Position numbers and translations under genes: made by a program
Notes under the pieces: model-generated
Told to the model about the DNA's origin: nothing
Databases searched by the model: none
The model's input: only the letters and a program-made list of their open reading frames with translations
Part shown: positions 1 through 64,000 of the stretch, in pieces
How the letters are laid out: each line of letters opens with the position of its first letter
Numbering within the stretch: position 1 is the first letter of the stretch
Assembly: GCA_964458565.1 (NCBI GenBank)
Contig: CAYWJO010000007.1
Location: 37,154-101,153, forward strand
Reading direction: 5' to 3'
DNA: 64,000 nucleotides
Source: an uncultured archaeon
GTDB taxonomy: Archaea > Asgardarchaeota > Thorarchaeia > Thorarchaeales > Thorarchaeaceae

Positions 1-167
1 TTACAATAGAAGCTGCATTAATGGATTTTTTGATTCGACGATCGGTAGTAGATAAAAAGATGGTAAAAGAAACTAGCGTGACGACCGAAAAGTCTTGTCT
101 ATTGGAAACCTACGCAATCTTATCCGTTCGGAAAATCAATCGATTTCGGAATATGCTACTGAGATGA
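1..167 (+). CDS. 3' end of an upstream gene entering from the window edge (partial, product unknown)
   Basis: Frame 3 is open from base 3 to TGA at 165-167. That stop overlaps an in-frame ATG (164-166) of the next ORF as ATGA, a typical coupled junction. The 54 visible residues contain no recognisable motif. Confidence 0.3.
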   Translation, partial: TIEAALMDFLIRRSVVDKKMVKETSVTTEKSCLLETYAILSVRKINRFRNMLLR

Positions 168-472
168 TGCAAATCGCTCTTGATAATCCTGATTCATTAC
201 TCATTGATGAAAATCGAATCATTAGGAAATTAGGTTTAAGGTGTAAAGAACCACGGATTGTGCAACTTATTTGGTTTGAAAAGACCAACCGTGTTTCAGC
301 AACATGGACTTTGTATGTGAGCGATCAGATTTCAATTGCTAAATGGGGTCTATTAGCACTACCACATGACAACCTTAAGCGAATGAATCTTCTTGAGTGG
401 ATGTCAAAGAAACCGGATATAGTAGCAGAAGCAAGAAGACAATTAATCATTGATGGACTATTGAAAGAATAA
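95..472 (+). CDS. hypothetical protein (true start possibly ATG at 164)
   Basis: ORF-track ORF with a TTG start at 95. An ATG-ATG at 164 gives a 102-aa product (MMQIALDNPDS...) coupled to the upstream ORF through an ATGA overlap. No family recognised, and it does not look like a KorA alpha subunit. Confidence 0.4.
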   Translation: MSIGNLRNLIRSENQSISEYATEMMQIALDNPDSLLIDENRIIRKLGLRCKEPRIVQLIWFEKTNRVSATWTLYVSDQISIAKWGLLALPHDNLKRMNLLEWMSKKPDIVAEARRQLIIDGLLKE

Positions 473-519
473 TTGGCTAGACAGAATGTGTTATTAGTTT
501 CTCTCATTGAAAAGCTTGT

Positions 520-1359
520 GTGAATCTCATGTCCACATCCGAAAAGCACTTTGCAAGATATTACCTCAGAGAAGAGAGTTTACCCACCGCATTCTGTCCT
601 GGATGTGGGAATGGTACAATCACGAATTCGTTCCTCAAGGCAGTTAGTGATTTGGGTCATGAGGACTTGAGTAAGTTTGCATTTGTTTCTGGAATTGGGT
701 GTGGAGCCTGGATCCCTTCCCCACACTTCAATGCAGACTCATTGCACACTACCCATGGACGTGCAGTAGCATTTGCTACCGGTCTCAAACTGGCCCGTTC
801 TGAGCTGGAGGTGGTTGTGATAAGTGGAGATGGGGACCTTGCTGCTATAGGTGGAAATCATCTGATTCATGCTGCACGACGTAACATCGACTTGACAGTT
901 ATTTGCAGTAACAATTACATCTACGGGATGACTGGGGGACAGGTTGGACCAACAACCTTCACTCATGATCGAACTACTACTACCCCCTATGGGAATCCTG
1001 AACGTCCATTTGACCTTGCCAGACTTGTTACTGCAGCAGGAGCCAATTATGTAGCTCGATGGACTACAGCTCACCCAATTCAAGCAGCACGTGCAATACG
1101 AACCGCACTTCAACGAAAGGGATTCTCTTTCATTGAGATGTTGAGCCAATGCCCGACTGCATATGGACGACGAACAAAGACTGGAGGTCCTATTGAATTC
1201 TTAGAATGGTTCAAGCGTTTGCCTGTACGTAAGAAGGATGATCCAATCGAGTATAAAGTACCAACAAAGGATGGTATAGACCTCGGTGTATTTGCGGACA
1301 GACATGAAAAGGAATTCATAGAATCAATGAATGAGATCTATTCAGGTCTGAAGGAGTGA
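520..1359 (+). CDS. korB: 2-oxoacid:ferredoxin oxidoreductase, beta (TPP-binding) subunit
   Basis: N-terminal FCPGCGNG, then GIGCG, then the TPP-binding stretch ISGDGDLAAIGGNH..AARRN. Length of about 279 aa fits, and the gamma subunit follows 7 nt downstream. ATG at 529 is an alternative start. Confidence 0.9.
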   Translation: MNLMSTSEKHFARYYLREESLPTAFCPGCGNGTITNSFLKAVSDLGHEDLSKFAFVSGIGCGAWIPSPHFNADSLHTTHGRAVAFATGLKLARSELEVVVISGDGDLAAIGGNHLIHAARRNIDLTVICSNNYIYGMTGGQVGPTTFTHDRTTTTPYGNPERPFDLARLVTAAGANYVARWTTAHPIQAARAIRTALQRKGFSFIEMLSQCPTAYGRRTKTGGPIEFLEWFKRLPVRKKDDPIEYKVPTKDGIDLGVFADRHEKEFIESMNEIYSGLKE

Positions 1360-1365
1360 GAGTGT

Positions 1366-1893
1366 GTGAGGATAGAAATTCGTATTGCAGGTACGGGTGG
1401 CATGGGAGTAGTCCTCGCAGGAGTAATTATGGGTCACGCAGCAGTAGTTTATGGCGGGCTTGATGCAGTTCAAACACAGAGCTACGGCTCTGAGGCACGT
1501 GGTACTGCAGCCAAAAGTGAAGTAATTATAAGCGATCAGCCAATTCGATATCCTAAGGTACGAAAGTCAGATTTTCTGATTGCAATGAGTCAAAAAGCAT
1601 TTGATATGTACGCTCCAGATATCAGGGAGGGTAGTACTGTGATTGTAGATCAAGACCTTGTAGACTCCTCAAATTCTCCAATTACCTGTGAGATTGTGAA
1701 AGTACCAGCGATGCAAATTGCTGATGATCTAGGTCGTCGAATGATTTCGAATATGGTCATGCTCGGTGCATTAACAAAGAAGTCTAACGTTATACCAATG
1801 GACGTTCTTGAGAGGGCAGTAGCTGATATGGTACCTCCTAACACATTTGAACTTAACAAGAATGCAATCATGGCTGGAGCTAACTTTGTCTAA
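1366..1893 (+). CDS. korG: 2-oxoacid:ferredoxin oxidoreductase, gamma subunit
   Basis: The pattern IRIAGTGGMGVV..G......V.QTQSYGSEARGT is typical of the POR/KOR gamma domain. It is 175 aa and sits immediately after the beta subunit. Confidence 0.85.
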   Translation: MRIEIRIAGTGGMGVVLAGVIMGHAAVVYGGLDAVQTQSYGSEARGTAAKSEVIISDQPIRYPKVRKSDFLIAMSQKAFDMYAPDIREGSTVIVDQDLVDSSNSPITCEIVKVPAMQIADDLGRRMISNMVMLGALTKKSNVIPMDVLERAVADMVPPNTFELNKNAIMAGANFV

Positions 1894-2165
1894 CCTCCAT
1901 GAATGAGTGGAAGTATCACAATTGTTTCTTCATTATACACATTGGTTTCCAACCCACCACTAAGCCCTATATCTGCATCATTTCTTAATATCAAAGCTTC
2001 ACGGTCCATGGTCTGTACTTCTAACCAAAGGTTTCGCACCTCTTCGTTCTCATCAATCAACCTTTGAAGGATATCCAGTACTTTGGTTGGATTTTTAATT
2101 TGTATCTCGATTTGTCGGTTTCCCAATCGTGCAGCAATTGGGCCTCGTATCGTAATCTTGACCAT
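1890..2165 (-). CDS. ubiquitin-like beta-grasp protein of the MoaD/ThiS/SAMP type
   Basis: 91 aa ending in ...ILPLIHGG-stop, a C-terminal Gly-Gly. Size and hydrophobic pattern fit MoaD/ThiS-family small modifier or sulfur-carrier proteins. Confidence 0.7.
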   Translation of the reverse strand: MVKITIRGPIAARLGNRQIEIQIKNPTKVLDILQRLIDENEEVRNLWLEVQTMDREALILRNDADIGLSGGLETNVYNEETIVILPLIHGG

Positions 2166-2278
2166 GACGGATGACCTAAAATTTTGTCAGAGTATTTGAA
2201 AATAAAGGAGACGGAATCACCAAGCTCGAATACCTAGAGCAATCATCTTATCAAGCAAAGCATATGGTTTTCTGATTT

Positions 2279-3733
2279 ATGGCCGAGGAGTCCGAATCAC
2301 AAGAGCTCATAGAGAGCACTTTTGCAAAAGTATTCGGTATAGCGCAGCCTACCGAAAATGCAGTTCGTCTTGTGAAGATACTATCAGTTCTCATGCCATC
2401 CTTTGCAGCCTCTTTTCAGATTTCAACCACGTTCTATATGATTTTCATTGCAGAAACCCTTGGTGGTGACTATGTAACAGGTATTGCCTACGTTGGGATT
2501 CTGGTGACAATCCAACTCGCAATCCAAACACTCCTCGATTATCCCACAGGTGCCATTGGTGACTGGATTGGACAAAGGTATGTGATTGCTTCAGCATTGC
2601 TCTGTTATTCTGTGGCTTTCTTCCTTACAGCTCAAATCACACCTGAAACCCCTTTCGGTCTATTTGTTGTAATATATGTTCTATTTGGTCTTGGATCGTC
2701 ACAGGAAAGTGGGGCATTCAATGCATGGTTCGACAATAATTATCGTGTTGCTATGCCTCATGATACGGATAGAAAACAGTATGGTGTGTTTTGGGGACGT
2801 GTTGGGATGGTATGGCAGGTCTCATCTACTTTAGTTTTAATACCTGGTTCTTATCTTGCTCTCATAACGGATAGAACTTGGGTATTCTTTTTACAATCAA
2901 TCTTCTGCTTGATTCTATCAGTTGTTGTCATGATGGTTGTGAAGGACCTACCTGGAGTAAGAGATCAGGACGAAGCTCGTCGCTCGCTTGGTGAATACAA
3001 AAACCTTCTAGTAGATGGTGTGAGGTTCCTGGGTTCTACACGATTTGTCACATTCATAATTCTTGGTGAGGTACTGCTCTGGTCTGTGGGTCCAGTTTGG
3101 TGGAACCTCCATCTTTTCCCATTTTATTATTGGTTCCTCCTGACCGAGGTAGCTGTATCCTCCTTCAGAACTCTGGTGTTTATTCCACAGGCGATAGCCA
3201 ATGAACGCAGTGGCGTCTGGTCAAAGCGCTTCAGTCCCGAAAAATGGGTTCCCCGATTTAGATTTCTACAGTTTGGAGGTCCAGTTTTCTACATTATCAT
3301 AGCAGCAATTGTTCATGTCTTTCCAGGAGCTGTGGAGGGAGTAGCTGTGATTCCCTTCCTAGATTTTCCAATTTCCACACTGATCCCTGTATTCCTAATC
3401 TTTGCAACCTTTGTAGGAGTAAGTATGTTTGGAGGATTTGCACAGATACTGACCCAACGTGTGATGTTAGATGTGATTCCAAACAGAATTAGAAATAGCA
3501 TGTACTCACTCCAACCTACATTGGTAATGCTTCTATCTATGCCACTTCTTCTCTTCTTTGGCTGGTTGACATCAGAAAGCGGATTCACACTGCCGTTCAT
3601 ATTGTGTGGTTTAATCGCATTTTTCGGAATAGTCTTTATTGCGAAAGCATTCACATATCCAATCGTAAAAGCTGAGATTCAAGTTGCTGATGCCGAAGAG
3701 GCTGAAGTGGTAGAGGAGCTTGACGTAACTTAG
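2279..3733 (+). CDS. MFS-type transporter (about 12 TM) with an acidic C-terminal tail
   Basis: Polytopic hydrophobic profile. The loop motif GAIGDWIGQRY after TM2 resembles the MFS G-x-x-x-D-R/K-x-G-R-R signature. Confidence 0.65.
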   Translation: MAEESESQELIESTFAKVFGIAQPTENAVRLVKILSVLMPSFAASFQISTTFYMIFIAETLGGDYVTGIAYVGILVTIQLAIQTLLDYPTGAIGDWIGQRYVIASALLCYSVAFFLTAQITPETPFGLFVVIYVLFGLGSSQESGAFNAWFDNNYRVAMPHDTDRKQYGVFWGRVGMVWQVSSTLVLIPGSYLALITDRTWVFFLQSIFCLILSVVVMMVVKDLPGVRDQDEARRSLGEYKNLLVDGVRFLGSTRFVTFIILGEVLLWSVGPVWWNLHLFPFYYWFLLTEVAVSSFRTLVFIPQAIANERSGVWSKRFSPEKWVPRFRFLQFGGPVFYIIIAAIVHVFPGAVEGVAVIPFLDFPISTLIPVFLIFATFVGVSMFGGFAQILTQRVMLDVIPNRIRNSMYSLQPTLVMLLSMPLLLFFGWLTSESGFTLPFILCGLIAFFGIVFIAKAFTYPIVKAEIQVADAEEAEVVEELDVT

Positions 3734-3858
3734 TCATTGTTATTTTAATGGAAAAAGGAGCTAAAACCATTTACAATCAAGAATAATTTATCCGATTTCT
3801 CATAGACGTTCAATCAGAAAACTTTATCTCAGAATCATCGAGGATGCTGGTTACACAA

Positions 3859-3966
3859 GCCCCAGTAGCTTAGACCGGTTAGATCGCTTCCTTGGTAAAT
3901 GTGTGGGCTTTCCCCACATGTCTGGTTAGGAAGAGGCCGCGAGTTCAAATCTCGCCTGGGGCTCCA
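3859..3966 (+). tRNA. tRNA-Thr (anticodon GGU) with a canonical intron of about 30 nt after position 37; CCA is encoded
   Basis: Hand fold: acceptor GCCCCAG/CTGGGGC, anticodon stem CTTCC/GGAAG, and loop TTGGTA interrupted by aatgtgtgggctttccccacatgtctggtt. T arm is GCGAG-TTCAAAT-CTCGC, discriminator is T, then CCA. Confidence 0.85.
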
Positions 3967-3973
3967 TTATCTC

Positions 3974-4288
3974 TCACTTATTCTCCAACTTCTCTATCTT
4001 GAAGATGACTGGTCTTAATCCATCACCACAGGGTTGATAGGTGACTCCCGATTTGGGGTAGTTGTAATCCCCTCCATTATAATAGACCATTAGAGTGGTA
4101 TAGAGGTCCTGCCAAGCTCTTCCGCAGAAATCCTTGGGTCTATCAAGATGATGGTCTATAATGAATTCTTCTCCGTCCTCATAACTACAGGGACCAATGA
4201 TTTCTCCATTTTCACGCTTCATTGTGTGACCAAAGACGTCTTCCGGGCTGAATCTTTTAACAACTGTAACTTTCAGTTTTGTATTCAT
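3974..4288 (-). CDS. small Cys-containing protein, TIGR04076-like family
   Basis: 104 aa. GPC...GEEF......P.DFC..AW.DL....... followed by C.DG.RPVIFK.E matches my recollection of the TIGR04076 family layout. Confidence 0.55.
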   Translation of the reverse strand: MNTKLKVTVVKRFSPEDVFGHTMKRENGEIIGPCSYEDGEEFIIDHHLDRPKDFCGRAWQDLYTTLMVYYNGGDYNYPKSGVTYQPCGDGLRPVIFKIEKLENK

Positions 4289-4503
4289 TCCACTCTCTCC
4301 TCGACTGATGAATTACATTGATGCCACTTCTTCTTGTCTTTAGGATTTACCCACTCACGCAAAGGATGTTTAGGAATTAACGTGTAATGATAACTTTGTA
4401 TAGACAGAATCAATGTTGTCAGTTGCAGATGAAATCAGAAATCACAATAACAGCGCCTCAAATTATGTGGTTGTTGAAAATCCGATCTAAGGCTCCATAA
4501 TCT

Positions 4504-4884
4504 TTAATTCTCATGATTGTTGCAATAGTCATTAACTATATCGTCTACGTTTATTCCAGACTGTTTTATCAGTAGATGATCTCCTTGCATATCTTTGAAT
4601 GCCTTAAACACGAGATAACCCCCAACCAATAGGAGAATGATTATTCCTGCAGAAAGCCCCAGGATAAATGGCAGAACACTCTCTAGTTCATAATATTGAG
4701 AAGTAGCAATGAGTATCGTGAGCAGTGACATAGGAATTGTAATTATTCCAATTCCAGTTCTAAGTTCTGCGAGATGGGTACGTTTTTCCGCCTCGATAGT
4801 ACGAATTATTGCTAATCTAGTTGTGATATGTCTGTCATTGCCATCTGAATGATTGAATCGAACTTCGGTGTCCATGGTTTTCAC
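4504..4884 (-). CDS. DUF202 (YidH-like) membrane protein
   Basis: AEKRTHLAELRTGIGII followed by two or three TM helices resembles the ERT.LAW.RT signature of DUF202. Confidence 0.55.
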   Translation of the reverse strand: MKTMDTEVRFNHSDGNDRHITTRLAIIRTIEAEKRTHLAELRTGIGIITIPMSLLTILIATSQYYELESVLPFILGLSAGIIILLLVGGYLVFKAFKDMQGDHLLIKQSGINVDDIVNDYCNNHEN

Positions 4885-4889
4885 TTTTC

Positions 4890-5195
4890 TCAGGTCTGTC
4901 TACGTTTTTTTCCCATCATTTTCATTAAAACAATTCTAGCTTGTTCAGGACCATATAACTCAGACAGTCTCTCTAAGACCTCATCCTCTTCCATCTTATC
5001 CAGCCATTTTTCTATCTGTTTCTGCATCTCAGGCGAGAGGTCTTTCGCTAACTTTTTAGCTCGTTCCTTTCTTCCAAGATCAAAATCATCCGGTCCCAAA
5101 AGGCTCATTTTCATACACCAACATTGACTATCATAAAGTGAACATTTGACCTTTGTCATCTGGCTGTTAGAATCATCATCTAATATAGTCCACAT
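4890..5195 (-). CDS. hypothetical small helical protein (true start may be an internal Met)
   Basis: ORF ends 5 nt upstream of the DUF202 gene on the same strand. It is charged and helical with no recognised motif. Confidence 0.35.
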   Translation of the reverse strand: MWTILDDDSNSQMTKVKCSLYDSQCWCMKMSLLGPDDFDLGRKERAKKLAKDLSPEMQKQIEKWLDKMEEDEVLERLSELYGPEQARIVLMKMMGKKRRQT

Positions 5196-5268
5196 TACGC
5201 TTGATAAGTAGATAAAAAAGGGTGTTGGAATGCTACTAGTGAAATTATAGCAAACAGGAATTTTCTAT

Positions 5269-6978
5269 ATGCCAAGGCAAAGCCGAAAGGAACTACAATG
5301 GTGGAAAAAGACCACAGTATACCAAGTATATCCCCGAAGCTTCAAAGATAGCACAGGTAACGGAATTGGAGATATTCCCGGTATTATATCCAAATTAGAT
5401 TACTTGCAAGACTTGGGGATTGAAACAATCTGGGTTTCACCGTTATTCTCTAGTCCCCAAGCGGACCATGGTTATGATGTCAGTAACTACCGCGATATCG
5501 CGCCAGAATATGGCACACTGTCTGATTGTGAACGGCTCATAAATGAGATTCATAATCGTGAAATGTATGCAGTATTTGATATGGTTTTGAACCATACCAG
5601 TGATCAGCACAATTGGTTCTTAGAATCTCGGGAAAGCCGTGATAACCCGAAACGTGATTGGTATATATGGCATGATGGACAGAAACCCGGTGGAAAAAAG
5701 CCTCCGAATAACTGGAATTCGATGGTTGGAGGTTCTGGATGGCATTATGATGAATTGACCGATCAATGGTACTGGGCACAGTTCCTTCCTTTTCAGCCAG
5801 ATCTCAACTACCGTAATGCTGAAGTGAAGGAAGAGATGTTTGATACAGTCCGCTTCTGGTTGGATAAAGGGGTTGATGGTTTTCGCTTGGATATAATTAA
5901 TACCATATACGAAGACCCCGCTCTAAGAGATAATCCCTTTGCTTGGACTTACCTGCCTTCAGAAGAACACACAAAGAGCTTCTTCAAGGACAACATCTAC
6001 ACAATAAATCATCCTGACAACTTCATCTTTGTAAAAGAACTACGTAGTGTTATGAACGAATTTTCAGATCCAGAACGATTCTTGGTGGGTGAAGTAGGAG
6101 CTCCTTTGGCTATTCTGAAACAATACTGTGGTGATATCGTTGATGAAACGGTTACCGATGGACTTCATTTGATTTTTCAATTTCAATCATTAGGTGCAAA
6201 GTTAACAGCTGGCAGATTTAGAACTCTGTTCCAAGACTATGAGCAGGTCTTCTCGGAGCCCTATATTCCAACCTGGGTGTTTTCCAATCACGATCAAAAA
6301 CGACGGATAAGTAGACTGAATGGGAATGTGGAAAAAGCCAAACTCAATACCACATTGCAACTCACGACCCGAGGTGTTCCATTCATCTACTATGGTGAAG
6401 AAATCGGGATGCTTCAGTCTAAAATCCCTCTTAAAAGTGCACAAGACCCTGTTGCTCAGAAACTCGCATTGTTGCCCCGCATACTTACCTCTTTATTTCA
6501 GAAAATTGGGGATATCTCATTGAATCGAGATGAGTGCAGGACACCAATGCAATGGGATTCAGGACCCAATGCAGGGTTTTGCCAATCAGAAACCAACCCG
6601 TGGCTGCCTATAGGACCAGATTATGAAGAGATTAATGTTGACATAGAAGAAAGTGACCCTGCTTCTTTACTTAATTGTTACAAGGAATTATTGAAACTTC
6701 GTCGCAAAACACCCGCTCTGCATTCCGGAGCGCTTAGATTTAGTCAACTCCATAATGGTCAAAAATCACTCCTAATGTATGAACGAATATTCAGCAGTGA
6801 CGAATCAGAACAAATAGTAGAAATCTGGTTAAATCTTTCAGATAAATCAATTCAAGTTGCCCAGGATTTGATTTCCTGTAAACTAAGATTTTCTACGATG
6901 AAGAGTACAACTCCACTCCGTGATGATAGTTTGTACCTAGAACCTCATCAGGGAATTGTTCTAGAGATTGTAGACTGA
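5269..6978 (+). CDS. GH13 alpha-glucosidase / oligo-1,6-glucosidase-type glycoside hydrolase
   Basis: WWKKTTVYQVYPRSFKDSTGNGIGDIPGI..KLDYLQDLGIETIWVSPLF.SP..DHGYDVSNY, then the nucleophile region GVDGFRLDII, then acid/base VGEV, then SNHDQ. Confidence 0.9.
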   Translation: MPRQSRKELQWWKKTTVYQVYPRSFKDSTGNGIGDIPGIISKLDYLQDLGIETIWVSPLFSSPQADHGYDVSNYRDIAPEYGTLSDCERLINEIHNREMYAVFDMVLNHTSDQHNWFLESRESRDNPKRDWYIWHDGQKPGGKKPPNNWNSMVGGSGWHYDELTDQWYWAQFLPFQPDLNYRNAEVKEEMFDTVRFWLDKGVDGFRLDIINTIYEDPALRDNPFAWTYLPSEEHTKSFFKDNIYTINHPDNFIFVKELRSVMNEFSDPERFLVGEVGAPLAILKQYCGDIVDETVTDGLHLIFQFQSLGAKLTAGRFRTLFQDYEQVFSEPYIPTWVFSNHDQKRRISRLNGNVEKAKLNTTLQLTTRGVPFIYYGEEIGMLQSKIPLKSAQDPVAQKLALLPRILTSLFQKIGDISLNRDECRTPMQWDSGPNAGFCQSETNPWLPIGPDYEEINVDIEESDPASLLNCYKELLKLRRKTPALHSGALRFSQLHNGQKSLLMYERIFSSDESEQIVEIWLNLSDKSIQVAQDLISCKLRFSTMKSTTPLRDDSLYLEPHQGIVLEIVD

Positions 6979-7033
6979 TTCGGATGAGTTACCCGTCAAC
7001 AAACCTTTCTTCGTTATTTGGGAGGTATAGTTT

Positions 7034-7092
7034 ACGTGATGAGCAGAATTTATTAGTTAATCGTATGACTAACATATGAGTCCTCTGATTCC
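7034..7092 (+). ncRNA. weak candidate C/D-box sRNA
   Basis: GTGATGA (7036-7042) and CTGA (7085-7088) lie about 42 nt apart in a 255-nt intergenic spacer. Internal D'/C' boxes are only degenerate (AGTT / TATGAC), and there is no terminal stem. Confidence 0.15.
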
Positions 7093-7234
7093 AATCCGAG
7101 GATATTGTGAGTTGGAGATGGATTCGGGCTTGATGATTGGATAACATCAATCGTAAGCGTTAGAGAATGTATCCATTACAAGTGCATTATCCGCCGCTTC
7201 ATATTCGAATTCTTCCAAATTAGGGGCATGAAAC

Positions 7235-10198
7235 ATGATATCATCAAAACATGTTCAAATCGTTGGATTTCTGCTTCTTTTTCTTCTACCAATGTTTGGA
7301 TTGTATTATAGCAATAAGAAGGAAATACCAACGGTCTATATTGTAATATCGGATAATTATGATGTAAGAGTGGACTTGGCATCAACTACAATTCATAAGG
7401 AGTTTGAATCTGTAAGAGTAAAAGTAATTGAGATATTGTTGAGCCAATGGGATAAAATACGAGGTAAACCTGATGCTTTAGTCATCATAGGTCATGGCCG
7501 AACAGACGGAATTGAAACCCCTTCGGGTGTGCTTCCATGGACTGAACTCTATACAGATATTTCTGTGATTGACCCAACGCGAACAGTAGTCCTTGCATGC
7601 AAATCGCCTACAGATTTGAGATACAACATCTATGGATTTGTTGGGCAAATCGATGCTGAAGCAGGGGCATTATTATCAGTATGGCATATCCGCCAGATTA
7701 TCAATTATGATATAATGGATACTACTTGTCGTCAACGTATTTTTGAATGTCAACTGAATATGGCAAATCCGTTGGGCACTTATCTATACTTTGTACATGG
7801 TTACTATGGAAATAATGGTGAATTTGATCATATGATAAATATAATCCAGCCTGATCTATTATTGAAGTATGATGGATTCAGGTATTTCGATTATTTTGAA
7901 GACTATCCTAGTCTAACTCCAATTGAGATTCACAATGTCGAGTTTGGTATATCAGCATATGCTAATAATTTTGCCAACAAAATTCTTAGTTCTCATAATT
8001 CAGGAGATCAGATTGACATCGTTGCACACAGTATGGGTGGAATCATCACACGAGAACTATTGAATCTTAATCGAACAGAATTGGATTTAGCTGGAATTGG
8101 AATTGGAAAAATCATCACATTAGGAACACCTCATTTGGGAACAGTTGCAGCGGTGAATCCTGTTGGAGATTTGGTAGCATTCATCATGTCATTAATGGGA
8201 CAAAATTGGGACACACCCGTCTTTCGCTCTTTAGCACCAGATAGTGCTCTAATGTATTTTCTCAATTACAACCCCATGATTTACTCAGAAGGTATTGAAT
8301 GGTATACCATAGCTGGAATAAACTATGCCGTCAATGCACAATTTATGGGTATATTCGAAGGTGATAACGACGGGATTGTTGCTGTCAGTAGTGCTCATCT
8401 ATCTTTTTCAGATCAGCTTACAATCGAGGATATCGCTCATGAAAACTTAATCAATGATACTCTGTATTGCACTTATGGATATATTGACGAATGGCTCGTT
8501 GGACCTCTTGATTCTGATGGTGATGACATCTCCAATGCCTTAGAGATTAGTGTCTATCATACAAACCCCTACAATACAGATAGTGATGGAGATGGAATGC
8601 CAGATGATTGGGAAATACGGTTCCTTCCTGACCTGAATCCTCTGACAGATGACGCACATGCTGACTGTGATTCGGATGATCTGGATAACATAAACGAGTA
8701 TTTACTGGGAACTGATGTTTTGGACTTTGATAGTGATGATGATTATCTCTACGATGGAGAGGAAGTTGATGACTATCTGACAGATCCTCTCAATAGTGAT
8801 TCGGATTATGACACTTTATTGGATGGGGATGAAATCGATATCTATGGTTCCGACCCCCTGAGCATCGATTCTGATGATGATGGAATGCCAGATCAGTGGG
8901 AGGCACAATATTACGACTTGCTTTACTTAAATTATGATGACTCACAGGATGATCTTGATAGTGATGGTCTAGATAATCTAGATGAGTATCTGTATGGTAG
9001 TGATGCCTTCAATATAGACAGCGATGGTGACTCGTTGTTTGATGGGAATGAAGTTAATCAATACTTTACAGACCCGATGGATTCTGATAGTGATGATGAT
9101 GAACTTAGTGACGGGTACGAAATCAATACGTCACATACATATCCCTATGACTGGGACAGCGACGATGATACGCTCTCTGATGGATTTGAGTTGGATGCCG
9201 GGTCGGACCCTATGAGTAGTGATGGAGATTCTGATCAGATGCCTGACGTGTGGGAAGTGCAGTATATGCCTTACCTAGACCCAATGTATCCTGATGCATA
9301 TTATGACTGCGATGATGACGAATTGACCAATCTAAATGAATACCTTCTCTCCACAAACCCTATTGACTGTGACAGTGATTCAGACCAAATGCCTGATGGC
9401 TGGGAGGTGCAATATGGTCTGAATCCACTCGTTGATGACTCTCAATCCGACCTAGACTCAGATGATCTAACAAATGTTCAAGAATATATCTGTGAAACAT
9501 TTCCAGACGATTCTGACAGTGACAATGATGCCATACCAGATGAATGGGAGGTACAAAACGGTCTGAATCCGCTGTTTAGTGATGCACAACAGGACACAGA
9601 TGCAGATGGACTGAGTAATCTGGAGGAATATCAGTATTCCACCAATCCGCAGGACTCTGACAGTGACAATGATGCCCTATCCGACTGGGTAGAGATCTAT
9701 ACCTATTCAACGGATCCGCTTGACAATGATTCTGACAATGATGCTCTGACCGATGGTTCTGAGATCAACAGTCATGGAACCAATCCACTGGCATGGAGCA
9801 CCGATGCAGATTTTTTGAGCGATGGTCAGGAGATTGCCTGGGGGTATGATCCCAATGACTCGGACGACCCAATAACAGCTACAGAACTCATCGCCTCAGC
9901 ATGGAGCAAGTCCATCCTTGGGTATGTCCGAGTGAATGACCCTCTTGCTGTGGACTATGTAAAGGTGTACGTGAAATACAAGGACAGTTCTGGTTGGTGG
10001 ACGAACTATTATTACCTGGGTCGGGTCGATGATGTACATCCGGTCTATCAGGATTACTATATGTGTTGGACCCTTCAATATGGCTATGTCCAGATGAAGG
10101 TGTATGTCAAAGCCTATGACTCTGGTGCTCACTTCATAGGGAGTGATGTCTACTATGCGAACATAAAGACTGATGGAGGTGACCCTCCGCCTCTGTAA
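7235..10198 (+). CDS. large secreted/anchored protein: N-terminal signal/TM, alpha/beta-hydrolase (lipase/PGAP1-like) domain, long array of TSP3-like Ca-binding repeats, C-terminal beta-rich domain
   Basis: Hydrophobic N-terminus (VGFLLLFLLPMFGL). Nucleophile elbow VAHSMGG and GTPHLGT. From about residue 425 to 880 there are many D-x-D-x-D-G/D-x-x-D-x-x-E units (DSDGDGMPDDWE, DSDSDQMPDGWEVQYGLNPL, DSDNDAIPDEWEVQNGLNPL). Confidence 0.8.
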   Translation: MISSKHVQIVGFLLLFLLPMFGLYYSNKKEIPTVYIVISDNYDVRVDLASTTIHKEFESVRVKVIEILLSQWDKIRGKPDALVIIGHGRTDGIETPSGVLPWTELYTDISVIDPTRTVVLACKSPTDLRYNIYGFVGQIDAEAGALLSVWHIRQIINYDIMDTTCRQRIFECQLNMANPLGTYLYFVHGYYGNNGEFDHMINIIQPDLLLKYDGFRYFDYFEDYPSLTPIEIHNVEFGISAYANNFANKILSSHNSGDQIDIVAHSMGGIITRELLNLNRTELDLAGIGIGKIITLGTPHLGTVAAVNPVGDLVAFIMSLMGQNWDTPVFRSLAPDSALMYFLNYNPMIYSEGIEWYTIAGINYAVNAQFMGIFEGDNDGIVAVSSAHLSFSDQLTIEDIAHENLINDTLYCTYGYIDEWLVGPLDSDGDDISNALEISVYHTNPYNTDSDGDGMPDDWEIRFLPDLNPLTDDAHADCDSDDLDNINEYLLGTDVLDFDSDDDYLYDGEEVDDYLTDPLNSDSDYDTLLDGDEIDIYGSDPLSIDSDDDGMPDQWEAQYYDLLYLNYDDSQDDLDSDGLDNLDEYLYGSDAFNIDSDGDSLFDGNEVNQYFTDPMDSDSDDDELSDGYEINTSHTYPYDWDSDDDTLSDGFELDAGSDPMSSDGDSDQMPDVWEVQYMPYLDPMYPDAYYDCDDDELTNLNEYLLSTNPIDCDSDSDQMPDGWEVQYGLNPLVDDSQSDLDSDDLTNVQEYICETFPDDSDSDNDAIPDEWEVQNGLNPLFSDAQQDTDADGLSNLEEYQYSTNPQDSDSDNDALSDWVEIYTYSTDPLDNDSDNDALTDGSEINSHGTNPLAWSTDADFLSDGQEIAWGYDPNDSDDPITATELIASAWSKSILGYVRVNDPLAVDYVKVYVKYKDSSGWWTNYYYLGRVDDVHPVYQDYYMCWTLQYGYVQMKVYVKAYDSGAHFIGSDVYYANIKTDGGDPPPL
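8510..9871 (+). repeat. coding tandem repeats (thrombospondin type-3-like aspartate-rich units) inside the lipase gene
   Basis: Repeated DSD.D..(P/S)D.WE / NPL..DSD units. At DNA level, gattctgacagtgacaatgatgcc (9509-9532) recurs as gactctgacagtgacaatgatgcc (9653-9676), 23 of 24 identical. Confidence 0.75.
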
Positions 10199-10222
10199 TA
10201 GAGTCTAATTTGCATCTAGAAG

Positions 10223-11434
10223 ATGGAAATCATCATATACACGAAGTCAGTATGGGAGAAGATGGCTAACATGAGTAATAGTCGGGTATCAATACTGAGA
10301 GCCAATATCATAGTTGCAAGTATTTTATTCATTATAACAATCAGTCCCTCAGTTAATGCAATCTCTTGTTGCAGAGAATCAACTACTGAGCATTCTATGG
10401 ACACGATTTGGACAGAAATAACTCATGGCTATATTCGTGAGGATGTCATGCCTTGGGATATAAAATTCAAGAATATAACACATGGCTGGGTTCTCAGTCA
10501 GAATGAGAGTAGTTTTGGTGATGGAATCATCCTATTCACAAATGATAGTGGATACTCATGGAATCTCCAAGTATACAGGGAACTGATGTGGTTCTCACGA
10601 ATCACATTTGTTGAAACAACTGTCTGGATAACTGCACAGGGTGGGCTGTTTCGCTCTGACACTGATGGAAAGACCTGGGAATACCTTGCACTTGGTGAGG
10701 ATACTGATGGATTCAGAGGAATATGCTTCATCAACGATACTGTTGGGTGGACAGGTTCAAATCGGGGGATATACAAGACAGAAGACGGAGGTTCATCATG
10801 GGACGAGATTACAACATGGCCCTTTGGTGATATTCCGCTTGATATCCATTTCACAACCGAACAAAATGGATGGATCACAGGGGGCTATGGTATCTATCAT
10901 AGTGTTGATGGAGGTATCACATGGGTGCGAGAACACAGCAAGGGTGGATGGCGGTTCTCTTTCATCAGTGCAACTGATGCTTGGGTGGTGGGAGACAACA
11001 TGCTCGCTCACATGGTTGATGGAGAAAACTGGATTGAACAATCGCGCCCTACAAATGAGTATAGTAGACCTCCGTATTTTACAGATATTCTATTTCTAAA
11101 TAAGACTCATGGCTGGATTGGTGGTTCCACTCCTCAGATAGCTCACACTCAGAATGGGGGAGTTGACTGGTATAAACAGTCTGTTGCTGAAGATGGGAGA
11201 ATCTATGCAATATGGTTCTATAACGAATCTCTTGGCTGGGCGACAGGTAGAGATGGCCGCATTTTTAGAACGACCATAGGAAGCGAGCTGGGAGAATTCT
11301 CATGGAGCACATCGACTCCTACTCTTGTATACGGTGTTGGCTTTGCGATTATTGCTGTCATCAGCATCTCACTCGTTTTTGTAAGATATAGGAGAAAACA
11401 CTCGGTTAGATTTCAAGCTCCAGTTATCGAATGA
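10223..11434 (+). CDS. secreted BNR/Asp-box beta-propeller protein (Ycf48/sialidase-like repeats) with a C-terminal TM anchor
   Basis: Four Asp-box-like motifs (SDTDGKTWE, TEDGGSSWD, SVDGGITWV, TQNGGVDWY) alternate with G-W repeats. Signal-like RANIIVASILFIITISPSVNA; the probable start is ATG 10262. C-terminal TM is GVGFAIIAVISISLVFV followed by RYRRK. Confidence 0.75.
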   Translation: MEIIIYTKSVWEKMANMSNSRVSILRANIIVASILFIITISPSVNAISCCRESTTEHSMDTIWTEITHGYIREDVMPWDIKFKNITHGWVLSQNESSFGDGIILFTNDSGYSWNLQVYRELMWFSRITFVETTVWITAQGGLFRSDTDGKTWEYLALGEDTDGFRGICFINDTVGWTGSNRGIYKTEDGGSSWDEITTWPFGDIPLDIHFTTEQNGWITGGYGIYHSVDGGITWVREHSKGGWRFSFISATDAWVVGDNMLAHMVDGENWIEQSRPTNEYSRPPYFTDILFLNKTHGWIGGSTPQIAHTQNGGVDWYKQSVAEDGRIYAIWFYNESLGWATGRDGRIFRTTIGSELGEFSWSTSTPTLVYGVGFAIIAVISISLVFVRYRRKHSVRFQAPVIE

Positions 11435-11717
11435 GTATGTATATGACACGATCTCATTGATGCGTAGCGTTATTCTTATAACACTCTATGATTGTGCCTG
11501 TCAAAGCATGGGGATCGTACTAGAGGTTAAGATTAAATTTATCCAGTTCACCCTCGCTCTGATGAAATACGAAACAGATAGGACACTCAACATAATGAAT
11601 ACGGATGAATAGTTGTCCAATGCTACATCAACATTAGAAAAATAAATGAGAATATTCAATTCTTTAACAATGAAAAAGACTATAGGCAGTTATACTATTT
11701 AAATCTGAGAAAAGGGA

Positions 11718-12110
11718 GTGAGATTGATGTCTTCGAAGAAATCATCCAAGGATAAAGAATTAGTAGTATTTGAATACCAATATGCCCCTGATTTCAAAGA
11801 ATATTATGTTACAGGAGCAAGAGGTGGGATTCAGAATATCTACCATCTAAGACTCGATTTCTATTCAGAGAGAATAAGACTGCGATCTATGGAGGATGTC
11901 TTGGTTGAAGACGAAAAAGGCAAAAGAGTCATTATACCTAGAAAAGCTAAAAAGGGACCAGAAGTTGTTGAACGTAATTTCAAAATAGGTCTTAATTTAT
12001 CGTTTAATGCTGTGAAAGAATTAGCAAATTTCCTTAATGTAAAAGTCAAAGAAATTGAAGAACTTGAAGAAAGAATGAACAAAGAAGGAATCATAGAAGA
12101 GGAGGGTTAG
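11718..12110 (+). CDS. hypothetical protein, first gene of a three-gene cassette ending in vapC
   Basis: 130-aa ORF (ATG at 11727 preceded by gggag). It ends 2 nt before the next ORF. I cannot place it securely in a family; there is a vague resemblance to DUF3467-type small proteins. Confidence 0.45.
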   Translation: MRLMSSKKSSKDKELVVFEYQYAPDFKEYYVTGARGGIQNIYHLRLDFYSERIRLRSMEDVLVEDEKGKRVIIPRKAKKGPEVVERNFKIGLNLSFNAVKELANFLNVKVKEIEELEERMNKEGIIEEEG

Positions 12111-12112
12111 TC

Positions 12113-12448
12113 ATGTCAGAGGAGAATTGGATTTCAAGCATTCGTAAAGAAACCGGTTCAACCTATGCTGGATGGTATAGGCCAAATGGAATTGAAGGCA
12201 CAGCAGCTATCTCGCGACCAATTTCGTTTGATATAATAGTATCTCCCAAAGGCATCGAAAGGAAATCGGATACAGGAAGAACGTGGATCACATTGATGAG
12301 AGAAAGTGATAATGTTTTTGACAAACTTTTCGGATTGCTAGATGAAGATTCAGCAAAGAAGCTTGAGCTATTAATTTCTGAAATCAGAAAGGAAATGGAT
12401 GACGATTTTAGAGAGAGAACAAGAGAGATGTTTGATGATTCTAGCTGA
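12113..12448 (+). CDS. hypothetical protein, putative atypical antitoxin partner of VapC
   Basis: 111 aa with an acidic helical C-terminus (EMDDDFRERTREMFDD). It overlaps the likely vapC start (12435) by 14 nt. No recognisable AbrB/RHH/Phd motif. Confidence 0.4.
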   Translation: MSEENWISSIRKETGSTYAGWYRPNGIEGTAAISRPISFDIIVSPKGIERKSDTGRTWITLMRESDNVFDKLFGLLDEDSAKKLELLISEIRKEMDDDFRERTREMFDDSS

Positions 12449-12830
12449 TACTTCTTTTATCATTGATATATTGAGAGGAAATAAAGAAGCGAAAAAGCTG
12501 CAAGAAAGATATACTGCTACTAATCAGAGTACCGTTATTTCTACGATTTCATTATATGAGCTCTTTATAGGAGTATCAAAAGCTGAATTTCCTAATGAAG
12601 AAGAAGAAAAAATTAACAAATTACTTAATCGACTCTTAACAACTGAATTTGATGAGATGAGTGCGAAAGAAGCAGGAAGCATATATGTTAATTTGAAGCA
12701 TCGTGGAGAACTGATAGGTTCTATTGATATTCTTCTTGCGGGTATAGCAAAATCAAGTGGAATTCCAATAATAACCCGTAATGATGACCATTTCAAGAGG
12801 ATTCAAGGGCTTGATGTAATTACGTATTAA
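12435..12830 (+). CDS. vapC: PIN-domain ribonuclease toxin VapC
   Basis: MILADTSFIID (Asp), SLYELFIG (Glu), GSIDILLAGIA (Asp) and ITRNDDHF give the canonical PIN acidic residues at the right spacing. The ORF-track start at 12399 is probably too early. Confidence 0.85.
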   Translation: MILADTSFIIDILRGNKEAKKLQERYTATNQSTVISTISLYELFIGVSKAEFPNEEEEKINKLLNRLLTTEFDEMSAKEAGSIYVNLKHRGELIGSIDILLAGIAKSSGIPIITRNDDHFKRIQGLDVITY

Positions 12831-12854
12831 CCAATCACTTGACTAATGAATCTA

Positions 12855-12870
12855 GAGATACCAATATCTC
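12855..12870. other. perfect 6-bp hairpin GAGATA-ccaa-TATCTC between the convergent vapC and tnpB-like genes
   Basis: Read directly from the sequence. It could be a shared terminator or a subterminal hairpin of an IS200/IS605-type end. Confidence 0.4.
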
Positions 12871-12949
12871 AACTCTCTGGGTTTTCTTAGAGAATTTCGA
12901 TTTTTCCAAATAAACCTATTATTCAATCATCTTGTTTTGGTTAGCTTGG

Positions 12950-14152
12950 CTATGAGGACCTATCTCTTACATGTGTTGAGTGAACTGTAAGAAATTTCTG
13001 TGTTTCACCTTTCTTACGACTACTGTCACCAGCCTTCTTCTGTTTTGACTCATTAGAAGCGACGTAATCTTTCTCCAACTTCATTTGGACATGGTCCATC
13101 TGTTGACACCAGGTTTCTGTCCTCTGCATTTTGTTTTCATTAGCGTCAGATACATTTTTTGTTCTAATGATAGCAGAAGGGTTTTCCACAGTCTTTTCCA
13201 TGGCAGGGTCTTTAGTGTTATCAAACATAGCTAATGATGTCTGACTCTCACACTCAGCCACGGATCGTCTCCTTGAATCTGACGACTTCGAAGACGATAT
13301 GGACTCCCTTTTAGAGCATTTACTCCTTGAGGTATTTGGGATGGCTTTTGACTTGCAAAGCCAAACTCCTAGTCCATTCTTCTCATCTCTTAGTGAATTG
13401 ATGAGCTTGATGACACGCATTCCAATATTGATTGCTCCATTAAGGTCTGCGTTTGCTCTGAAACCACAAGTGTGACAAATGAAAAGACTTTGTTTTGGTC
13501 GTACTCCCTTGTTCCCACATCTATGACATATAATCGAGGTCCAAGCTTCATTGACTGCCAAGAATCTTTTTTTGTCAAATCCTTTAGTTACCAAGGAATG
13601 TTCAAGATAGACTCTTATACGAGCAAAAGACCATCGATGTATCATTCTTCGATATTTCTTACCTCTCAGATTACCTCTCCTCGCTGATTCACGAATTCCA
13701 CGAAGTTTTCCTATGGCAATCCATATGTCATAGTCTTTTGTTAACTCAATGATTCTGGAAACAATATCACTCACAAGTTTCTTATCGAATTCTTTACTAA
13801 CTCTATCTCGTTTCCCACTCAAGATTCTTAATCGTTTAGCGACTTGGCTTGAATCCTTTCTTTGTGATATCAGGCGTTCCTTCATTTTCTGTAGACTAGC
13901 AATATTCTCGTCATATTTTGATATGACTTGCAGCTTGTCATCTTGATACCAATACTGAACATGTTTGAATCCAGATTTTGTCAATAAGACAGTGCATGCT
14001 GCTTTATCAATACCCAAATCGATTCCAAAAACAGCAGAGGGTTTTCCAACCGACTCGATTTTTTGAACATCTATTGTGACTGTAAAAATCGCCCACCATT
14101 TCTTATGGGTGTCCTTGAAGAGTCTTACAGTCTTTACATTCCCACGTTTCAT
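12950..14152 (-). CDS. TnpB-like (IS200/IS605 OrfB family) RuvC + zinc-finger protein, N-terminally short, with a long Ser/Lys/Arg-rich C-terminal tail; possibly degenerate
   Basis: VFGIDLGIDKAA (RuvC-I Asp), CHRCG...CHTCGF zinc finger, ANADLNGAINIG (RuvC-III Asp). GIDLG lies only about 45 residues from the N-terminus. Where hhhE(D/N)L is expected the sequence reads IAIGKL. Confidence 0.75.
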   Translation of the reverse strand: MKRGNVKTVRLFKDTHKKWWAIFTVTIDVQKIESVGKPSAVFGIDLGIDKAACTVLLTKSGFKHVQYWYQDDKLQVISKYDENIASLQKMKERLISQRKDSSQVAKRLRILSGKRDRVSKEFDKKLVSDIVSRIIELTKDYDIWIAIGKLRGIRESARRGNLRGKKYRRMIHRWSFARIRVYLEHSLVTKGFDKKRFLAVNEAWTSIICHRCGNKGVRPKQSLFICHTCGFRANADLNGAINIGMRVIKLINSLRDEKNGLGVWLCKSKAIPNTSRSKCSKRESISSSKSSDSRRRSVAECESQTSLAMFDNTKDPAMEKTVENPSAIIRTKNVSDANENKMQRTETWCQQMDHVQMKLEKDYVASNESKQKKAGDSSRKKGETQKFLTVHSTHVRDRSS

Positions 14153-14278
14153 TTGTCTGAGATGAAATGTAATGAATCTAAGACCAGTTAATTTGCATCA
14201 CATCTTCATTGCCTATCTATTTTCATCGATATTTATGAATAAGTTTATCAATCAAATAAAAAGGGCATGTATAGTCAT

Positions 14279-14417
14279 GGGTCGGTGGTCTAGCTACCAG
14301 GTCAGGTTTTCTGTCTTGGCTAGAATGGCTATGATTCTTGGTTTGGGTCCGAGAGTCAATCTGACTCTCTAGCAAGGATCCAAGGGATCGGGCGTTCGAA
14401 TCGCCCCCGGCCCACCA
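14279..14417 (+). tRNA. tRNA-Pro (anticodon UGG) with two apparent non-canonical insertions (D-loop, and variable region/T-arm junction); CCA is encoded
   Basis: Hand fold: acceptor GGGTCGG/CCGGCCC, canonical anticodon arm CTTGG-TTTGGGT-CCGAG, T arm GGGCG-TTCGAAT-CGCCC, then A and CCA. About 31 extra nt lie between AGC and TGGCTA of the D loop, and about 31 extra nt lie between CCGAG and the T stem. Exact splice points are not resolved. Confidence 0.7.
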
Positions 14418-14463
14418 TTTCTTCTTGATTCTCTGTGGTGCTTTTTAGGTATCATACAAGTAA

Positions 14464-15168
14464 ATGTCCGAGAGAAACGTTATGCAGACTGGACAAGAAC
14501 TTGCCATCACTGCTAATATTGCGGCTTTCATTGTATCCGCAGCAGTTGCAGCATTTTTACTTCGCCTATGGTATCGACAGGAGAACAAAATCTACACTGA
14601 CCTACCGTTGATGTTTGGAATTACTTTCGCATCGATGGCTTTGAATGCCTTAATTCAAGCTATCACAATATCTGAAATTATTGGTGCCACGATGGATATT
14701 TTTCGTATTCGGGCTCTAGTAATCAGTGGGTCTGCATTCCCTCTACTTGGTGCATTACTCAATATCTGGCTTCCAAAATATCAGAAACATCATGTACAAA
14801 TCATGTTGTCACTCATTGGATATTGGATCCTTGTATCTGTTCTGGGTCCAACAGAAGCATTAGTAATGTCACTTTTGATTCCCCTGCTTCTTGTATTCAC
14901 CATTGGCATGATGGTTACCTTCTCTATTACTTGGAAGACGGGTCGATTAGAAGAAGTCCGGAGCGACCTCATGGTCCTGACGCTACTCATTGGTTTTGTA
15001 AGCCAAGTAATCCGTGTCCCAATGACATCGATGGGTCTAGATTTCATTCCGATTAGTATTGCTGCATTATCTGCCGTAATTGGTGGGTTCGCATTGGCAA
15101 ATCCATGGTACCATCAGAAACAGGCACGAGCCAAGATAGAATCACATTCAGTTGTAGTTGGTGTATAG
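14464..15168 (+). CDS. polytopic membrane protein (about 7 TM), function unknown
   Basis: 234 aa of alternating hydrophobic helices with no recognisable motif. Confidence 0.5.
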   Translation: MSERNVMQTGQELAITANIAAFIVSAAVAAFLLRLWYRQENKIYTDLPLMFGITFASMALNALIQAITISEIIGATMDIFRIRALVISGSAFPLLGALLNIWLPKYQKHHVQIMLSLIGYWILVSVLGPTEALVMSLLIPLLLVFTIGMMVTFSITWKTGRLEEVRSDLMVLTLLIGFVSQVIRVPMTSMGLDFIPISIAALSAVIGGFALANPWYHQKQARAKIESHSVVVGV

Positions 15169-15170
15169 TC

Positions 15171-16073
15171 TTGAATGCAAGATTAGTAGTTTTATATAAC
15201 AACAAAGCCCCAGCTAACAGTCCTTTCAAGAGTTCAAACGGGCTCAGTTGGTATTTAGAGTTTGAAGACCAGCATATTCTATTTGATTTGGGATTGAAGG
15301 GATCGACACTTTTACACAATATGGAACAAATAGGAATTAGTCCTGACGATATCGATATACTTGTCCTATCACACGCTCATATTGACCACACAGGTGCCTT
15401 ACCTGATTTCCTTAAAGCTCGAACTACTGCAAAAAAACTCCTAGTTATTGCCCATCCAAGTGTACTGGAACCAAAACGTGCTGCTCGTTTGTTGAATATT
15501 GGATTACCTGACCTAGATTTAGAACTTAAGCAACGGGTTCGGTTACAGATGACTGATGCCCCATACGCCATCAATCCATTTGTGTTCACAACAGGGGAAA
15601 TCTCTGACCGTAGCGAAAAGGATGGCACAGGATGGGTGATGCAACATCTGTTTGATGGACATTGGTCCACAGATCCCATATTGGATGACCAATCAATCGT
15701 CCTGAGTACCAAAAAGGGGCTAATTGTAATTTGTGGGTGTTGCCATGCTGGTTTGATTAACACATGCAACCATGTCAAGAATATGGTTCATTCAAGAATC
15801 ATCCATGTGTTAGGCGGGACTCACACCAGATCCTTCTCTCGTGATCAAATGGAATATATTGGGGACAAACTCGAATTGGAACTTGAGCTTCCAAATCTCT
15901 CTCTTGGTCATTGCGTGGGTCGTAAACAGTTACAGTATCTGAAAGACCGGTTTGGAACAAAACTAGTGGGAGAATTAGAGGTCGGAGATGAGTTCACTTT
16001 CGAACTATCCGTACCTGATCCAATGGTGATGCAGGAAATCTGGCGAATACAGAATCATCCGGCATCCGACTAA
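15171..16073 (+). CDS. MBL-fold metallo-hydrolase of the MJ0301-like (pterin-pathway-associated) type
   Basis: LVVLYNNKA.....GLSWYLEFEDQHILFDLG......N....GI...DIDILVLSHAHIDHTGAL. The in-frame TTG at 15171 sits directly after the stop of the preceding gene. The ORF-track start at 15105 overlaps that gene. Confidence 0.75.
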   Translation: MNARLVVLYNNKAPANSPFKSSNGLSWYLEFEDQHILFDLGLKGSTLLHNMEQIGISPDDIDILVLSHAHIDHTGALPDFLKARTTAKKLLVIAHPSVLEPKRAARLLNIGLPDLDLELKQRVRLQMTDAPYAINPFVFTTGEISDRSEKDGTGWVMQHLFDGHWSTDPILDDQSIVLSTKKGLIVICGCCHAGLINTCNHVKNMVHSRIIHVLGGTHTRSFSRDQMEYIGDKLELELELPNLSLGHCVGRKQLQYLKDRFGTKLVGELEVGDEFTFELSVPDPMVMQEIWRIQNHPASD

Positions 16074-16130
16074 TACGAGTTCGTCAATAGTCGAAATCCT
16101 TATCTTCTAGCTCTGAGGAAATAATTCCAC

Positions 16131-16856
16131 ATGTCAACTCAGACATCAGCTAGGGAAAGGCTTGCCAAAAGGATTGCTGGCGAGATTGCATTGTCTGATA
16201 TGCCCGGACAAACTATGCGTATTTGGAGAGAGCGATTCAGGCTCCCCCAGATTGTACTAGCTGACTATCTGAATATCAGCCCCAGTGTGATAAGTGACTA
16301 TGAGTCAGGGCGAAGAAAATCCCCTGGGACTGCAACAATACGTCGTTTTGTCATGGCACTTCTTGCATTGGATGAGCGAAATGGGGGTCAAGTCATTTCG
16401 GCTTTCCTTCGTCTGATGGATGTTTCCTTAGTCGACATGAACATAGTATTAGCCATGAGTGATTTTCGATCCCCCATCACGATTCGTGAATTCTGTAAGC
16501 AACTGAAATGTGATATTCTTACGGGAGAATCCATGTTAGATAAGGAACTCTATGGCTACACATTGGTTGATGTTGAACGTGCAGTAAAGGAACTTGATAA
16601 TGAGGCTTTTCTCAAGTTATTTGGGGCGACAACTGAACGTTGTTTGCTATTTACTAAAGTGAGTACTGGCCGGGCGCCTCTGATTGCAATCAAGTCTCAA
16701 GAATTCAAGCCCACACTCGTTATATTACATGGTGCGAGTGAGGTTGACAGATTAGCTTTGGACCTCTCAGAACAGATGAGAATCCCCCTTGCAGTCAGCA
16801 GAATCGGACCGATTGAGTCTCTTGTTAAAGAACTCAGAGGTGTAGACCCTAATTAA
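16131..16856 (+). CDS. XRE-type helix-turn-helix transcriptional regulator with an archaeal C-terminal domain
   Basis: HTH segment LPQIVLADYLNISPSVISDYESGRRKSP. 241 aa, and the architecture resembles conserved archaeal HTH regulators (COG1395-like). Confidence 0.65.
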   Translation: MSTQTSARERLAKRIAGEIALSDMPGQTMRIWRERFRLPQIVLADYLNISPSVISDYESGRRKSPGTATIRRFVMALLALDERNGGQVISAFLRLMDVSLVDMNIVLAMSDFRSPITIREFCKQLKCDILTGESMLDKELYGYTLVDVERAVKELDNEAFLKLFGATTERCLLFTKVSTGRAPLIAIKSQEFKPTLVILHGASEVDRLALDLSEQMRIPLAVSRIGPIESLVKELRGVDPN

Positions 16857-17767
16857 CCGAGAATCATCTTAAGAATCGCCATTCTAGTAACTACACCACT
16901 GTAGACTTGATCAAAGTACTTTGCATGGGGCGTAGCATCAACATCAGGATCAATTTCATCTACTCGTGGGAGTGGATGCAAGATTATTGCTTCAGGTTTC
17001 ATCTGTTCTACTTCATTCATCGTAATGCGGAATTTACCCTTTACAGAATCATATTCACGAATATCAGGGAATCGTTCTTTCTGTATTCGTGTCATGTAAA
17101 CTACATCAACATCTTTCACCGCATCTTCCAGATTCTCCACTTCTTCCACTTCGATTCCAGCTTCTTTCATCTCATTAATGATTGTGGGTTTCATTCTGAG
17201 AGCTTGAGGTGCTGCCAGTTTGACCTTGACATTATAATATCTAAGCGCAAGACCGAGGGAATGTACTGTTCGTCCGTACTTCAAATCTCCACAGAGGGAT
17301 ATCGTAATTCCGTCAATCGAGTTTTTCATTTTCTTTATCGAGTATAAGTCTAAGAGTGCCTGTGTTGGATGTTCTTCAGATCCGCTTCCTGCATTGATAA
17401 CGGGAATTTTAGAGAACTCAGATGCCACTCGTGCTGAACCATCTAGTGGATGACGAATGACAATAATATCTGCATAACGCTCTACAGTTCTTATTGTATC
17501 TGCAAGTGTTTCCCCTTTCCCCCCGGCACTAGTTGCTATCACATCAGCAAACCCGAGCACCTTACCACCAAGCCGGAGCATCGCACTCTCAAATGAAAGT
17601 CTGGTTCTTGTAGATGCTTCAAAGAAGAGAGTTGCCATTATCTTGTTGCTTAGCTCATTAGATCTATCGATTGCAATTTTCTCCATACTTGCTGCATTGT
17701 CCAAAATGAGATCGATATCTTCCCTTTTCAGGTCGTGAATACTAATTAGATTATGAAGCTTACCCAT
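16853..17767 (-). CDS. pyrB: aspartate carbamoyltransferase catalytic subunit
   Basis: FFEASTRTRLSFE, RHPL, HPTQALLD and HPLPRVDEI, in 304 aa. Confidence 0.95.
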   Translation of the reverse strand: MGKLHNLISIHDLKREDIDLILDNAASMEKIAIDRSNELSNKIMATLFFEASTRTRLSFESAMLRLGGKVLGFADVIATSAGGKGETLADTIRTVERYADIIVIRHPLDGSARVASEFSKIPVINAGSGSEEHPTQALLDLYSIKKMKNSIDGITISLCGDLKYGRTVHSLGLALRYYNVKVKLAAPQALRMKPTIINEMKEAGIEVEEVENLEDAVKDVDVVYMTRIQKERFPDIREYDSVKGKFRITMNEVEQMKPEAIILHPLPRVDEIDPDVDATPHAKYFDQVYSGVVTRMAILKMILG

Positions 17768-17818
17768 ATAGCCACAATCCTAGACTATCTGGGATTTTTC
17801 AACTAAGATATACCTTCT

Positions 17819-18307
17819 TTAACCTTCCTGATTGTTAGATGCATTTCTCCCATATTTTCTCACTATGTCTATTTTTCTAACAGTGAGATCTGCCTCTCTG
17901 ACAAGTTGGGCTGCAAGTTCATCATCGTATTCTTCGATATAGATTATCTCATTGATACCTGCATTGATTATCATCTTTGTACAGATACTGCAAGGTTTGG
18001 TTGTACCGTAAATCTTTGCACCACGAACACTCACACCATGATAAGCAGCTTGAATAATCGCATTTTGCTCTGCATGAAGTCCTCGACAGAGTTCGTGGCG
18101 TTCACCGGGTTTTACTCCCAACTGCTCTCTGATACATCCAACCTCATCACAGTGCGGTAATCCCTTTGGAGCTCCATTATAACCAGTGGATAGAATTTGG
18201 CCGTCTTTAACTATGACGGCTCCTACTTGATTTCTTAGGCAGGTACTCCTAGATGAAACCAGATCTGAAATCTCACCAAAGTATACATCCTTGCTCTTTC
18301 GTTTCAA
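17819..18307 (-). CDS. dCMP deaminase (ComEB/CDA family)
   Basis: Zinc-binding motifs HAEQNAI and PCSICTKMI, in 162 aa. Confidence 0.9.
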
Positions 18308-18436
18308 TGGTCATTCATTCCTTGATTATTCCACTCGTGTGTGATTGAATTCCTCTTAAGAAGTTCACCTTAGTCATAGATGGGAAAGATAAAAAGAACA
18401 CACCTTTTGAGAATAGATATCTCCTCAATTAGATGG

Positions 18437-18793
18437 ATGATTTCAAAGATGCGTAAGAAAGACGGTATTGTGATTTGGCCTGCATATATAGACTCAACAT
18501 TGTCTCGTTCAGAGGGACGAAGGATTCCTAAAAATCTGGCTGCACCTACTGTCACGGTCTCTATATTGGCAAAGGCAGCAGAGGCTTCCGCAATGGAATA
18601 TAAAATCGAGCAGTCAAAACTCTATCCACGTACATGGATAAGCGGTAATAGTGGTTACATAGTCGTGAAGGGAACAAGTCATCCCAAGAAAAGATTACTC
18701 TTGATGCTGGCTAAGAGTGTAAGAAAGATTGTTGCACAACGCGAATCTGCTACTAAGGAATCTAAGAAGAAGAGTAAAAAACGACGAAAGTAG
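18437..18793 (+). CDS. srp19: signal recognition particle protein SRP19
   Basis: IVIWPAYIDSTLSRSEGRRIPK...LYPRTW plus a Lys-rich tail. The likely start is ATG 18437 or 18449 rather than the track start at 18380. Confidence 0.85.
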   Translation: MISKMRKKDGIVIWPAYIDSTLSRSEGRRIPKNLAAPTVTVSILAKAAEASAMEYKIEQSKLYPRTWISGNSGYIVVKGTSHPKKRLLLMLAKSVRKIVAQRESATKESKKKSKKRRK

Positions 18794-18807
18794 GAGATTT
18801 ATGTATA

Positions 18808-19050
18808 ATGCGGCGTCTTGGTGAAGTCTTACATCTTTCAAAACGTGGCTCTTTGATCCTTAGAACTGAGAAGACTCCTCCCATTGGACACCATGCTCTT
18901 GTTCTAGATAAGAAGGCAAACAGAATTGGTACCATAATCGATGTATTTGGTCCAGTTGGAAATCCCTACGTGGCAATTCGACCGTTCAATAACACAAATT
19001 CCGAATCTCTGATAGGGCAAGTATTATACCTTCAGAAGAAAGAAAAATGA
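18808..19050 (+). CDS. gar1: H/ACA ribonucleoprotein component Gar1
   Basis: LGEVLHLSKRGSLILR...IGTIIDVFGPVGNPYVAIRP in 80 aa. It sits directly after srp19, a common archaeal arrangement. Confidence 0.85.
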   Translation: MRRLGEVLHLSKRGSLILRTEKTPPIGHHALVLDKKANRIGTIIDVFGPVGNPYVAIRPFNNTNSESLIGQVLYLQKKEK

Positions 19051-19184
19051 CGTACACAAATGTACATTAGGGAACATTCTATATCATAAAGGATGCGATT
19101 ATGTTTGGCACCTTCCGAAATCTAAATAATCCTCCATATACTATGGCTAGTATTGCCATGTGTCTAATATCAAGGGTCATACCA

Positions 19185-19526
19185 ATGAACGAGATAGCAA
19201 CCCAAATCCTAAGCGTACTTCGCGCTGCAGGTAGTAGTGGCTTGCTAATTGATGAACTTATAGACAAGATTGGCGTCGACGCAGATACAATTACAGAAAC
19301 CTTAGACAAGTTATCAACAGAGGGACTAATAATGCAGAAACAAGAACTAAAAAATGAACAACCCACGATTAGAGCACATATTGGCAATGAACCTGATGGA
19401 AGCAGCATGACAGATTTGAATGGCTGTCCGTGTTTCCATTGTCTCAGAATAGGCCGATGCGGTCTCAGGCAACCTGATTCTCCAGCTGACTGTAGAGAAC
19501 TAGAGTCTTGGATGGGTTCCAGCTAG
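19185..19526 (+). CDS. winged-helix protein with a C-terminal Cys cluster (possibly TFE-beta/RPC34-like)
   Basis: The N-terminus (ILSVLRAAGSSGLLIDELIDKIGVDADTITETLDKLSTEGLI) reads as a wHTH. The C-terminus is GCPCFHCLRIGRCG....DC, with five Cys. The start is taken at ATG 19185 (MNEIATQ). Confidence 0.45.
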   Translation: MNEIATQILSVLRAAGSSGLLIDELIDKIGVDADTITETLDKLSTEGLIMQKQELKNEQPTIRAHIGNEPDGSSMTDLNGCPCFHCLRIGRCGLRQPDSPADCRELESWMGSS

Positions 19527-19530
19527 GAAC

Positions 19531-20142
19531 CTATTCATTCTCCACACGCTTCTTTGGATTTGCTGCGAGGAGATATATTTCCGCGCTAGTTTGTCTTGAG
19601 GCATGAGGTTTTACTAATCTTACAGATCCGAATTTATTACGAGTTTCCTGCAGGAATTGTTGAAATCCTGCACCCTGAAAGACTTTTGTCACAACTTTTC
19701 CTTTTGCTCCTAATAATGTGATTCCAATTTCCAGAGTTATCTCTGCCAATTCTAATTGTCGTGCAACATCTAACTCCCAATGACCACTTACCTTCGGTGA
19801 ACAATCTGATATAATAAGGTCTGCCTTTCCTCCTATCAGTTCCTCAACCTGGCTAATGACTTTTGGATCTGTTATATCTCCCTGAACAAATTTGACGCTC
19901 TCAATAGGCTGCATTTGGTCCAAATCAACCGCCACAATCTCGAGGCCTTTATCAAACTCGAGAAGTACCTGCGTCCAACTTCCAGGACTGGAACAGAGTT
20001 CAACTACTTTATCAACACCCTTGAGCAGATTATATTTTTCAATCAACTGTCTTAGTTTGTAGGCTGAACGAGCTCTATAACCATGTTTCTTAGCAGCCTG
20101 GTAGTAATGCTCTTTTGTTCTTGGTCGCCTTGGTCTTCCCAT
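19531..20142 (-). CDS. rlmE: 23S rRNA (uridine-2'-O)-methyltransferase RlmE/FtsJ
   Basis: GYRARSAYKLRQL, VVELCSSPGSWTQV and DLIISDCSPKVSG. Confidence 0.9.
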   Translation of the reverse strand: MGRPRRPRTKEHYYQAAKKHGYRARSAYKLRQLIEKYNLLKGVDKVVELCSSPGSWTQVLLEFDKGLEIVAVDLDQMQPIESVKFVQGDITDPKVISQVEELIGGKADLIISDCSPKVSGHWELDVARQLELAEITLEIGITLLGAKGKVVTKVFQGAGFQQFLQETRNKFGSVRLVKPHASRQTSAEIYLLAANPKKRVENE

Positions 20143-21342
20143 TTATTCACTCGCCCTGTTTATGTGTTCGATAGTTTTTGCAATATATTCGATATCTGCA
20201 TTGGTTCTAATTGCTGTTGGTCTGAAGTGGGTCCTACTCACATCATATCCATTGTTCCTTAATGCTTCTATGATATCACCTGTTTTTGGTGGTCTATTAT
20301 CATGAAGATCACAGAGTTCATGAATATCAACATAGAGGTTATCTGTTAGATTATGCTCCTCAATCATCAGCTCCAATATGCGTATTGCTCTTTTTTCAAA
20401 AACGAAATCGTTTTCCCTGTATAGCTCACACGCGTTGCTCAATATCCTTTTGTCATACAAATTTCCAATCCAAAGTGGACCTGCTACTCTACCCTTACCT
20501 TCACATCTATCGCATCTGCTATGCAAACTTTTCGAATTTAACAATGATACTTTCCATCCACTCATACATTTTGGGCAGTAGTAGATGAACCCAATCTGAT
20601 TCGCCTGTTTGTTGGTAGTTTTCCTTTCTGCATCTACTTTGAGCCATAATCGCACATAATGGTCTGTACTGAGAGAAATTAATGGGTTGATTGCTCGGTC
20701 ATTCATTCCTGCAACATGGTATATCAGACCAATGAGCAGACGTATTGCAATCTCATGCAGAAATGGTGCCTTTATGGAAATACCCCCATACTTTCTGAGT
20801 GCAACTCTTGGAAACACTCCACATAGCACCGGCATATCTGTTGCTGTGACAGCCAATAGTCCGTTTTTTGGAACCAGTGATTGGATTGCTGCATTGATGA
20901 ACACAGCAGGTGAACCAAACGGGTCGACGTCAACATAGTCAAATCGCTTCCCCCTTGATTCCGATAAAAGGAGCAATTTAGCATCCCCCGTCAGTACTTT
21001 TGCACGATGTTGGAGATTATTATGTTCTATATTTTGTTTGGCAATTTTGGATGCTTCGGGATTGATGTCAAACATCAGGCCTTCATAATCACCTATTCCT
21101 TCGTTTAGGTATCTTAGAGTTCTCACTCCTGAGCTCGCAAGAGGTTCACAAAAGTTCTTGATGGGATACATTTGATTATAGGTTGAGAGAAACAGTACTG
21201 AGAGGTCTCGATTTACTACCATTCGAGGGTTATAGAAGATGGGAAGCGAGGCTTTTGGCTGTGTCTTATTCTCACTATAATGATCAAGATCTGCACTGAA
21301 GAAGGGTGTTCTTCCTTCATAATACTCCTTGAGCTTCACCAT
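20143..21342 (-). CDS. trm1: tRNA (guanine26-N2)-dimethyltransferase Trm1
   Basis: FYNPRMVVNRDLSV, DYVDVDPFGSP and a C-terminal Cys4 (CPKC...CDRC). It abuts rlmE with no gap. Confidence 0.9.
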   Translation of the reverse strand: MVKLKEYYEGRTPFFSADLDHYSENKTQPKASLPIFYNPRMVVNRDLSVLFLSTYNQMYPIKNFCEPLASSGVRTLRYLNEGIGDYEGLMFDINPEASKIAKQNIEHNNLQHRAKVLTGDAKLLLLSESRGKRFDYVDVDPFGSPAVFINAAIQSLVPKNGLLAVTATDMPVLCGVFPRVALRKYGGISIKAPFLHEIAIRLLIGLIYHVAGMNDRAINPLISLSTDHYVRLWLKVDAERKTTNKQANQIGFIYYCPKCMSGWKVSLLNSKSLHSRCDRCEGKGRVAGPLWIGNLYDKRILSNACELYRENDFVFEKRAIRILELMIEEHNLTDNLYVDIHELCDLHDNRPPKTGDIIEALRNNGYDVSRTHFRPTAIRTNADIEYIAKTIEHINRASE

Positions 21343-21604
21343 AGGTCTTCTTTCTGATAGAACCCTGTTGCATTAATAAACGAGTGGGAGTAAGTGTCAT
21401 GGCCCGAAACCGCACCTGTCATAGAAAAGAAGCCGCTACTCAGCAAGTGGGGGAAAATGAGTATATTGGAGGCTCTTAGAGGACCATGACATATCTCTGT
21501 TATCATAGCCCCTTTTGAAGTCCTAGTTATTTGTTCACAATCCACAACCTCTAAGTGGGATTAGATACCCATGCAAATTGAATACCATTTAGTGGTGGTA
21601 GATT

Positions 21605-22093
21605 ATGGCTACAAAAGTTAGAATAGACACACAATATGGTCCGATTCATGCAGAATTCTGGAATGATGATGCTATAAACACGGTCAAGAATTTCATCGTG
21701 CTTGCCCAGAGTGGTTATTACGATGGACTGACATTCCATCGAGTGGTTGACGATTTCGTTATACAGGGCGGAGACCCAACCGGTTCTGGTAGTGGAGGTC
21801 CTGGCTACGCAATACCCTGTGAAACCCGAGGTCATAGACAGAAGCACGAAGATGGGTCCTTCTCAATGGCTCATGCAGGCCGCGACACTGGTGGTAGTCA
21901 ATTCTTCATTGTTTTAAACAAGAACAGCACTAAGCACCTTGATGGTCGACACACAGTCTTTGGTAAGGTCACAGAAGGTTTTGACATTGTCCAGAAGATC
22001 AAACAGGGTGATAAGATGCTAAAAGTAGAAGTACTTGAAGTAGACCCTGAGATTGAAAGTCACGAACTTCAGAAACTCAAATCTTGGAGATAG
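21605..22093 (+). CDS. cyclophilin-type peptidyl-prolyl cis-trans isomerase
   Basis: FHRVVDDFVIQGGDPTGSGSGGPGY, MAHAG.DTGGSQFFI and HTVFGKV. Confidence 0.95.
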   Translation: MATKVRIDTQYGPIHAEFWNDDAINTVKNFIVLAQSGYYDGLTFHRVVDDFVIQGGDPTGSGSGGPGYAIPCETRGHRQKHEDGSFSMAHAGRDTGGSQFFIVLNKNSTKHLDGRHTVFGKVTEGFDIVQKIKQGDKMLKVEVLEVDPEIESHELQKLKSWR

Positions 22094-22113
22094 TTACATA
22101 GTCCACTTGAGGG

Positions 22114-23004
22114 ATGAGCTTGAGATACGGATTAGTCCCCCTTGAATTCAAACCCACTGTTGACCGAATAATCACTGACGGTAAACCTGATTTCTCTCGG
22201 TTCAACATTGTTGATATGGTTAGAGATGCTGTACAGATTGAACACATTAGTGTCATAGAGGTCACGATGGACGTTTGGTATGTGATTCCTGGAGCTCTTA
22301 CTCCTGATACAATAAATCAGCTAGCAGAGCTCAAGGACGACTATGGACACTCCTATACTGCTCATCTTCCTCTCTGGTCTATTGAACTTGCAACGTTTAA
22401 TGACCCGGTTAGAACAGGTGGTGTAAGGAGTATTGTTGATTCCATCAAACTGGTTGAGCCTCTTGAACCCGAATTCTACGTGTTACATTCTACAGGCTCA
22501 CTAGCCGCAGAGTTTGCAAGGTTGGATTTTGCTAAAGAGATGGTGAACGTGATATGCACAGCAATGGCAGGATTTTCAGCTACAAGTGTTGAAGAAATTC
22601 TGGCCCAGAGTGAGATAGACCCTCGACGAATTGCTGTGGAAAATGTTGAATTCCCCTTTGAGACAACTCGTGCAATAATTGATGAGTATGACCTGAGCAT
22701 CTGTTTTGATACGGGACACCTCTTGACCAAGTATTCTGGTAACGAGTCTGTACTTGAGTTCTATCAAGAGCACAAAGACCGTATTACTGAACTCCACCTG
22801 AATGATGGTACATATAGAGAGGTAGACGGGGTCCCTATTCATGCCGATCATCTTGCCCTTGGAACTGGAGAGCTCCCTGTAAGGGAATTTCTTCTTGAAT
22901 TACTCAAGGATGACTTTGACGGACCTATGATCTTTGAGCTTACCGCTGAAGAGGCTCGTCAATCCTTACAGAAAATTCATGAAGTTATACCCGAGGCAAT
23001 TTAA
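22114..23004 (+). CDS. xylose-isomerase-like TIM-barrel protein (sugar phosphate isomerase/epimerase family)
   Basis: 296 aa with family-like segments VLHS, ENVEFP, CFDTGHL and ELHLNDG....H..LG.GELP. Confidence 0.65.
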   Translation: MSLRYGLVPLEFKPTVDRIITDGKPDFSRFNIVDMVRDAVQIEHISVIEVTMDVWYVIPGALTPDTINQLAELKDDYGHSYTAHLPLWSIELATFNDPVRTGGVRSIVDSIKLVEPLEPEFYVLHSTGSLAAEFARLDFAKEMVNVICTAMAGFSATSVEEILAQSEIDPRRIAVENVEFPFETTRAIIDEYDLSICFDTGHLLTKYSGNESVLEFYQEHKDRITELHLNDGTYREVDGVPIHADHLALGTGELPVREFLLELLKDDFDGPMIFELTAEEARQSLQKIHEVIPEAI

Positions 23005-23077
23005 GATACTGTTCTACGAGCGTGATTGCTAAGGCACATACTGACATAGCCCGAAACTCTGAGGACTGTGAACTATA

Positions 23078-23998
23078 ATGACTACCAAGATGCGCTCGTT
23101 TCATTGGAAGGATGACTTTGAATTAGTAAAGTCCTTTCTAATTGAGACATTTGAGTTGACTCCGTACCACAACTGGATTCCTTCAAGACTCGAAAATGTA
23201 AGATTTGGTCCTTGTGGGCCCGAATACCAAGATGAAGAGGACGAATATATCAAAATTTGGGAGGAAATTACAGATTTAGGTACAAAGATAATAGCTGTAT
23301 CCTATATGAAACCATCACTGGAATGTTGGATTCATACACATCCTGATTACAAGCACGTTGAGAGAGAGATCATTCTCTGGACTGAGAATCATGCAAAAGA
23401 GATGAAACCCGATGCAGGTGAACGAAAAATCAGCTTCATCACGCGTGACATAGATGAGAAGCGCGTTTCACTATTGAACGAAATGGGTTATCAAGAGATT
23501 GAGCTATATGGAGACTTACAAGTACGCCCTACTGATTTACCTGCTCCTGATTATACAGTGCCTGATGGATTCTCGATCACACACGCTCTCATGGAGCAAG
23601 ATTTTGAGAAATACACAGAAGTACAAGGATCTGTCTTTCCACACTGCAAAAATATGACTAAGAAGTTGCTGATGCATTATGCTTCAGCTTCGTTCTACAA
23701 CGCAGAACTTGATATTGTAGCTGTAGCTCCAGATGGCAGGTTTGCTGCATTCTGTACAGTGCGAATAGATCCCGTAAGCAAAATCGCTGAACTAGAACCC
23801 GTTGGTACAAATCCTGAGTTCAGGAAATTGGGCCTTGCGAGAGCTGTGGTACTAGAGGGACTACATCGTGTTAAGAAATACAATCCTTCCGCGATATGCA
23901 TACCTGGTGCTGCAGCGACTGAGGGGGCGCGGAATCTCTACAAATCAGTTGGTTTCCAAATAATCGGTGGCGAATACCTCTGGAATAAGACGATTTAG
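23078..23998 (+). CDS. GNAT-family N-acetyltransferase (two-lobed, about 306 aa)
   Basis: C-terminal acetyl-CoA-binding-like segment ELEPVGTNPEFRKLGLARAVVLEGL......A....GA....ARNLYKSVGF. Confidence 0.7.
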   Translation: MTTKMRSFHWKDDFELVKSFLIETFELTPYHNWIPSRLENVRFGPCGPEYQDEEDEYIKIWEEITDLGTKIIAVSYMKPSLECWIHTHPDYKHVEREIILWTENHAKEMKPDAGERKISFITRDIDEKRVSLLNEMGYQEIELYGDLQVRPTDLPAPDYTVPDGFSITHALMEQDFEKYTEVQGSVFPHCKNMTKKLLMHYASASFYNAELDIVAVAPDGRFAAFCTVRIDPVSKIAELEPVGTNPEFRKLGLARAVVLEGLHRVKKYNPSAICIPGAAATEGARNLYKSVGFQIIGGEYLWNKTI

Positions 23999-24160
23999 GA
24001 CAGATTCTCTATCAGGAATACCACGATACCTATCTGTCTCTTCATGACATCATGAAAATCAAATTTGCCTAAAGTTATTGGGTTTTGACTGGCTTGTGAA
24101 TGGTCAACGAATATTGCAGTAACGTTTTTATCGGAACGCTCTCCCCCAACTATCACCCAT

Positions 24161-24266
24161 GGGCCCGTGGCATAGCCTGGTGAAATCGACCACGGTCATT
24201 TCGGGTTTTTATTGCGCCGCTCTGATAAGGCGGATGTCGGGTGTTCAAATCACCCCGGGCCCACCA
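24161..24266 (+). tRNA. tRNA-Ile (anticodon GAU) with a 27-30 nt insertion in the D arm; CCA is encoded
   Basis: Hand fold: acceptor GGGCCCG/CGGGCCC, D arm GCAT-AGCCTGGT...[insertion containing hairpin GAAATcGAC-cacg-GTCATTTC]...(A)TTGC, anticodon arm CCGCT-CTGATAA-GGCGG, variable ATGTC, T arm GGGTG-TTCAAAT-CACCC. Confidence 0.8.
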
Positions 24267-24333
24267 CTTTCTATTGAATTGAACCCAATCCTTTTTCACA
24301 AAGTACAACTCATGTTATTTGCTGTTGTTTGCT

Positions 24334-25179
24334 ATGACAAAGTCTAACAATTTACCAGTAGTCATTGATATTAGCACACGTCTAACAATGGTTGGTTTTG
24401 CAGGAGAAGTAGCTCCACGTTTCGTTTGGCCCACTGTTGTTGGATATTCAATAGATCATAGTATGATAGATAGTGATTCCTCAGTTCCTTACAAGATCGG
24501 CAAGTATGCATTAGACTCGTTATCCCCTATGCTAGTCTATCCGTTAAAGGCTGGAATCATCGAAGATTGGGATGCAATTGAGGCTATCTTGGCATTTACT
24601 TTCAAATCACTTGAAATCAAATCTTCTGAGAGTAAAGTTTTGATAACAGAATCAATATCTTCTCCCCCTGAAACTCACCAACATCTGATGCAATTGATGT
24701 TTCATAAATTCGGTGTGAGTCATCTCTACGTGACACTTCGACAGGTACTCGCTCTATATGCTGTCCGGAAAGGATCAGGTGTTGTCATCGATTTCGAGCC
24801 AGACTATGCATTAATCGTACCAATATTCGAAGGTCTTGCCATTCCACATGTAAAAGAAATCCTGAATCTGCCGGTCATAACGGGATTTGAGCTTTCGTTT
24901 CTTGCAGAACGATTAATAGCTGCAGTTGAGAATACAAATCCAGACATCTACGATGATTTATACAGCAACATTGTACTTACGGGTAGTTCTACAACAACAC
25001 CTCAATTCAGAGAGAGCCTTGAGAAAGAGATTGCTGAACGGATAGCCTCGGATAGAAACTTCTCAATAATTGATATTCCAGAAAAGCTCTACATGGCTTG
25101 GATTGGAGGGAGCAGGTTAGCAAATGTATCATCATTCAATGAGGTATGGATGAGTCGTACTGAATTCACACAGAAATGA
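24334..25179 (+). CDS. actin-family protein, unusually short (about 281 aa)
   Basis: VVIDISTRLTMVGFAGEVAPRFVWPTVVG, LITES....PETHQHLMQLMFHKFGVSHLYVTLRQVLALYA, IVPIFEGLAIPH and YMAWIGGSRLANVSSFNEVWMSRTEF align colinearly with eukaryotic actin. The start is taken at ATG 24334. Confidence 0.8.
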   Translation: MTKSNNLPVVIDISTRLTMVGFAGEVAPRFVWPTVVGYSIDHSMIDSDSSVPYKIGKYALDSLSPMLVYPLKAGIIEDWDAIEAILAFTFKSLEIKSSESKVLITESISSPPETHQHLMQLMFHKFGVSHLYVTLRQVLALYAVRKGSGVVIDFEPDYALIVPIFEGLAIPHVKEILNLPVITGFELSFLAERLIAAVENTNPDIYDDLYSNIVLTGSSTTTPQFRESLEKEIAERIASDRNFSIIDIPEKLYMAWIGGSRLANVSSFNEVWMSRTEFTQK

Positions 25180-25233
25180 CCTGATCGACCGCAGTAGCAA
25201 CAACTTGCATTGAATTCCATCTCCTATGGGATT

Positions 25234-27360
25234 CTAGAACATACCACTCAACCACTGGTGAATATGCGCAATAACAGGAAGGAAGAGTGTAGCAGTCAGG
25301 GAAATCACGACAAGCAAAGTATTGATTGATGGGCCTGCAGTGTCTTTGAATGGGTCGCCCACCATATCTCCACGTACTGAGTTCCGGTGTATTTGATCAT
25401 ATCGTGGGTGGTCATGGTCATACTCAGGAGACTCAATCATCTTCTTTGTATTATCCCAAGCCCCTCCAGCATTACTCATCAATAGGGCCATGATAAAGCC
25501 GACCAAGACTGCACCACCAAGATATCCACCAAGCGCTTCAAGCCCCAAGATTGAACCAGTTAAAATTGTAACACCTATTACGATGATAGTAGATGGCATG
25601 AGTTCTCTTATAGCGCCAGATGTTGCTATTTCAATACATTTGTCATAATCTGGTTTTGAGGTTCCTTCAAGAATACCAGGATCTACGCGGAACTGTCTAC
25701 GAATCTCTTCAATCATTCGTCCTGCATTACGATCAACACCAAGAATGAGCATCGCAGTAAATGTAATTGGCACTAACGCTCCGATGAATGCACCCGCCAA
25801 GATGAATGGATCTGCTATATTGACAATAATCTCTTCTCCAATGAGCATCTCCGCTGCTTCAACAAATGCTGCAAATAAGGCAAGAACGGATATAGCTGCA
25901 GACCCAATAGCAAATCCCTTTGTGATTGCCTTAGCCGTATTACCTGCTGCATCTAATTTATCACAAGCTATAATGGCTTCTTCTGAAGCATTCGATTGTT
26001 CAATAATACCTCTCGCGTTATCAACAATAGGTCCATAGCTATCAGAGCTCATGGTAAGTCCATTTGTTGCCAGGAGTCCAACTGCAGCAATTGCTACCGC
26101 ATAAATTCCCCCCATCCAACCTCCAAGTCCCAGAGATGTTGTTGTCGAACCGAGGATGAATGATGCCACAAGTGCTACAATAACTCCAATTACTGAAGGT
26201 ACGGCACTGAGAAGACCGTATGAATATCCTGACAGTATGAGGTTCGCTGTGCTCTTCTCAGCATTTTCTACCATATTCCTTACTGGTTGAAATCCGAAGA
26301 GACCTTTATCATTTGTAAAGACATCAGAGGTGAATCCTATAAACACACCAGCAAGTAGTCCAAAGATTGCAGAGGCTGCAATTACAATATCAATTCCAAG
26401 AATGAGAATTACAGCTACAACCAATACACCAAAGAGAATAGTTGTTATGTAAGTGCCTCTGTTAAGGGCTGGACCAGGATCATCCTGTTCATTAGGTCTT
26501 ACCAAATAAACTCCAATCACTGATGCGATGGTACCTAATGCTGCTATTACTAGAGGCAGGAGTCCAAAGGCGTATGGTAATGCAAATGTTGCATCAAGTC
26601 CTGCTCCTAGAAGGGCAGCAGCCAGAATTGCGGCGACATTGCTATCGAAGATGTCTGCACCTGTTCCAGCAACATCTCCCACGTTGTCGCCAACAGCGTC
26701 TGCAATTGCCGCAGGATTTCTCGGGTCATCCTCTGGAATGTGCTGCTCGATTTTACCAACAATGTCTGCTGACATATCCGCAGTTTTGGTAAAGATTCCT
26801 CCACCTGCTTTTGCAAACAGCGCCACAGTACTCGCGCCAAATGAAAAGCCTGTAATCATCTCCCATAGGAATGGGGCCGCAATTCCTGGAAATATCACGA
26901 ACCACATCAAGTAAAGAGCTGATAATCCAACAAGAGCAATGCCTGCTATCATCAGCCCCATTACCGAACCCGATCTAAACGCTATCTTGAATGCAGGACC
27001 AAGCCCTCCTTCTGCGGCTGCAGCTGCTGTTCGTCGATTCGCTTGTGTTGCCACTGCCAGACCTATATATCCCGCTCCCATACTAGCAAAGGATCCTATG
27101 ATGTATGAGATTGCAATGGGTATTCCATAGTCAACAAAGACAATTGCAATGACAACTGCTAGGAACAGAGTAAAGAATGTAAGTATACGATATTGTATCT
27201 TAATGAAAGAGTCAGCTCCATCTTGTATCAACCGACTGACTTCATGCATTCTCTTGTCACCTTCATCCGCTCTCATAACTACGCGATATGTGTATAGAGC
27301 TACAAGGATGGCAAGTAGACCTGATAAAAGCGAAATGGATAGAAATAGAAGATCTGACAT
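25234..27360 (-). CDS. hppA: membrane-bound ion-translocating pyrophosphatase
   Basis: GGGIFTKTADMSADIVGKIE, AVGDNVGDVAGTGADIFDS, NAGGAWDNTKK and GDPFKDTAGPSINTL, with about 16 TM helices. The start is taken at MSDLLF (27360); the track ORF extends to 27435. Confidence 0.95.
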   Translation of the reverse strand: MSDLLFLSISLLSGLLAILVALYTYRVVMRADEGDKRMHEVSRLIQDGADSFIKIQYRILTFFTLFLAVVIAIVFVDYGIPIAISYIIGSFASMGAGYIGLAVATQANRRTAAAAAEGGLGPAFKIAFRSGSVMGLMIAGIALVGLSALYLMWFVIFPGIAAPFLWEMITGFSFGASTVALFAKAGGGIFTKTADMSADIVGKIEQHIPEDDPRNPAAIADAVGDNVGDVAGTGADIFDSNVAAILAAALLGAGLDATFALPYAFGLLPLVIAALGTIASVIGVYLVRPNEQDDPGPALNRGTYITTILFGVLVVAVILILGIDIVIAASAIFGLLAGVFIGFTSDVFTNDKGLFGFQPVRNMVENAEKSTANLILSGYSYGLLSAVPSVIGVIVALVASFILGSTTTSLGLGGWMGGIYAVAIAAVGLLATNGLTMSSDSYGPIVDNARGIIEQSNASEEAIIACDKLDAAGNTAKAITKGFAIGSAAISVLALFAAFVEAAEMLIGEEIIVNIADPFILAGAFIGALVPITFTAMLILGVDRNAGRMIEEIRRQFRVDPGILEGTSKPDYDKCIEIATSGAIRELMPSTIIVIGVTILTGSILGLEALGGYLGGAVLVGFIMALLMSNAGGAWDNTKKMIESPEYDHDHPRYDQIHRNSVRGDMVGDPFKDTAGPSINTLLVVISLTATLFLPVIAHIHQWLSGMF

Positions 27361-27551
27361 TGCGGGCTCCTGTTGAGGATTTTCAAACCATATTATAGAC
27401 ATTGCTATGCATCGGCTAATTACAAGCCGGACCATTTGGTATGCCCAACTTCAATGAATTGTAGTACGGATATATTGGAACACGTGTTCCAATCCTAATT
27501 TTGGTATCTATAGTAAAACCAATCAATTTGTTTTCTGTCTATCATCTCGCA

Positions 27552-28007
27552 ATGAAAGACGAAGACGAGAATAAATTTGATTCAATCGCAAAAAAACTCG
27601 AAGCTGCACTTGAAGACAAGAAAGAGGAGCTCGCTAATGGTGAATTAAATGAGATTGAAGATACAACAGGGCTTGAGAATATTAAGCGTCTAAATACTGC
27701 AATTATTGAATTTTATACCACAAATTGTCCCTATTGTAAACAAATGACACCTATTCTTGAGGAGCTCGCAGAGAGCTTCAAGTCAAAGGTCTATTTTGCC
27801 AAGGTTAACATTGAGAACATACCCACCGTTATAGAAAAATTCTCCATTTTAGGAGTGCCAGAGCTCATTGTTTTCAAAAAAGGACAAGAAGTGGGGAGAG
27901 CTGAGGGTCTCCAAATCTATGAAACACTGGATGAGTGGATTGATAGCATTCATAGAGGACTCAGACCAATGGGGATGATTCTAGGGCTTTCAACTAAAAC
28001 GCGTTAG
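27552..28007 (+). CDS. thioredoxin-fold protein with an acidic N-terminal extension
   Basis: Active-site-like FYTTNCPYCKQM (CxxC), followed by AKVNIE......KF.I.GVPELIVFKKG. Confidence 0.75.
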   Translation: MKDEDENKFDSIAKKLEAALEDKKEELANGELNEIEDTTGLENIKRLNTAIIEFYTTNCPYCKQMTPILEELAESFKSKVYFAKVNIENIPTVIEKFSILGVPELIVFKKGQEVGRAEGLQIYETLDEWIDSIHRGLRPMGMILGLSTKTR

Positions 28008-28022
28008 ACCCGACTACTTTTC

Positions 28023-28445
28023 TTAATCATCAGCGGAGCTGCCTTCTATGGCAATATCTGATGAATCTGGCTTAGGATATCTTCCGCTTCGAACACGCCA
28101 TCCATCATAGCAGATATACAAGAATATCCCATAGAATATGATCATTGCAAGGTATAGTCCTACAACAATGATGAGCGACTCTGCTAATGGACCAAGAATT
28201 GCCTCAAGAATAATCTGAGGGAATAGCATGGTGACTAAAATGAGTGCGGTCATGGTTAGAGTTACAACAAACATCACAGGGAATATTCCAGCAGAGTGAT
28301 GTGATGAAGAACAATAGACTTTTTTTCCGTCTTTCCAAGTTCTCTCTTCAACAGGAGCTCCACACCAAGCACATGTCATTTTTCCTTCATCTACTGAATC
28401 TGACTTATCTGTCAATACAATCTCCCTTACAATCTCTATGGCCAA
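28023..28445 (-). CDS. zinc-ribbon membrane protein, function unknown
   Basis: N-terminal CAWCGAP...YCSSSHH followed by three hydrophobic helices. Confidence 0.45.
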   Translation of the reverse strand: MAIEIVREIVLTDKSDSVDEGKMTCAWCGAPVEERTWKDGKKVYCSSSHHSAGIFPVMFVVTLTMTALILVTMLFPQIILEAILGPLAESLIIVVGLYLAMIIFYGIFLYICYDGWRVRSGRYPKPDSSDIAIEGSSADD

Positions 28446-28502
28446 TCAAATCCACATATCTCTTATGCTTCTAATCCGTGATTCAGGTACGTTTCGGTAC
28501 TC

Positions 28503-30389
28503 TCAGAGTTTCAATTTGAAGATGTACTCATCATCAGCCCTTGAGAGATGACTCTCCACTACACGATCGGTTCGATGAAGGAATCTAATCATTGGTAGAT
28601 TTCTTGGATGCACATATGCTATAAATGCGTCAATCCCCTTGCTCTTTGCAATTCTCATGAGGTGATTGAGAAGGAACGTTCCAACACCTTTTCCTTGATA
28701 TTCGTCCTGGATCAATAGTGCAAACTCAGCCTCATTCGTACTTCTGTCTAGGAGATATCTCCCTGCACCGATTATTCTCTCAGTTTCGTGTTCTTTGTCT
28801 GGATATATTACAGCGATAATGGACACATCTCTGTCTGCATCAACATCATAGAAGTCTTGCAACGTCTTTCTTGGTAGACTTCTTAATGGTGTGAGGAATC
28901 TGAAATAGATGCTTTCTTCAGAGAGATCATAGAACAGATCTTTAATCCTATCAGTGTCATCGGGCCTAACAAGACGGAAATAAACAGTCACCGGACCATC
29001 GGGACCTTTGAATTCTTCTTGTGTTTCGTATTCACTAGCGAAATACGTACCTGTGACCTGAAATGGTACTTGGTCTTCGTGGACGTATTGCATTTTCTTT
29101 GCAGCGTCTAATAATTCGTTTCTAAAGTCGGGGTGTGCAATTGCAATCAATGAAAGTACACGTTCACGTATAGTCTTTCCATGTAGTGTCGCGAGACCAT
29201 ATTCTGTGATTATAACATCGACGTCGCCTCTAGTTGTAACGACACCCGCACCTTCACTGAGTTGGGGCACAATGCGTGAAACAGTACCCTCCATTGCTGT
29301 ACTCTGCATTGTGATGATTGCCTTCCCACCAATTGATCTATTAGCACCACGAATGAAGTCTACTGCGCCGCCTATCCCCGAAAAGAAGCGATGTCCAATT
29401 GAGTCTGCGCACACTTGTCCTGTGAGGTCAATCTCAAGCGCAGAGTTGATGGCTATCATTTTCGTGTTCTGTCCAATCACATACGGATCGTTCACATACT
29501 CCGTGGGATAAAAATGAAACATTGGATTATCATTGATATATTCATAGAGCTTCTCTGAACCCATAGCGAATGATGCGATTACCTTATCCTTGTTTATGCT
29601 CTTTTTCCTATTTGTTACAATTTCCTGTTGGATCAGTGGAATGAGACTATCACTGAACATTTCGGTGTGAATTCCTAAGTCCTGTACACCAATTTCAAGG
29701 AGACTATTACATACCGCCTGAGGCAACGCACCAATTCCTAATTCTATGGTTGACTCATTTTCAATTAACCTGGCTACAAAACTTCCTATCTTGTTTATAG
29801 TATCTGATCCTTCTGCAGGCTCAAATTCACGAAGTGGTTCATTATACGATACTAACCAATCAATGTCCCTCACATTCATGAACGAATCGCCATGTGTGAT
29901 TGGCATTCTCTCGTTGACCTGTGCTATTACTAAATCTGCGCTTTCAGCTGCGGACTTGGTGATATCTACTGCTATTCCTAGTGAAACATAACCATGTTGA
30001 TCAGGAGGGCTCACTTGAATCATGGCTACATCAAGTGGCATTCTCTTTTGTCTGAACAGACGTGGGATGTCTGAGAGCATGATGGGTGTGTAATCCGCAC
30101 GTCCATCAGTGACTGCCTCTCGGATATTCTCAGAGACAAAGAACGTGTTATGCCTGAATGCATTTTGAAATTGAGGGTCTGCTGATGGTGTATCTCCCAG
30201 AGTAAGCAAATGCACAATTTCATTATCTGCCATCTTTACTGCATTCTTTGCGAGTTCCTGAACTAGATGATATGGTACTCCACATCCTGTACCTAGGAAT
30301 ATTCTAGTCCCTCGCTTGATTTTTCTAATGGCTGTACTAGAGTCAACAGTCTTCTTTTTGTATTTCTCAATCCAGTTTTCAGCAGTCAT
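28503..30389 (-). CDS. fusion protein: acetyl-CoA hydrolase/transferase (4-hydroxybutyrate CoA-transferase-like) domain + C-terminal Pat-type GNAT acetyltransferase domain
   Basis: The N-terminal 440 aa show CoA-transferase family features (GTGCGVP, EIDLTGQVCADS, SGIGGAVDFIRGA). The C-terminal 180 aa read RLVRPDDTDRIKDLFYDLSEESIYFRF....DVD.....IIAV.......IIGAGRY........AEFALLIQDEYQGKGVGTFLL, as in Pat/PatA protein lysine acetyltransferases. Confidence 0.85.
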   Translation of the reverse strand: MTAENWIEKYKKKTVDSSTAIRKIKRGTRIFLGTGCGVPYHLVQELAKNAVKMADNEIVHLLTLGDTPSADPQFQNAFRHNTFFVSENIREAVTDGRADYTPIMLSDIPRLFRQKRMPLDVAMIQVSPPDQHGYVSLGIAVDITKSAAESADLVIAQVNERMPITHGDSFMNVRDIDWLVSYNEPLREFEPAEGSDTINKIGSFVARLIENESTIELGIGALPQAVCNSLLEIGVQDLGIHTEMFSDSLIPLIQQEIVTNRKKSINKDKVIASFAMGSEKLYEYINDNPMFHFYPTEYVNDPYVIGQNTKMIAINSALEIDLTGQVCADSIGHRFFSGIGGAVDFIRGANRSIGGKAIITMQSTAMEGTVSRIVPQLSEGAGVVTTRGDVDVIITEYGLATLHGKTIRERVLSLIAIAHPDFRNELLDAAKKMQYVHEDQVPFQVTGTYFASEYETQEEFKGPDGPVTVYFRLVRPDDTDRIKDLFYDLSEESIYFRFLTPLRSLPRKTLQDFYDVDADRDVSIIAVIYPDKEHETERIIGAGRYLLDRSTNEAEFALLIQDEYQGKGVGTFLLNHLMRIAKSKGIDAFIAYVHPRNLPMIRFLHRTDRVVESHLSRADDEYIFKLKL

Positions 30390-30538
30390 AATCCCAACAT
30401 CCTGATGCGTCTATTCCGCTAGAGGTTGCATATAGGACTTTCCAAGTGGTACAAGATATTATGACACGACAGAAACCTTTTTGCTCACCATGTTCGGGCT
30501 CAGTCTTGTTTGACAACATATTATGGGAGAACACTCTC

Positions 30539-31813
30539 ATGTCTGAAGAAAAAATTGGTAATCGATATTTGGTGATACTTGGTGCAATTATCGTGCAACT
30601 ATGTTTGGGTACAATCTACGCATGGTCCGAGTTTCAGAATGCATTGAAACTTGAAGGCGGTCTGTATCAGTGGACCCCTCTAAGCACTCAATTGCCGTTC
30701 GCCGCAGGTCTTGCTTCTTTTGCCCTTTTCATGGTCTTTGCAGGACGATGGCAGGATAAGGCTGGGCCTCGAAAGGTAGCCACAGTGGGCGGTGTTCTGC
30801 TTGGTGTTGGTTATCTCCTTGCATCTTTGGTGGATACACTAGCATTAGATGAACTCACCGGAACCATTTACCTCATCATCACCTATGGTATAATTGGTGG
30901 TGCTGGTATTGGATTCGCATACGTATGTCCCATTGCAGCATTAGTCAAATGGTTCCCTGATAAGAAAGGAAGCGTTTCTGGAATTGCTGTTGCAGGGTTT
31001 GGTGGTGGTGCACTTATCTTTCTATTTGTGGAAGATTTCCTGATCAATACAGTATTTGGTGGTTATATTGGCTTTGCATTTCTGGTTCTTGGTGTCGTAT
31101 ATCTCATTGGCGTAGTACTGGGCTCACAGATACTTGTCAATCCACCAGTAGGATGGGCTCCTGAAGGATGGACACCTCCCATCACAATCGCTGATGGTTC
31201 TGGTGGTGGAATGATGCCTGGTGAAATGATTAGGAAGGCAACATTCTGGCTTCTCTGGCTCTCGTTTATATTTGCAGCAACCGCTGGTCTAATGACCCTT
31301 GGCAATGTGAAAAGTGCCGCTGCTGAAGTAGACCCCACAGTGATTCCACTCGGTCTGGGTGCATTGATAGGTGGAATAATGTCCATCTTTAACGCAATAG
31401 GACGAATTGTATGGGGTATTACATCAGATAAGCTTGGTCGAGCTAGGACTATGGTTTTAATGTTCTTGTTCCTCATGATTGCAATGTACAGTTTTGCATT
31501 CGTGGCATTATTACCTGATACAGAGGGACTTTGGATTACCGTCACTCTGATTGCTTCAGTGATAGGATTCTGTTTTGGTGGGAATTTTGCCCTCTTCCCC
31601 TCAGCAACAGCTGACTATTTCGGTTCAGAGAACGTAGGTAAGAACTATGGTGTAGTCTTTACAGCATATGGTATTGCAGGTATTGTTGGTGGTCTTGTTG
31701 CAGGATCATTTGTAGGTCTAACTGGCTCCTACTTCCTTGCATTCATAACAACAGAATTTCTTGCTATGTTCGCTATCTTGCTAACACTCTACCTATACTG
31801 GAAATACGAGTAG
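30539..31813 (+). CDS. MFS transporter of the oxalate/formate antiporter (OFA) / monocarboxylate type
   Basis: 12-TM profile, with GRWQDKAGPRKV after TM2 and GRIVWGITSDKLGR in the second half. The start is taken at ATG 30539. Confidence 0.8.
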   Translation: MSEEKIGNRYLVILGAIIVQLCLGTIYAWSEFQNALKLEGGLYQWTPLSTQLPFAAGLASFALFMVFAGRWQDKAGPRKVATVGGVLLGVGYLLASLVDTLALDELTGTIYLIITYGIIGGAGIGFAYVCPIAALVKWFPDKKGSVSGIAVAGFGGGALIFLFVEDFLINTVFGGYIGFAFLVLGVVYLIGVVLGSQILVNPPVGWAPEGWTPPITIADGSGGGMMPGEMIRKATFWLLWLSFIFAATAGLMTLGNVKSAAAEVDPTVIPLGLGALIGGIMSIFNAIGRIVWGITSDKLGRARTMVLMFLFLMIAMYSFAFVALLPDTEGLWITVTLIASVIGFCFGGNFALFPSATADYFGSENVGKNYGVVFTAYGIAGIVGGLVAGSFVGLTGSYFLAFITTEFLAMFAILLTLYLYWKYE

Positions 31814-31824
31814 TATACTAAAAC

Positions 31825-31853
31825 GAGGTTATGGGGATATTTTCCCATACCTC
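31825..31853 (+). terminator. hairpin downstream of the MFS gene
   Basis: GAGGTtATGGGG-atatttt-CCCATACCTC (one bulged T), followed by a T-rich tract. Confidence 0.35.
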
Positions 31854-31948
31854 TCTCAATTCTTTTTAGCACTCCCTGATTTGACAAGTTGAACGATACT
31901 TTGATGAAAATCCGTTTTTCAATTAAATATCGTGCCCTTGGATAAGCG

Positions 31949-31956
31949 TTATATAG
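31949..31956 (+). promoter_or_regulatory. TATA-like box upstream of acs
   Basis: ttatatag ends 31 nt upstream of the acs ATG (31987), consistent with an archaeal promoter giving a very short leader. Confidence 0.4.
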
Positions 31957-31986
31957 ATAAACCTGCGGACGGCGCTCAAAGCATCG

Positions 31987-34005
31987 ATGCTTAAGGTGAC
32001 TAATTTGTCTGAAGAAAAAAAGATCACTGTTTTAGAAGCGGAAGCAAGAAGATTCGCGCCTCCCAAGAGCTTTGTCGATAAAGCATATATCAAGTCTCAC
32101 GAGGAACGAATGGAGATGTGGAAGAAGTCCATCTCGGATCCAGATGGCTTCTGGCTAGATATAGCAACATCGGATTTGTTCTACTGGAAGACTAAACCGA
32201 CAAAGGGTTTCGAATGGCAAGATACACAGAATGTTAAATTCACATGGTTCGCCGATGGCGTGACCAATATGGCCTACAATTGCATGGATAAGTGGGTCGA
32301 GCAGGGTCGTGGTGACCAGGTCGCAATTATTTGGCAGGGTGACCCCGTTGATGAGTCGCGTACCTACACCTACAAGCAGCTTCAAATCGAGGTAAGCAAA
32401 GCTGCCAATGTTCTAAAAAATCTCGGTCTGAAGAAAGGTGATACCGTCACAATCTACCTACCTATGATTCCTGAACTAGCTATTCTCATGCTTGCCTGTG
32501 CTCGAATTGGTGCTGTCCACAGTATCGTCTTCGGTGGCTTCACTGCAGACTCACTGAAAGACAGGATTGAGGACTGTCAGAGCAAAGTTCTCATCACTGC
32601 TGATGGTTACTATCGCGCATCTAAGGTCATTCCACAGAAGAAAAACGCTGACGCCGCGCTTGAGAATATCTCAGTGGTTGAGAAAATCCTCGTTGTCAAA
32701 CGTGGTATTGATGGCCTTGACGTACCAATGAAATCCGGTCGCGATTTCTGGTTCCATGAAGAACTTGAGAAGGTTGAGGAAACGTGCGAGCCCGAATGGT
32801 TAGGTGCTGAAGACCCACTATTCATCCTTTACACATCTGGTTCAACCGGAAAACCAAAGGGTGTGCTTCACACACTCGGTGGTTACATGGTCTATACCGC
32901 TCACACATTCCTGAATATCTTCGATTGGCATCCTGGTGATGTCTATTGGTGTACGGCGGACATAGGTTGGATAACTGGACATTCCTACCAAGTATATGGC
33001 CCACTCGGTGCAGGTGCAACCTCAATGATGTTTGAGGGCGTGCCAACATACCCTGATGCAAGCCGATTCTGGATGGAGGTAGAGCGCTGGAAAGTAAACC
33101 AATTCTATACAGCCCCGACAGCCATACGTGCCCTGATGAAATTCGGCGAAGAACCCGTTAAGAAACACGATCTCTCCTCACTGAATCTTTTGGGCACAGT
33201 AGGAGAACCCATCAATCCAGCCGCTTGGATGTGGTATCACGAGGTAGTAGGCAAAGAGAGATGTCCAATTGTGGACACCTACTGGCAAACAGAAACAGGC
33301 GGAGTAATTTTTACACCCCTTCCCGGAGCAACTGAGACAATACCCGGAAGTTGCACCTTTCCATACTTTGGAGTTGACCCTGTCATCGTAGATGAAGGCG
33401 GCTCTGCAACAGGCCCTAATGAGGGCGGATACCTCTGTATCAAATCACCATGGCCAGGTCTCATGCGTACTGTCTTCGGAGACCACCAGAGGTTTGTGAA
33501 TACCTATTGGACTCAATACAAAGATCCCGAAACAGGCAATCCAATGTATATGACCGGAGATGGTTCACGCTTCAACGATGATGGCTACTTCTTCGTGATG
33601 GGTCGAATCGACGACGTACTGAAAGTATCTGGTCACAGACTTGGAACTGCTGAGATTGAGTCAGCTCTCGTCAAGCACCCCGCAGTTTCAGAGTGTGCAG
33701 TTGTAGGTTTCCCACATGAGATAAAGGGAGAAGATATCTATGTCTTTTGTACACTCAGAAAAGGTGTCGAAGGAACCGAGGAACTTCGCCAAGAGCTGCG
33801 GAAACACGTCAGGACTGAAATTGGACCAATCGCTACACCAGCTAAAGTACAGTTTGCTGACGCGCTACCGAAGACCAGAAGCGGAAAGATAATGCGCCGA
33901 ATATTGAAACGCATCGCTGCTGGAAAGATTGAGGACATCGGAGATACCTCCACACTCGCAGATCCAACAGTTGTCGAAACCCTCGTTCGTGAGAGAATCG
34001 AGTAA
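31987..34005 (+). CDS. acs: acetyl-CoA synthetase (AMP-forming)
   Basis: [20 protein letters not shown], the GDG...D.DGY hinge region, and C-terminal [13 protein letters not shown] including the conserved regulatory/catalytic Lys. Confidence 0.95.
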
Positions 34006-34018
34006 ATGGCACAATTAA

Positions 34019-34048
34019 AGTGTAGAGAGGTTTTATCCTCTCTCCACA
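34019..34048 (+). terminator. hairpin plus T-tract after acs
   Basis: GTGTAGAGAGG-ttttat-CCTCTCTcCACAC followed by ttctgttttt. Confidence 0.4.
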
Positions 34049-34122
34049 CTTCTGTTTTTAATGAATATTTTTCAAAAGGTTTATCGGTTTTAAAGACTAA
34101 TTGATAATGGGTATGTCACATT

Positions 34123-34368
34123 TTGAATTGGCCAATTTATAATAAATGTGACTCTCAATCAGGAACTTGTTATCGACGTTTCTTTATACTCTATATCATA
34201 CTGCTCATCATATCGACTATTGAATTTCTTGGTAATACCTCATTCTTTTACGATTTTCAACTTGTGCTTTACATTCTACTTGGTGTTGGAATCATGAGCA
34301 CCATGATTGCAATCTATCTCATCGTGAAGAACCCTCCAAATTCATCATCTTTTGATTCTCACATCTAG
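34123..34368 (+). CDS. possible small two-TM membrane protein
   Basis: 81-aa ORF with a non-ATG start and two hydrophobic stretches. No other support. Confidence 0.25.
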   Translation: MNWPIYNKCDSQSGTCYRRFFILYIILLIISTIEFLGNTSFFYDFQLVLYILLGVGIMSTMIAIYLIVKNPPNSSSFDSHI

Positions 34369-34371
34369 AAA

Positions 34372-34974
34372 TTAGACTGGAAAGAACCGTCGTGTTCGCT
34401 TCATATATTCCAGATACTTCTCTCCAAATGCGTCAGTAAGCATCTGTTCTTCCTGTTTTGCTACGAATGGAAACGCAACAAGTATGATGAATGCGAATAT
34501 AATAATCAGAGTGTTTGCAGTGACCAGAGCCATCCCTAGAGAGAACAAACCAAGCACTGTGTACATTGGATGCCTTACTCTTGTATAGGGTCCTTCAGTG
34601 ATTAACCTATGTTTGGATTTTATCTCTAGCTGAGCTGAGTATTGACGGTCGAGCGTTCTATGTATCCATGCGAGCAGTGGAATCACAATAAGTACGAGAA
34701 CAACTCCACTCCATCTCAGAACGACCGGATACAGATCATACTGAAATAGGTCCATCAGAGGAAAGCCAATGAGATAAGGAATGTAAGATCCAAAAGAGCC
34801 CAATATTCCAATGATGATTAATGCTCCACCAAGTCCTAGGTTTCTTCTTACTTCACTCTCTTCCGTATCGGGTTCTTCTCGTCTTGGTTTCACGAATCGA
34901 TAATATCCACGAACAGTGAAGAACAACGCATAGAGACCTATGAAGAGTGCTCTGTAGAATATATCATCTGCCAT
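34372..34974 (-). CDS. isoprenylcysteine carboxyl methyltransferase (ICMT)/phospholipid methyltransferase family membrane protein
   Basis: VRHPMYTVLGL and C-terminal EEQMLTDAFGEKYLEYMKRTRRFFP match the family signature, with 4-5 TM helices. Confidence 0.8.
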   Translation of the reverse strand: MADDIFYRALFIGLYALFFTVRGYYRFVKPRREEPDTEESEVRRNLGLGGALIIIGILGSFGSYIPYLIGFPLMDLFQYDLYPVVLRWSGVVLVLIVIPLLAWIHRTLDRQYSAQLEIKSKHRLITEGPYTRVRHPMYTVLGLFSLGMALVTANTLIIIFAFIILVAFPFVAKQEEQMLTDAFGEKYLEYMKRTRRFFPV

Positions 34975-35103
34975 CTTGTCACATCCATGCGGAGTATCTA
35001 ATACATACTCAATAGTCAGTATACATACTTAACAGTCATTTTTATAAGCCTTTCCAGCTAAGCAGATATGTCAAATGAACCAGAATTGGATGTCTAAACA
35101 TCA

Positions 35104-35712
35104 ATGCCAAGAGTAGTACCTGAATACAAAGAACAAGCAAGAAGAAGAATTATCGAAGCCGCTGGAGCAGTCTTCATAGAGCGAGGGTATTATCAATCTA
35201 CAATGGATGACATTGCATCAGCGATGGAGGTGAGTAAAGGGGCAATATATCAGTACTTTAGGAGCAAAGAACAGCTCTTCTACTCAGTGATAGACCTCAT
35301 GATCACATCCAAAAAAGATGAGGTGATGACGATACTCACATCTGAAAATCCAATGTTCATTTCAACAAGTGATTTCTTTGATATGAAAATACGAAGAGCC
35401 ATTGAAACACGAGCTTTCGGACTTGATTTACTTCTTGAAGCGACTAAGGATGAACATCTTCAGACTCGAATCAAGGAGTTGTATGATGCAGCCTATCGCG
35501 ATCTCATTGAACAAGTTGAGAAGCTCAAAGAGCGCGGTGTTGTGAGAGAGGATGCAGACATAGCTCTAATTTGGAGGGGATTAGTTGCTCTACGTGATGG
35601 ATTGATAATGTCATCTCTGCTTGGAGCTGAAATAGATGAAGCAAAGAGAACCTGGGAGCATTTATCGAAGATAATACTCAATCAAGTCATATCTGAACAG
35701 TCAGCTAAATAG
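35104..35712 (+). CDS. TetR-family transcriptional regulator
   Basis: N-terminal HTH: YYQSTMDDIASAMEVSKGAIYQYFRSKEQLF. Confidence 0.85.
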   Translation: MPRVVPEYKEQARRRIIEAAGAVFIERGYYQSTMDDIASAMEVSKGAIYQYFRSKEQLFYSVIDLMITSKKDEVMTILTSENPMFISTSDFFDMKIRRAIETRAFGLDLLLEATKDEHLQTRIKELYDAAYRDLIEQVEKLKERGVVREDADIALIWRGLVALRDGLIMSSLLGAEIDEAKRTWEHLSKIILNQVISEQSAK

Positions 35713-35761
35713 CCATTCCACTATAGTTAAGATAATTCGCATCTCATTCTATCTGATTAAA

Positions 35762-36223
35762 ATGACTTCGATAATTGATGCTGAGATAAGACATTCCACG
35801 TTTGTTAGACAGTCCCCTGAAGTGGTCTATGATGCTATTTCTACCACAGTCGGTCTCAACGGGTGGTTTTGCACAGGTGGAGAGGTAGATGCCCGTCCCG
35901 GTGGACATATCAAGTTCCGATGGGAAGACTGGCGACCTGACATGGGCATAATAGAGGATGGAGGTCCAGTTATTGAGGCAGATCGTGGGAAACGGTTCGT
36001 CTTCCAATGGCATCCTGATGATGAATCATATGCAACGCTCGTAAAGCTGACATTTGAGCCACATGAAGATGGGACTATCATGAGGGTGGTAGAATCTGGT
36101 TTCCAAGACACACCTCAGGGTCTAAGAGCAATGATTGGGTGTGCTACGGGATGGGGTGAAGCACTCACTCTTCTCAAGTTCTATGTAGAACACAACATCG
36201 TATATTGGCCTGATAAGAAATAA
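35762..36223 (+). CDS. SRPBCC/AHSA1-domain protein
   Basis: Pattern VYDAIST..GLNGWF.......DARPGGHIKFRW.........G.VIEADRGKRFVFQW is typical of the Aha1-like SRPBCC family. Confidence 0.75.
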   Translation: MTSIIDAEIRHSTFVRQSPEVVYDAISTTVGLNGWFCTGGEVDARPGGHIKFRWEDWRPDMGIIEDGGPVIEADRGKRFVFQWHPDDESYATLVKLTFEPHEDGTIMRVVESGFQDTPQGLRAMIGCATGWGEALTLLKFYVEHNIVYWPDKK

Positions 36224-36667
36224 CTAGGGTTCCTCTTTAAGGGTGAAAAAACATCCACATGTCACAGTCTGTCCCACTCCTGGTATCTGACGCAGTTTGT
36301 CAACTACTAACTCTCCGATTTCCTTGAGCGACTCACCTCTTGCTTTGACAATGATGTCCCAGCTACCTGCCACTACATGGACCTCTACTATCTTTTCAAT
36401 GTCAGCAATCGTCTTTGCCACATCATGTTGAGATGTTTTGTGAGTTGGAAGAAAGGTGACCAAGATAATCGCGGTCACCGGCAGGCCAATCTTCTCATAG
36501 TCCGGCACTACTACGGTTTTCCTAATCACACCTGTTTCTCTCAACTTTTCTATTCGATGCTGTACAGTAGATCTTGGCAAGTCTAATTCTCGTGCAATCT
36601 TGGTCACAGGCTTAGATGCATCCCTTCTAAGCACAGTGAGGATTTTTCTATCATTGGAATCCAACAT
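36224..36667 (-). CDS. Lrp/AsnC-family transcriptional regulator
   Basis: LDSNDRKILTVLRRDASKPVTKIARELDLPRSTVQHRIEKL plus a C-terminal RAM-like domain. Confidence 0.9.
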   Translation of the reverse strand: MLDSNDRKILTVLRRDASKPVTKIARELDLPRSTVQHRIEKLRETGVIRKTVVVPDYEKIGLPVTAIILVTFLPTHKTSQHDVAKTIADIEKIVEVHVVAGSWDIIVKARGESLKEIGELVVDKLRQIPGVGQTVTCGCFFTLKEEP

Positions 36668-36777
36668 ATTGGCAAGTTGATAATAATAGCAATATAATAT
36701 TGTCTATTTACGTCATTATGCCAATAATATTGACAAAATGCTTATACCCACTTTACATATTGGCAATATGATGAGAA

Positions 36778-37779
36778 ATGACCTTAATATCCACACAGAT
36801 GCCAGACGAAACATCCATTGAAGATGGGGTGCGTTACAGATATCGCTCCATTCGAACAGAACGAGCAAGAAGAATACTTGAAGTTCAACACAACTTATCA
36901 CGAGCAATTCGAGCGTGTCTTGACTCGGAAGGATTTGTTGAATTACTCCCTCCTGTGATTGGTCCGGTGACGGATCCGGGAGTCAGAGGAGCAGGTACTG
37001 CAAGAATGGACTACTATGGCGAACCATACGTAGTCATGACAAGTATGATTCTGTACAAACAAATGGCAGTGGCAACATTTCCGAAAATCTATTCGTTCTC
37101 TCCAAATGTTCGACTTGAAATTCCTGAAGGTCTCACAACCAGTAGGCATTTAGCAGAATTCTATCAGGTTGATCTTGAGGTCGCCTATGGCACATGTGAC
37201 TCCTTGATGGCTCTGGGTGATAAGCTGATATACGAGGTCATTGATTCTATTCATCAACATTGCAGCGAACACTTAGAGTTTCTTGGACGTGATTTATCAA
37301 AACCACCCAAGCATCTTCCTAGGGTGACTCATCACGAAGCTATTGAGATGCTTCGTGCTGAAGGGTACGATATTCCACATGATGAAGAACTTTCATGGAC
37401 TGCAGAGAAAAAACTCTCCGAACTGTTTGAAACACCCTTCTGGATAACCCACTATCCCCGTGGGTCTCGAGGTTTCTATTATGCTGAAGACCCTGAAGAT
37501 CCTTCTGTTCTACGCTCGATGGACCTTATTCTACCAGAAGGATTTGGAGAAGCGTCAAGTGGTGGCGAGCGTGAATACACAAAAGAAGGAGTCGTTCGAT
37601 CCATGATTGCATCCGGTGAGGATCCATCACGATATGGATGGTATATGAAAATGATAGAAGAAGGTATCTCTCCCTCTGCGGGATTTGGTGTCGGAGTTGA
37701 AAGGTTAACTCGATATGTATGTGGAATTGACCATATTTGGGAATGCTCAGCATTTCCAAAGGTTCCAGGTGTAGTATAA
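36778..37779 (+). CDS. stand-alone class II aminoacyl-tRNA-synthetase-like catalytic core (archaeal AsnRS-related asparagine synthetase type)
   Basis: FVELLPPVIGP (motif-2 region), EFYQVDLE, and motif-3-like SAGFGVGVERLTRYV. There is no N-terminal anticodon-binding OB domain, in 333 aa. Confidence 0.65.
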   Translation: MTLISTQMPDETSIEDGVRYRYRSIRTERARRILEVQHNLSRAIRACLDSEGFVELLPPVIGPVTDPGVRGAGTARMDYYGEPYVVMTSMILYKQMAVATFPKIYSFSPNVRLEIPEGLTTSRHLAEFYQVDLEVAYGTCDSLMALGDKLIYEVIDSIHQHCSEHLEFLGRDLSKPPKHLPRVTHHEAIEMLRAEGYDIPHDEELSWTAEKKLSELFETPFWITHYPRGSRGFYYAEDPEDPSVLRSMDLILPEGFGEASSGGEREYTKEGVVRSMIASGEDPSRYGWYMKMIEEGISPSAGFGVGVERLTRYVCGIDHIWECSAFPKVPGVV

Positions 37780-37893
37780 TTCACTATTCCTTTCTTCGAA
37801 GGTATTATCAACCATACTTTCTACGGCTCTAACACAATATACAATAATGCATCAAATTTTGTTTCCACAATCAGATAATAGGTCAGTGTCAAT

Positions 37894-38127
37894 GTGAATA
37901 CACGAAATGTTACAGGTGTGTTAGGTGCAATTCTACTATTCATTTTCTGGGTGATAGTAGATATGATAATCTTTCCAACTCTTTTGACAACAATAACCTA
38001 TCCTGTATATGAACTGATAGTCTATGGATCATGGTTTGTCATCATTCTCATTATTGTTGGCATTCTTTCTTGGTCTGAAGCTATTCCAAATCCCTATAAG
38101 AAATCAGAAGATGTGGTGGGCGTCTAG
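37894..38127 (+). CDS. possible small two-TM membrane protein
   Basis: 77-aa ORF with a GTG start and two clear hydrophobic helices. Confidence 0.3.
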   Translation: MNTRNVTGVLGAILLFIFWVIVDMIIFPTLLTTITYPVYELIVYGSWFVIILIIVGILSWSEAIPNPYKKSEDVVGV

Positions 38128-38243
38128 ATTTGAAATACATGAGAAGTCTTCATTAGGATCACATCATTTTACAATAATTACTGAAACATGATTCAGATTA
38201 TGTATTAGGTAGTACATTAATAGAAAAAAAGGATTGGAGCATA

Positions 38244-39110
38244 TTGCAAGGAAAAATCTGTATTGTCACTGGGAGTAATTCCGGGATTGGTAAGGAAACA
38301 GCTATTGCATTGGCTGAAAAAGGTGCAACAGTGATAATGCTTGTGAGAAATAAAGAGAAAGGGGAAGCTGCAAGAAACGAAATCGTGGAGAATACCGGCA
38401 ATGATTCAATCGAGCTAATGCTCTGTGATCTTGCACTTACAAGTGAGATAAAGCGATTTGCTCAAGAATTCGGGAATAAATATAGTCGATTGGACGTTCT
38501 TGTCAATAATGCCGGGGCTGTATTTTCAAAACGCGAAGTAACTGAGGAGGGACTCGAAAGAACACTCGCTGTGAATTATATCGCACCTTTCATTCTAACA
38601 CATGAACTCCTTCCAATTCTTAAAACAAGTTCACCCTCACGAATAATTAACATCAGCTCTGGACTTCATAAATCCGCAAAGATAAATTTAGACGATATTC
38701 AAAATGAGCATGGATACAAATCAAGAAAGGTATACGGCCAGGCTAAACTCTATGTTATTATGTACACATATGAACTAGCACGACGATTGGAAGGAACCGG
38801 AGTAACTGCTAATGTTCTCCATCCTGGATTTGTGGCTACTAACCTTGGTCAGAATTCAGGAAGCACATCATCTAAAATAATGTTCAAAATGATGAAACCA
38901 TTTCAGATAAGACCCGAAGAAGGTGCAGAAACTTCCATCTATTTGGCGACATCAGAGGATCTAATTGGTGTCAATGGTGCTTATTTTCATAAAAAAGAGC
39001 AGATCACCTCGTCTGAGATATCGTACAATCAAACACTGCAACATACCCTCTGGGACAAAACACTGGAATTACTGAAATCTTCCGGAATCCAATTATCGGA
39101 TAATGCCTAA
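38244..39110 (+). CDS. short-chain dehydrogenase/reductase (SDR)
   Basis: VTGSNSGIGKETA (TGxxxGIG), NNAG, and YGQAK (YxxxK). Confidence 0.9.
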   Translation: MQGKICIVTGSNSGIGKETAIALAEKGATVIMLVRNKEKGEAARNEIVENTGNDSIELMLCDLALTSEIKRFAQEFGNKYSRLDVLVNNAGAVFSKREVTEEGLERTLAVNYIAPFILTHELLPILKTSSPSRIINISSGLHKSAKINLDDIQNEHGYKSRKVYGQAKLYVIMYTYELARRLEGTGVTANVLHPGFVATNLGQNSGSTSSKIMFKMMKPFQIRPEEGAETSIYLATSEDLIGVNGAYFHKKEQITSSEISYNQTLQHTLWDKTLELLKSSGIQLSDNA

Positions 39111-39848
39111 ATCAGATTCAGGTTGTATCTGTCCACCATTGGGTTCCACTATTTGTTTCAGAACTGCTTTTGTTATCATGAGCGTCGCTATTGCTGAAAG
39201 GATTACCTTGACTGGAGTTATGATACTCGCACCTACCCATATGTATTGTAACTGTTCTACTGTCAATCCATAGAATAACCAATATGCCTGACCTGGTACG
39301 AGAACAAATATCCGAAAGAGAATGTCCGCTTCTAATCCAATGACTGCCGCAAATACAATCGTCAGTGAATCAAGTCTTGGTGCTAGCAAATCCCTTTTGT
39401 TCATCTCTACCAATAGCGAAAATATAATGACGAGTCCAAATCCAACTAATGTGTCCCAAATTCCCCAAATTGGCAGCATCCAAGATATTGGAAATAGGAA
39501 ATATGCTGCAAGCAATACCATATATATTCCACAAACAGGTTGCCATTTTCTTTGAGAAACGAAACCCGCGACTGCAGCTCCGAGGGGTGCTCCCCACATG
39601 AAGACTAACTCAAATGGGTCTCTGAAATATATCAAATGTCCGAGTACACTTCCCATACCCACTGATACCGCACCATAAAAGGGTCCGAGCAATATCCCAA
39701 TAAGTGGACTTAGAAGAAAGAGCCACGAGTCCCAAATTCCACTATAGAAGCCTGGGATTATCGGAATCACATCGAGAACTGCTCCTAGTGCAGTAAACAT
39801 GGCTAGATATGCAATATTCTGGCTGATGTTATTCCCTTGTAACACCAT
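39093..39848 (-). CDS. polytopic membrane protein (ECF S-component-like?)
   Basis: 251 aa with 6-7 TM helices. The family assignment is only an impression. Confidence 0.45.
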   Translation of the reverse strand: MVLQGNNISQNIAYLAMFTALGAVLDVIPIIPGFYSGIWDSWLFLLSPLIGILLGPFYGAVSVGMGSVLGHLIYFRDPFELVFMWGAPLGAAVAGFVSQRKWQPVCGIYMVLLAAYFLFPISWMLPIWGIWDTLVGFGLVIIFSLLVEMNKRDLLAPRLDSLTIVFAAVIGLEADILFRIFVLVPGQAYWLFYGLTVEQLQYIWVGASIITPVKVILSAIATLMITKAVLKQIVEPNGGQIQPESDLGIIR

Positions 39849-39961
39849 CTAGTAGACACCGCGTTCTGGTTCTACTTTAGTCTGTTTACAAATCCTCGTT
39901 ATAACCTCAGCTGATGAATACTAGGGGATCAACTGAAGAACCAATTATTCCACGATTCTAC

Positions 39962-41182
39962 CTAACTTCTCTTTTTAATCGCAATTACTGTGATCACTAA
40001 AAGGCCCGTAACACCAGCAATGGTCACAATGACAATGATAGTTGGAAACTCACTTGAAGGGATGGTATTACTTGTGCTTGATCCAGTTGATGAAACCATA
40101 GTGGAAGAACCACTTGTGTTAGTGGATTCAGTCTTTGTAGTAGTTGTAGGTATATTAGTGACCTCGATAATGGCCATATCATAATATGTAATCTCATTGC
40201 CAAATATATCTACTAACCAGAAATCTACTGTGTAGTTGTTCTTTGTACTGATATCTATTTCAGCAGAATAGGTTCCATTTTCATACTCATCATACATCGG
40301 TTCTGCATCGATTGAAGAATTCGATGTACGTGCTCCAATTTCATATGAATAGGGATAAAATCTCACATAGACGTATTCTATCCCGGTCTCATCATATACG
40401 TCTGCTTGTACTTCTATTGTGCCATATGGTTCAACCACAATGGGACTAATAGTGATATTTGAGATTGTAGGTGGATTTTCTTCATAGACACCAAGCGCAG
40501 TTGCTATCGCGATACACATCTCTTCTCTATAATATCTACTTCTTACACCTGTAACTATATTGCCATCGATAACAGGTGGTACAACTCCCATATATGTGGC
40601 ACCTGCTGCTTCATATTCATCGATAAATCCTCCATCACCTGTGACATTCTTTCCATCTATCACATCCGCTGCGGCTAAGACACGAACCGCTTTACACCAT
40701 GCACTTACAACCAATTCAGCTGATACCGCATCCGCAATTAAATCCAGAACATCCTGATCTGTACGTAGTATCTCATGTGATTCCCCTGGCATAATGGAAA
40801 TGGCATCATATTCAGTAATGTTTTGAATATCCCACACCAGAACATCTGGAATCACTATTTCCTCATCATTTTGATAATCACATGGTGTTAATTCTTCAGC
40901 TGTTCCTGCTATTGTAACATTCCAACCGTAACTCTCTAAGATCGGTCGAATGTAATGATAATTAGCACCATAATCATGGTCCATCAAGAAAAGAATCTCG
41001 ATTTGCTCTTCAACAGTTTCTGGCAATAATGTCCCATTAGCATGGGTGTATATAGAAAATGATGAAACAGTCATTATACAGAGAACCACCAATGTGAGCG
41101 CTCTACCATTATTATATCGCACAGTAAATGCACCTGTGCAATCTACAATTCTCCTTAACAAAAGGTTCTGAGATTTAAGCAA
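39962..41182 (-). CDS. secreted DJ-1/PfpI-like domain protein with a beta-rich domain, Ser/Thr-rich stalk and C-terminal TM anchor
   Basis: N-terminal signal/TM. DJ-1/PfpI-like segment YDAISIMPG....L.......DLI.......LVVSAWCKAV..LA.A.VI.GKNVTG. TTTTKTESTNTSGSSTMVSSTGSSTSNT linker. The TM helix ends with KKRS. Confidence 0.6.
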   Translation of the reverse strand: MLKSQNLLLRRIVDCTGAFTVRYNNGRALTLVVLCIMTVSSFSIYTHANGTLLPETVEEQIEILFLMDHDYGANYHYIRPILESYGWNVTIAGTAEELTPCDYQNDEEIVIPDVLVWDIQNITEYDAISIMPGESHEILRTDQDVLDLIADAVSAELVVSAWCKAVRVLAAADVIDGKNVTGDGGFIDEYEAAGATYMGVVPPVIDGNIVTGVRSRYYREEMCIAIATALGVYEENPPTISNITISPIVVEPYGTIEVQADVYDETGIEYVYVRFYPYSYEIGARTSNSSIDAEPMYDEYENGTYSAEIDISTKNNYTVDFWLVDIFGNEITYYDMAIIEVTNIPTTTTKTESTNTSGSSTMVSSTGSSTSNTIPSSEFPTIIVIVTIAGVTGLLVITVIAIKKRS

Positions 41183-41289
41183 TTGTTTGCGCTGAACCTT
41201 CAGTGTGAATCTTTTCAGCGTGTTTTATTTCATCATCATCCAAACCGAAACGTAAAACTATCTTTCGTGTTAACATCGATTGTTGATTA

Positions 41290-41835
41290 GTGATGTCATT
41301 GTCTCTCAAAGATGAAGCGCATCAAGTTGTAGAGGATCTAGATGTAATGGCTTTACTCCGTGCTTACGGTCATGCTGAGATTGTTGGAAGTGTTGCCCTA
41401 GATCTGATTGTAAAGAGAGATATTGATATCCATGTACATCTTCTACTACAGGACCCTTACGCCATGGCTGGTGAAGTCCTTCCTGTCTTGCTTGACAAAA
41501 AATGGGTCCGGAACATTCGCGTTGATAAATATTCAAGCAAGAGTGCGGTAAAATTAGCCATTGATGCATATCCCGGTCCTACAGGTCCTTGGAATATAGA
41601 CATCTGGATTACTTCCGATGTTTCTACTACAGGATTCGAAGTCACCAATATTTTACTCGAAAGTTTAACGGCTGAACAAAGAAGTGCGATTCTGGAAATC
41701 AAAGAATATTATCACAATCTGGGTGTTCTTAGAAACGGACTGAGTCTAAGAATATATGATGCTGTATACAAGAATGGTGTACGGTCTATTGAAGAATTCA
41801 AAGCCTATTTGCCTACTCTTAGCCGAGCAACATGA
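41290..41835 (+). CDS. Pol-beta-superfamily nucleotidyltransferase-like protein
   Basis: EIVGSVALDLIVKRDIDIHVHL resembles the G-S...D-x-D nucleotidyltransferase signature. 181 aa. Confidence 0.45.
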   Translation: MMSLSLKDEAHQVVEDLDVMALLRAYGHAEIVGSVALDLIVKRDIDIHVHLLLQDPYAMAGEVLPVLLDKKWVRNIRVDKYSSKSAVKLAIDAYPGPTGPWNIDIWITSDVSTTGFEVTNILLESLTAEQRSAILEIKEYYHNLGVLRNGLSLRIYDAVYKNGVRSIEEFKAYLPTLSRAT

Positions 41836-41841
41836 ATTATG

Positions 41842-42552
41842 TTAATACTTGTCCGGAATAAATAGGATGAAACATGTCATCGGTTCAGATTTGACTCGAA
41901 TCTTCCATCCATGAGCACTCACTATTCCTTGAATAATCGCTAGTCCATAACCCTTTCCAAATCTCCTTTTAGTAAGTTCCTGTCCAAAAGTTTCTAAATG
42001 GAACTCTCTTGATAATGGTTCACCATCATTACAGACATGTATCTCTCTTCCATTCTCTACGATCTCAGCTTTTATTTCAATTCGAGTTGGAGCTCCATGT
42101 TTAATGGCATTATCTAGGAGTAGAGTAAATATCTGTTGAATTCTTTGTCCATCACCTATGACTTCAGGTAGAACATCTTGTTCATAGTCAATATTGACTG
42201 GAATGATTAATTTTGCCAGTGTTGTTAACATATGATTTAGATCTATCTTACTAGGGTTCTCAATAACCAAACCCGCATCTATAAGCGCAACTGATTTATC
42301 AAGAATGTCCGATTGACCTTCTGAAAGTTGAATTATTTTATCTATATATGCGGGATTCAATTCATCTCTAAGCAGTTCTGCATATCCCATGATATTATGT
42401 AGGAACCCCTTCAAATCATGCGCCAGACCATGAACAAACTCACTCAGCAACTTATTCTGTTCTACAAGAACATGACTTTTCTTCTTACCATCTGTCATGT
42501 TATCAGATTGCTCATGCATGTGCATTTTCTCCTTTGACATACAAGAGTACAA
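41842..42552 (-). CDS. sensor-less histidine kinase (HisKA + HATPase_c only)
   Basis: H-box FVHGLAHDLKGFLHNI, N-box LLDNAIKHG, G-box GKGYGLAII. There is no TM segment, PAS domain or receiver, and no response regulator nearby. Confidence 0.8.
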   Translation of the reverse strand: MYSCMSKEKMHMHEQSDNMTDGKKKSHVLVEQNKLLSEFVHGLAHDLKGFLHNIMGYAELLRDELNPAYIDKIIQLSEGQSDILDKSVALIDAGLVIENPSKIDLNHMLTTLAKLIIPVNIDYEQDVLPEVIGDGQRIQQIFTLLLDNAIKHGAPTRIEIKAEIVENGREIHVCNDGEPLSREFHLETFGQELTKRRFGKGYGLAIIQGIVSAHGWKIRVKSEPMTCFILFIPDKY

Positions 42553-42644
42553 GCAATATAGCTCCTATAACTACTTGCTTCATATACTCTCTATTTGGAA
42601 CTCATTCTCTATGAGCATATTAGCACCGATTCAAACACACCATC

Positions 42645-42854
42645 ATGACCGACGAGATTGACAAGTACACACTAGTAGGTGGACAGGTTTACAAGCTTGC
42701 TGAATCATTTGTCGATCCAAGAGATGCAGTTGCATTGGCGAAAGAGCTATCTAATGAACATCATGTATACATCACTAAAGCTCAACAAAACCTATGGGCA
42801 ATCTATTGGCGACCACGTGATGTCGAAATCCAATGCTCTCTCAAGATCACTTGA
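42645..42854 (+). CDS. hypothetical small protein
   Basis: 69-aa ATG-started ORF in an otherwise empty spacer. No motif recognised. Confidence 0.3.
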   Translation: MTDEIDKYTLVGGQVYKLAESFVDPRDAVALAKELSNEHHVYITKAQQNLWAIYWRPRDVEIQCSLKIT

Positions 42855-42888
42855 GTGAATCCAATATTGCCTATCACATTTGTTTCTA

Positions 42889-44991
42889 CTATCTCTTGAC
42901 CTCACCAAAAAGAGATTCAAATTCCTTGGCTTTTTCATGGAATCCATACTTCTTCCAAGCCCCTATCGCAATCTCAAGAATCTCCTGTGCGTTACTTCTT
43001 AACTTATCGTCACCCAGTATTTTCCAAGCTTTCATTAACAGGCTTAGAAGCGAATACCCCATCATTGCGACTTCATAATCGTGTTTGCTCATATCTTGTA
43101 GGGAAACACGATTCAATACCTCAATAATGCTAACAAATTGTCTGAGTTCTTTCATTTCGATGAAGTCTGTTGCCTCTGATAAGAGGTATGTTAAGGCAAT
43201 TATGTCATCTCTGCAGACAAGACCCTGAGTCATGAAAAATTGGTGAACTGACAATACCGTTTTCAATGCATTATATTGCACTTCTGACTGACAACTCTTG
43301 TCCAAAACCTTAGATCCAAGAGATGCCAATGCCATCATGATATTTCCCACATTCGTAGCGAATGTCATTGGGTCTAGAATTCTTAGTGCATCAACATCTC
43401 CCACGTCAAGAGTCTTAATGGTCGCTAGTATCAGCTTGATTTCGTCATGATGTAATTCACCGGCAATTGTAAGTACAGGTGATATTGCATTCATAAATAC
43501 ATCAAGAGAAAGACGGCCTCTGAGTTTTGGCCACTCCTCTTCCAGAACCAACACAATATCATGCAGGAAATCGGCAATATCAGCAAGATTACTGTCTCTC
43601 TCACCTCCTGTAGTTAGATGGAAGTATTCTGCGTAAGCAACACTCAAACTTTGAAAGACACTATCCACTGTGTAAGAGAAGAGAGGTATGTTGAATCTGA
43701 GAAGTTTTCTGAAATACATGGAGTATAGTGATATGACCTCTTTCAGAAACCCTCTCTTTTCTCCAATTGAAAGAACCGGGGACTCAGCTATAGCTGTCAA
43801 TAGCGTGATATAATTCTGAAGCTGTAAGGATCCTGTCTGGCCTGCACGGATAATTTCACTCTCAATAGATTCTTTGTTATTCTGACTGATTACGCTATCA
43901 AGTAGTTTCACCGTAGTACCTATTCTAACCTTCCACAAACCAAGTTCATCTTTGAAGTCATCCATACTAGTCATACTGTATAATTTTTGAAACAAAGCAC
44001 TTCTCTCGATGACCGCATCTAAATAGCTGCAAATGACATCGAATCCATGTTTTTCAAATAGCATCGAGAGCTGTTTAGCAAAATCAGGATGGTCTCCTAT
44101 TCTCGAATCAAGAAAAACAAAGGATTTGAGTAGACAGTCTTCATTATCTTCAATTTGGAAGGTTTTGATTGCGTGTTCAAATGAATGTTCATAATCAATT
44201 GGTGCAATCTCACCAAAAATCCTACCTATCATACTCCTTCCAAGCTGGTATAACGTTCCAGATGGAAGTGAATTCGCAATACCACGGAATATCTCTCGTG
44301 GGGGTGCTCGTGTTTTAGTCATAGTGGATGCAAGGGCTCCCATTTTCAGTGCAAATAACTTGACAGCTGGATTGTCATGTTTCAAACTAGCTATACACGC
44401 TTTGTCAAACGCTCCATTTTTTGCATATCGCATTGCACTGTCAACATCAGTTTCAATGCTCTCTGTTAGATTTTTCCACTCTTCTTCAAGCTCGACTGTT
44501 TCAACAGTGTTCTCTAAATCATCAAGTATCTGTTTGTATGTGGGATTTTTCTTCAAAGTTTCTAAAATCGGAATCCATGTTGTTTCTAATATATCACTCA
44601 AACTGAATTCTAGACTATGCTTCACATATGAATCAAGAATTGCGCATACTAGATCTTTGTGCAAGTCCGTAACGCTCCCATCAGCAGGAGGCACGCGGGA
44701 CTCATCAATCTCTTCAGCAATAATACGAATTAGTATATCCATGTAATCTTCTGCTCTGTCAACAAGGGCTACAATAGTATACCCCTTCTTACTCTCTGTC
44801 ATAAGCAGTTTCTGTTCTCTGAAATCGAGCTTCAATACATTACCTGAAGATATCGTTGAACTCAATGTCTTAGTGGCTTCAATTAGAGCTCCAACTAGCA
44901 TATCGCTTCTTGTTGCAAAATTGCTTTTGACCTGGACTGAAATGCCGCCTTCTGAAAGAACACCAATCAGACGTATCATTAGGAGCACCAA
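42889..44991 (-). CDS. 700-aa protein: N-terminal roadblock/longin-like domain + about 600-aa all-helical region
   Basis: Residues 1-105 (IRLIGVLSEGGISVQVKSNF..RSDMLVGALIEATKTLSS...GNVLKLDFREQKLLMTESKKGYTIVALVDRAEDYMDILIRIIAEEI) follow the beta-beta-alpha-beta-beta-beta-alpha pattern of roadblock/LC7/longin modules. The rest is helix-rich with no TM segment. Confidence 0.6.
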   Translation of the reverse strand: MVLLMIRLIGVLSEGGISVQVKSNFATRSDMLVGALIEATKTLSSTISSGNVLKLDFREQKLLMTESKKGYTIVALVDRAEDYMDILIRIIAEEIDESRVPPADGSVTDLHKDLVCAILDSYVKHSLEFSLSDILETTWIPILETLKKNPTYKQILDDLENTVETVELEEEWKNLTESIETDVDSAMRYAKNGAFDKACIASLKHDNPAVKLFALKMGALASTMTKTRAPPREIFRGIANSLPSGTLYQLGRSMIGRIFGEIAPIDYEHSFEHAIKTFQIEDNEDCLLKSFVFLDSRIGDHPDFAKQLSMLFEKHGFDVICSYLDAVIERSALFQKLYSMTSMDDFKDELGLWKVRIGTTVKLLDSVISQNNKESIESEIIRAGQTGSLQLQNYITLLTAIAESPVLSIGEKRGFLKEVISLYSMYFRKLLRFNIPLFSYTVDSVFQSLSVAYAEYFHLTTGGERDSNLADIADFLHDIVLVLEEEWPKLRGRLSLDVFMNAISPVLTIAGELHHDEIKLILATIKTLDVGDVDALRILDPMTFATNVGNIMMALASLGSKVLDKSCQSEVQYNALKTVLSVHQFFMTQGLVCRDDIIALTYLLSEATDFIEMKELRQFVSIIEVLNRVSLQDMSKHDYEVAMMGYSLLSLLMKAWKILGDDKLRSNAQEILEIAIGAWKKYGFHEKAKEFESLFGEVKR

Positions 44992-45298
44992 TTATTTTCT
45001 AGCTCGACAATACTTTGGTAAACCCCCCGAAAAAGATTCTCCATAGGTACTCTCATATGTTACACCCATTTAAAGCTCGCCGAACCATTATATTCAGGTT
45101 ATTTCTGTCAATTGGTAATATTGGAAACCATGAGGGAATTTGTTGCAATTAATGATCCACGCATTGGAAGAAAAATCAAGAATGGTCGATATAATAAATT
45201 CCAAGGTAATAGATGCATGGCTGGACCCTGAAACTCTCCATGAAATTATCGCCTTCAAACCAATTCGATGAAGATTACTATCTCGATGTTGTCCGTTC

Positions 45299-46855
45299 TC
45301 ATGTAGAATCCCATATTTCATCTTGTACATAGTTACGTCCTGATTTCATGCAAATCTCCGCCTTGGTTAATTCACACCCTAGATACGAAGCATGACTAAG
45401 ATGACTGATTATTCCTCTGGTCAATATGGCCTGTAACAGAGCATTAGCTGTCTCGGACTTCAAGTTAATTGTTGAGTTGTCTGACTTTTTATGCTGGCAG
45501 AGTATTCTTCTTCTACGCCGATCCACTGCAATCCTAAAACAACCTTTAGGATCAGTTTGATGCTTAGAAGTTTCCTTCATGACAACTTCAAAGCTATCAT
45601 TGTCGCTTAATGTCTGTGGATCAAATTGCGGAGATTTGATATAAAATGCTGAGAATCCTATATCTCTAGGTGGAGCATTCAAAATCTTAGCCGCAAAGGA
45701 CATCTGACTGGCAAGATGGAGTTCTTTTGTACTATACACGGTAGAAGCTCTCTCCTCAGTTGTGAGAAACACTGAGATTCCTAATTCAATGCCCAAACAA
45801 GCAAGTAATGCGTTAACTCCTGTTGTATCCGAGTCTATGAACTCTGTAACATTCCCAAAACCTGCCAAAAATGGTCTATCGGAATCTAATTGACGACACA
45901 TGTAATAAGCAGTCAATGATTTCATTAGTCCCGGATGAATCGCAGCTTCCATCAGTGGATCGGCAAATAGCTTAGTATAGCCTTTCTTTTCTAACTTTTC
46001 ACAAATCTCTTTACACAATCTAGCTCGTTCTGACGGCTCATTTGGAAAAACACCCTCTGACACATTCGTTGGAAGGCAGACAATCGCTACATCTTCTGGA
46101 AGTCGTTGTACTACACCTATGTTTCCATGGTCAACTGAGAGAACGATTTCAGCACCCGCATCAACTCCTGCTAGAATTTCTGAAGGATTCAGTGTGTCAA
46201 TACTGACAGGCAGTCCTAGTTTTTTAACTTCAGTAACTAGTTCTGCTATCTTTTCAGGGTCTGTTTTCTCTATGTTCGTACCAAGGTCTATGATATCTGC
46301 CCATTCAACAAATTTCTTTGCTTTCTCCAGTGACTCATCAATCGAACGAGTGGTGACATCTACAACCTCCGCCATGACTTTTGGAGGGAAATCCAATCCT
46401 ATTGGAATGCCTGATATTAGCTTAAAGTTACGGGTTTTGAAACTAACTTTGTCTTCTAATTCTTGGATATATTGGTGAAGATTCTCCTTTTGTTTCTCCT
46501 TGATTATAATATCAGCAGATTCAATTGGTGATAGCAGGTGTGCAAAATCTTCGAACCCTCTTAGGAGTAAAGGCAAGCCCGAAACATTTCTAGTACCTTT
46601 TAGTACACGTGTTCTAAGTTCTCTTCCGACCTGGGTGAAATCTCCTTGGGCCATTCCAGAGATAATAATCACATCCGGATCATGTTTGGATATGAACTCC
46701 AATCCATGTCTTAGCACCAATCTGGTCGTTGTGAAAGCAGCTACTGAAATTGGAAGGACATCAACATACACATTGTCAAACGCTTCTACACTTCTTCTAA
46801 CATCATCTTGAGCCATTCTTCCTGTCAAAAGCAGTATCCTGCTCTTCTTCGACAT
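45299..46855 (-). CDS. dihydropteroate-synthase-like (pterin-binding) protein with a C-terminal DUF4346-type domain
   Basis: The 518-aa architecture and N-terminus (ILLLTGRMA...) resemble the archaeal DHPS-like proteins of the MJ0107 type. The assignment rests on family recollection, not a strict motif. Confidence 0.65.
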   Translation of the reverse strand: MSKKSRILLLTGRMAQDDVRRSVEAFDNVYVDVLPISVAAFTTTRLVLRHGLEFISKHDPDVIIISGMAQGDFTQVGRELRTRVLKGTRNVSGLPLLLRGFEDFAHLLSPIESADIIIKEKQKENLHQYIQELEDKVSFKTRNFKLISGIPIGLDFPPKVMAEVVDVTTRSIDESLEKAKKFVEWADIIDLGTNIEKTDPEKIAELVTEVKKLGLPVSIDTLNPSEILAGVDAGAEIVLSVDHGNIGVVQRLPEDVAIVCLPTNVSEGVFPNEPSERARLCKEICEKLEKKGYTKLFADPLMEAAIHPGLMKSLTAYYMCRQLDSDRPFLAGFGNVTEFIDSDTTGVNALLACLGIELGISVFLTTEERASTVYSTKELHLASQMSFAAKILNAPPRDIGFSAFYIKSPQFDPQTLSDNDSFEVVMKETSKHQTDPKGCFRIAVDRRRRRILCQHKKSDNSTINLKSETANALLQAILTRGIISHLSHASYLGCELTKAEICMKSGRNYVQDEIWDST

Positions 46856-46969
46856 ATATCACCACTCCCAAATCATAAAGACTGAACCCTTTGAAGAATT
46901 CTCTGGTTCCCCTGGTATGTTCGTTTAATTTATGTAGACTGCTTTACTGTAAATCGGATGGTGTGATTA

Positions 46970-47557
46970 TTGACTGAAGATGATAAGCACAAGGATGTTC
47001 ATTTTGCAACCACTCTTGAACTAAATGTTGAGAGAATCAAAGGTGATGGCTACATTCTTGATATTGGTGGAGGCGGTGAGGGTGTTATTGGTCAACTTGA
47101 GGGACGAAGAGTTGTTGCAATTGATATTCGCAAAGATGAACTTGAGGAAGCTAATGTTGGCGATTATCTCCGGGTTGTAATGGATGCTACAGACCTTAAA
47201 TTCTTGGAAGGGAGTTTTCCCACTGTTACGGCATTCTTCTCGATGATGTATATGGATAATGAAATGAAGGAGAAAGTCTTCAGAGAGATATATCGAGTTC
47301 TTGCTCCAAAGGGAGAATTCCTCATCTGGGATTTAGTTGTTCCCAAACAATTCGATGAAACTAAACGTGTGTACGCTATATTGTTGAAAATTCATCTGCC
47401 TGATAGGACTATTGAAACGGGGTATGGCTGTCCTTGGGCCAAACGTGTACAAAACTTCTCTGATTTCAAGGATTTTGCAATGAACGTTGGATTTGATCTT
47501 CTTGAGGAGGACATTGGAGAACATTCTTTCTTCCTCCGATGGACAAAACCAGAATAA
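46970..47557 (+). CDS. class I SAM-dependent methyltransferase
   Basis: Motif I ILDIGGGGEGV, an acidic residue at AIDI, and post-I/II spacing typical of Methyltransf_11-type enzymes. Confidence 0.75.
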   Translation: MTEDDKHKDVHFATTLELNVERIKGDGYILDIGGGGEGVIGQLEGRRVVAIDIRKDELEEANVGDYLRVVMDATDLKFLEGSFPTVTAFFSMMYMDNEMKEKVFREIYRVLAPKGEFLIWDLVVPKQFDETKRVYAILLKIHLPDRTIETGYGCPWAKRVQNFSDFKDFAMNVGFDLLEEDIGEHSFFLRWTKPE

Positions 47558-47633
47558 CCTGTTCCTAGGAGTCCGTTTGCTATTGTATTTGATATGTTTC
47601 AGCGTACTCAGTAACATTTATAACTAAATTATG

Positions 47634-47645
47634 TATAGTACTATA
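47634..47645. promoter_or_regulatory. perfect 12-bp palindrome TATAGTACTATA upstream of the padR-like operon (candidate operator overlapping TATA-like sequence)
   Basis: Seen directly in the sequence, about 70 nt upstream of the PadR start codon. Confidence 0.35.
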
Positions 47646-47712
47646 TAACATAGAGTATATGGTGTTACACAATGGTAAACAACATAAATCGTTTCAATGG
47701 CGGTAACAACGA

Positions 47713-48084
47713 ATGAGTAAATTGCATCGAAAAGCCCTTGATGAGTTTGACCGCTGGTCGAAAGAAGTCAAGAGAGGTGCTGCATCATTGGCGATACTAT
47801 CAGTCTTGGAAGGCGAAAGCAACTATGGTTATGAGATAGTAAATGCTCTGAAACGGAAAGGTGCTGATTTTCTCGCTTTTGAAGAAGGTACAGTGTATCC
47901 TCTTCTTAAGAGGCTCGAACAACGAGATCTTTTGAAGGCTGAATGGAATTACGATGATCCTGCAAAGCCGAGGAAGTACTATACCACAACCGCGGAGGGT
48001 AAGGAAGCACTTCGACTGATGAAGGAAAAGTGGAATGAACTTGGGAGAGAAATGGAACGCATTTTAGAAGGTGACGCACTATGA
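47713..48084 (+). CDS. PadR-family transcriptional regulator
   Basis: ILSVLEGESNYGYEI...L.........EGTVYPLLKRLEQRDLL. Confidence 0.9.
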   Translation: MSKLHRKALDEFDRWSKEVKRGAASLAILSVLEGESNYGYEIVNALKRKGADFLAFEEGTVYPLLKRLEQRDLLKAEWNYDDPAKPRKYYTTTAEGKEALRLMKEKWNELGREMERILEGDAL

Positions 48085-49199
48085 CAAGAGATCCAGATAG
48101 AGTAATTGAAGAATATTTAGAACGTGTGAAAGTATATCTGCCACTAGGCAGCGAAGATACATTGACAGAGATTCGGACCCACATCTTAGATTCAGCCGAA
48201 CGAATAGGCGAAGGCAAGGTGACTGAGGGGTCTGTTATAATGGCGATTGAACGAATTGGTGAACCCCAAAGAGTTGCTAATGAATACGCAGGCACAGGCG
48301 AGAAAGTAGGTCCGGTTCCTGCTGAATATGTACAACCATTATTTAGAATTCTGTTGACTCTTCTTGCAATCAGTATTGCATTAATTATTGGACTAAATGT
48401 AGTCGGGATAGCATTTGATGCATTTATCGATCTTAGCGTTCTCCCGTATTACTTCCCAATAGTAGTCGTTCTGAATGTCTTTATCGTTGTATCCATAATT
48501 GCCCTGATTTCATTGATCGTGGACCGCGACAAGCGGATTACAGAGAGAACTACACTTGAGGCTATCTTTGGTGCTGGAAGTGAAGGTTTCAAACCTAAAG
48601 GTCGTCTGGATGCAGCTGGTGAAGTATTCTTTGGTTTCCTTTGGGCATTAGTGATCATTCTTCCTCCGGTATTAGCTGCTCTAAATCCAGCTATCCTCCT
48701 CCCAATGGTCATAGCAGCATTTCTGTTGCTCATCGGTTCCGTAAAGGGGTCTCTCTTCTACACTGCCGGCGAGAACAATCTCAACTTATTGTTTGAAGCC
48801 CTATTGAGTATTGCATGGATTATCCTTGCATTGTTTCTAGCTGGAGTTCCATATCCTATGGACAAAATCTACTACAATACTAATGGCGTCTGGATGACTA
48901 TGACTGTGGAGGAACTTACTACTCTTGTACCAATTGATGTATTTGACCTCACAATTGTTTTCGCAATTGGTTGGAGCATCTTCATCTTCATTCTTGTAGT
49001 GACCAATGTCTGGAGAGTATTGGTATCAGTATCTAAGATATCCCTATACCTGCGAGATGGAAAAGGTTGGTGGTGGCAAGGTGGCTGGGGTAAGCCACAA
49101 TACAGGCGTAGTCGCTGGTATAAGAGATTCTTTGCCAAAGATGACAATGAGTCAGAAGAATACACAACTTACACTGACGGTTATACGGGAAACGAATAA
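48081..49199 (+). CDS. membrane protein with an N-terminal DUF1700/HAAS-type domain (PadR-associated sensor)
   Basis: It overlaps the padR stop by 4 nt. The N-terminus VIEEYLERVKVYLPLGSEDTLTEIRTHILDSAE is DUF1700-like, followed by about 6 TM helices. Confidence 0.7.
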   Translation: MTRDPDRVIEEYLERVKVYLPLGSEDTLTEIRTHILDSAERIGEGKVTEGSVIMAIERIGEPQRVANEYAGTGEKVGPVPAEYVQPLFRILLTLLAISIALIIGLNVVGIAFDAFIDLSVLPYYFPIVVVLNVFIVVSIIALISLIVDRDKRITERTTLEAIFGAGSEGFKPKGRLDAAGEVFFGFLWALVIILPPVLAALNPAILLPMVIAAFLLLIGSVKGSLFYTAGENNLNLLFEALLSIAWIILALFLAGVPYPMDKIYYNTNGVWMTMTVEELTTLVPIDVFDLTIVFAIGWSIFIFILVVTNVWRVLVSVSKISLYLRDGKGWWWQGGWGKPQYRRSRWYKRFFAKDDNESEEYTTYTDGYTGNE

Positions 49200-49213
49200 C
49201 TAATCATTGATTC

Positions 49214-49241
49214 GAGAGCCCCTTCAAGGGGTTCTCTTTTT
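49214..49241 (+). terminator. stem-loop plus T5 after the HAAS membrane gene
   Basis: GAGAGCCCCT-tca-AGGGGTTCTC (10 bp with one G-T pair), followed by ttttt. Confidence 0.5.
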
Positions 49242-49330
49242 CTTATTCTATTGATTTTGAAGCTATCTATCAACACATACGCGATTCTTATATATCCCTA
49301 ATCTTTTTTCAAGCCTTCAGAACAAACGCG

Positions 49331-50209
49331 GTGACTTGTATGTGTAAATGGTGCTTCAAACACGGTGATGGCGGCAAGTGGTATGAGAACGCCCGTCTCT
49401 ATTCCAACGAATTAGCCGATGAGTACAACGCTCAAGAATACCTTGAAGAACAATGGAAGAATATGGAAACTTTGTTCATCAGAAAAATCATGGGATTCAA
49501 TTCCATTGGTCTCGGGTATAAGATGCAGATGCCAATCATTGGCAGAGTAATACGGAAAGTCGTTGAGGGGCAAATCCATAGTGAAAAGAAGAACAGGAAT
49601 CCTGTACGTGCGGATGGTCACTTTGGTCAGGTGTTACCAATGGAGGATGCAGTTCATATCCTTGGTAATTTGGCAGCCGAACCTATAATCAAAAACTACT
49701 GCATATGCAGATACATGCAGCGAGGAGTAAAAGATGCTGTGTGCATTAATTTTGGGCAGCTTTCCGAAGTTATCGAGAAACACACCCGCTACATCCCAGA
49801 GGGTGTGAAATACCGACTAGATAGAGAGGAAGCTATTGAAGCACTGATGGAACAGAACAAGAAAGGTTACGTTGCATCGGTATGGTTTCAACCAGTTCCC
49901 TACATCAATGCGATTTGCTCATGCGAAACTCCTGAGTGTGGTGGTCTCCGTCTGAGAAACGACTTTGGATTGGAAACAGTATACAAGGGTGAATATATCA
50001 TTGAAATTAACATTGATAACTGTCAAGGTTGTAAGAGCTGTGTAAGTATGTGTCAATTCAATGCTCTCAGATATCTCCCCTCAGTTGACCGAGTGATAGT
50101 TGACCTTGACAAGTGCTTTGGCTGTGGAGTCTGTAGACATGCATGTAAGCATGATGCACTCAATCTCGTCCCCCGTGAGTCTGTTCCAGGACAGGCTGGT
50201 AAGTACTGA
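49331..50209 (+). CDS. 4Fe-4S dicluster-domain protein with a Cys-rich N-terminus
   Basis: C-terminal CQGCKSCVSMC and CFGCGVCRHAC ferredoxin motifs. The N-terminus reads CMCKWCFKHGDGGKWY. Confidence 0.7.
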   Translation: MTCMCKWCFKHGDGGKWYENARLYSNELADEYNAQEYLEEQWKNMETLFIRKIMGFNSIGLGYKMQMPIIGRVIRKVVEGQIHSEKKNRNPVRADGHFGQVLPMEDAVHILGNLAAEPIIKNYCICRYMQRGVKDAVCINFGQLSEVIEKHTRYIPEGVKYRLDREEAIEALMEQNKKGYVASVWFQPVPYINAICSCETPECGGLRLRNDFGLETVYKGEYIIEINIDNCQGCKSCVSMCQFNALRYLPSVDRVIVDLDKCFGCGVCRHACKHDALNLVPRESVPGQAGKY

Positions 50210-50215
50210 TGATGG

Positions 50216-50509
50216 GTGGTAGATATGGTAAAGAAGACAAAAATCAAGATAGACCATTCGAAATGTGGATTTGCTGGCAATATCGACCCGAGAAGCTGCA
50301 GAAAATGCCTGTATGTCTGCGACCCCGCGGTTCTACTCCTTCATCCTACACTCGAGCAACACCCCGATCCTCATAATCCAGAAAAATGGGTAATTGATGC
50401 CATATGGCTATCAAAATGTACAGGTTGTATGAAATGTTCTGAAATATGTCCAGAGTCTGCAATTGAAGTCTTTCCGGGTGACTCATTGGCATATATCAGA
50501 GCTACATAG
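50216..50509 (+). CDS. small ferredoxin-like protein (one canonical and one degenerate cluster motif)
   Basis: CTGCMKCSEICP plus the upstream C....CRKCLYVCDP. Confidence 0.55.
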   Translation: MVDMVKKTKIKIDHSKCGFAGNIDPRSCRKCLYVCDPAVLLLHPTLEQHPDPHNPEKWVIDAIWLSKCTGCMKCSEICPESAIEVFPGDSLAYIRAT

Positions 50510-50529
50510 GTAGGTACATGACATATCTC

Positions 50530-51573
50530 CTATCGTAAGGTAGTGATGGGTCGTGATTGTAATATGATAATCTCGTTTCCTGTCATGCACCACTCAATAT
50601 CCTGAGGCCCACCCATTTTCCTCTCGATTTCAAGACCAATCTCCGCAACTTGCATCAAGGCATTATTGGTCAACGTGAACTCGGAACGTTTCTCTATGGG
50701 CGTATCCTTCATTACCGACTGAACATAACCATCCACAACTTCGGGTCGAGAAAATCTCTCCTTTGTTCCTATGCTCTTTGCAGTTACCTTGAGGGGATTC
50801 TTTGAGAGAATGAATGTATCTGGGATTACTTTTCCTGAAACCAAAGTGTTTCCAAGTCCCCACGTTGAGTTGATTAACATCTCATCTATATCATTATTGA
50901 CCACATTTGCAGTGAACGTGACTCCAGACACATCTGCAGAAATCATCTCTTGTACAAAGACACTCATCATCATCTGGCTTAGGGGGATGTCTTTTGTATT
51001 CAGATAGATGACTGCACTTGGAGAAAACCCTGATATCCAGACATCTTTGATTGCTTTGATAACATCACTAGGCTCTACAATACACAGAAAACTCTCCGCC
51101 TGACCCGCAAATGAAATATCAGTACGATCTTCTATTGTTGCTGAAGATCGGACCGCACATCCGTGTTCTAACTTTCTTGTTCTTGTTTGAAGATTGTGAA
51201 ACTCTTCTATTATCTGTGTTTCAATATCCCGTGGTATGCTGTATCGATTCACTAGTACTTGAAGACCTACTGCAAGCTCTAGCATCTCTTCATAATCATC
51301 ACATCTCTCAATATTCATAACCAACTCTGACAGCTGAGGTATATCTGTTAACATCCTCTGAAAACATGAAGTAGTTACTGAGAAACCCAATGGAACTGGA
51401 AAACCCATTTCATGCAAACGTGCAAGATTGACCCCTTTTCCTCCATATTTCACTACGTCCTTCGAATCAATCTCAGCTAAGGGAACTACCCATCGTATTG
51501 AGTCATCTCCTTCGTTCAAGACCAACTCACCACATTCATTCAGTAAGGAATAATGATCCGGAGAGGCCATCAT
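50530..51573 (-). CDS. PEP/pyruvate-binding (PPDK_N ATP-grasp) domain protein
   Basis: VVKYGGKGVNLARL, FPVPLGFSVTT and AVRSSATIEDRTDISFAGQAES are as in the N-terminal nucleotide-binding domain of PEP synthase/PPDK. There is no swivel or TIM-barrel domain in the same ORF. Confidence 0.85.
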   Translation of the reverse strand: MMASPDHYSLLNECGELVLNEGDDSIRWVVPLAEIDSKDVVKYGGKGVNLARLHEMGFPVPLGFSVTTSCFQRMLTDIPQLSELVMNIERCDDYEEMLELAVGLQVLVNRYSIPRDIETQIIEEFHNLQTRTRKLEHGCAVRSSATIEDRTDISFAGQAESFLCIVEPSDVIKAIKDVWISGFSPSAVIYLNTKDIPLSQMMMSVFVQEMISADVSGVTFTANVVNNDIDEMLINSTWGLGNTLVSGKVIPDTFILSKNPLKVTAKSIGTKERFSRPEVVDGYVQSVMKDTPIEKRSEFTLTNNALMQVAEIGLEIERKMGGPQDIEWCMTGNEIIILQSRPITTLR

Positions 51574-51976
51574 CTGGCTTTATGATAACTTGCTTTCTGT
51601 TCAGTTCATGAGGATTATCAATTTTCACACCCATTAATGCAGGGATTTCAAACTCACGTGTTACTATAGCAAGATGTGACCCAAGAGCTCCAGACATGCA
51701 AACTACACCTGCTAACTTTGAAAGTACAGGTGCGAGAAAAGTTGTACCTGCATCATCGACGAGAACGATCTTTCCTTCTGCACCCTCCTTCAATAATTGA
51801 ATAACTTCTGGTACGGATGTAATATATCGTAGCTCTCCATCAGCCTCTAATTTTAGGGATATTAATCCCTGTCCAACCTTTTGCATCTCATTAGTCACCT
51901 TGCAAGCTTCAGCAATTGAATCCACTGGGAGATATAAGATTTGATACTCTGTTTTACAATTAATCATATTGCGCAT
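51536..51976 (-). CDS. stand-alone PEP-utilising-enzyme mobile (phosphohistidine swivel) domain protein
   Basis: KIVLVDDAGTTFLAPVLSKLAGVVCMSGALGSHLAIVTREFEIPALMG includes the conserved His. It overlaps the downstream ATP-grasp ORF by 38 nt in another frame. Confidence 0.8.
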   Translation of the reverse strand: MRNMINCKTEYQILYLPVDSIAEACKVTNEMQKVGQGLISLKLEADGELRYITSVPEVIQLLKEGAEGKIVLVDDAGTTFLAPVLSKLAGVVCMSGALGSHLAIVTREFEIPALMGVKIDNPHELNRKQVIIKPDDGLSGSLFLTE

Positions 51977-52058
51977 TTGATTGTGAAACCACCATACTTA
52001 CATAATGGGCTGTCTAGTCTGAGAATAATCAGGCTGCAAGAGTGCCAGGTGAGATGCA

Positions 52059-53213
52059 GTGAAGGTGAATGAAGTCAATCCTCTATTACGTCATGTTTCC
52101 AATGTATTTAGTGATATCCTTGCTGAGCGTGGCCTTTTGGAATCTAAACTCTTTCCGGTAAATGAGTACATCTCAGTAGCCTGTTATCACACATATGACC
52201 ATCTATACAACTTAATGAAACTAGTCTGGGATAGGATTACTCCTGAGGATTTAGCCAAGCAGAGCAAGGTGCTACTTTCAGAGGTACATGCACTCTCTAT
52301 CACTTACCAATGGCTCTATTATGGTCTGGGACGGATGGGTATTATAAATAACAAGTTAGAGAGTGATGCCTCAAAAGAGCCTGAGGAGAAACGCAATCAG
52401 TGGAAATGGATTCTTGAGAACTGGTACAGACTAGCGAAGTCCTATTTCAATACTAATGAACCCACTGTAGCTGCTTCAGGAGGTACGAATCTAGCTTTTG
52501 AGGAAAAGACTATCGAATGGTTGAAGGATAATCTTGAACCTGTAGATACAGAACAGGTAAAGAAAATCCGAAGGTCTCTTGGTTCGGTGGAACTCTATGC
52601 TTTCTTGGATGAATGTGAAGCACGTGCCAAGCTCATAGATCACGGTCCATATCCAATTGATGACGAAATCCTTGTCATCTCAGAATTTACTCGCCTCAAT
52701 GATGGTAAGGGAGAGCCTTGGATGCCATGGTCTGACACAGAGTCAAAACTGCCGTCTTCTGCAATGGGAATAGCTATGACTATCAAAAATGTGACAGCCT
52801 TCTTCAATGATATCGGAACTATGATGATAGAACCCGGTGATTATTCTGGTCTTGTAACAAGCGTATGTGCATATACTAATCGAGGTCAAAAAATTGTTCC
52901 TATTGGTCTGGATGAGTTGCCTGCTTATGCTGAGGCTGCAGATGCAGCTCAAACAGAGCTTTACATGAAGTTTGCAGAGTGGGACAAGTCTAAGCTTATG
53001 CTTGCAGGAGCTGCTGCATACTGGCGAGGATTTATGAGATTTACAGACCGAGTTGGTGTGAGCGATAAGATTGACTGGATGCTATCGAAGGACATTGAAG
53101 AGGAATACGTACCCTTCTTTATGGATAATGATGCAGATCCAGCTTTTATTCGATTTGGACGTTTTGACGAGGATATGGAGGAGGACCCCACACTCTACTT
53201 ATTGCCTGAATAA
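52059..53213 (+). CDS. hypothetical protein (384 aa, soluble, acidic)
   Basis: Long ORF divergent from the swivel-domain gene and 3 nt upstream of the next ORF. No family recognised. Confidence 0.5.
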   Translation: MKVNEVNPLLRHVSNVFSDILAERGLLESKLFPVNEYISVACYHTYDHLYNLMKLVWDRITPEDLAKQSKVLLSEVHALSITYQWLYYGLGRMGIINNKLESDASKEPEEKRNQWKWILENWYRLAKSYFNTNEPTVAASGGTNLAFEEKTIEWLKDNLEPVDTEQVKKIRRSLGSVELYAFLDECEARAKLIDHGPYPIDDEILVISEFTRLNDGKGEPWMPWSDTESKLPSSAMGIAMTIKNVTAFFNDIGTMMIEPGDYSGLVTSVCAYTNRGQKIVPIGLDELPAYAEAADAAQTELYMKFAEWDKSKLMLAGAAAYWRGFMRFTDRVGVSDKIDWMLSKDIEEEYVPFFMDNDADPAFIRFGRFDEDMEEDPTLYLLPE

Positions 53214-53216
53214 GAT

Positions 53217-54122
53217 ATGGTGAATCGGATGGCATCTCTATCAGAAAAGGACGACCACGCACATGAGCCAGATGCAAAACTTGCTTGGCGTGAGAGCTAT
53301 TACTTCAACTGGGTTGACCTTAAGCGGGGTATATCCGGATTTTCTACAGTCGGGCTTCTCCCCAATGCGAACAAAAGGGAATTTGTCTTTGCACTCTTCT
53401 ATGATAATGAGCGTGAAACCTATTGGGAAGAACCAGATGGTGCAATACCTACTGATTTTCGTAACTCGTTATCATTTGATAGACTATCCTTTGAGATGAT
53501 AGAACCCTTGAAGGAATGGCGAATAAAATACATTCTTGATCATCTAGAGGTGGATATCAAATGGAAAGCACGTTTTCCAGCATACGACTTTGGCGGTGGT
53601 TCCGGTACATCATGGAATGGACATTTTGAGCAATCTGGATTTGTTGAAGGCTCGATAAAACTACCTACCGGTCCCATACTTGCCTTCAAAGGTTATGGTG
53701 AGCGTGATAAGTCATGGGGATCAAGAGATTGGCACATCGAAGCATGGTATGCATTTCACGCTCAGTTCAAAGACATATCATTCGGCCTTCGACGTGATCA
53801 AGTGAAGGGAGAATTTGTTGTATCTGGTGGAATCTCGACCGTAGATGGACATGTACCAATTGAAAAAGTGGATGTGGATACTGAATACGTAGGCTCTCCG
53901 CAAAAGATACCCTATGCCGCGACTACAACTATACATGGTGCAGATGAGAGTCAATACACCATCAAATCAAAGACGCTTTCACCTAAGAGCTTCGTTCGAT
54001 TTGAACGTGCATTTCAGGGTGGAAGTACTGAGCTATTCGAGAATATGGCACATCATTACTGTGAAGAACTTGATGAGGATGGGACCGGACTTTTAGAATG
54101 GTTATTCACCTATACAGAGTGA
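53217..54122 (+). CDS. hypothetical beta-rich protein (possibly DUF7064/AttH-like)
   Basis: WRESYYFNW and GYGERDKSWGSRDWH resemble motifs I associate with DUF7064/DUF7065-type lipocalin-like proteins. This is low-certainty recall. Confidence 0.45.
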   Translation: MVNRMASLSEKDDHAHEPDAKLAWRESYYFNWVDLKRGISGFSTVGLLPNANKREFVFALFYDNERETYWEEPDGAIPTDFRNSLSFDRLSFEMIEPLKEWRIKYILDHLEVDIKWKARFPAYDFGGGSGTSWNGHFEQSGFVEGSIKLPTGPILAFKGYGERDKSWGSRDWHIEAWYAFHAQFKDISFGLRRDQVKGEFVVSGGISTVDGHVPIEKVDVDTEYVGSPQKIPYAATTTIHGADESQYTIKSKTLSPKSFVRFERAFQGGSTELFENMAHHYCEELDEDGTGLLEWLFTYTE

Positions 54123-54355
54123 ATGAAATAACAGTTATGCAAATTATCCAAAAATCGTACAATTTTATTGGTAATAAACTCACCAAAAAATCTCATATGG
54201 TTTTACATGTTAAATAGAGTGGAATTCTATTTGACATGCTATGAATGCCGCTCACTCTTTGTATAATCCAATACAGTCACACATCTATAGATAGATGTTA
54301 AAAACCCCCTTCAAAAATAACTACTCCCTCCCTTATTCCACAATCACTGCAAAAA

Positions 54356-54386
54356 CCGGACGGGGGCTGATATTTCCTCCGTCCGG
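54356..54386 (-). terminator. GC-rich hairpin just downstream of the hydrolase-membrane gene
   Basis: CCGGACGG(ggg)-ctgatattt-(cct)CCGTCCGG has 8 perfect bp plus 3 more. It lies about 20 nt past the stop of the minus-strand gene ending at 54406. Confidence 0.45.
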
Positions 54387-54405
54387 TAGTATTAGATTTC
54401 TTCTA

Positions 54406-56118
54406 TCATGTAAATGGTAATATTGTAGCTAACATCCATCCAAAAATCAGTCCATTCAGGATGGCGGCGAGATAGTAGTTACCTGTCATTTTGTAGCAAA
54501 ATACTATGATTACTGCACCTACAGCAAACCAGGGTGTGAATGCGAAGAAGAAGAGGAAGGAAAATCCAATCAGTCCTTGTGCCACTGGAAATCCTGTGAG
54601 GAGTCCCACTCCCATCTGCATAGCGATGAGTAAGAGATACGGGATGCATTTGATAAATCCTGCTAGAATGGATGATTTTGTTATCGATCTGACAGGGCTT
54701 CCTGGAGCATCTGTTTTCATGATGCCCATCAACCACATTCCTTCAACTAGACTATATATCATAAAGACAACAAAGTATAACGGAACATAGATTGCTCTAA
54801 GCGCAGTTAGGTCATTTAACCCTGGTAAGAAAGCTCGAAACTCTAAGACGAATCCAATATCTACAACAAGTGTCCATGCATATAACCATACAAACACAAC
54901 CAATGCAAGCACAAGTGTCTTCACAAACTTTGGAACAAATTTCACCCCTTCTCCCATTGTCCAGAGTCGTTTCCACTCGAGCCCCGACGGTTTCCTCGTT
55001 CTAAGAATGATATATAGGACCAGAGCAGCAATCAGTGCACTTCCCAATATCCATGAGATAATTGAAGTTGCACGATACTGTGGTGATGGAAGGAACATAC
55101 CAACTGCAAGCAGCGGAAGGAAACAACCCGCTCCAATTATTGCATATACTGAACCATAACCTAAGTATAGCTTTGTTGTTGCGGTATACTCCATTTCACG
55201 CTCATTCTTGAGACCACTGAAAGGTTTCAAATCAATTAGAATGGCTATGAGAGGAAAGATCGTCAAGACAATACCAAGTACGCTCAGAAAACCCCCAACC
55301 AACCATAGTTGGTATATTTGGCTCTCGGAAGGGATCCAGTAGGAATCCTCTGTACCTTTCAGACTGTCCTTCACCCATTCAACAGTTTCACTCACAAAGA
55401 GTGGATCAACTGTGGAGAACAGGTGATTTGTCCGTGATACTATTAGTCTTCGCGCTGTTCCACTTGAAAAGTCACCATAGGTCACTCCAACCTCTATATC
55501 AGTTACTCCAAACGATGGTTCCAAGGCGGTGATATTCAGGGGATAGATTAACTCATCAAACTCTCCCACTGCGACCAACATGTTGTTCGGGTAAGTCGAA
55601 TTGGCTATAGCTCGCACCCGACTTCCAACAAGAACTATTGCATTAATTGTTTGTTCCGAATCATCTAATGCACTCCATGAAATGTCTCCTCCCATGCTAT
55701 GACCTATTAATGCCAATTGACTTTCATCGACAAAGTCACGATTTGCCAGATAGTCAATTGCCGCAGCTCCGCTCCCTGAACCCGGATCTGAATTTCCATG
55801 ACCATTAGCATCTATTGTAAGCACGACAAACCCCCTTCGAGCAATCTCGATTCCAAATGCCATGAGCCACTCCTTGCTCTGAAGTATCCCGTGGATTACA
55901 ACCACTCCAGGCATTGGATTTGACGAAGTTGCCTCAACAGGTTTTTGCAAAGTGCTATGGATCATGGATCCATCAGAGGATTGAAAATCAGCCTCCGTAA
56001 CAATGACGGAACCAAATCCACTTTGAATTGTACCTGCTAGTCCAACGCCAGATAGCATAATCACCATACTGACAACTAGAACAACATACCTTAGTTTCAT
56101 CTTGTGCGACTCCTGCAA
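54406..56118 (-). CDS. fusion of an extracytoplasmic alpha/beta-hydrolase domain with a polytopic (about 8 TM) membrane domain
   Basis: N-terminal TM/signal, then PGVVVIHG...LTIDANGHGNSD...LIGHSMGG (nucleophile elbow). The second half consists of hydrophobic helices. Confidence 0.7.
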   Translation of the reverse strand: MQESHKMKLRYVVLVVSMVIMLSGVGLAGTIQSGFGSVIVTEADFQSSDGSMIHSTLQKPVEATSSNPMPGVVVIHGILQSKEWLMAFGIEIARRGFVVLTIDANGHGNSDPGSGSGAAAIDYLANRDFVDESQLALIGHSMGGDISWSALDDSEQTINAIVLVGSRVRAIANSTYPNNMLVAVGEFDELIYPLNITALEPSFGVTDIEVGVTYGDFSSGTARRLIVSRTNHLFSTVDPLFVSETVEWVKDSLKGTEDSYWIPSESQIYQLWLVGGFLSVLGIVLTIFPLIAILIDLKPFSGLKNEREMEYTATTKLYLGYGSVYAIIGAGCFLPLLAVGMFLPSPQYRATSIISWILGSALIAALVLYIILRTRKPSGLEWKRLWTMGEGVKFVPKFVKTLVLALVVFVWLYAWTLVVDIGFVLEFRAFLPGLNDLTALRAIYVPLYFVVFMIYSLVEGMWLMGIMKTDAPGSPVRSITKSSILAGFIKCIPYLLLIAMQMGVGLLTGFPVAQGLIGFSFLFFFAFTPWFAVGAVIIVFCYKMTGNYYLAAILNGLIFGWMLATILPFT

Positions 56119-56194
56119 TCGTGCCCCCTTTCTATGCTTGCCAAGATATATCTCATTGGGTTAACTTGAATGTATAATGCGATGGTGATTTTGA

Positions 56195-56824
56195 GTGCCT
56201 GAATGGGATGCTATCTTCAAGGAACAAGGGCGGGTTTTCACAGACCCCCATCCGGATATGAAGCGCATTACTGAGATGTTTCAGGAACGAGATATTAGAC
56301 GAATACTCGATCTGGGGTGCGGTACTGGACGTCATCTAATCTATCTCTCAAAATGTGGTTTTGATATGTATGGATTTGATTCATCTCCCACAGCAATAGA
56401 GATTGCATCTCAGTGGGTAAAAACTGAGAGATTTGATGTACCAATTATACTGCATAGAATGGAAGAGCCATTTCCATACGATGACAACTTCTTTGATGCT
56501 GTGATTTCTATTCAGGTCATTCATCATAACCTCACAAGAGATATCTTGATTACTGTGGAAGAAACAGAGCGTGTTCTTAGGAGTGGTGGTTTCTTTTTTG
56601 TTACATTACCCATTCTCACGACCGGACCTATGAATGATGATGATGATTGGGCACTTGAGAAAATCGAAGAAGGTACTTATTTGCCAATGAAAGGACCCGA
56701 AAGTGGTATTCCACATCATTACTTCACAATAGATGAAATTAATGATGTTTTCAGAAATTTCAATATAATTGAATTATTCACTGACTCCAATAATCATCGT
56801 TGTATTCTTGGAATTAAGAGATGA
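56195..56824 (+). CDS. class I SAM-dependent methyltransferase
   Basis: Motif I ILDLGCGTGRH, FDSS, and FDAVISIQVIHH. Confidence 0.8.
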   Translation: MPEWDAIFKEQGRVFTDPHPDMKRITEMFQERDIRRILDLGCGTGRHLIYLSKCGFDMYGFDSSPTAIEIASQWVKTERFDVPIILHRMEEPFPYDDNFFDAVISIQVIHHNLTRDILITVEETERVLRSGGFFFVTLPILTTGPMNDDDDWALEKIEEGTYLPMKGPESGIPHHYFTIDEINDVFRNFNIIELFTDSNNHRCILGIKR

Positions 56825-56826
56825 AC

Positions 56827-58011
56827 CTACTCAAGTCCGAAATATGGAAAAATAAGATTCTTTACTTTAGCAATCGATTCATCTACTGCTCTCTGCACCT
56901 TGGTATGCTGAGTTTCAGGTAGTCGCTGTGGTCGATCTGTCCATCCACCACGTTGCACATCAAATCCATAACTATGGCAGAGTTTTATCCATTCAGCAGG
57001 TAAAACCGGCGGAAGTGCAATATCTGCTAGATCTGCAAGTAAAATTGTCCATATCTTAGCAGTTGGCACTGGATTATAACCGCCCCCGCCAAGAATGACC
57101 AATTGTCTATTTCCAAGATGTACAAGTTGTCTCACTGTCATCGAAAGTCGACGATATGTTTCGTAAGTCAGCATGAGGTCTGCAAGTGGGTCCTGCATAT
57201 GTGCATCAGCACCGGCATTCCACATTACAAAATCAGGCTTGTACGCCAACCAGATGGGAATCACAGCATCTTCAAATGCATTTGCGAACTCAACATCATC
57301 TGTCAGGGGTGGTAGCGGTATATTTACGGAGTACCCCTTGCCTTCTCCAATCCCCATATCTTCCGGTCTACCTGTTCCTGGAAAGAATCCCAAGCTCAGC
57401 TCATGCATTGAGATAGTTAGTACATTTGGATCATCATAGAATGCCTCTTGTACTCCATTACCATGATGCACGTCAGTATCTAAATACAGAACCTTCTTGT
57501 TTGGGAACTTCTCTTTGTATGCTTTGAGAGCACACGCGCAGTCATTATAGTAACAGAATCCAGCCGCATTATCTCGAGAAGCATGATGAAATCCTCCAAA
57601 GAAGGACATAGCATCCTCAAATCTTCCCTCTGCTACTCCCATTACTGCATCTATTGTAGCACCAACAGGATAGCTTGCATATTTGTGCATGTCAGTAAAG
57701 ACTGGATTTTCATCAGTATCCAACCCGAGACGTGAGGAAAATGCATAACCCGTGTTACCAAAAAGCTCCACTGTTTCAATGTATGATTGGTCATGGTATA
57801 ATCCTAATTCGTCCCTTGTCGCCAATCGCATCAGTTGTAGGGATATACTTTCACTTTCAGTCATCCCTGCCATGACTGGAAGCTTCCACGTGATTTCAAA
57901 GCGTGCACGGTTCCAAAATGGGTTTGGTTCAGGTCTAGTTCTCTCTAGGTCATCTATCCCCTCCATAAGTAAAAACTCAAGAGGGTCGTACAATGCAGTC
58001 AACCTAGACAA
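56827..58011 (-). CDS. histone deacetylase / acetoin-utilisation (AcuC) family deacetylase
   Basis: GGFHHA, YLDTDVHHGNGVQEAFYDDPNVLTISMHE and GGGGY. Confidence 0.9.
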   Translation of the reverse strand: MSRLTALYDPLEFLLMEGIDDLERTRPEPNPFWNRARFEITWKLPVMAGMTESESISLQLMRLATRDELGLYHDQSYIETVELFGNTGYAFSSRLGLDTDENPVFTDMHKYASYPVGATIDAVMGVAEGRFEDAMSFFGGFHHASRDNAAGFCYYNDCACALKAYKEKFPNKKVLYLDTDVHHGNGVQEAFYDDPNVLTISMHELSLGFFPGTGRPEDMGIGEGKGYSVNIPLPPLTDDVEFANAFEDAVIPIWLAYKPDFVMWNAGADAHMQDPLADLMLTYETYRRLSMTVRQLVHLGNRQLVILGGGGYNPVPTAKIWTILLADLADIALPPVLPAEWIKLCHSYGFDVQRGGWTDRPQRLPETQHTKVQRAVDESIAKVKNLIFPYFGLE

Positions 58012-58129
58012 CTAAATACCTCCAATTCGAACATATGATGTATTGCTTAACTATTTTAGACTACTGCATTCATCCCGTGAAAATTAACATAAAACGATTA
58101 TCCTGTCGCCGATTTATTGTGTTTCTTTT

Positions 58130-60304
58130 TTACAGGCTGATACTTTTGAGAAATTGTTTTGTTTCATTTTTCCCAATTATGATTGATAGCCCTTTGCCGG
58201 TATCTTCTCTTACCTTGGTAAACATCATTGGGTCAGACCTAGACAAAATCTCCAAACCACTTTTCATTACTTCAGCATACCTTTCTTTTCCTTCCAGATT
58301 TCCTTTCTTATCGAGAATTGTAACCGTTCTTGCCACCTTTCGAAGAACTCTTGCTAGTGACTTAGTATCAACATCCTCTTGAGCTATCATCTCTTCTAGT
58401 TTATCGATATTGCTTACTTTATCGTTCTCTCCACCAATACGACCCTCAATGAACTTTGATATCATTGGTCTTATTGAATCAGTAGTCATTTTCGAAAAAT
58501 CCTGTGGAATATTTCCAAGAGTAGCTTCTAGATCTTTGATGACATCTTCGCCAACAGCTTCTTTTACCTTATCTCTGATTAGCTGTCCTATCGCGCCAGG
58601 AATCGATTTTTCCTCTTTTAACTCGTGTTTTGGCTCAGAAACACTAATCTCTGGTTTCACATCTTGTTTGGGTACTTCAGTAATAGGGCCTGTAATGGCG
58701 AACAATCCTTGACTTAATGGACTTTCAATATGTTCACTAGCCAATTGCAGTACCATTTCATCAATCTCTCCAACTCCGAAATTCTTGGCAGCAAAATACG
58801 AATACGCAAGAAGTGGTTCAAGCCCTCCCGAATTATCTACTTGATACTCTTCCTTGACATGGTCCCATCCCTCTTTCAATGCTTGTTTCTCTAATTTTTT
58901 CCTTCCTGCTACTCCCATTTCCTGCGCAATCATTCTAATATCTCCCACAATAGGATGACTGACTCCACCTCTCAAGACATCTGCAAGAGTATCATGCATA
59001 AACTTCAGTGAAAAGAATCTTGGGTCTCTGGAGAGATATTGCTTAATTGCATTGAATGGTCCTGGACCATCTGATTGGTGCTTACTAATGAAAAACATTT
59101 GATTGAGATGTACTTCATGTGTTTCATAATTTGGCATATCCGCGAGACAGAGTAAAGCTTTGATTACAGGAAGTGCCCCGTCTCTTGGTGTATATATTGT
59201 CCCTCTTAAATCAAATAACACACGTGCAAGGATGTCTGCAACATAATTGGTCATTCCCTTGGGTGCTCGTGATGCTCTATCTGCAATGAGCTTTGTAAGC
59301 TTTCCAGTTCTGTAGTCTACTCCAATTTCCTCAGTAATATACCTGACATAAATCGGACTTCCTTGTGCGTTGCTCACAATGACATCAATTGCATCATTGT
59401 CAAATTCCACATTCTGACTTGAAAGATGATTAATCGTAATCTCTTTCATAATCTTGTCAGCAAGGTTTGGTAAAGAAATGGTCTTGAATTTCTCGCGTAT
59501 TTCAAGAGGTAGTCTTGACCAATCTTGTTCACGTGCTGTAGTTACAACTCCCTTGACATCTCTCTGTGCGATTGTTTTTGCAAGTTTTCTTGTTTCGGGT
59601 AAATCGTCCGTGAATAGAATTATTCCATTCTTCTCATGTTCTCTTGAGATATCAGCAGTATCCCATACCAATGCAGTATCCGTATCTTTATTGAGCTGGT
59701 TCCAAATTGCATACATAATAGTTGTCTTACCTGAACCTGGTGCACCCAAAATCACTACATTCTCTTCATTTCTGATGTTCTTTATTGCCAAATCAATTAC
59801 AGATTTTCTACCCGTATCAAGTACAATCACATCATCAAGGTAGGCTGGCAAACGCCATACATTCATGACACGTTCACGAGAGTCAGGAATCTCATAATAC
59901 GAAATCATATCTCTAATGATGCCAAGTTCTCTTGCAATAATCGAGAGGTCCGATTTCATAACGCTGACGAATTGACCTGTATCTGGACTATACACTCCCA
60001 ACTGGTTCATTGCTGTTGAAACATGAGATGCAACATCCGCACCTCCCTCTCTTACAGCTTGTTTTATCGAGTCTTGAACTTCAGGCTCTTGGATTGCTTG
60101 TTTGAAGAAATCCATCAATTGATCTGGGTCTAGTTTCTCTTGGTTCTGTCTATGATCTACAATTGTGCCTGCAGCAGCAGCAAGAAGTGAACTACCGGTG
60201 ACAATCAAAGTAAAGTTAGAAGCAATGGCGGTTGCTACTCCTAATGCCTTTTTAGCACGCGGATGATGGTTGAAGTAATCCCGAATAGAATCCTTTAGAC
60301 CCAA
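58130..60304 (-). CDS. STAND-class P-loop NTPase with NB-ARC-like motif order, an N-terminal hydrophobic segment and a long unassigned C-terminal region
   Basis: Walker A VVILGAPGSGKTT, Walker B GIILFTDDL, hhhTTR motif GVVTTAREQ, LPNL..K...EI, and GxP motif AQGSPIYVRYI. The N-terminal ALGVATAIASNFTLIVTGSSLLAAAAGTIV is TM-like. Confidence 0.65.
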   Translation of the reverse strand: MGLKDSIRDYFNHHPRAKKALGVATAIASNFTLIVTGSSLLAAAAGTIVDHRQNQEKLDPDQLMDFFKQAIQEPEVQDSIKQAVREGGADVASHVSTAMNQLGVYSPDTGQFVSVMKSDLSIIARELGIIRDMISYYEIPDSRERVMNVWRLPAYLDDVIVLDTGRKSVIDLAIKNIRNEENVVILGAPGSGKTTIMYAIWNQLNKDTDTALVWDTADISREHEKNGIILFTDDLPETRKLAKTIAQRDVKGVVTTAREQDWSRLPLEIREKFKTISLPNLADKIMKEITINHLSSQNVEFDNDAIDVIVSNAQGSPIYVRYITEEIGVDYRTGKLTKLIADRASRAPKGMTNYVADILARVLFDLRGTIYTPRDGALPVIKALLCLADMPNYETHEVHLNQMFFISKHQSDGPGPFNAIKQYLSRDPRFFSLKFMHDTLADVLRGGVSHPIVGDIRMIAQEMGVAGRKKLEKQALKEGWDHVKEEYQVDNSGGLEPLLAYSYFAAKNFGVGEIDEMVLQLASEHIESPLSQGLFAITGPITEVPKQDVKPEISVSEPKHELKEEKSIPGAIGQLIRDKVKEAVGEDVIKDLEATLGNIPQDFSKMTTDSIRPMISKFIEGRIGGENDKVSNIDKLEEMIAQEDVDTKSLARVLRKVARTVTILDKKGNLEGKERYAEVMKSGLEILSRSDPMMFTKVREDTGKGLSIIIGKNETKQFLKSISL

Positions 60305-60412
60305 GATAATCAGCTCTTAGATATTATTGTGGTTAAATAGTGTTAATGAGCTTGTTGGAGTATCTGGTCACTTCGAAAGCCTCTTGTATTAGCACGTGCT
60401 GTCAAGACTACC

Positions 60413-61441
60413 ATGTCAAAGTTTGATTTGATTAGAGAAACGTTCATCGGAAATCTAGATGAACGATTACCAATTTCTGTATGGATGCATCATCCTGAAA
60501 AAGACCGCACAGCAGAAGGACTTGCTAAGGCTGAGATTGATTTTCACAAGAAATTCGATCACGATTTGCTGAAGATATCATTTCATGGACGGTACCCCGT
60601 TGTGGATTGGGGTTGTGTTGCCATATATGATGGCGCAAATTCGGGCTCCTCGACTTGTGAACAATGTGCAATTACATCTGCAAGTGACTGGGAAACCCTT
60701 GAACCATTAGATGTCAATGCAGGTGAATTTGGGGAACAATTACGTGCTGTCAATTTAATTAAGAATTATTCTCAGGACAAAGCTCCCATTATGGCTACAA
60801 TTTTTGATGCTCCCATGATTGCAGACAAGCTTTGTGAACGAGATTTCATTGAATATATAGAATCTGAACCACAGATCATGAAGAGCGTTCTAGAAATGAT
60901 TACCAATGTCATGATAGATTTTGGAAGAGCGGCAATTGAAGCTGGCTCAGATGGTCTATTCATTGCTTCACAACATTCCACATTCTCATCAGTGACTGAT
61001 AATCAGTACAAGGAATTCGTTTTACCATACGACCTAAAGCTGTTATCTAGACTTCGGGGAAAGGCCAAGTTCATTGTAATGCACCTACACGCAAAAGACG
61101 ACAATGAAGAAATTCGCTTCGATAAGATTGCATCCACTTCTGGACTTGATGCAATTAATTGGGAAGATCAGAGTTCCTCGTTATCCCTCAAAGATGGCAA
61201 GAAACGATCCAAAAAGACTGTTTTAGGTGGCATCGACCATAATGATATTTTCAGAACCGGTTCTCCTGATGAAGCAAGAGACCAGGTCTTTGATGCAGTT
61301 AAAGCAGCTGGATTGAAGAAACTCATTGTGGCACCGGGCTGTGTAGTTACTCAAGACACTCCTATAGAGAACATTGAAAAAGTAGTCGAATCTGTAAAAG
61401 CTATTCGACCTTGGCAGAAGGAGTGGGAGGAATACACTTGA
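60413..61441 (+). CDS. uroporphyrinogen-decarboxylase (URO-D) family protein (MtaA/CmuA-like fold)
   Basis: PISVWMHHP at the N-terminus, and the family-typical C-terminus LGGID........G.P.E......D.......KLIVAPGCVVTQDTPIENI. Confidence 0.7.
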   Translation: MSKFDLIRETFIGNLDERLPISVWMHHPEKDRTAEGLAKAEIDFHKKFDHDLLKISFHGRYPVVDWGCVAIYDGANSGSSTCEQCAITSASDWETLEPLDVNAGEFGEQLRAVNLIKNYSQDKAPIMATIFDAPMIADKLCERDFIEYIESEPQIMKSVLEMITNVMIDFGRAAIEAGSDGLFIASQHSTFSSVTDNQYKEFVLPYDLKLLSRLRGKAKFIVMHLHAKDDNEEIRFDKIASTSGLDAINWEDQSSSLSLKDGKKRSKKTVLGGIDHNDIFRTGSPDEARDQVFDAVKAAGLKKLIVAPGCVVTQDTPIENIEKVVESVKAIRPWQKEWEEYT

Positions 61442-63150
61442 AAAACAGACAGGTCTCACAAGCACTGAAAGAACTCGCTCTATTAATTCAAATTGAAGGT
61501 ACAGAAGAATACAAAGCTAGAGCGTATTTTAGAGCTGTGCGATCTGTCGGTTCTTACGGTGAAGATATCGAGGCTGTTGCAAGACATGGTGAACTAACGA
61601 ATATCCCTGGAGTAGGTAAAGCAATCGCGGAAAAAATCGAAGCCTTCTTGGCTTCTGGATCAATTCCGCTTCTTGATGAACTCCGGAAAAAAGTACCTGT
61701 AAAAGTAATGGAGCTTGAAGCGATTCCAGGAGTAGGTCCCAAGACTATCAAATTGATTTATGAAAAATTGGGCGTGACAGACCTTGTATCATTAGAAAAG
61801 GCTGCTCAAGATGGACTATTGGAAGATTTACCCGGAATGGGGACAAAGACACAGCTTCAGATCATTGAAGGTATCGAACTTCTCAAAGCAGGACTTGGTC
61901 GTACCCTTCTCGCTGATGCTATGGAAATAGCTGAAAGTCTGAGAAAAAGAATTGAAGCGCATCCAACTGTAAATCAAATAGTAATTACTGGTTCATTTCG
62001 CAGAAGACGTGAAACAGTTAGAGACATAGACATTCTTGTTGATGCACCAGATGCTGTATCCGTAATGGAGGCTTTTACTAATTTTGAGGGTGTTATTGAA
62101 ATCATTGGCAAGGGTGATACTAAATCGTCAATACGTCTTGAGAATCTCATGCAGGTTGACCTTCGGATAATTCCAACCGAGAGTTTTGGGGCGGGAATGC
62201 AATACTTCACCGGTAGTGTTGATCATAATGTTCATCTTCGGGGTATTGCTCGCCAAAAAGGATTGAAGCTGAATGAGTATGGTCTCTATAAAGATGAAAC
62301 GAAAATTGCAGGTGAAAACGAAGAACAAATTTACGAAAAACTCGGTCTAAAGTGGATTTTCCCTGAATTGCGAGAGGATCGTGGAGAGATAGAGGCTGCA
62401 CAAAATGGTACGTTACCTAACCTGATTTCACTTGATGATATCAAGGGCGATTTACATAGCCACACTGACCAATCAGATGGCACCAATACCATCGAAGAGA
62501 TGCTTGGTGCGGCTGCTGAAAAGGGGTATGAGTATTTTTGCGTGTCAGACCATACACAGAGCCTCACAATTGCAAACGGAATGGATGAAACACGACTTCT
62601 GAGAAGAATTGATGAGATTGATGACCTGAATGCTGCAGGTCGCTGGAAAATGAAAATACTCAAGGGGGCTGAAGTTGACATTCTTGCTGATGGAGATCTT
62701 GATATCAGAGATGATGTACTCAGTCAGCTTGATTTTGTTACAGTTTCTATCCACAGTCGAATGAAGGACGATAAGAAAAAGATGACAGGGCGTGTCTGTC
62801 ATGCTTTAGAGAACAAGTATGTCCACCTACTAGGTCATCCCACTGGGAGACTTCTCCTCAAGAGACCGGAATTCGAGATTGACTTAGAAGCGGTTTTTGA
62901 AACAGCTAAGAAAAACAATGTGGCCATGGAGTTGAATGCACATCCCAAGCGCCTTGATCTAAATTCAGGTAATCTGCGTGCAGCAACAAGGCTTGGCATC
63001 AAGATATCAATCAACACAGATGCACACCGAATAGCTGAGTTAGACAATATGCAATTCGGAATCTATGAAGCGCGTCGTGGATGGTTAGAGAAGTTTCATG
63101 TGTTGAATACTTATTCATTGAAAGATCTTCAACGCCTTCTCAAGAAGTAG
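61438..63150 (+). CDS. polX: family X DNA polymerase with a C-terminal PHP domain
   Basis: HhH motifs IPGVGKAIAEKI and IPGVGPKTI, nucleotidyltransferase GSFRRRRETVRDIDILV, and PHP DLHSHTDQSDG...VSDH. The probable TTG start at 61438 overlaps the upstream TGA as TTGA. Confidence 0.9.
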   Translation: MKNRQVSQALKELALLIQIEGTEEYKARAYFRAVRSVGSYGEDIEAVARHGELTNIPGVGKAIAEKIEAFLASGSIPLLDELRKKVPVKVMELEAIPGVGPKTIKLIYEKLGVTDLVSLEKAAQDGLLEDLPGMGTKTQLQIIEGIELLKAGLGRTLLADAMEIAESLRKRIEAHPTVNQIVITGSFRRRRETVRDIDILVDAPDAVSVMEAFTNFEGVIEIIGKGDTKSSIRLENLMQVDLRIIPTESFGAGMQYFTGSVDHNVHLRGIARQKGLKLNEYGLYKDETKIAGENEEQIYEKLGLKWIFPELREDRGEIEAAQNGTLPNLISLDDIKGDLHSHTDQSDGTNTIEEMLGAAAEKGYEYFCVSDHTQSLTIANGMDETRLLRRIDEIDDLNAAGRWKMKILKGAEVDILADGDLDIRDDVLSQLDFVTVSIHSRMKDDKKKMTGRVCHALENKYVHLLGHPTGRLLLKRPEFEIDLEAVFETAKKNNVAMELNAHPKRLDLNSGNLRAATRLGIKISINTDAHRIAELDNMQFGIYEARRGWLEKFHVLNTYSLKDLQRLLKK

Positions 63151-63303
63151 ATTTGGCTCTTTTTTTAGGACCTTATTAGCAATCATGTAGACGATACGAG
63201 ACGGAAACAGAGAGAGGTGCAATTCATGGAAAATCAGCCAAAATAGCTATGAAACTAGTCACAATTTGTGACCCTCAAGAGTGACCCTAAACTGTGGCTT
63301 CGC

Positions 63304-63311
63304 TATATATA
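63304..63311 (+). promoter_or_regulatory. TATA-like box upstream of the micro-ORF cluster
   Basis: tatatata ends 33 nt upstream of the ATG at 63344, consistent with a near-leaderless archaeal transcript. Confidence 0.35.
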
Positions 63312-63343
63312 CTAAATCTGAGTAGTAATTCTTGTGAAATATA

Positions 63344-63454
63344 ATGGCTCTGACGACTAATTCCCGGAACAAATCTGTGCTGAAGAACAAGAGAATCACA
63401 AGAGCTCCATCAACGGATGCTATTGTGTTCGCCTACATGATTGCTCGGAGGTGA
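63344..63454 (+). CDS. micro-ORF 1 (36 aa, basic)
   Basis: MALTTNSRNKSVLKNKRITRAPSTDAIVFAYMIARR-stop. Its last codons (cgg agg tga) form GGAGGTGAT, a strong Shine-Dalgarno 7 nt before the next ATG. Confidence 0.3.
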   Translation: MALTTNSRNKSVLKNKRITRAPSTDAIVFAYMIARR

Positions 63455-63462
63455 TACCTACA

Positions 63463-63558
63463 ATGGCGATTGCTAAGAATGAGAAAACATCAAACACCAA
63501 GTACAAGGCTCGAATCACAACCGAGGCTATCACACATGCCTACACTTATCGGAGGTAG
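63463..63558 (+). CDS. micro-ORF 2 (31 aa, basic; paralogous to micro-ORF 1)
   Basis: MAIAKNEKTSNTKYKARITTEAITHAYTYRR-stop. It shares K.K.RIT...AI..AY...RR with ORF 1, and shares DNA blocks (gaatcacaa, gctat, gcctaca, tcggaggt). It ends in cgg agg tag, again giving GGAGGT before the next start. Confidence 0.3.
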   Translation: MAIAKNEKTSNTKYKARITTEAITHAYTYRR

Positions 63559-63564
63559 AATTCT

Positions 63565-63684
63565 GTGAATACCGACGTTCGTGACTCGTCAAGCATCCAT
63601 CTCGATTCGGATGCATCCGAAAAGAACACCAGAGAGAGTGGCGCACTAACTCTGGCTGAAGTGCTCGCGTTAGAAGCTACGTGA
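63565..63684 (+). CDS. micro-ORF 3 (39 aa, acidic, GTG start)
   Basis: VNTDVRDSSSIHLDSDASEKNTRESGALTLAEVLALEAT-stop, followed by a T7 tract. Confidence 0.25.
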   Translation: MNTDVRDSSSIHLDSDASEKNTRESGALTLAEVLALEAT

Positions 63685-63693
63685 GCACATGAC

Positions 63694-63700
63694 TTTTTTT
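63694..63700 (+). terminator. oligo-T (T7) tract after the micro-ORF cluster
   Basis: ttttttt lies 10 nt after the stop of micro-ORF 3. Oligo-T tracts act as archaeal terminators. Confidence 0.35.
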
Positions 63701-64000
63701 GCACCAGCATCTTAATTCAGTTTCATTATCAATTCGGAACCATCAAGTTCTAACCTTCACGCTTATCTTCTGCTTTTCTGAGCCTATCAATAACATCAAC
63801 TATGTTCTGTGAGCCCTCTAAGAAATCCAAGAAATCGAGTACTCTTGGCATGAAATCAAGAAAGCAGCAGTCTTTTCTGAATAATCCTGAATTTTCACAA
63901 ATATCTCCTATTCATTTGCACTCGTGATACCCTTTGTATCTAAGCTTGTAGGGATTATCGAAAATATATTTTGTTAAGGATAGAATCAGAAGTCATGAAA

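What the first reader, a model, noticed from the sequence alone, without database searches (positions are those of the whole stretch)
24334..25179. Miniaturised actin-family protein lacking subdomain 4 and with degenerate nucleotide-binding loops
The alignment to eukaryotic actin, done by eye, is unambiguous at both ends and through the core.
- VVIDISTRLTMVGFAGEVAPRFVWPTVVG matches actin [28 protein letters not shown].
- VLITES..PPETHQHLMQLMFHKFGVSHLYVTLRQVLALYA matches [42 protein letters not shown].
- YMAWIGGSRLANVSSFNEVWMSRTEF matches [25 protein letters not shown].

The chain jumps from the LAGRDLTDYL-equivalent (ITGFELSFLAERL) almost directly to the DIRKDLYANTVLSGG-equivalent (NPDIYDDLYSNIVLTGSS). 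Roughly 80-90 residues corresponding to actin subdomain 4 are therefore missing.

All three nucleotide-contact motifs are also altered: DNGSG becomes DISTR, DSGDG becomes DFEPD, and GGTT becomes GSST.

This degree of similarity to eukaryotic actin points to an Asgard-type archaeon. A stripped-down, probably ATPase-impaired actin or Arp-like protein could act as a filament capper or regulator rather than as a polymer subunit. I do not know of a characterised member with this architecture.
Basis: partly seen in the sequence, partly recalled or inferred. Interest (0 to 1): 0.72.

Follow-up and report, generated by a model that had tools for sequence, protein, structure and literature searches.

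The report
Three-subdomain actin paralogue of Thorarchaeota
This gene encodes a real, conserved, shrunken relative of actin, so far seen only in Thorarchaeota (Asgard archaea), that lacks one of actin's four subdomains and nearly all of its ATP-contacting residues, so it probably works as a non-enzymatic partner of the archaeal actin cytoskeleton and not as a filament building block.

Summary
Window 24334-25179 (+) encodes a 281-aa actin-family protein (Pfam Actin, 190 bits). One clean 83-residue gap covers actin residues ~176-258, almost exactly subdomain 4. AlphaFold models are confident (pLDDT 88-89, pTM 0.87) and cover about 69% of actin. It is not an assembly artefact or a decaying gene:
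- The identical protein occurs on contigs from four independent samples.
- About 12 orthologues (251-290 aa, 40-67% identity; every named one Thorarchaeota) share the same junction.
- One orthologue is syntenic on both sides.
- dN/dS is ~0.15.
- The family is monophyletic (100% bootstrap) and scores ≥374 bits, against 258 for the best full-length lokiactin.

Residues invariant in 31 full-length Asgard actins are replaced by different, family-conserved residues. This affects the phosphate loops, K18, H73, Q137, H161, the adenosine motif, the hydrophobic cleft, the D-loop and the plug. I infer that canonical ATP binding and canonical F-actin contacts are lost. The "capper/regulator" idea is plausible but untested, because both filament faces are remodelled. 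The closest architectural precedent is bacterial AlfA, which lacks IIb but keeps its ATP motifs. I found no description of this Asgard family in the searchable literature. Verdict: a new variant of a known kind, of moderate interest.

The parts
24334..25179 (+). Complete gene for the 281-aa three-subdomain actin paralogue (stop codon included)
   Evidence: ORF list. Pfam Actin 190 bits. Identical protein on four independent contigs. Orthologues P0002-P0009, P0121/P0289, P0123 and L009.
24367..24405 (+). Remodelled phosphate-1 loop, DISTR-LTMVGFAG (actin D11-G23). N12→I, G15→R and K18→M; D11 is kept.
   Evidence: N12, G15 and K18 are invariant in 31/31 full-length Asgard actins. In the short family they are I in 10/10, R in 9/10 and M in 11/12.
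24448..24489 (+). D-loop region of subdomain 2. It is present at near-native length but acidic/polar (SIDHSMIDSDSSVP).
   Evidence: This is the lowest-confidence stretch of the AF2 model (residues 41-50, pLDDT 56).
24541..24555 (+). PLKAG, equivalent to actin P70-G74 (PIEHG). E72→K is invariant and the sensor residue H73→A/G/S.
24736..24747 (+). LRQV, with R136 at the position of the catalytic Q137
   Evidence: Q137 in 31/31 full-length actins, R in 12/12 short-family members.
24760..24780 (+). AVRKGSG, equivalent to actin 144-150 (ASGRTTG), the hinge and floor of the target-binding cleft. G146→R/K/Q and T148→charged.
24790..24807 (+). Remodelled phosphate-2 loop DFEPDY (actin D154-V159, DSGDGV). 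D154 is kept; G156→E, D157→P, G158→D/E and V159→Y.
   Evidence: E in 12/12, P in 11/12, Y in 11/12. The divergent members read DCEPEY and DCELHH.
24844..24885 (+). Junction where subdomain 4 is excised (PHVK|EILNLPVITG). About 83 residues (actin ~176-258) are absent.
   Evidence: MAFFT. The two HMMER stretches abut here. AF2 residues 180-183 have pLDDT <50. All orthologues share the same junction.
24979..24999 (+). Remodelled adenosine motif TGSSTTT (actin S300-Y306, SGGTTMY)
   Evidence: G302→S in 11/12, M305→T in 12/12, Y/F306→T in 10/12.
25081..25179 (+). C-terminal part of subdomain 1 (EKLYMAWIGGS…TEFTQK*). K336→L. It ends 10 residues before the clade-a orthologues and lacks the actin C-terminal …GPxxxHRCF.
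   Evidence: Subclade b (P0007-P0009) stops right after WIGGSIFG.

Best explanation
Shown:
- The gene encodes a vertically inherited actin paralogue, under purifying selection and so far found only in Thorarchaeota.
- It consists of actin subdomains 1, 2 and 3 only.
- Subdomain 4 is cleanly excised, and the residues that contact ATP/Mg or sense the gamma-phosphate are replaced by different residues that are conserved across the family.

Inferred:
- It is a pseudo-ATPase that no longer binds or hydrolyses nucleotide in the actin manner. Bulky charged side chains and a proline sit where the glycine-rich phosphate loops should be. Half of the adenine pocket went with subdomain 4, and the rest is made polar.
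- The new charged residues (R15, K72, R137, E156, D/E158), together with the retained D11 and D154, may form an internal salt-bridge network. That network would hold the two lobes together in place of Mg-ATP.
- The hydrophobic D-loop, the target-binding cleft, the lateral plug and the SD3 R290/K291 patch are all changed, and the subdomain 4 contacts are gone. It therefore cannot be a regular subunit of a lokiactin-type filament.

Most likely role: a nucleotide-independent binding partner or regulator of the lokiactin cytoskeleton. It could bind a monomer or a filament end and block further subunit addition. I cannot say which end.
For: Architecture:
- Searches show a single 83-aa gap at subdomain 4.
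- Two confident AF2 models: P0001 (pLDDT 88.2) and P0009 (pLDDT 88.9), both pTM 0.87.
- Foldseek TM is ~0.9 normalised to the query and ~0.69 normalised to actin.

Real and selected:
- The identical protein is on four independent sample contigs.
- About 12 orthologues share the junction.
- The window is syntenic with locus L007 on both sides: TRM, cyclophilin, AP-endonuclease, actin, acetyl-CoA hydrolase, ACS, ICMT, AHSA1, tRNA synthetase.
- dN/dS is 0.146 at dS 0.60 for P0003/P0004, and 0.06-0.20 for the other pairs.
- The family is monophyletic in 100% of 500 bootstraps.
- Profile scores show a gap: ≥374 bits for members against 258 bits for the best lokiactin.

Remodelling:
- One search shows that N12, G15, K18, H73, Q137, G156, G158, V159, H161, G302, Y143, G146, T148, G168, F262 and R290 are invariant in 31/31 full-length Asgard actins (D157 in 30/31). 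Each is substituted in the short family, mostly by one family-wide residue.

Lokiactin as a potential partner:
- Thor genomes encode canonical 379-380-aa lokiactins.
- Lokiactin is reported in all Asgard lineages (PMC9834061).
Against: - No biochemical or structural data exist. Loss of nucleotide binding is inferred from sequence only.
- AlfA shows that an actin fold without IIb can still bind ATP through new contacts and can polymerise (10.1101/186080).
- D11, D154, T14, G301 and T304 are retained, so a different ligand or metal site cannot be excluded.
- No conserved lokiactin-compatible face was found.
- No cytoskeletal gene is a conserved neighbour.
- Subclade b lacks the C-terminal helices of the cleft. 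A barbed-face binding mode therefore cannot be family-wide.
- I could not show that a lokiactin is present in the very same genome.
Confidence: 0.45

Rival explanations
1. It is a simplified filament-former. Like AlfA, the three-subdomain protein self-assembles into its own non-canonical filament, using new interfaces. Assembly might be nucleotide-independent or might use a novel ligand-binding mode.
For: - AlfA lacks IIb yet forms filaments, with larger inter-strand contacts compensating (10.1101/186080 and 10.1101/190744).
- In clade a the D-loop became acidic (D at the positions of actin 41, 45 and 47 in 7-8 of 12).
- In the same clade the cleft became basic (G146→R/K in 10/12, E167→K in 6/12, G168→R in 5/12). 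This could be a co-evolved head-to-tail electrostatic contact.
- Strong purifying selection acts over the whole surface-forming core.
Against: - The charge complementarity is not family-wide. The window protein keeps E167/G168, and subclade b has acidic residues at 167/168 and lacks the C-terminal cleft wall.
- AlfA keeps all five nucleotide motifs; this family does not.
- No adaptor or centromere-type partner gene is nearby, and the gene is chromosomal and syntenic, unlike plasmid or phage partition actins.
Confidence: 0.15
2. It is a non-cytoskeletal scaffold subunit. Like the nuclear Arps (Arp4, Arp7, Arp8, Arp9), it would be a structural actin-fold module that docks onto a helix or another protein in a larger complex unrelated to filaments.
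For: - All filament interfaces are remodelled while the fold core is strictly conserved.
- Asgard genomes carry several ARP-like paralogues of unknown role, expressed at lower levels than lokiactin (PMC9834061).
- Catalytic residues are lost, as in some structural Arps (this last point is my own background knowledge, not tested here).
Against: - No conserved neighbouring gene suggests a partner complex.
- No fusion domains are present.
- The family is restricted to one class, so it cannot be part of a broadly conserved machine.
Confidence: 0.2
3. It is an artefact or a dying gene: an assembly deletion, a mis-called gene, or a pseudogene remnant of lokiactin.
For: - The window's copy ends 10 residues earlier than its closest orthologues.
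- The family is rare, with about 12 sequence clusters among 5.8 billion.
Against: - The identical protein was assembled independently from four samples.
- The same junction is present in all orthologues down to 40% identity.
- dN/dS is ~0.15.
- AF2 models are confident.
- No subdomain 4-like fragment is encoded elsewhere in the window.
- The substitutions are family-conserved, not random.
Confidence: 0.02

Closest known systems
Lokiactin / canonical Asgard actin (e.g. PDB 9wc4 'HC1 actin'; Thor lokiactins in L011-L014)
   Same: - It is the closest sequence relative: 37-41% identity over the shared region. Thor lokiactins have the smallest mean distance.
- The SD1, SD2 and SD3 fold is the same.
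- The VWPT motif is shared with Thor lokiactins.
- D11, D154, G301, T304 and the WIGGS motif are retained.
   Different: - All of subdomain 4 is missing, and 10-37 C-terminal residues as well.
- The phosphate-1, phosphate-2 and adenosine motifs and Q137, H161, H73 and K18 are replaced.
- The D-loop, cleft, plug and SD3 filament contacts are replaced.
- It sits on a very long branch, and its attachment point among the lokiactins is unresolved (8.8% support for short family + Thor lokiactin).
[quoted passage not shown]
   Same: - An actin fold of about 275 aa missing subdomain IIb, which is equivalent to actin subdomain 4, replaced by a short loop.
[quoted passage not shown]
   Different: - The loss is independent. 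AlfA is 11-15% identical to other actins and is not among the sequence or fold hits here.
- AlfA keeps the five conserved nucleotide motifs, binds ATP by a novel mode and polymerises.
- It is plasmid-borne, with an adaptor (AlfB) and a centromere.
- The window's family is chromosomal, of the eukaryote/Asgard actin type, and has lost the phosphate-loop glycines.
Asgard ARP-like paralogues and eukaryotic Arps (e.g. Arp10/Arp11, which caps the pointed end of the dynactin Arp1 filament)
   Same: - A divergent actin paralogue that coexists with a canonical filament-forming actin.
- Asgard genomes are known to hold several such ARPs with patchy distribution (PMC9834061).
   Different: - No relationship to any eukaryotic Arp class was found. 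The family forms its own clade, and the Arp1 sequences are the most distant group but two.
- The Arps described in the papers I read carry insertions, not loss of a whole subdomain.
- My recollection that yeast Arp10 is only ~284 aa could not be checked here.
Short eukaryote-like actins in bacteria (WP_169154283.1 of Brasilonema bromeliae, 289 aa; MCB1172534.1 of a Leptospiraceae MAG, 322 aa) and NCBIfam 'syringactin' (NF040575, a 286-position model)
   Same: They are about the same length, match the short-family profile as one uninterrupted stretch, and also skip subdomain 4.
   Different: - They are a different lineage. Their sequence is much closer to eukaryotic actin (…TNWDD…, …VHRKCN) and they are not in the Thor clade.
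- Their phosphate loops differ again (DITGG/NITND; QLADR/AFSEN).
- Neither they nor the window protein reach the syringactin cutoff: 58-92 bits against 300.
- No paper on syringactin was found.

Membership tests
Actin family (Pfam PF00022; actin/Arp clade of the ASKHA superfamily) | Significant match to the family profile above the curated threshold | tested here: met
   190 bits against a gathering cutoff of 27, E=7e-56. 159 PDB actin sequences match at E≤0.01, the best at 2.3e-46.
Actin family (Pfam PF00022; actin/Arp clade of the ASKHA superfamily) | Four-subdomain fold (SD1-SD4, i.e. Ia, Ib, IIa, IIb) | tested here: not met
   SD4 (IIb) is absent: an 83-aa gap at actin 176-258. Foldseek TM is ~0.69 when normalised to actin. 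SD1-SD3 are present with pLDDT 88.
Actin family (Pfam PF00022; actin/Arp clade of the ASKHA superfamily) | Five conserved nucleotide-binding motifs (phosphate 1, connect 1, phosphate 2, adenosine, connect 2) with glycine-rich phosphate loops | tested here: not met
   Phosphate 1 is DI[GS]TR instead of DNGTG. Phosphate 2 is DFEPDY instead of DSGDGV. The adenosine motif is GSSTTT instead of GGSTMF. All three variants are conserved across the family. Only sequence was tested; ligand binding itself cannot be tested with these tools.
Lokiactin (conserved Asgard filament-forming actin) | Groups within the lokiactin clade; ~375-385 aa; filament-contact residues conserved | tested here: not met
   It forms a separate clade with 100% support on a long branch. 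It is 251-290 aa long. Y143, G146, T148, G168, F262 and R290 are invariant in lokiactins and replaced here.
AlfA-type actins lacking IIb | Loss of subdomain IIb | tested here: met
   This is an architectural resemblance only.
AlfA-type actins lacking IIb | Sequence relationship to AlfA, retained ATP motifs, and a plasmid or phage partition context with an adaptor gene | tested here: not met
   No AlfA appears among the listed PDB sequence or fold matches (the best 60 of 159 and the best 50 shown). The ATP motifs are remodelled. The gene is chromosomal, among syntenic housekeeping genes, with no adaptor.
Syringactin (NCBIfam NF040575) | Score at or above the curated equivalog cutoff (300 bits) | tested here: not met
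   58 bits for the window protein, covering only residues 187-279. Other family members score 21-68 bits.
   Neither face retains lokiactin's interface residues. Biochemistry is needed.

The most novel reading that the evidence does not exclude
This is a naturally nucleotide-free 'minimal actin'. An internal salt-bridge network would replace Mg-ATP as the clamp between the two lobes. The protein would act as a dedicated end-binding regulator (capper or nucleation seed) of lokiactin filaments. That would make it the first archaeal Arp-type filament regulator with a distinct architecture, evolved independently of the eukaryotic Arps.
Probability: 0.25. Interest if true: 0.75.

Novelty: new variant of a known kind. 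Interest (0 to 1): 0.55.

Why it matters
Actin's four-subdomain, ATP-clamping design is among the most conserved protein architectures known. The only described exception lacking subdomain IIb/4 is bacterial AlfA, which still uses ATP.

This family shows that, within the eukaryote-like actin lineage of Asgard archaea, evolution produced a stable three-subdomain protein and kept it under selection. That protein has also discarded the nucleotide-binding glycines.

If it regulates lokiactin filaments, it would add an Arp-like layer of control to an archaeal cytoskeleton and give an independent example of how actin paralogues become regulators.

If it is nucleotide-free yet stable, it is a natural test of what subdomain 4 and ATP contribute to actin folding and assembly. 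It might also be a useful minimal scaffold for engineering.

The family is narrow (Thorarchaeota only, about a dozen sequence clusters), so its bearing on eukaryogenesis is indirect.

Tried and rejected
- **Assembly deletion or pseudogene:** rejected.
- **Syringactin membership:** rejected, 58 bits against a 300-bit cutoff. No literature on the name was found.
- **Functional partner from gene neighbourhood:** none found. Neighbours are cyclophilin, AP-endonuclease, GNAT and a tRNA upstream and H+-PPase downstream in the window. They are flavodoxin and AAT, or ribosomal and translation genes, in other members.
- **Second actin, profilin or gelsolin in the 64-kb window:** none at Pfam E≤1e-5 or by tblastn. 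ORFs at 21605-34368 and 61411-63150 were not put through Pfam. Divergent Asgard profilins might escape Pfam in any case.
- **Origin by duplication of Thor lokiactin:** suggestive only. The mean distance is smallest and the VWPT motif is shared, but the bipartition has 8.8% bootstrap support and the branch is very long. NJ with Kimura distances is a crude method.
- **AlphaFold of a linker-fused short-actin + lokiactin chain:** Model coordinates are not exposed, so the proposed R15/E156 salt bridge could not be measured.
- **Genome-contig scan:** it used only two peptide patterns and recovered one further short copy. It therefore says little about how many Thor species carry the gene, or whether the same genomes carry lokiactin.
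- **Yeast Arp10 as a short pointed-end Arp:** the papers I read confirm the capping role but not its subdomain architecture.
- **Eukaryotic 'short actins' P0196, P0251 and P0190 from the exhaustive search:** they look like exon-skipping gene-model artefacts of ordinary actins.
Full report
**1. The observation**

Window 24334-25179 (+) is an intact ORF of 281 codons. An in-frame TTG lies 15 nt upstream, but orthologues begin at the MTK…/MTEP… position, so the ATG is the start.

The protein matches Pfam Actin at 190 bits (E 7e-56) in two stretches. It also matches 159 distinct PDB actin sequences. The best hit is the Asgard 'HC1 actin' (9wc4; HC1 is a cultured Hodarchaeales strain). Query 4-179 aligns to chain 28-207, and query 173-279 aligns to chain 284-390.

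A MAFFT L-INS-i alignment with rabbit α-actin and Asgard actins shows a single gap of 83 residues at actin positions ~176-258. Subdomain 4 is residues 181-269 (textbook definition, my own knowledge).

The one error is that ITGFELSFLAERL corresponds to actin 266-278, the SD4-to-SD3 return strand and helix. It does not correspond to LAGRDLTDYL, which lies inside the deletion.

**2. Structure**

AlphaFold2 with a 58-sequence alignment gives pLDDT 88.2 and pTM 0.87. The only weak spots are the D-loop (residues 41-50, pLDDT 56) and the junction (180-183, <50).

Foldseek against the PDB returns only actins among the top hits listed. TM is 0.86-0.91 normalised to the query and 0.66-0.70 normalised to actin. 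That is the expected result if about three-quarters of the fold is present.

A member of the more reduced subclade (P0009, 264 aa) models equally well, with pLDDT 88.9 and pTM 0.87.

**3. Not an artefact and not decaying**

- The identical 281-aa protein is encoded on contigs assembled independently from four samples: JGI 3300031364, JGI 3300031360, SRR8557364 and SRR9710542.
- Searches of 5.8 billion clustered proteins find P0002-P0009 and P0123. An exhaustive HMMER pass over 1.84 billion representatives adds P0121/P0289, and a Thor MAG locus (L009) carries a further copy. These are 251-290 aa and 40-67% identical. All share the same junction.
- With a family profile, members score ≥374 bits, while the best full-length lokiactin scores 258.
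- Every member that carries an organism name is 'Candidatus Thorarchaeota archaeon'.
- The window is syntenic with locus L007 (61% identical orthologue) on both sides of the gene. The shared order is TRM, cyclophilin, AP-endonuclease, actin, acetyl-CoA hydrolase, acetyl-CoA synthetase, ICMT, AHSA1, class-II aaRS. These are therefore positional orthologues.
- Nei-Gojobori dN/dS is 0.146 for the unsaturated pair P0003/P0004 (dS 0.60), and 0.06-0.20 for the other pairs.
- No subdomain 4-like fragment is encoded elsewhere in the window.

**4. Anatomy of the family**

There are two main subclades plus two divergent members.

- Clade a (281-290 aa) keeps the actin C-terminus (…EGPEVFGREI). The window's copy stops 10 residues earlier.
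- Clade b (264-273 aa) stops right after WIGGSIFG. It therefore also lacks the last ~27 residues of subdomain 1.

I compared 12 short sequences with 31 full-length Asgard actins. Positions invariant in all 31 are replaced as follows:

| Region | Replacements in the short family |
|---|---|
| Phosphate-1 loop | N12→I, G15→R, K18→M |
| Sensor / catalytic | E72→K (E in 25/31 full-length), H73→A/G/S, Q137→R (12/12), H161→variable |
| Phosphate-2 loop | G156→E (12/12), D157→P (11/12; D in 30/31), G158→D/E, V159→Y |
| Adenosine motif | G302→S, M305→T, F/Y306→T |
| Other nucleotide contacts | K/R336→L; K213 and E214 are gone with SD4 |

D11, D154, T14, G301 and T304 are retained. The replacements are conserved across the family, so the cleft has been rebuilt and has not drifted.

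The filament-contact residues are changed in the same way:

- **Cleft:** Y143→I/M, G146→R/K/Q, T148→charged, G168→R/E.
- **D-loop:** the hydrophobic positions become D/S/T.
- **Plug:** F262→N/D, and positions 266-267→T/T.
- **SD3:** R290→H and R/K291→D.

**5. Interpretation**

Glycines at positions 15, 156 and 158 let the backbone amides of the phosphate loops wrap the phosphates in ASKHA-fold proteins (established knowledge). Replacing them with Arg, Glu and Asp, adding a proline, and losing K18, Q137, H161 and half of the adenine pocket makes canonical ATP binding and hydrolysis very unlikely. This is an inference.

The gain of three basic and two acidic residues around the retained D11 and D154 suggests an internal ionic clamp in place of Mg-ATP. 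This is speculation, and I could not measure it because model coordinates are not exposed.

The SD4 contacts are gone and the remaining longitudinal and lateral contact residues are altered. The protein should therefore not fit as a regular subunit in a lokiactin filament.

Thor genomes encode canonical 379-380-aa lokiactins, and lokiactin is reported in all Asgard lineages (PMC9834061). I therefore favour a nucleotide-independent partner or regulator of lokiactin, at about 45%.

Which filament end it would bind cannot be decided, or whether it binds one at all. In clade a the cleft is more basic and could grip the acidic lokiactin D-loop, which would favour a pointed-end binding mode. But clade b lacks the cleft's C-terminal wall.

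The alternatives are:
- an AlfA-like self-polymer (about 15%; the acidic D-loop and basic cleft of clade a hint at a head-to-tail contact);
- a non-cytoskeletal scaffold subunit like the nuclear Arps (about 20%).

Gene neighbourhoods give no help.

**6. Origin**

In a bootstrapped NJ tree (268 columns, 53 taxa) the family is monophyletic in 500/500 replicates and sits on a very long branch. Thor lokiactins are the nearest group by mean distance: 1.10, against 1.15-1.30 for other Asgard actins and 1.35-1.37 for eukaryotic actin and Arp1. The specific grouping of the short family with Thor lokiactins has only 8.8% support.

A duplication of lokiactin within or near Thorarchaeia followed by rapid divergence is the simplest reading. 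It is not demonstrated.

**7. Comparison with what is known**

- **AlfA.** It is the only described actin lacking subdomain IIb. It retains all five nucleotide motifs, binds ATP in a novel way, polymerises, and is a plasmid partition motor (10.1101/186080 and 10.1101/190744). Phrase searches for actins 'lacking subdomain 4/IIb' return one other paper, on ordinary F-actin structures, which I did not open.
- **Asgard ARPs.** The papers and reviews I read mention several ARP-like paralogues but describe no three-subdomain form.
- **Syringactin.** The NCBIfam model has a similar length but is not matched at its cutoff.
- **Bacterial short actins.** The exhaustive search turned up two unrelated short, eukaryote-like actins in bacteria: Brasilonema bromeliae WP_169154283.1 and a Leptospiraceae MAG protein. 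Both also skip subdomain 4. Loss of this subdomain has therefore happened more than once and may be more tolerable than is usually assumed.

**8. Verdict**

The functional proposal remains a hypothesis.

I rate it a new variant of a known kind: an actin/Arp paralogue with a new architecture and a rebuilt nucleotide cleft. Interest is moderate (0.55). The case is clear-cut, conserved and experimentally tractable, but it is confined to a narrow lineage and has no functional evidence yet.

Noticed in passing
window 24161-24267 (+): An intron-containing tRNA gene lies directly upstream of the actin gene. The acceptor stem is GGGCCCG…CGGGCCC followed by an encoded ACCA. The anticodon loop CTGATAA reads GAT (Ile) by eye. 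About 25 extra bases sit in the D-arm region. Rfam matches only the 3' part (24203-24263, 29.7 bits against a cutoff of 29), and ARAGORN finds nothing.
   Followed up: partly
window 3859-3963 (+): A second tRNA, 105 nt long and therefore intron-bearing. Rfam detects it (47 bits) but ARAGORN misses it.
   Followed up: no
window 12950-14152 (-): A 400-aa ORF with a Cas12f1-like/TnpB TNB domain (Pfam PF07282, E 1e-12). It is probably the IS200/IS605-type transposon-associated TnpB and sits next to a PIN-domain ORF.
   Followed up: no
window 7235-10198 (+): A 987-aa ORF with an N-terminal lipase/esterase-like domain (PGAP1, DUF676, DUF7379). This is followed by about 500 residues of highly acidic D-rich repeats that match bacterial thrombospondin type-3 repeats.
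   Followed up: no
window 42889-44991 (-): A 700-aa ORF with no Pfam match at E≤1e-5. Its N-terminal ~100 residues look Roadblock/LC7-like by eye only. It lies beside a histidine kinase ORF.
   Followed up: no
proteins P0013 (360 aa) and P0016 (356 aa), Promethearchaeota: Lokiactin-type actins that are otherwise canonical but carry different partial deletions (about 25-28 aa) inside subdomain 4. They may be intermediates or assembly variants.
   Followed up: no
proteins P0158 (WP_169154283.1, Brasilonema bromeliae, 289 aa) and P0267 (MCB1172534.1, Leptospiraceae MAG, 322 aa): Bacterial, eukaryote-like actins that also lack subdomain 4. P0267 has a hydrophobic, signal-peptide-like N-terminus. 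They are unrelated to the Thor clade and fall below the syringactin cutoff.
   Followed up: partly
proteins P0271 (Pseudomonas, 374 aa) and P0022 (Candidatus Deferrimicrobium, 379 aa): Full-length Asgard/eukaryote-type actins annotated in bacterial genomes. In the NJ tree P0022 groups with Promethearchaeota lokiactins and P0271 with eukaryotic actins. They are candidates for horizontal transfer or contamination.
   Followed up: no
window 25234-28007: Relative to the syntenic locus L007, the window has an extra block between the actin gene and the acetyl-CoA hydrolase gene. It holds a membrane H+-pyrophosphatase-like ORF (733 aa, identified by eye only), a thioredoxin-like ORF with a CPYC motif, and a small zinc-ribbon membrane ORF. 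Upstream, an extra GNAT acetyltransferase-like ORF lies at 23078-23998, also identified by eye only.
   Followed up: partly
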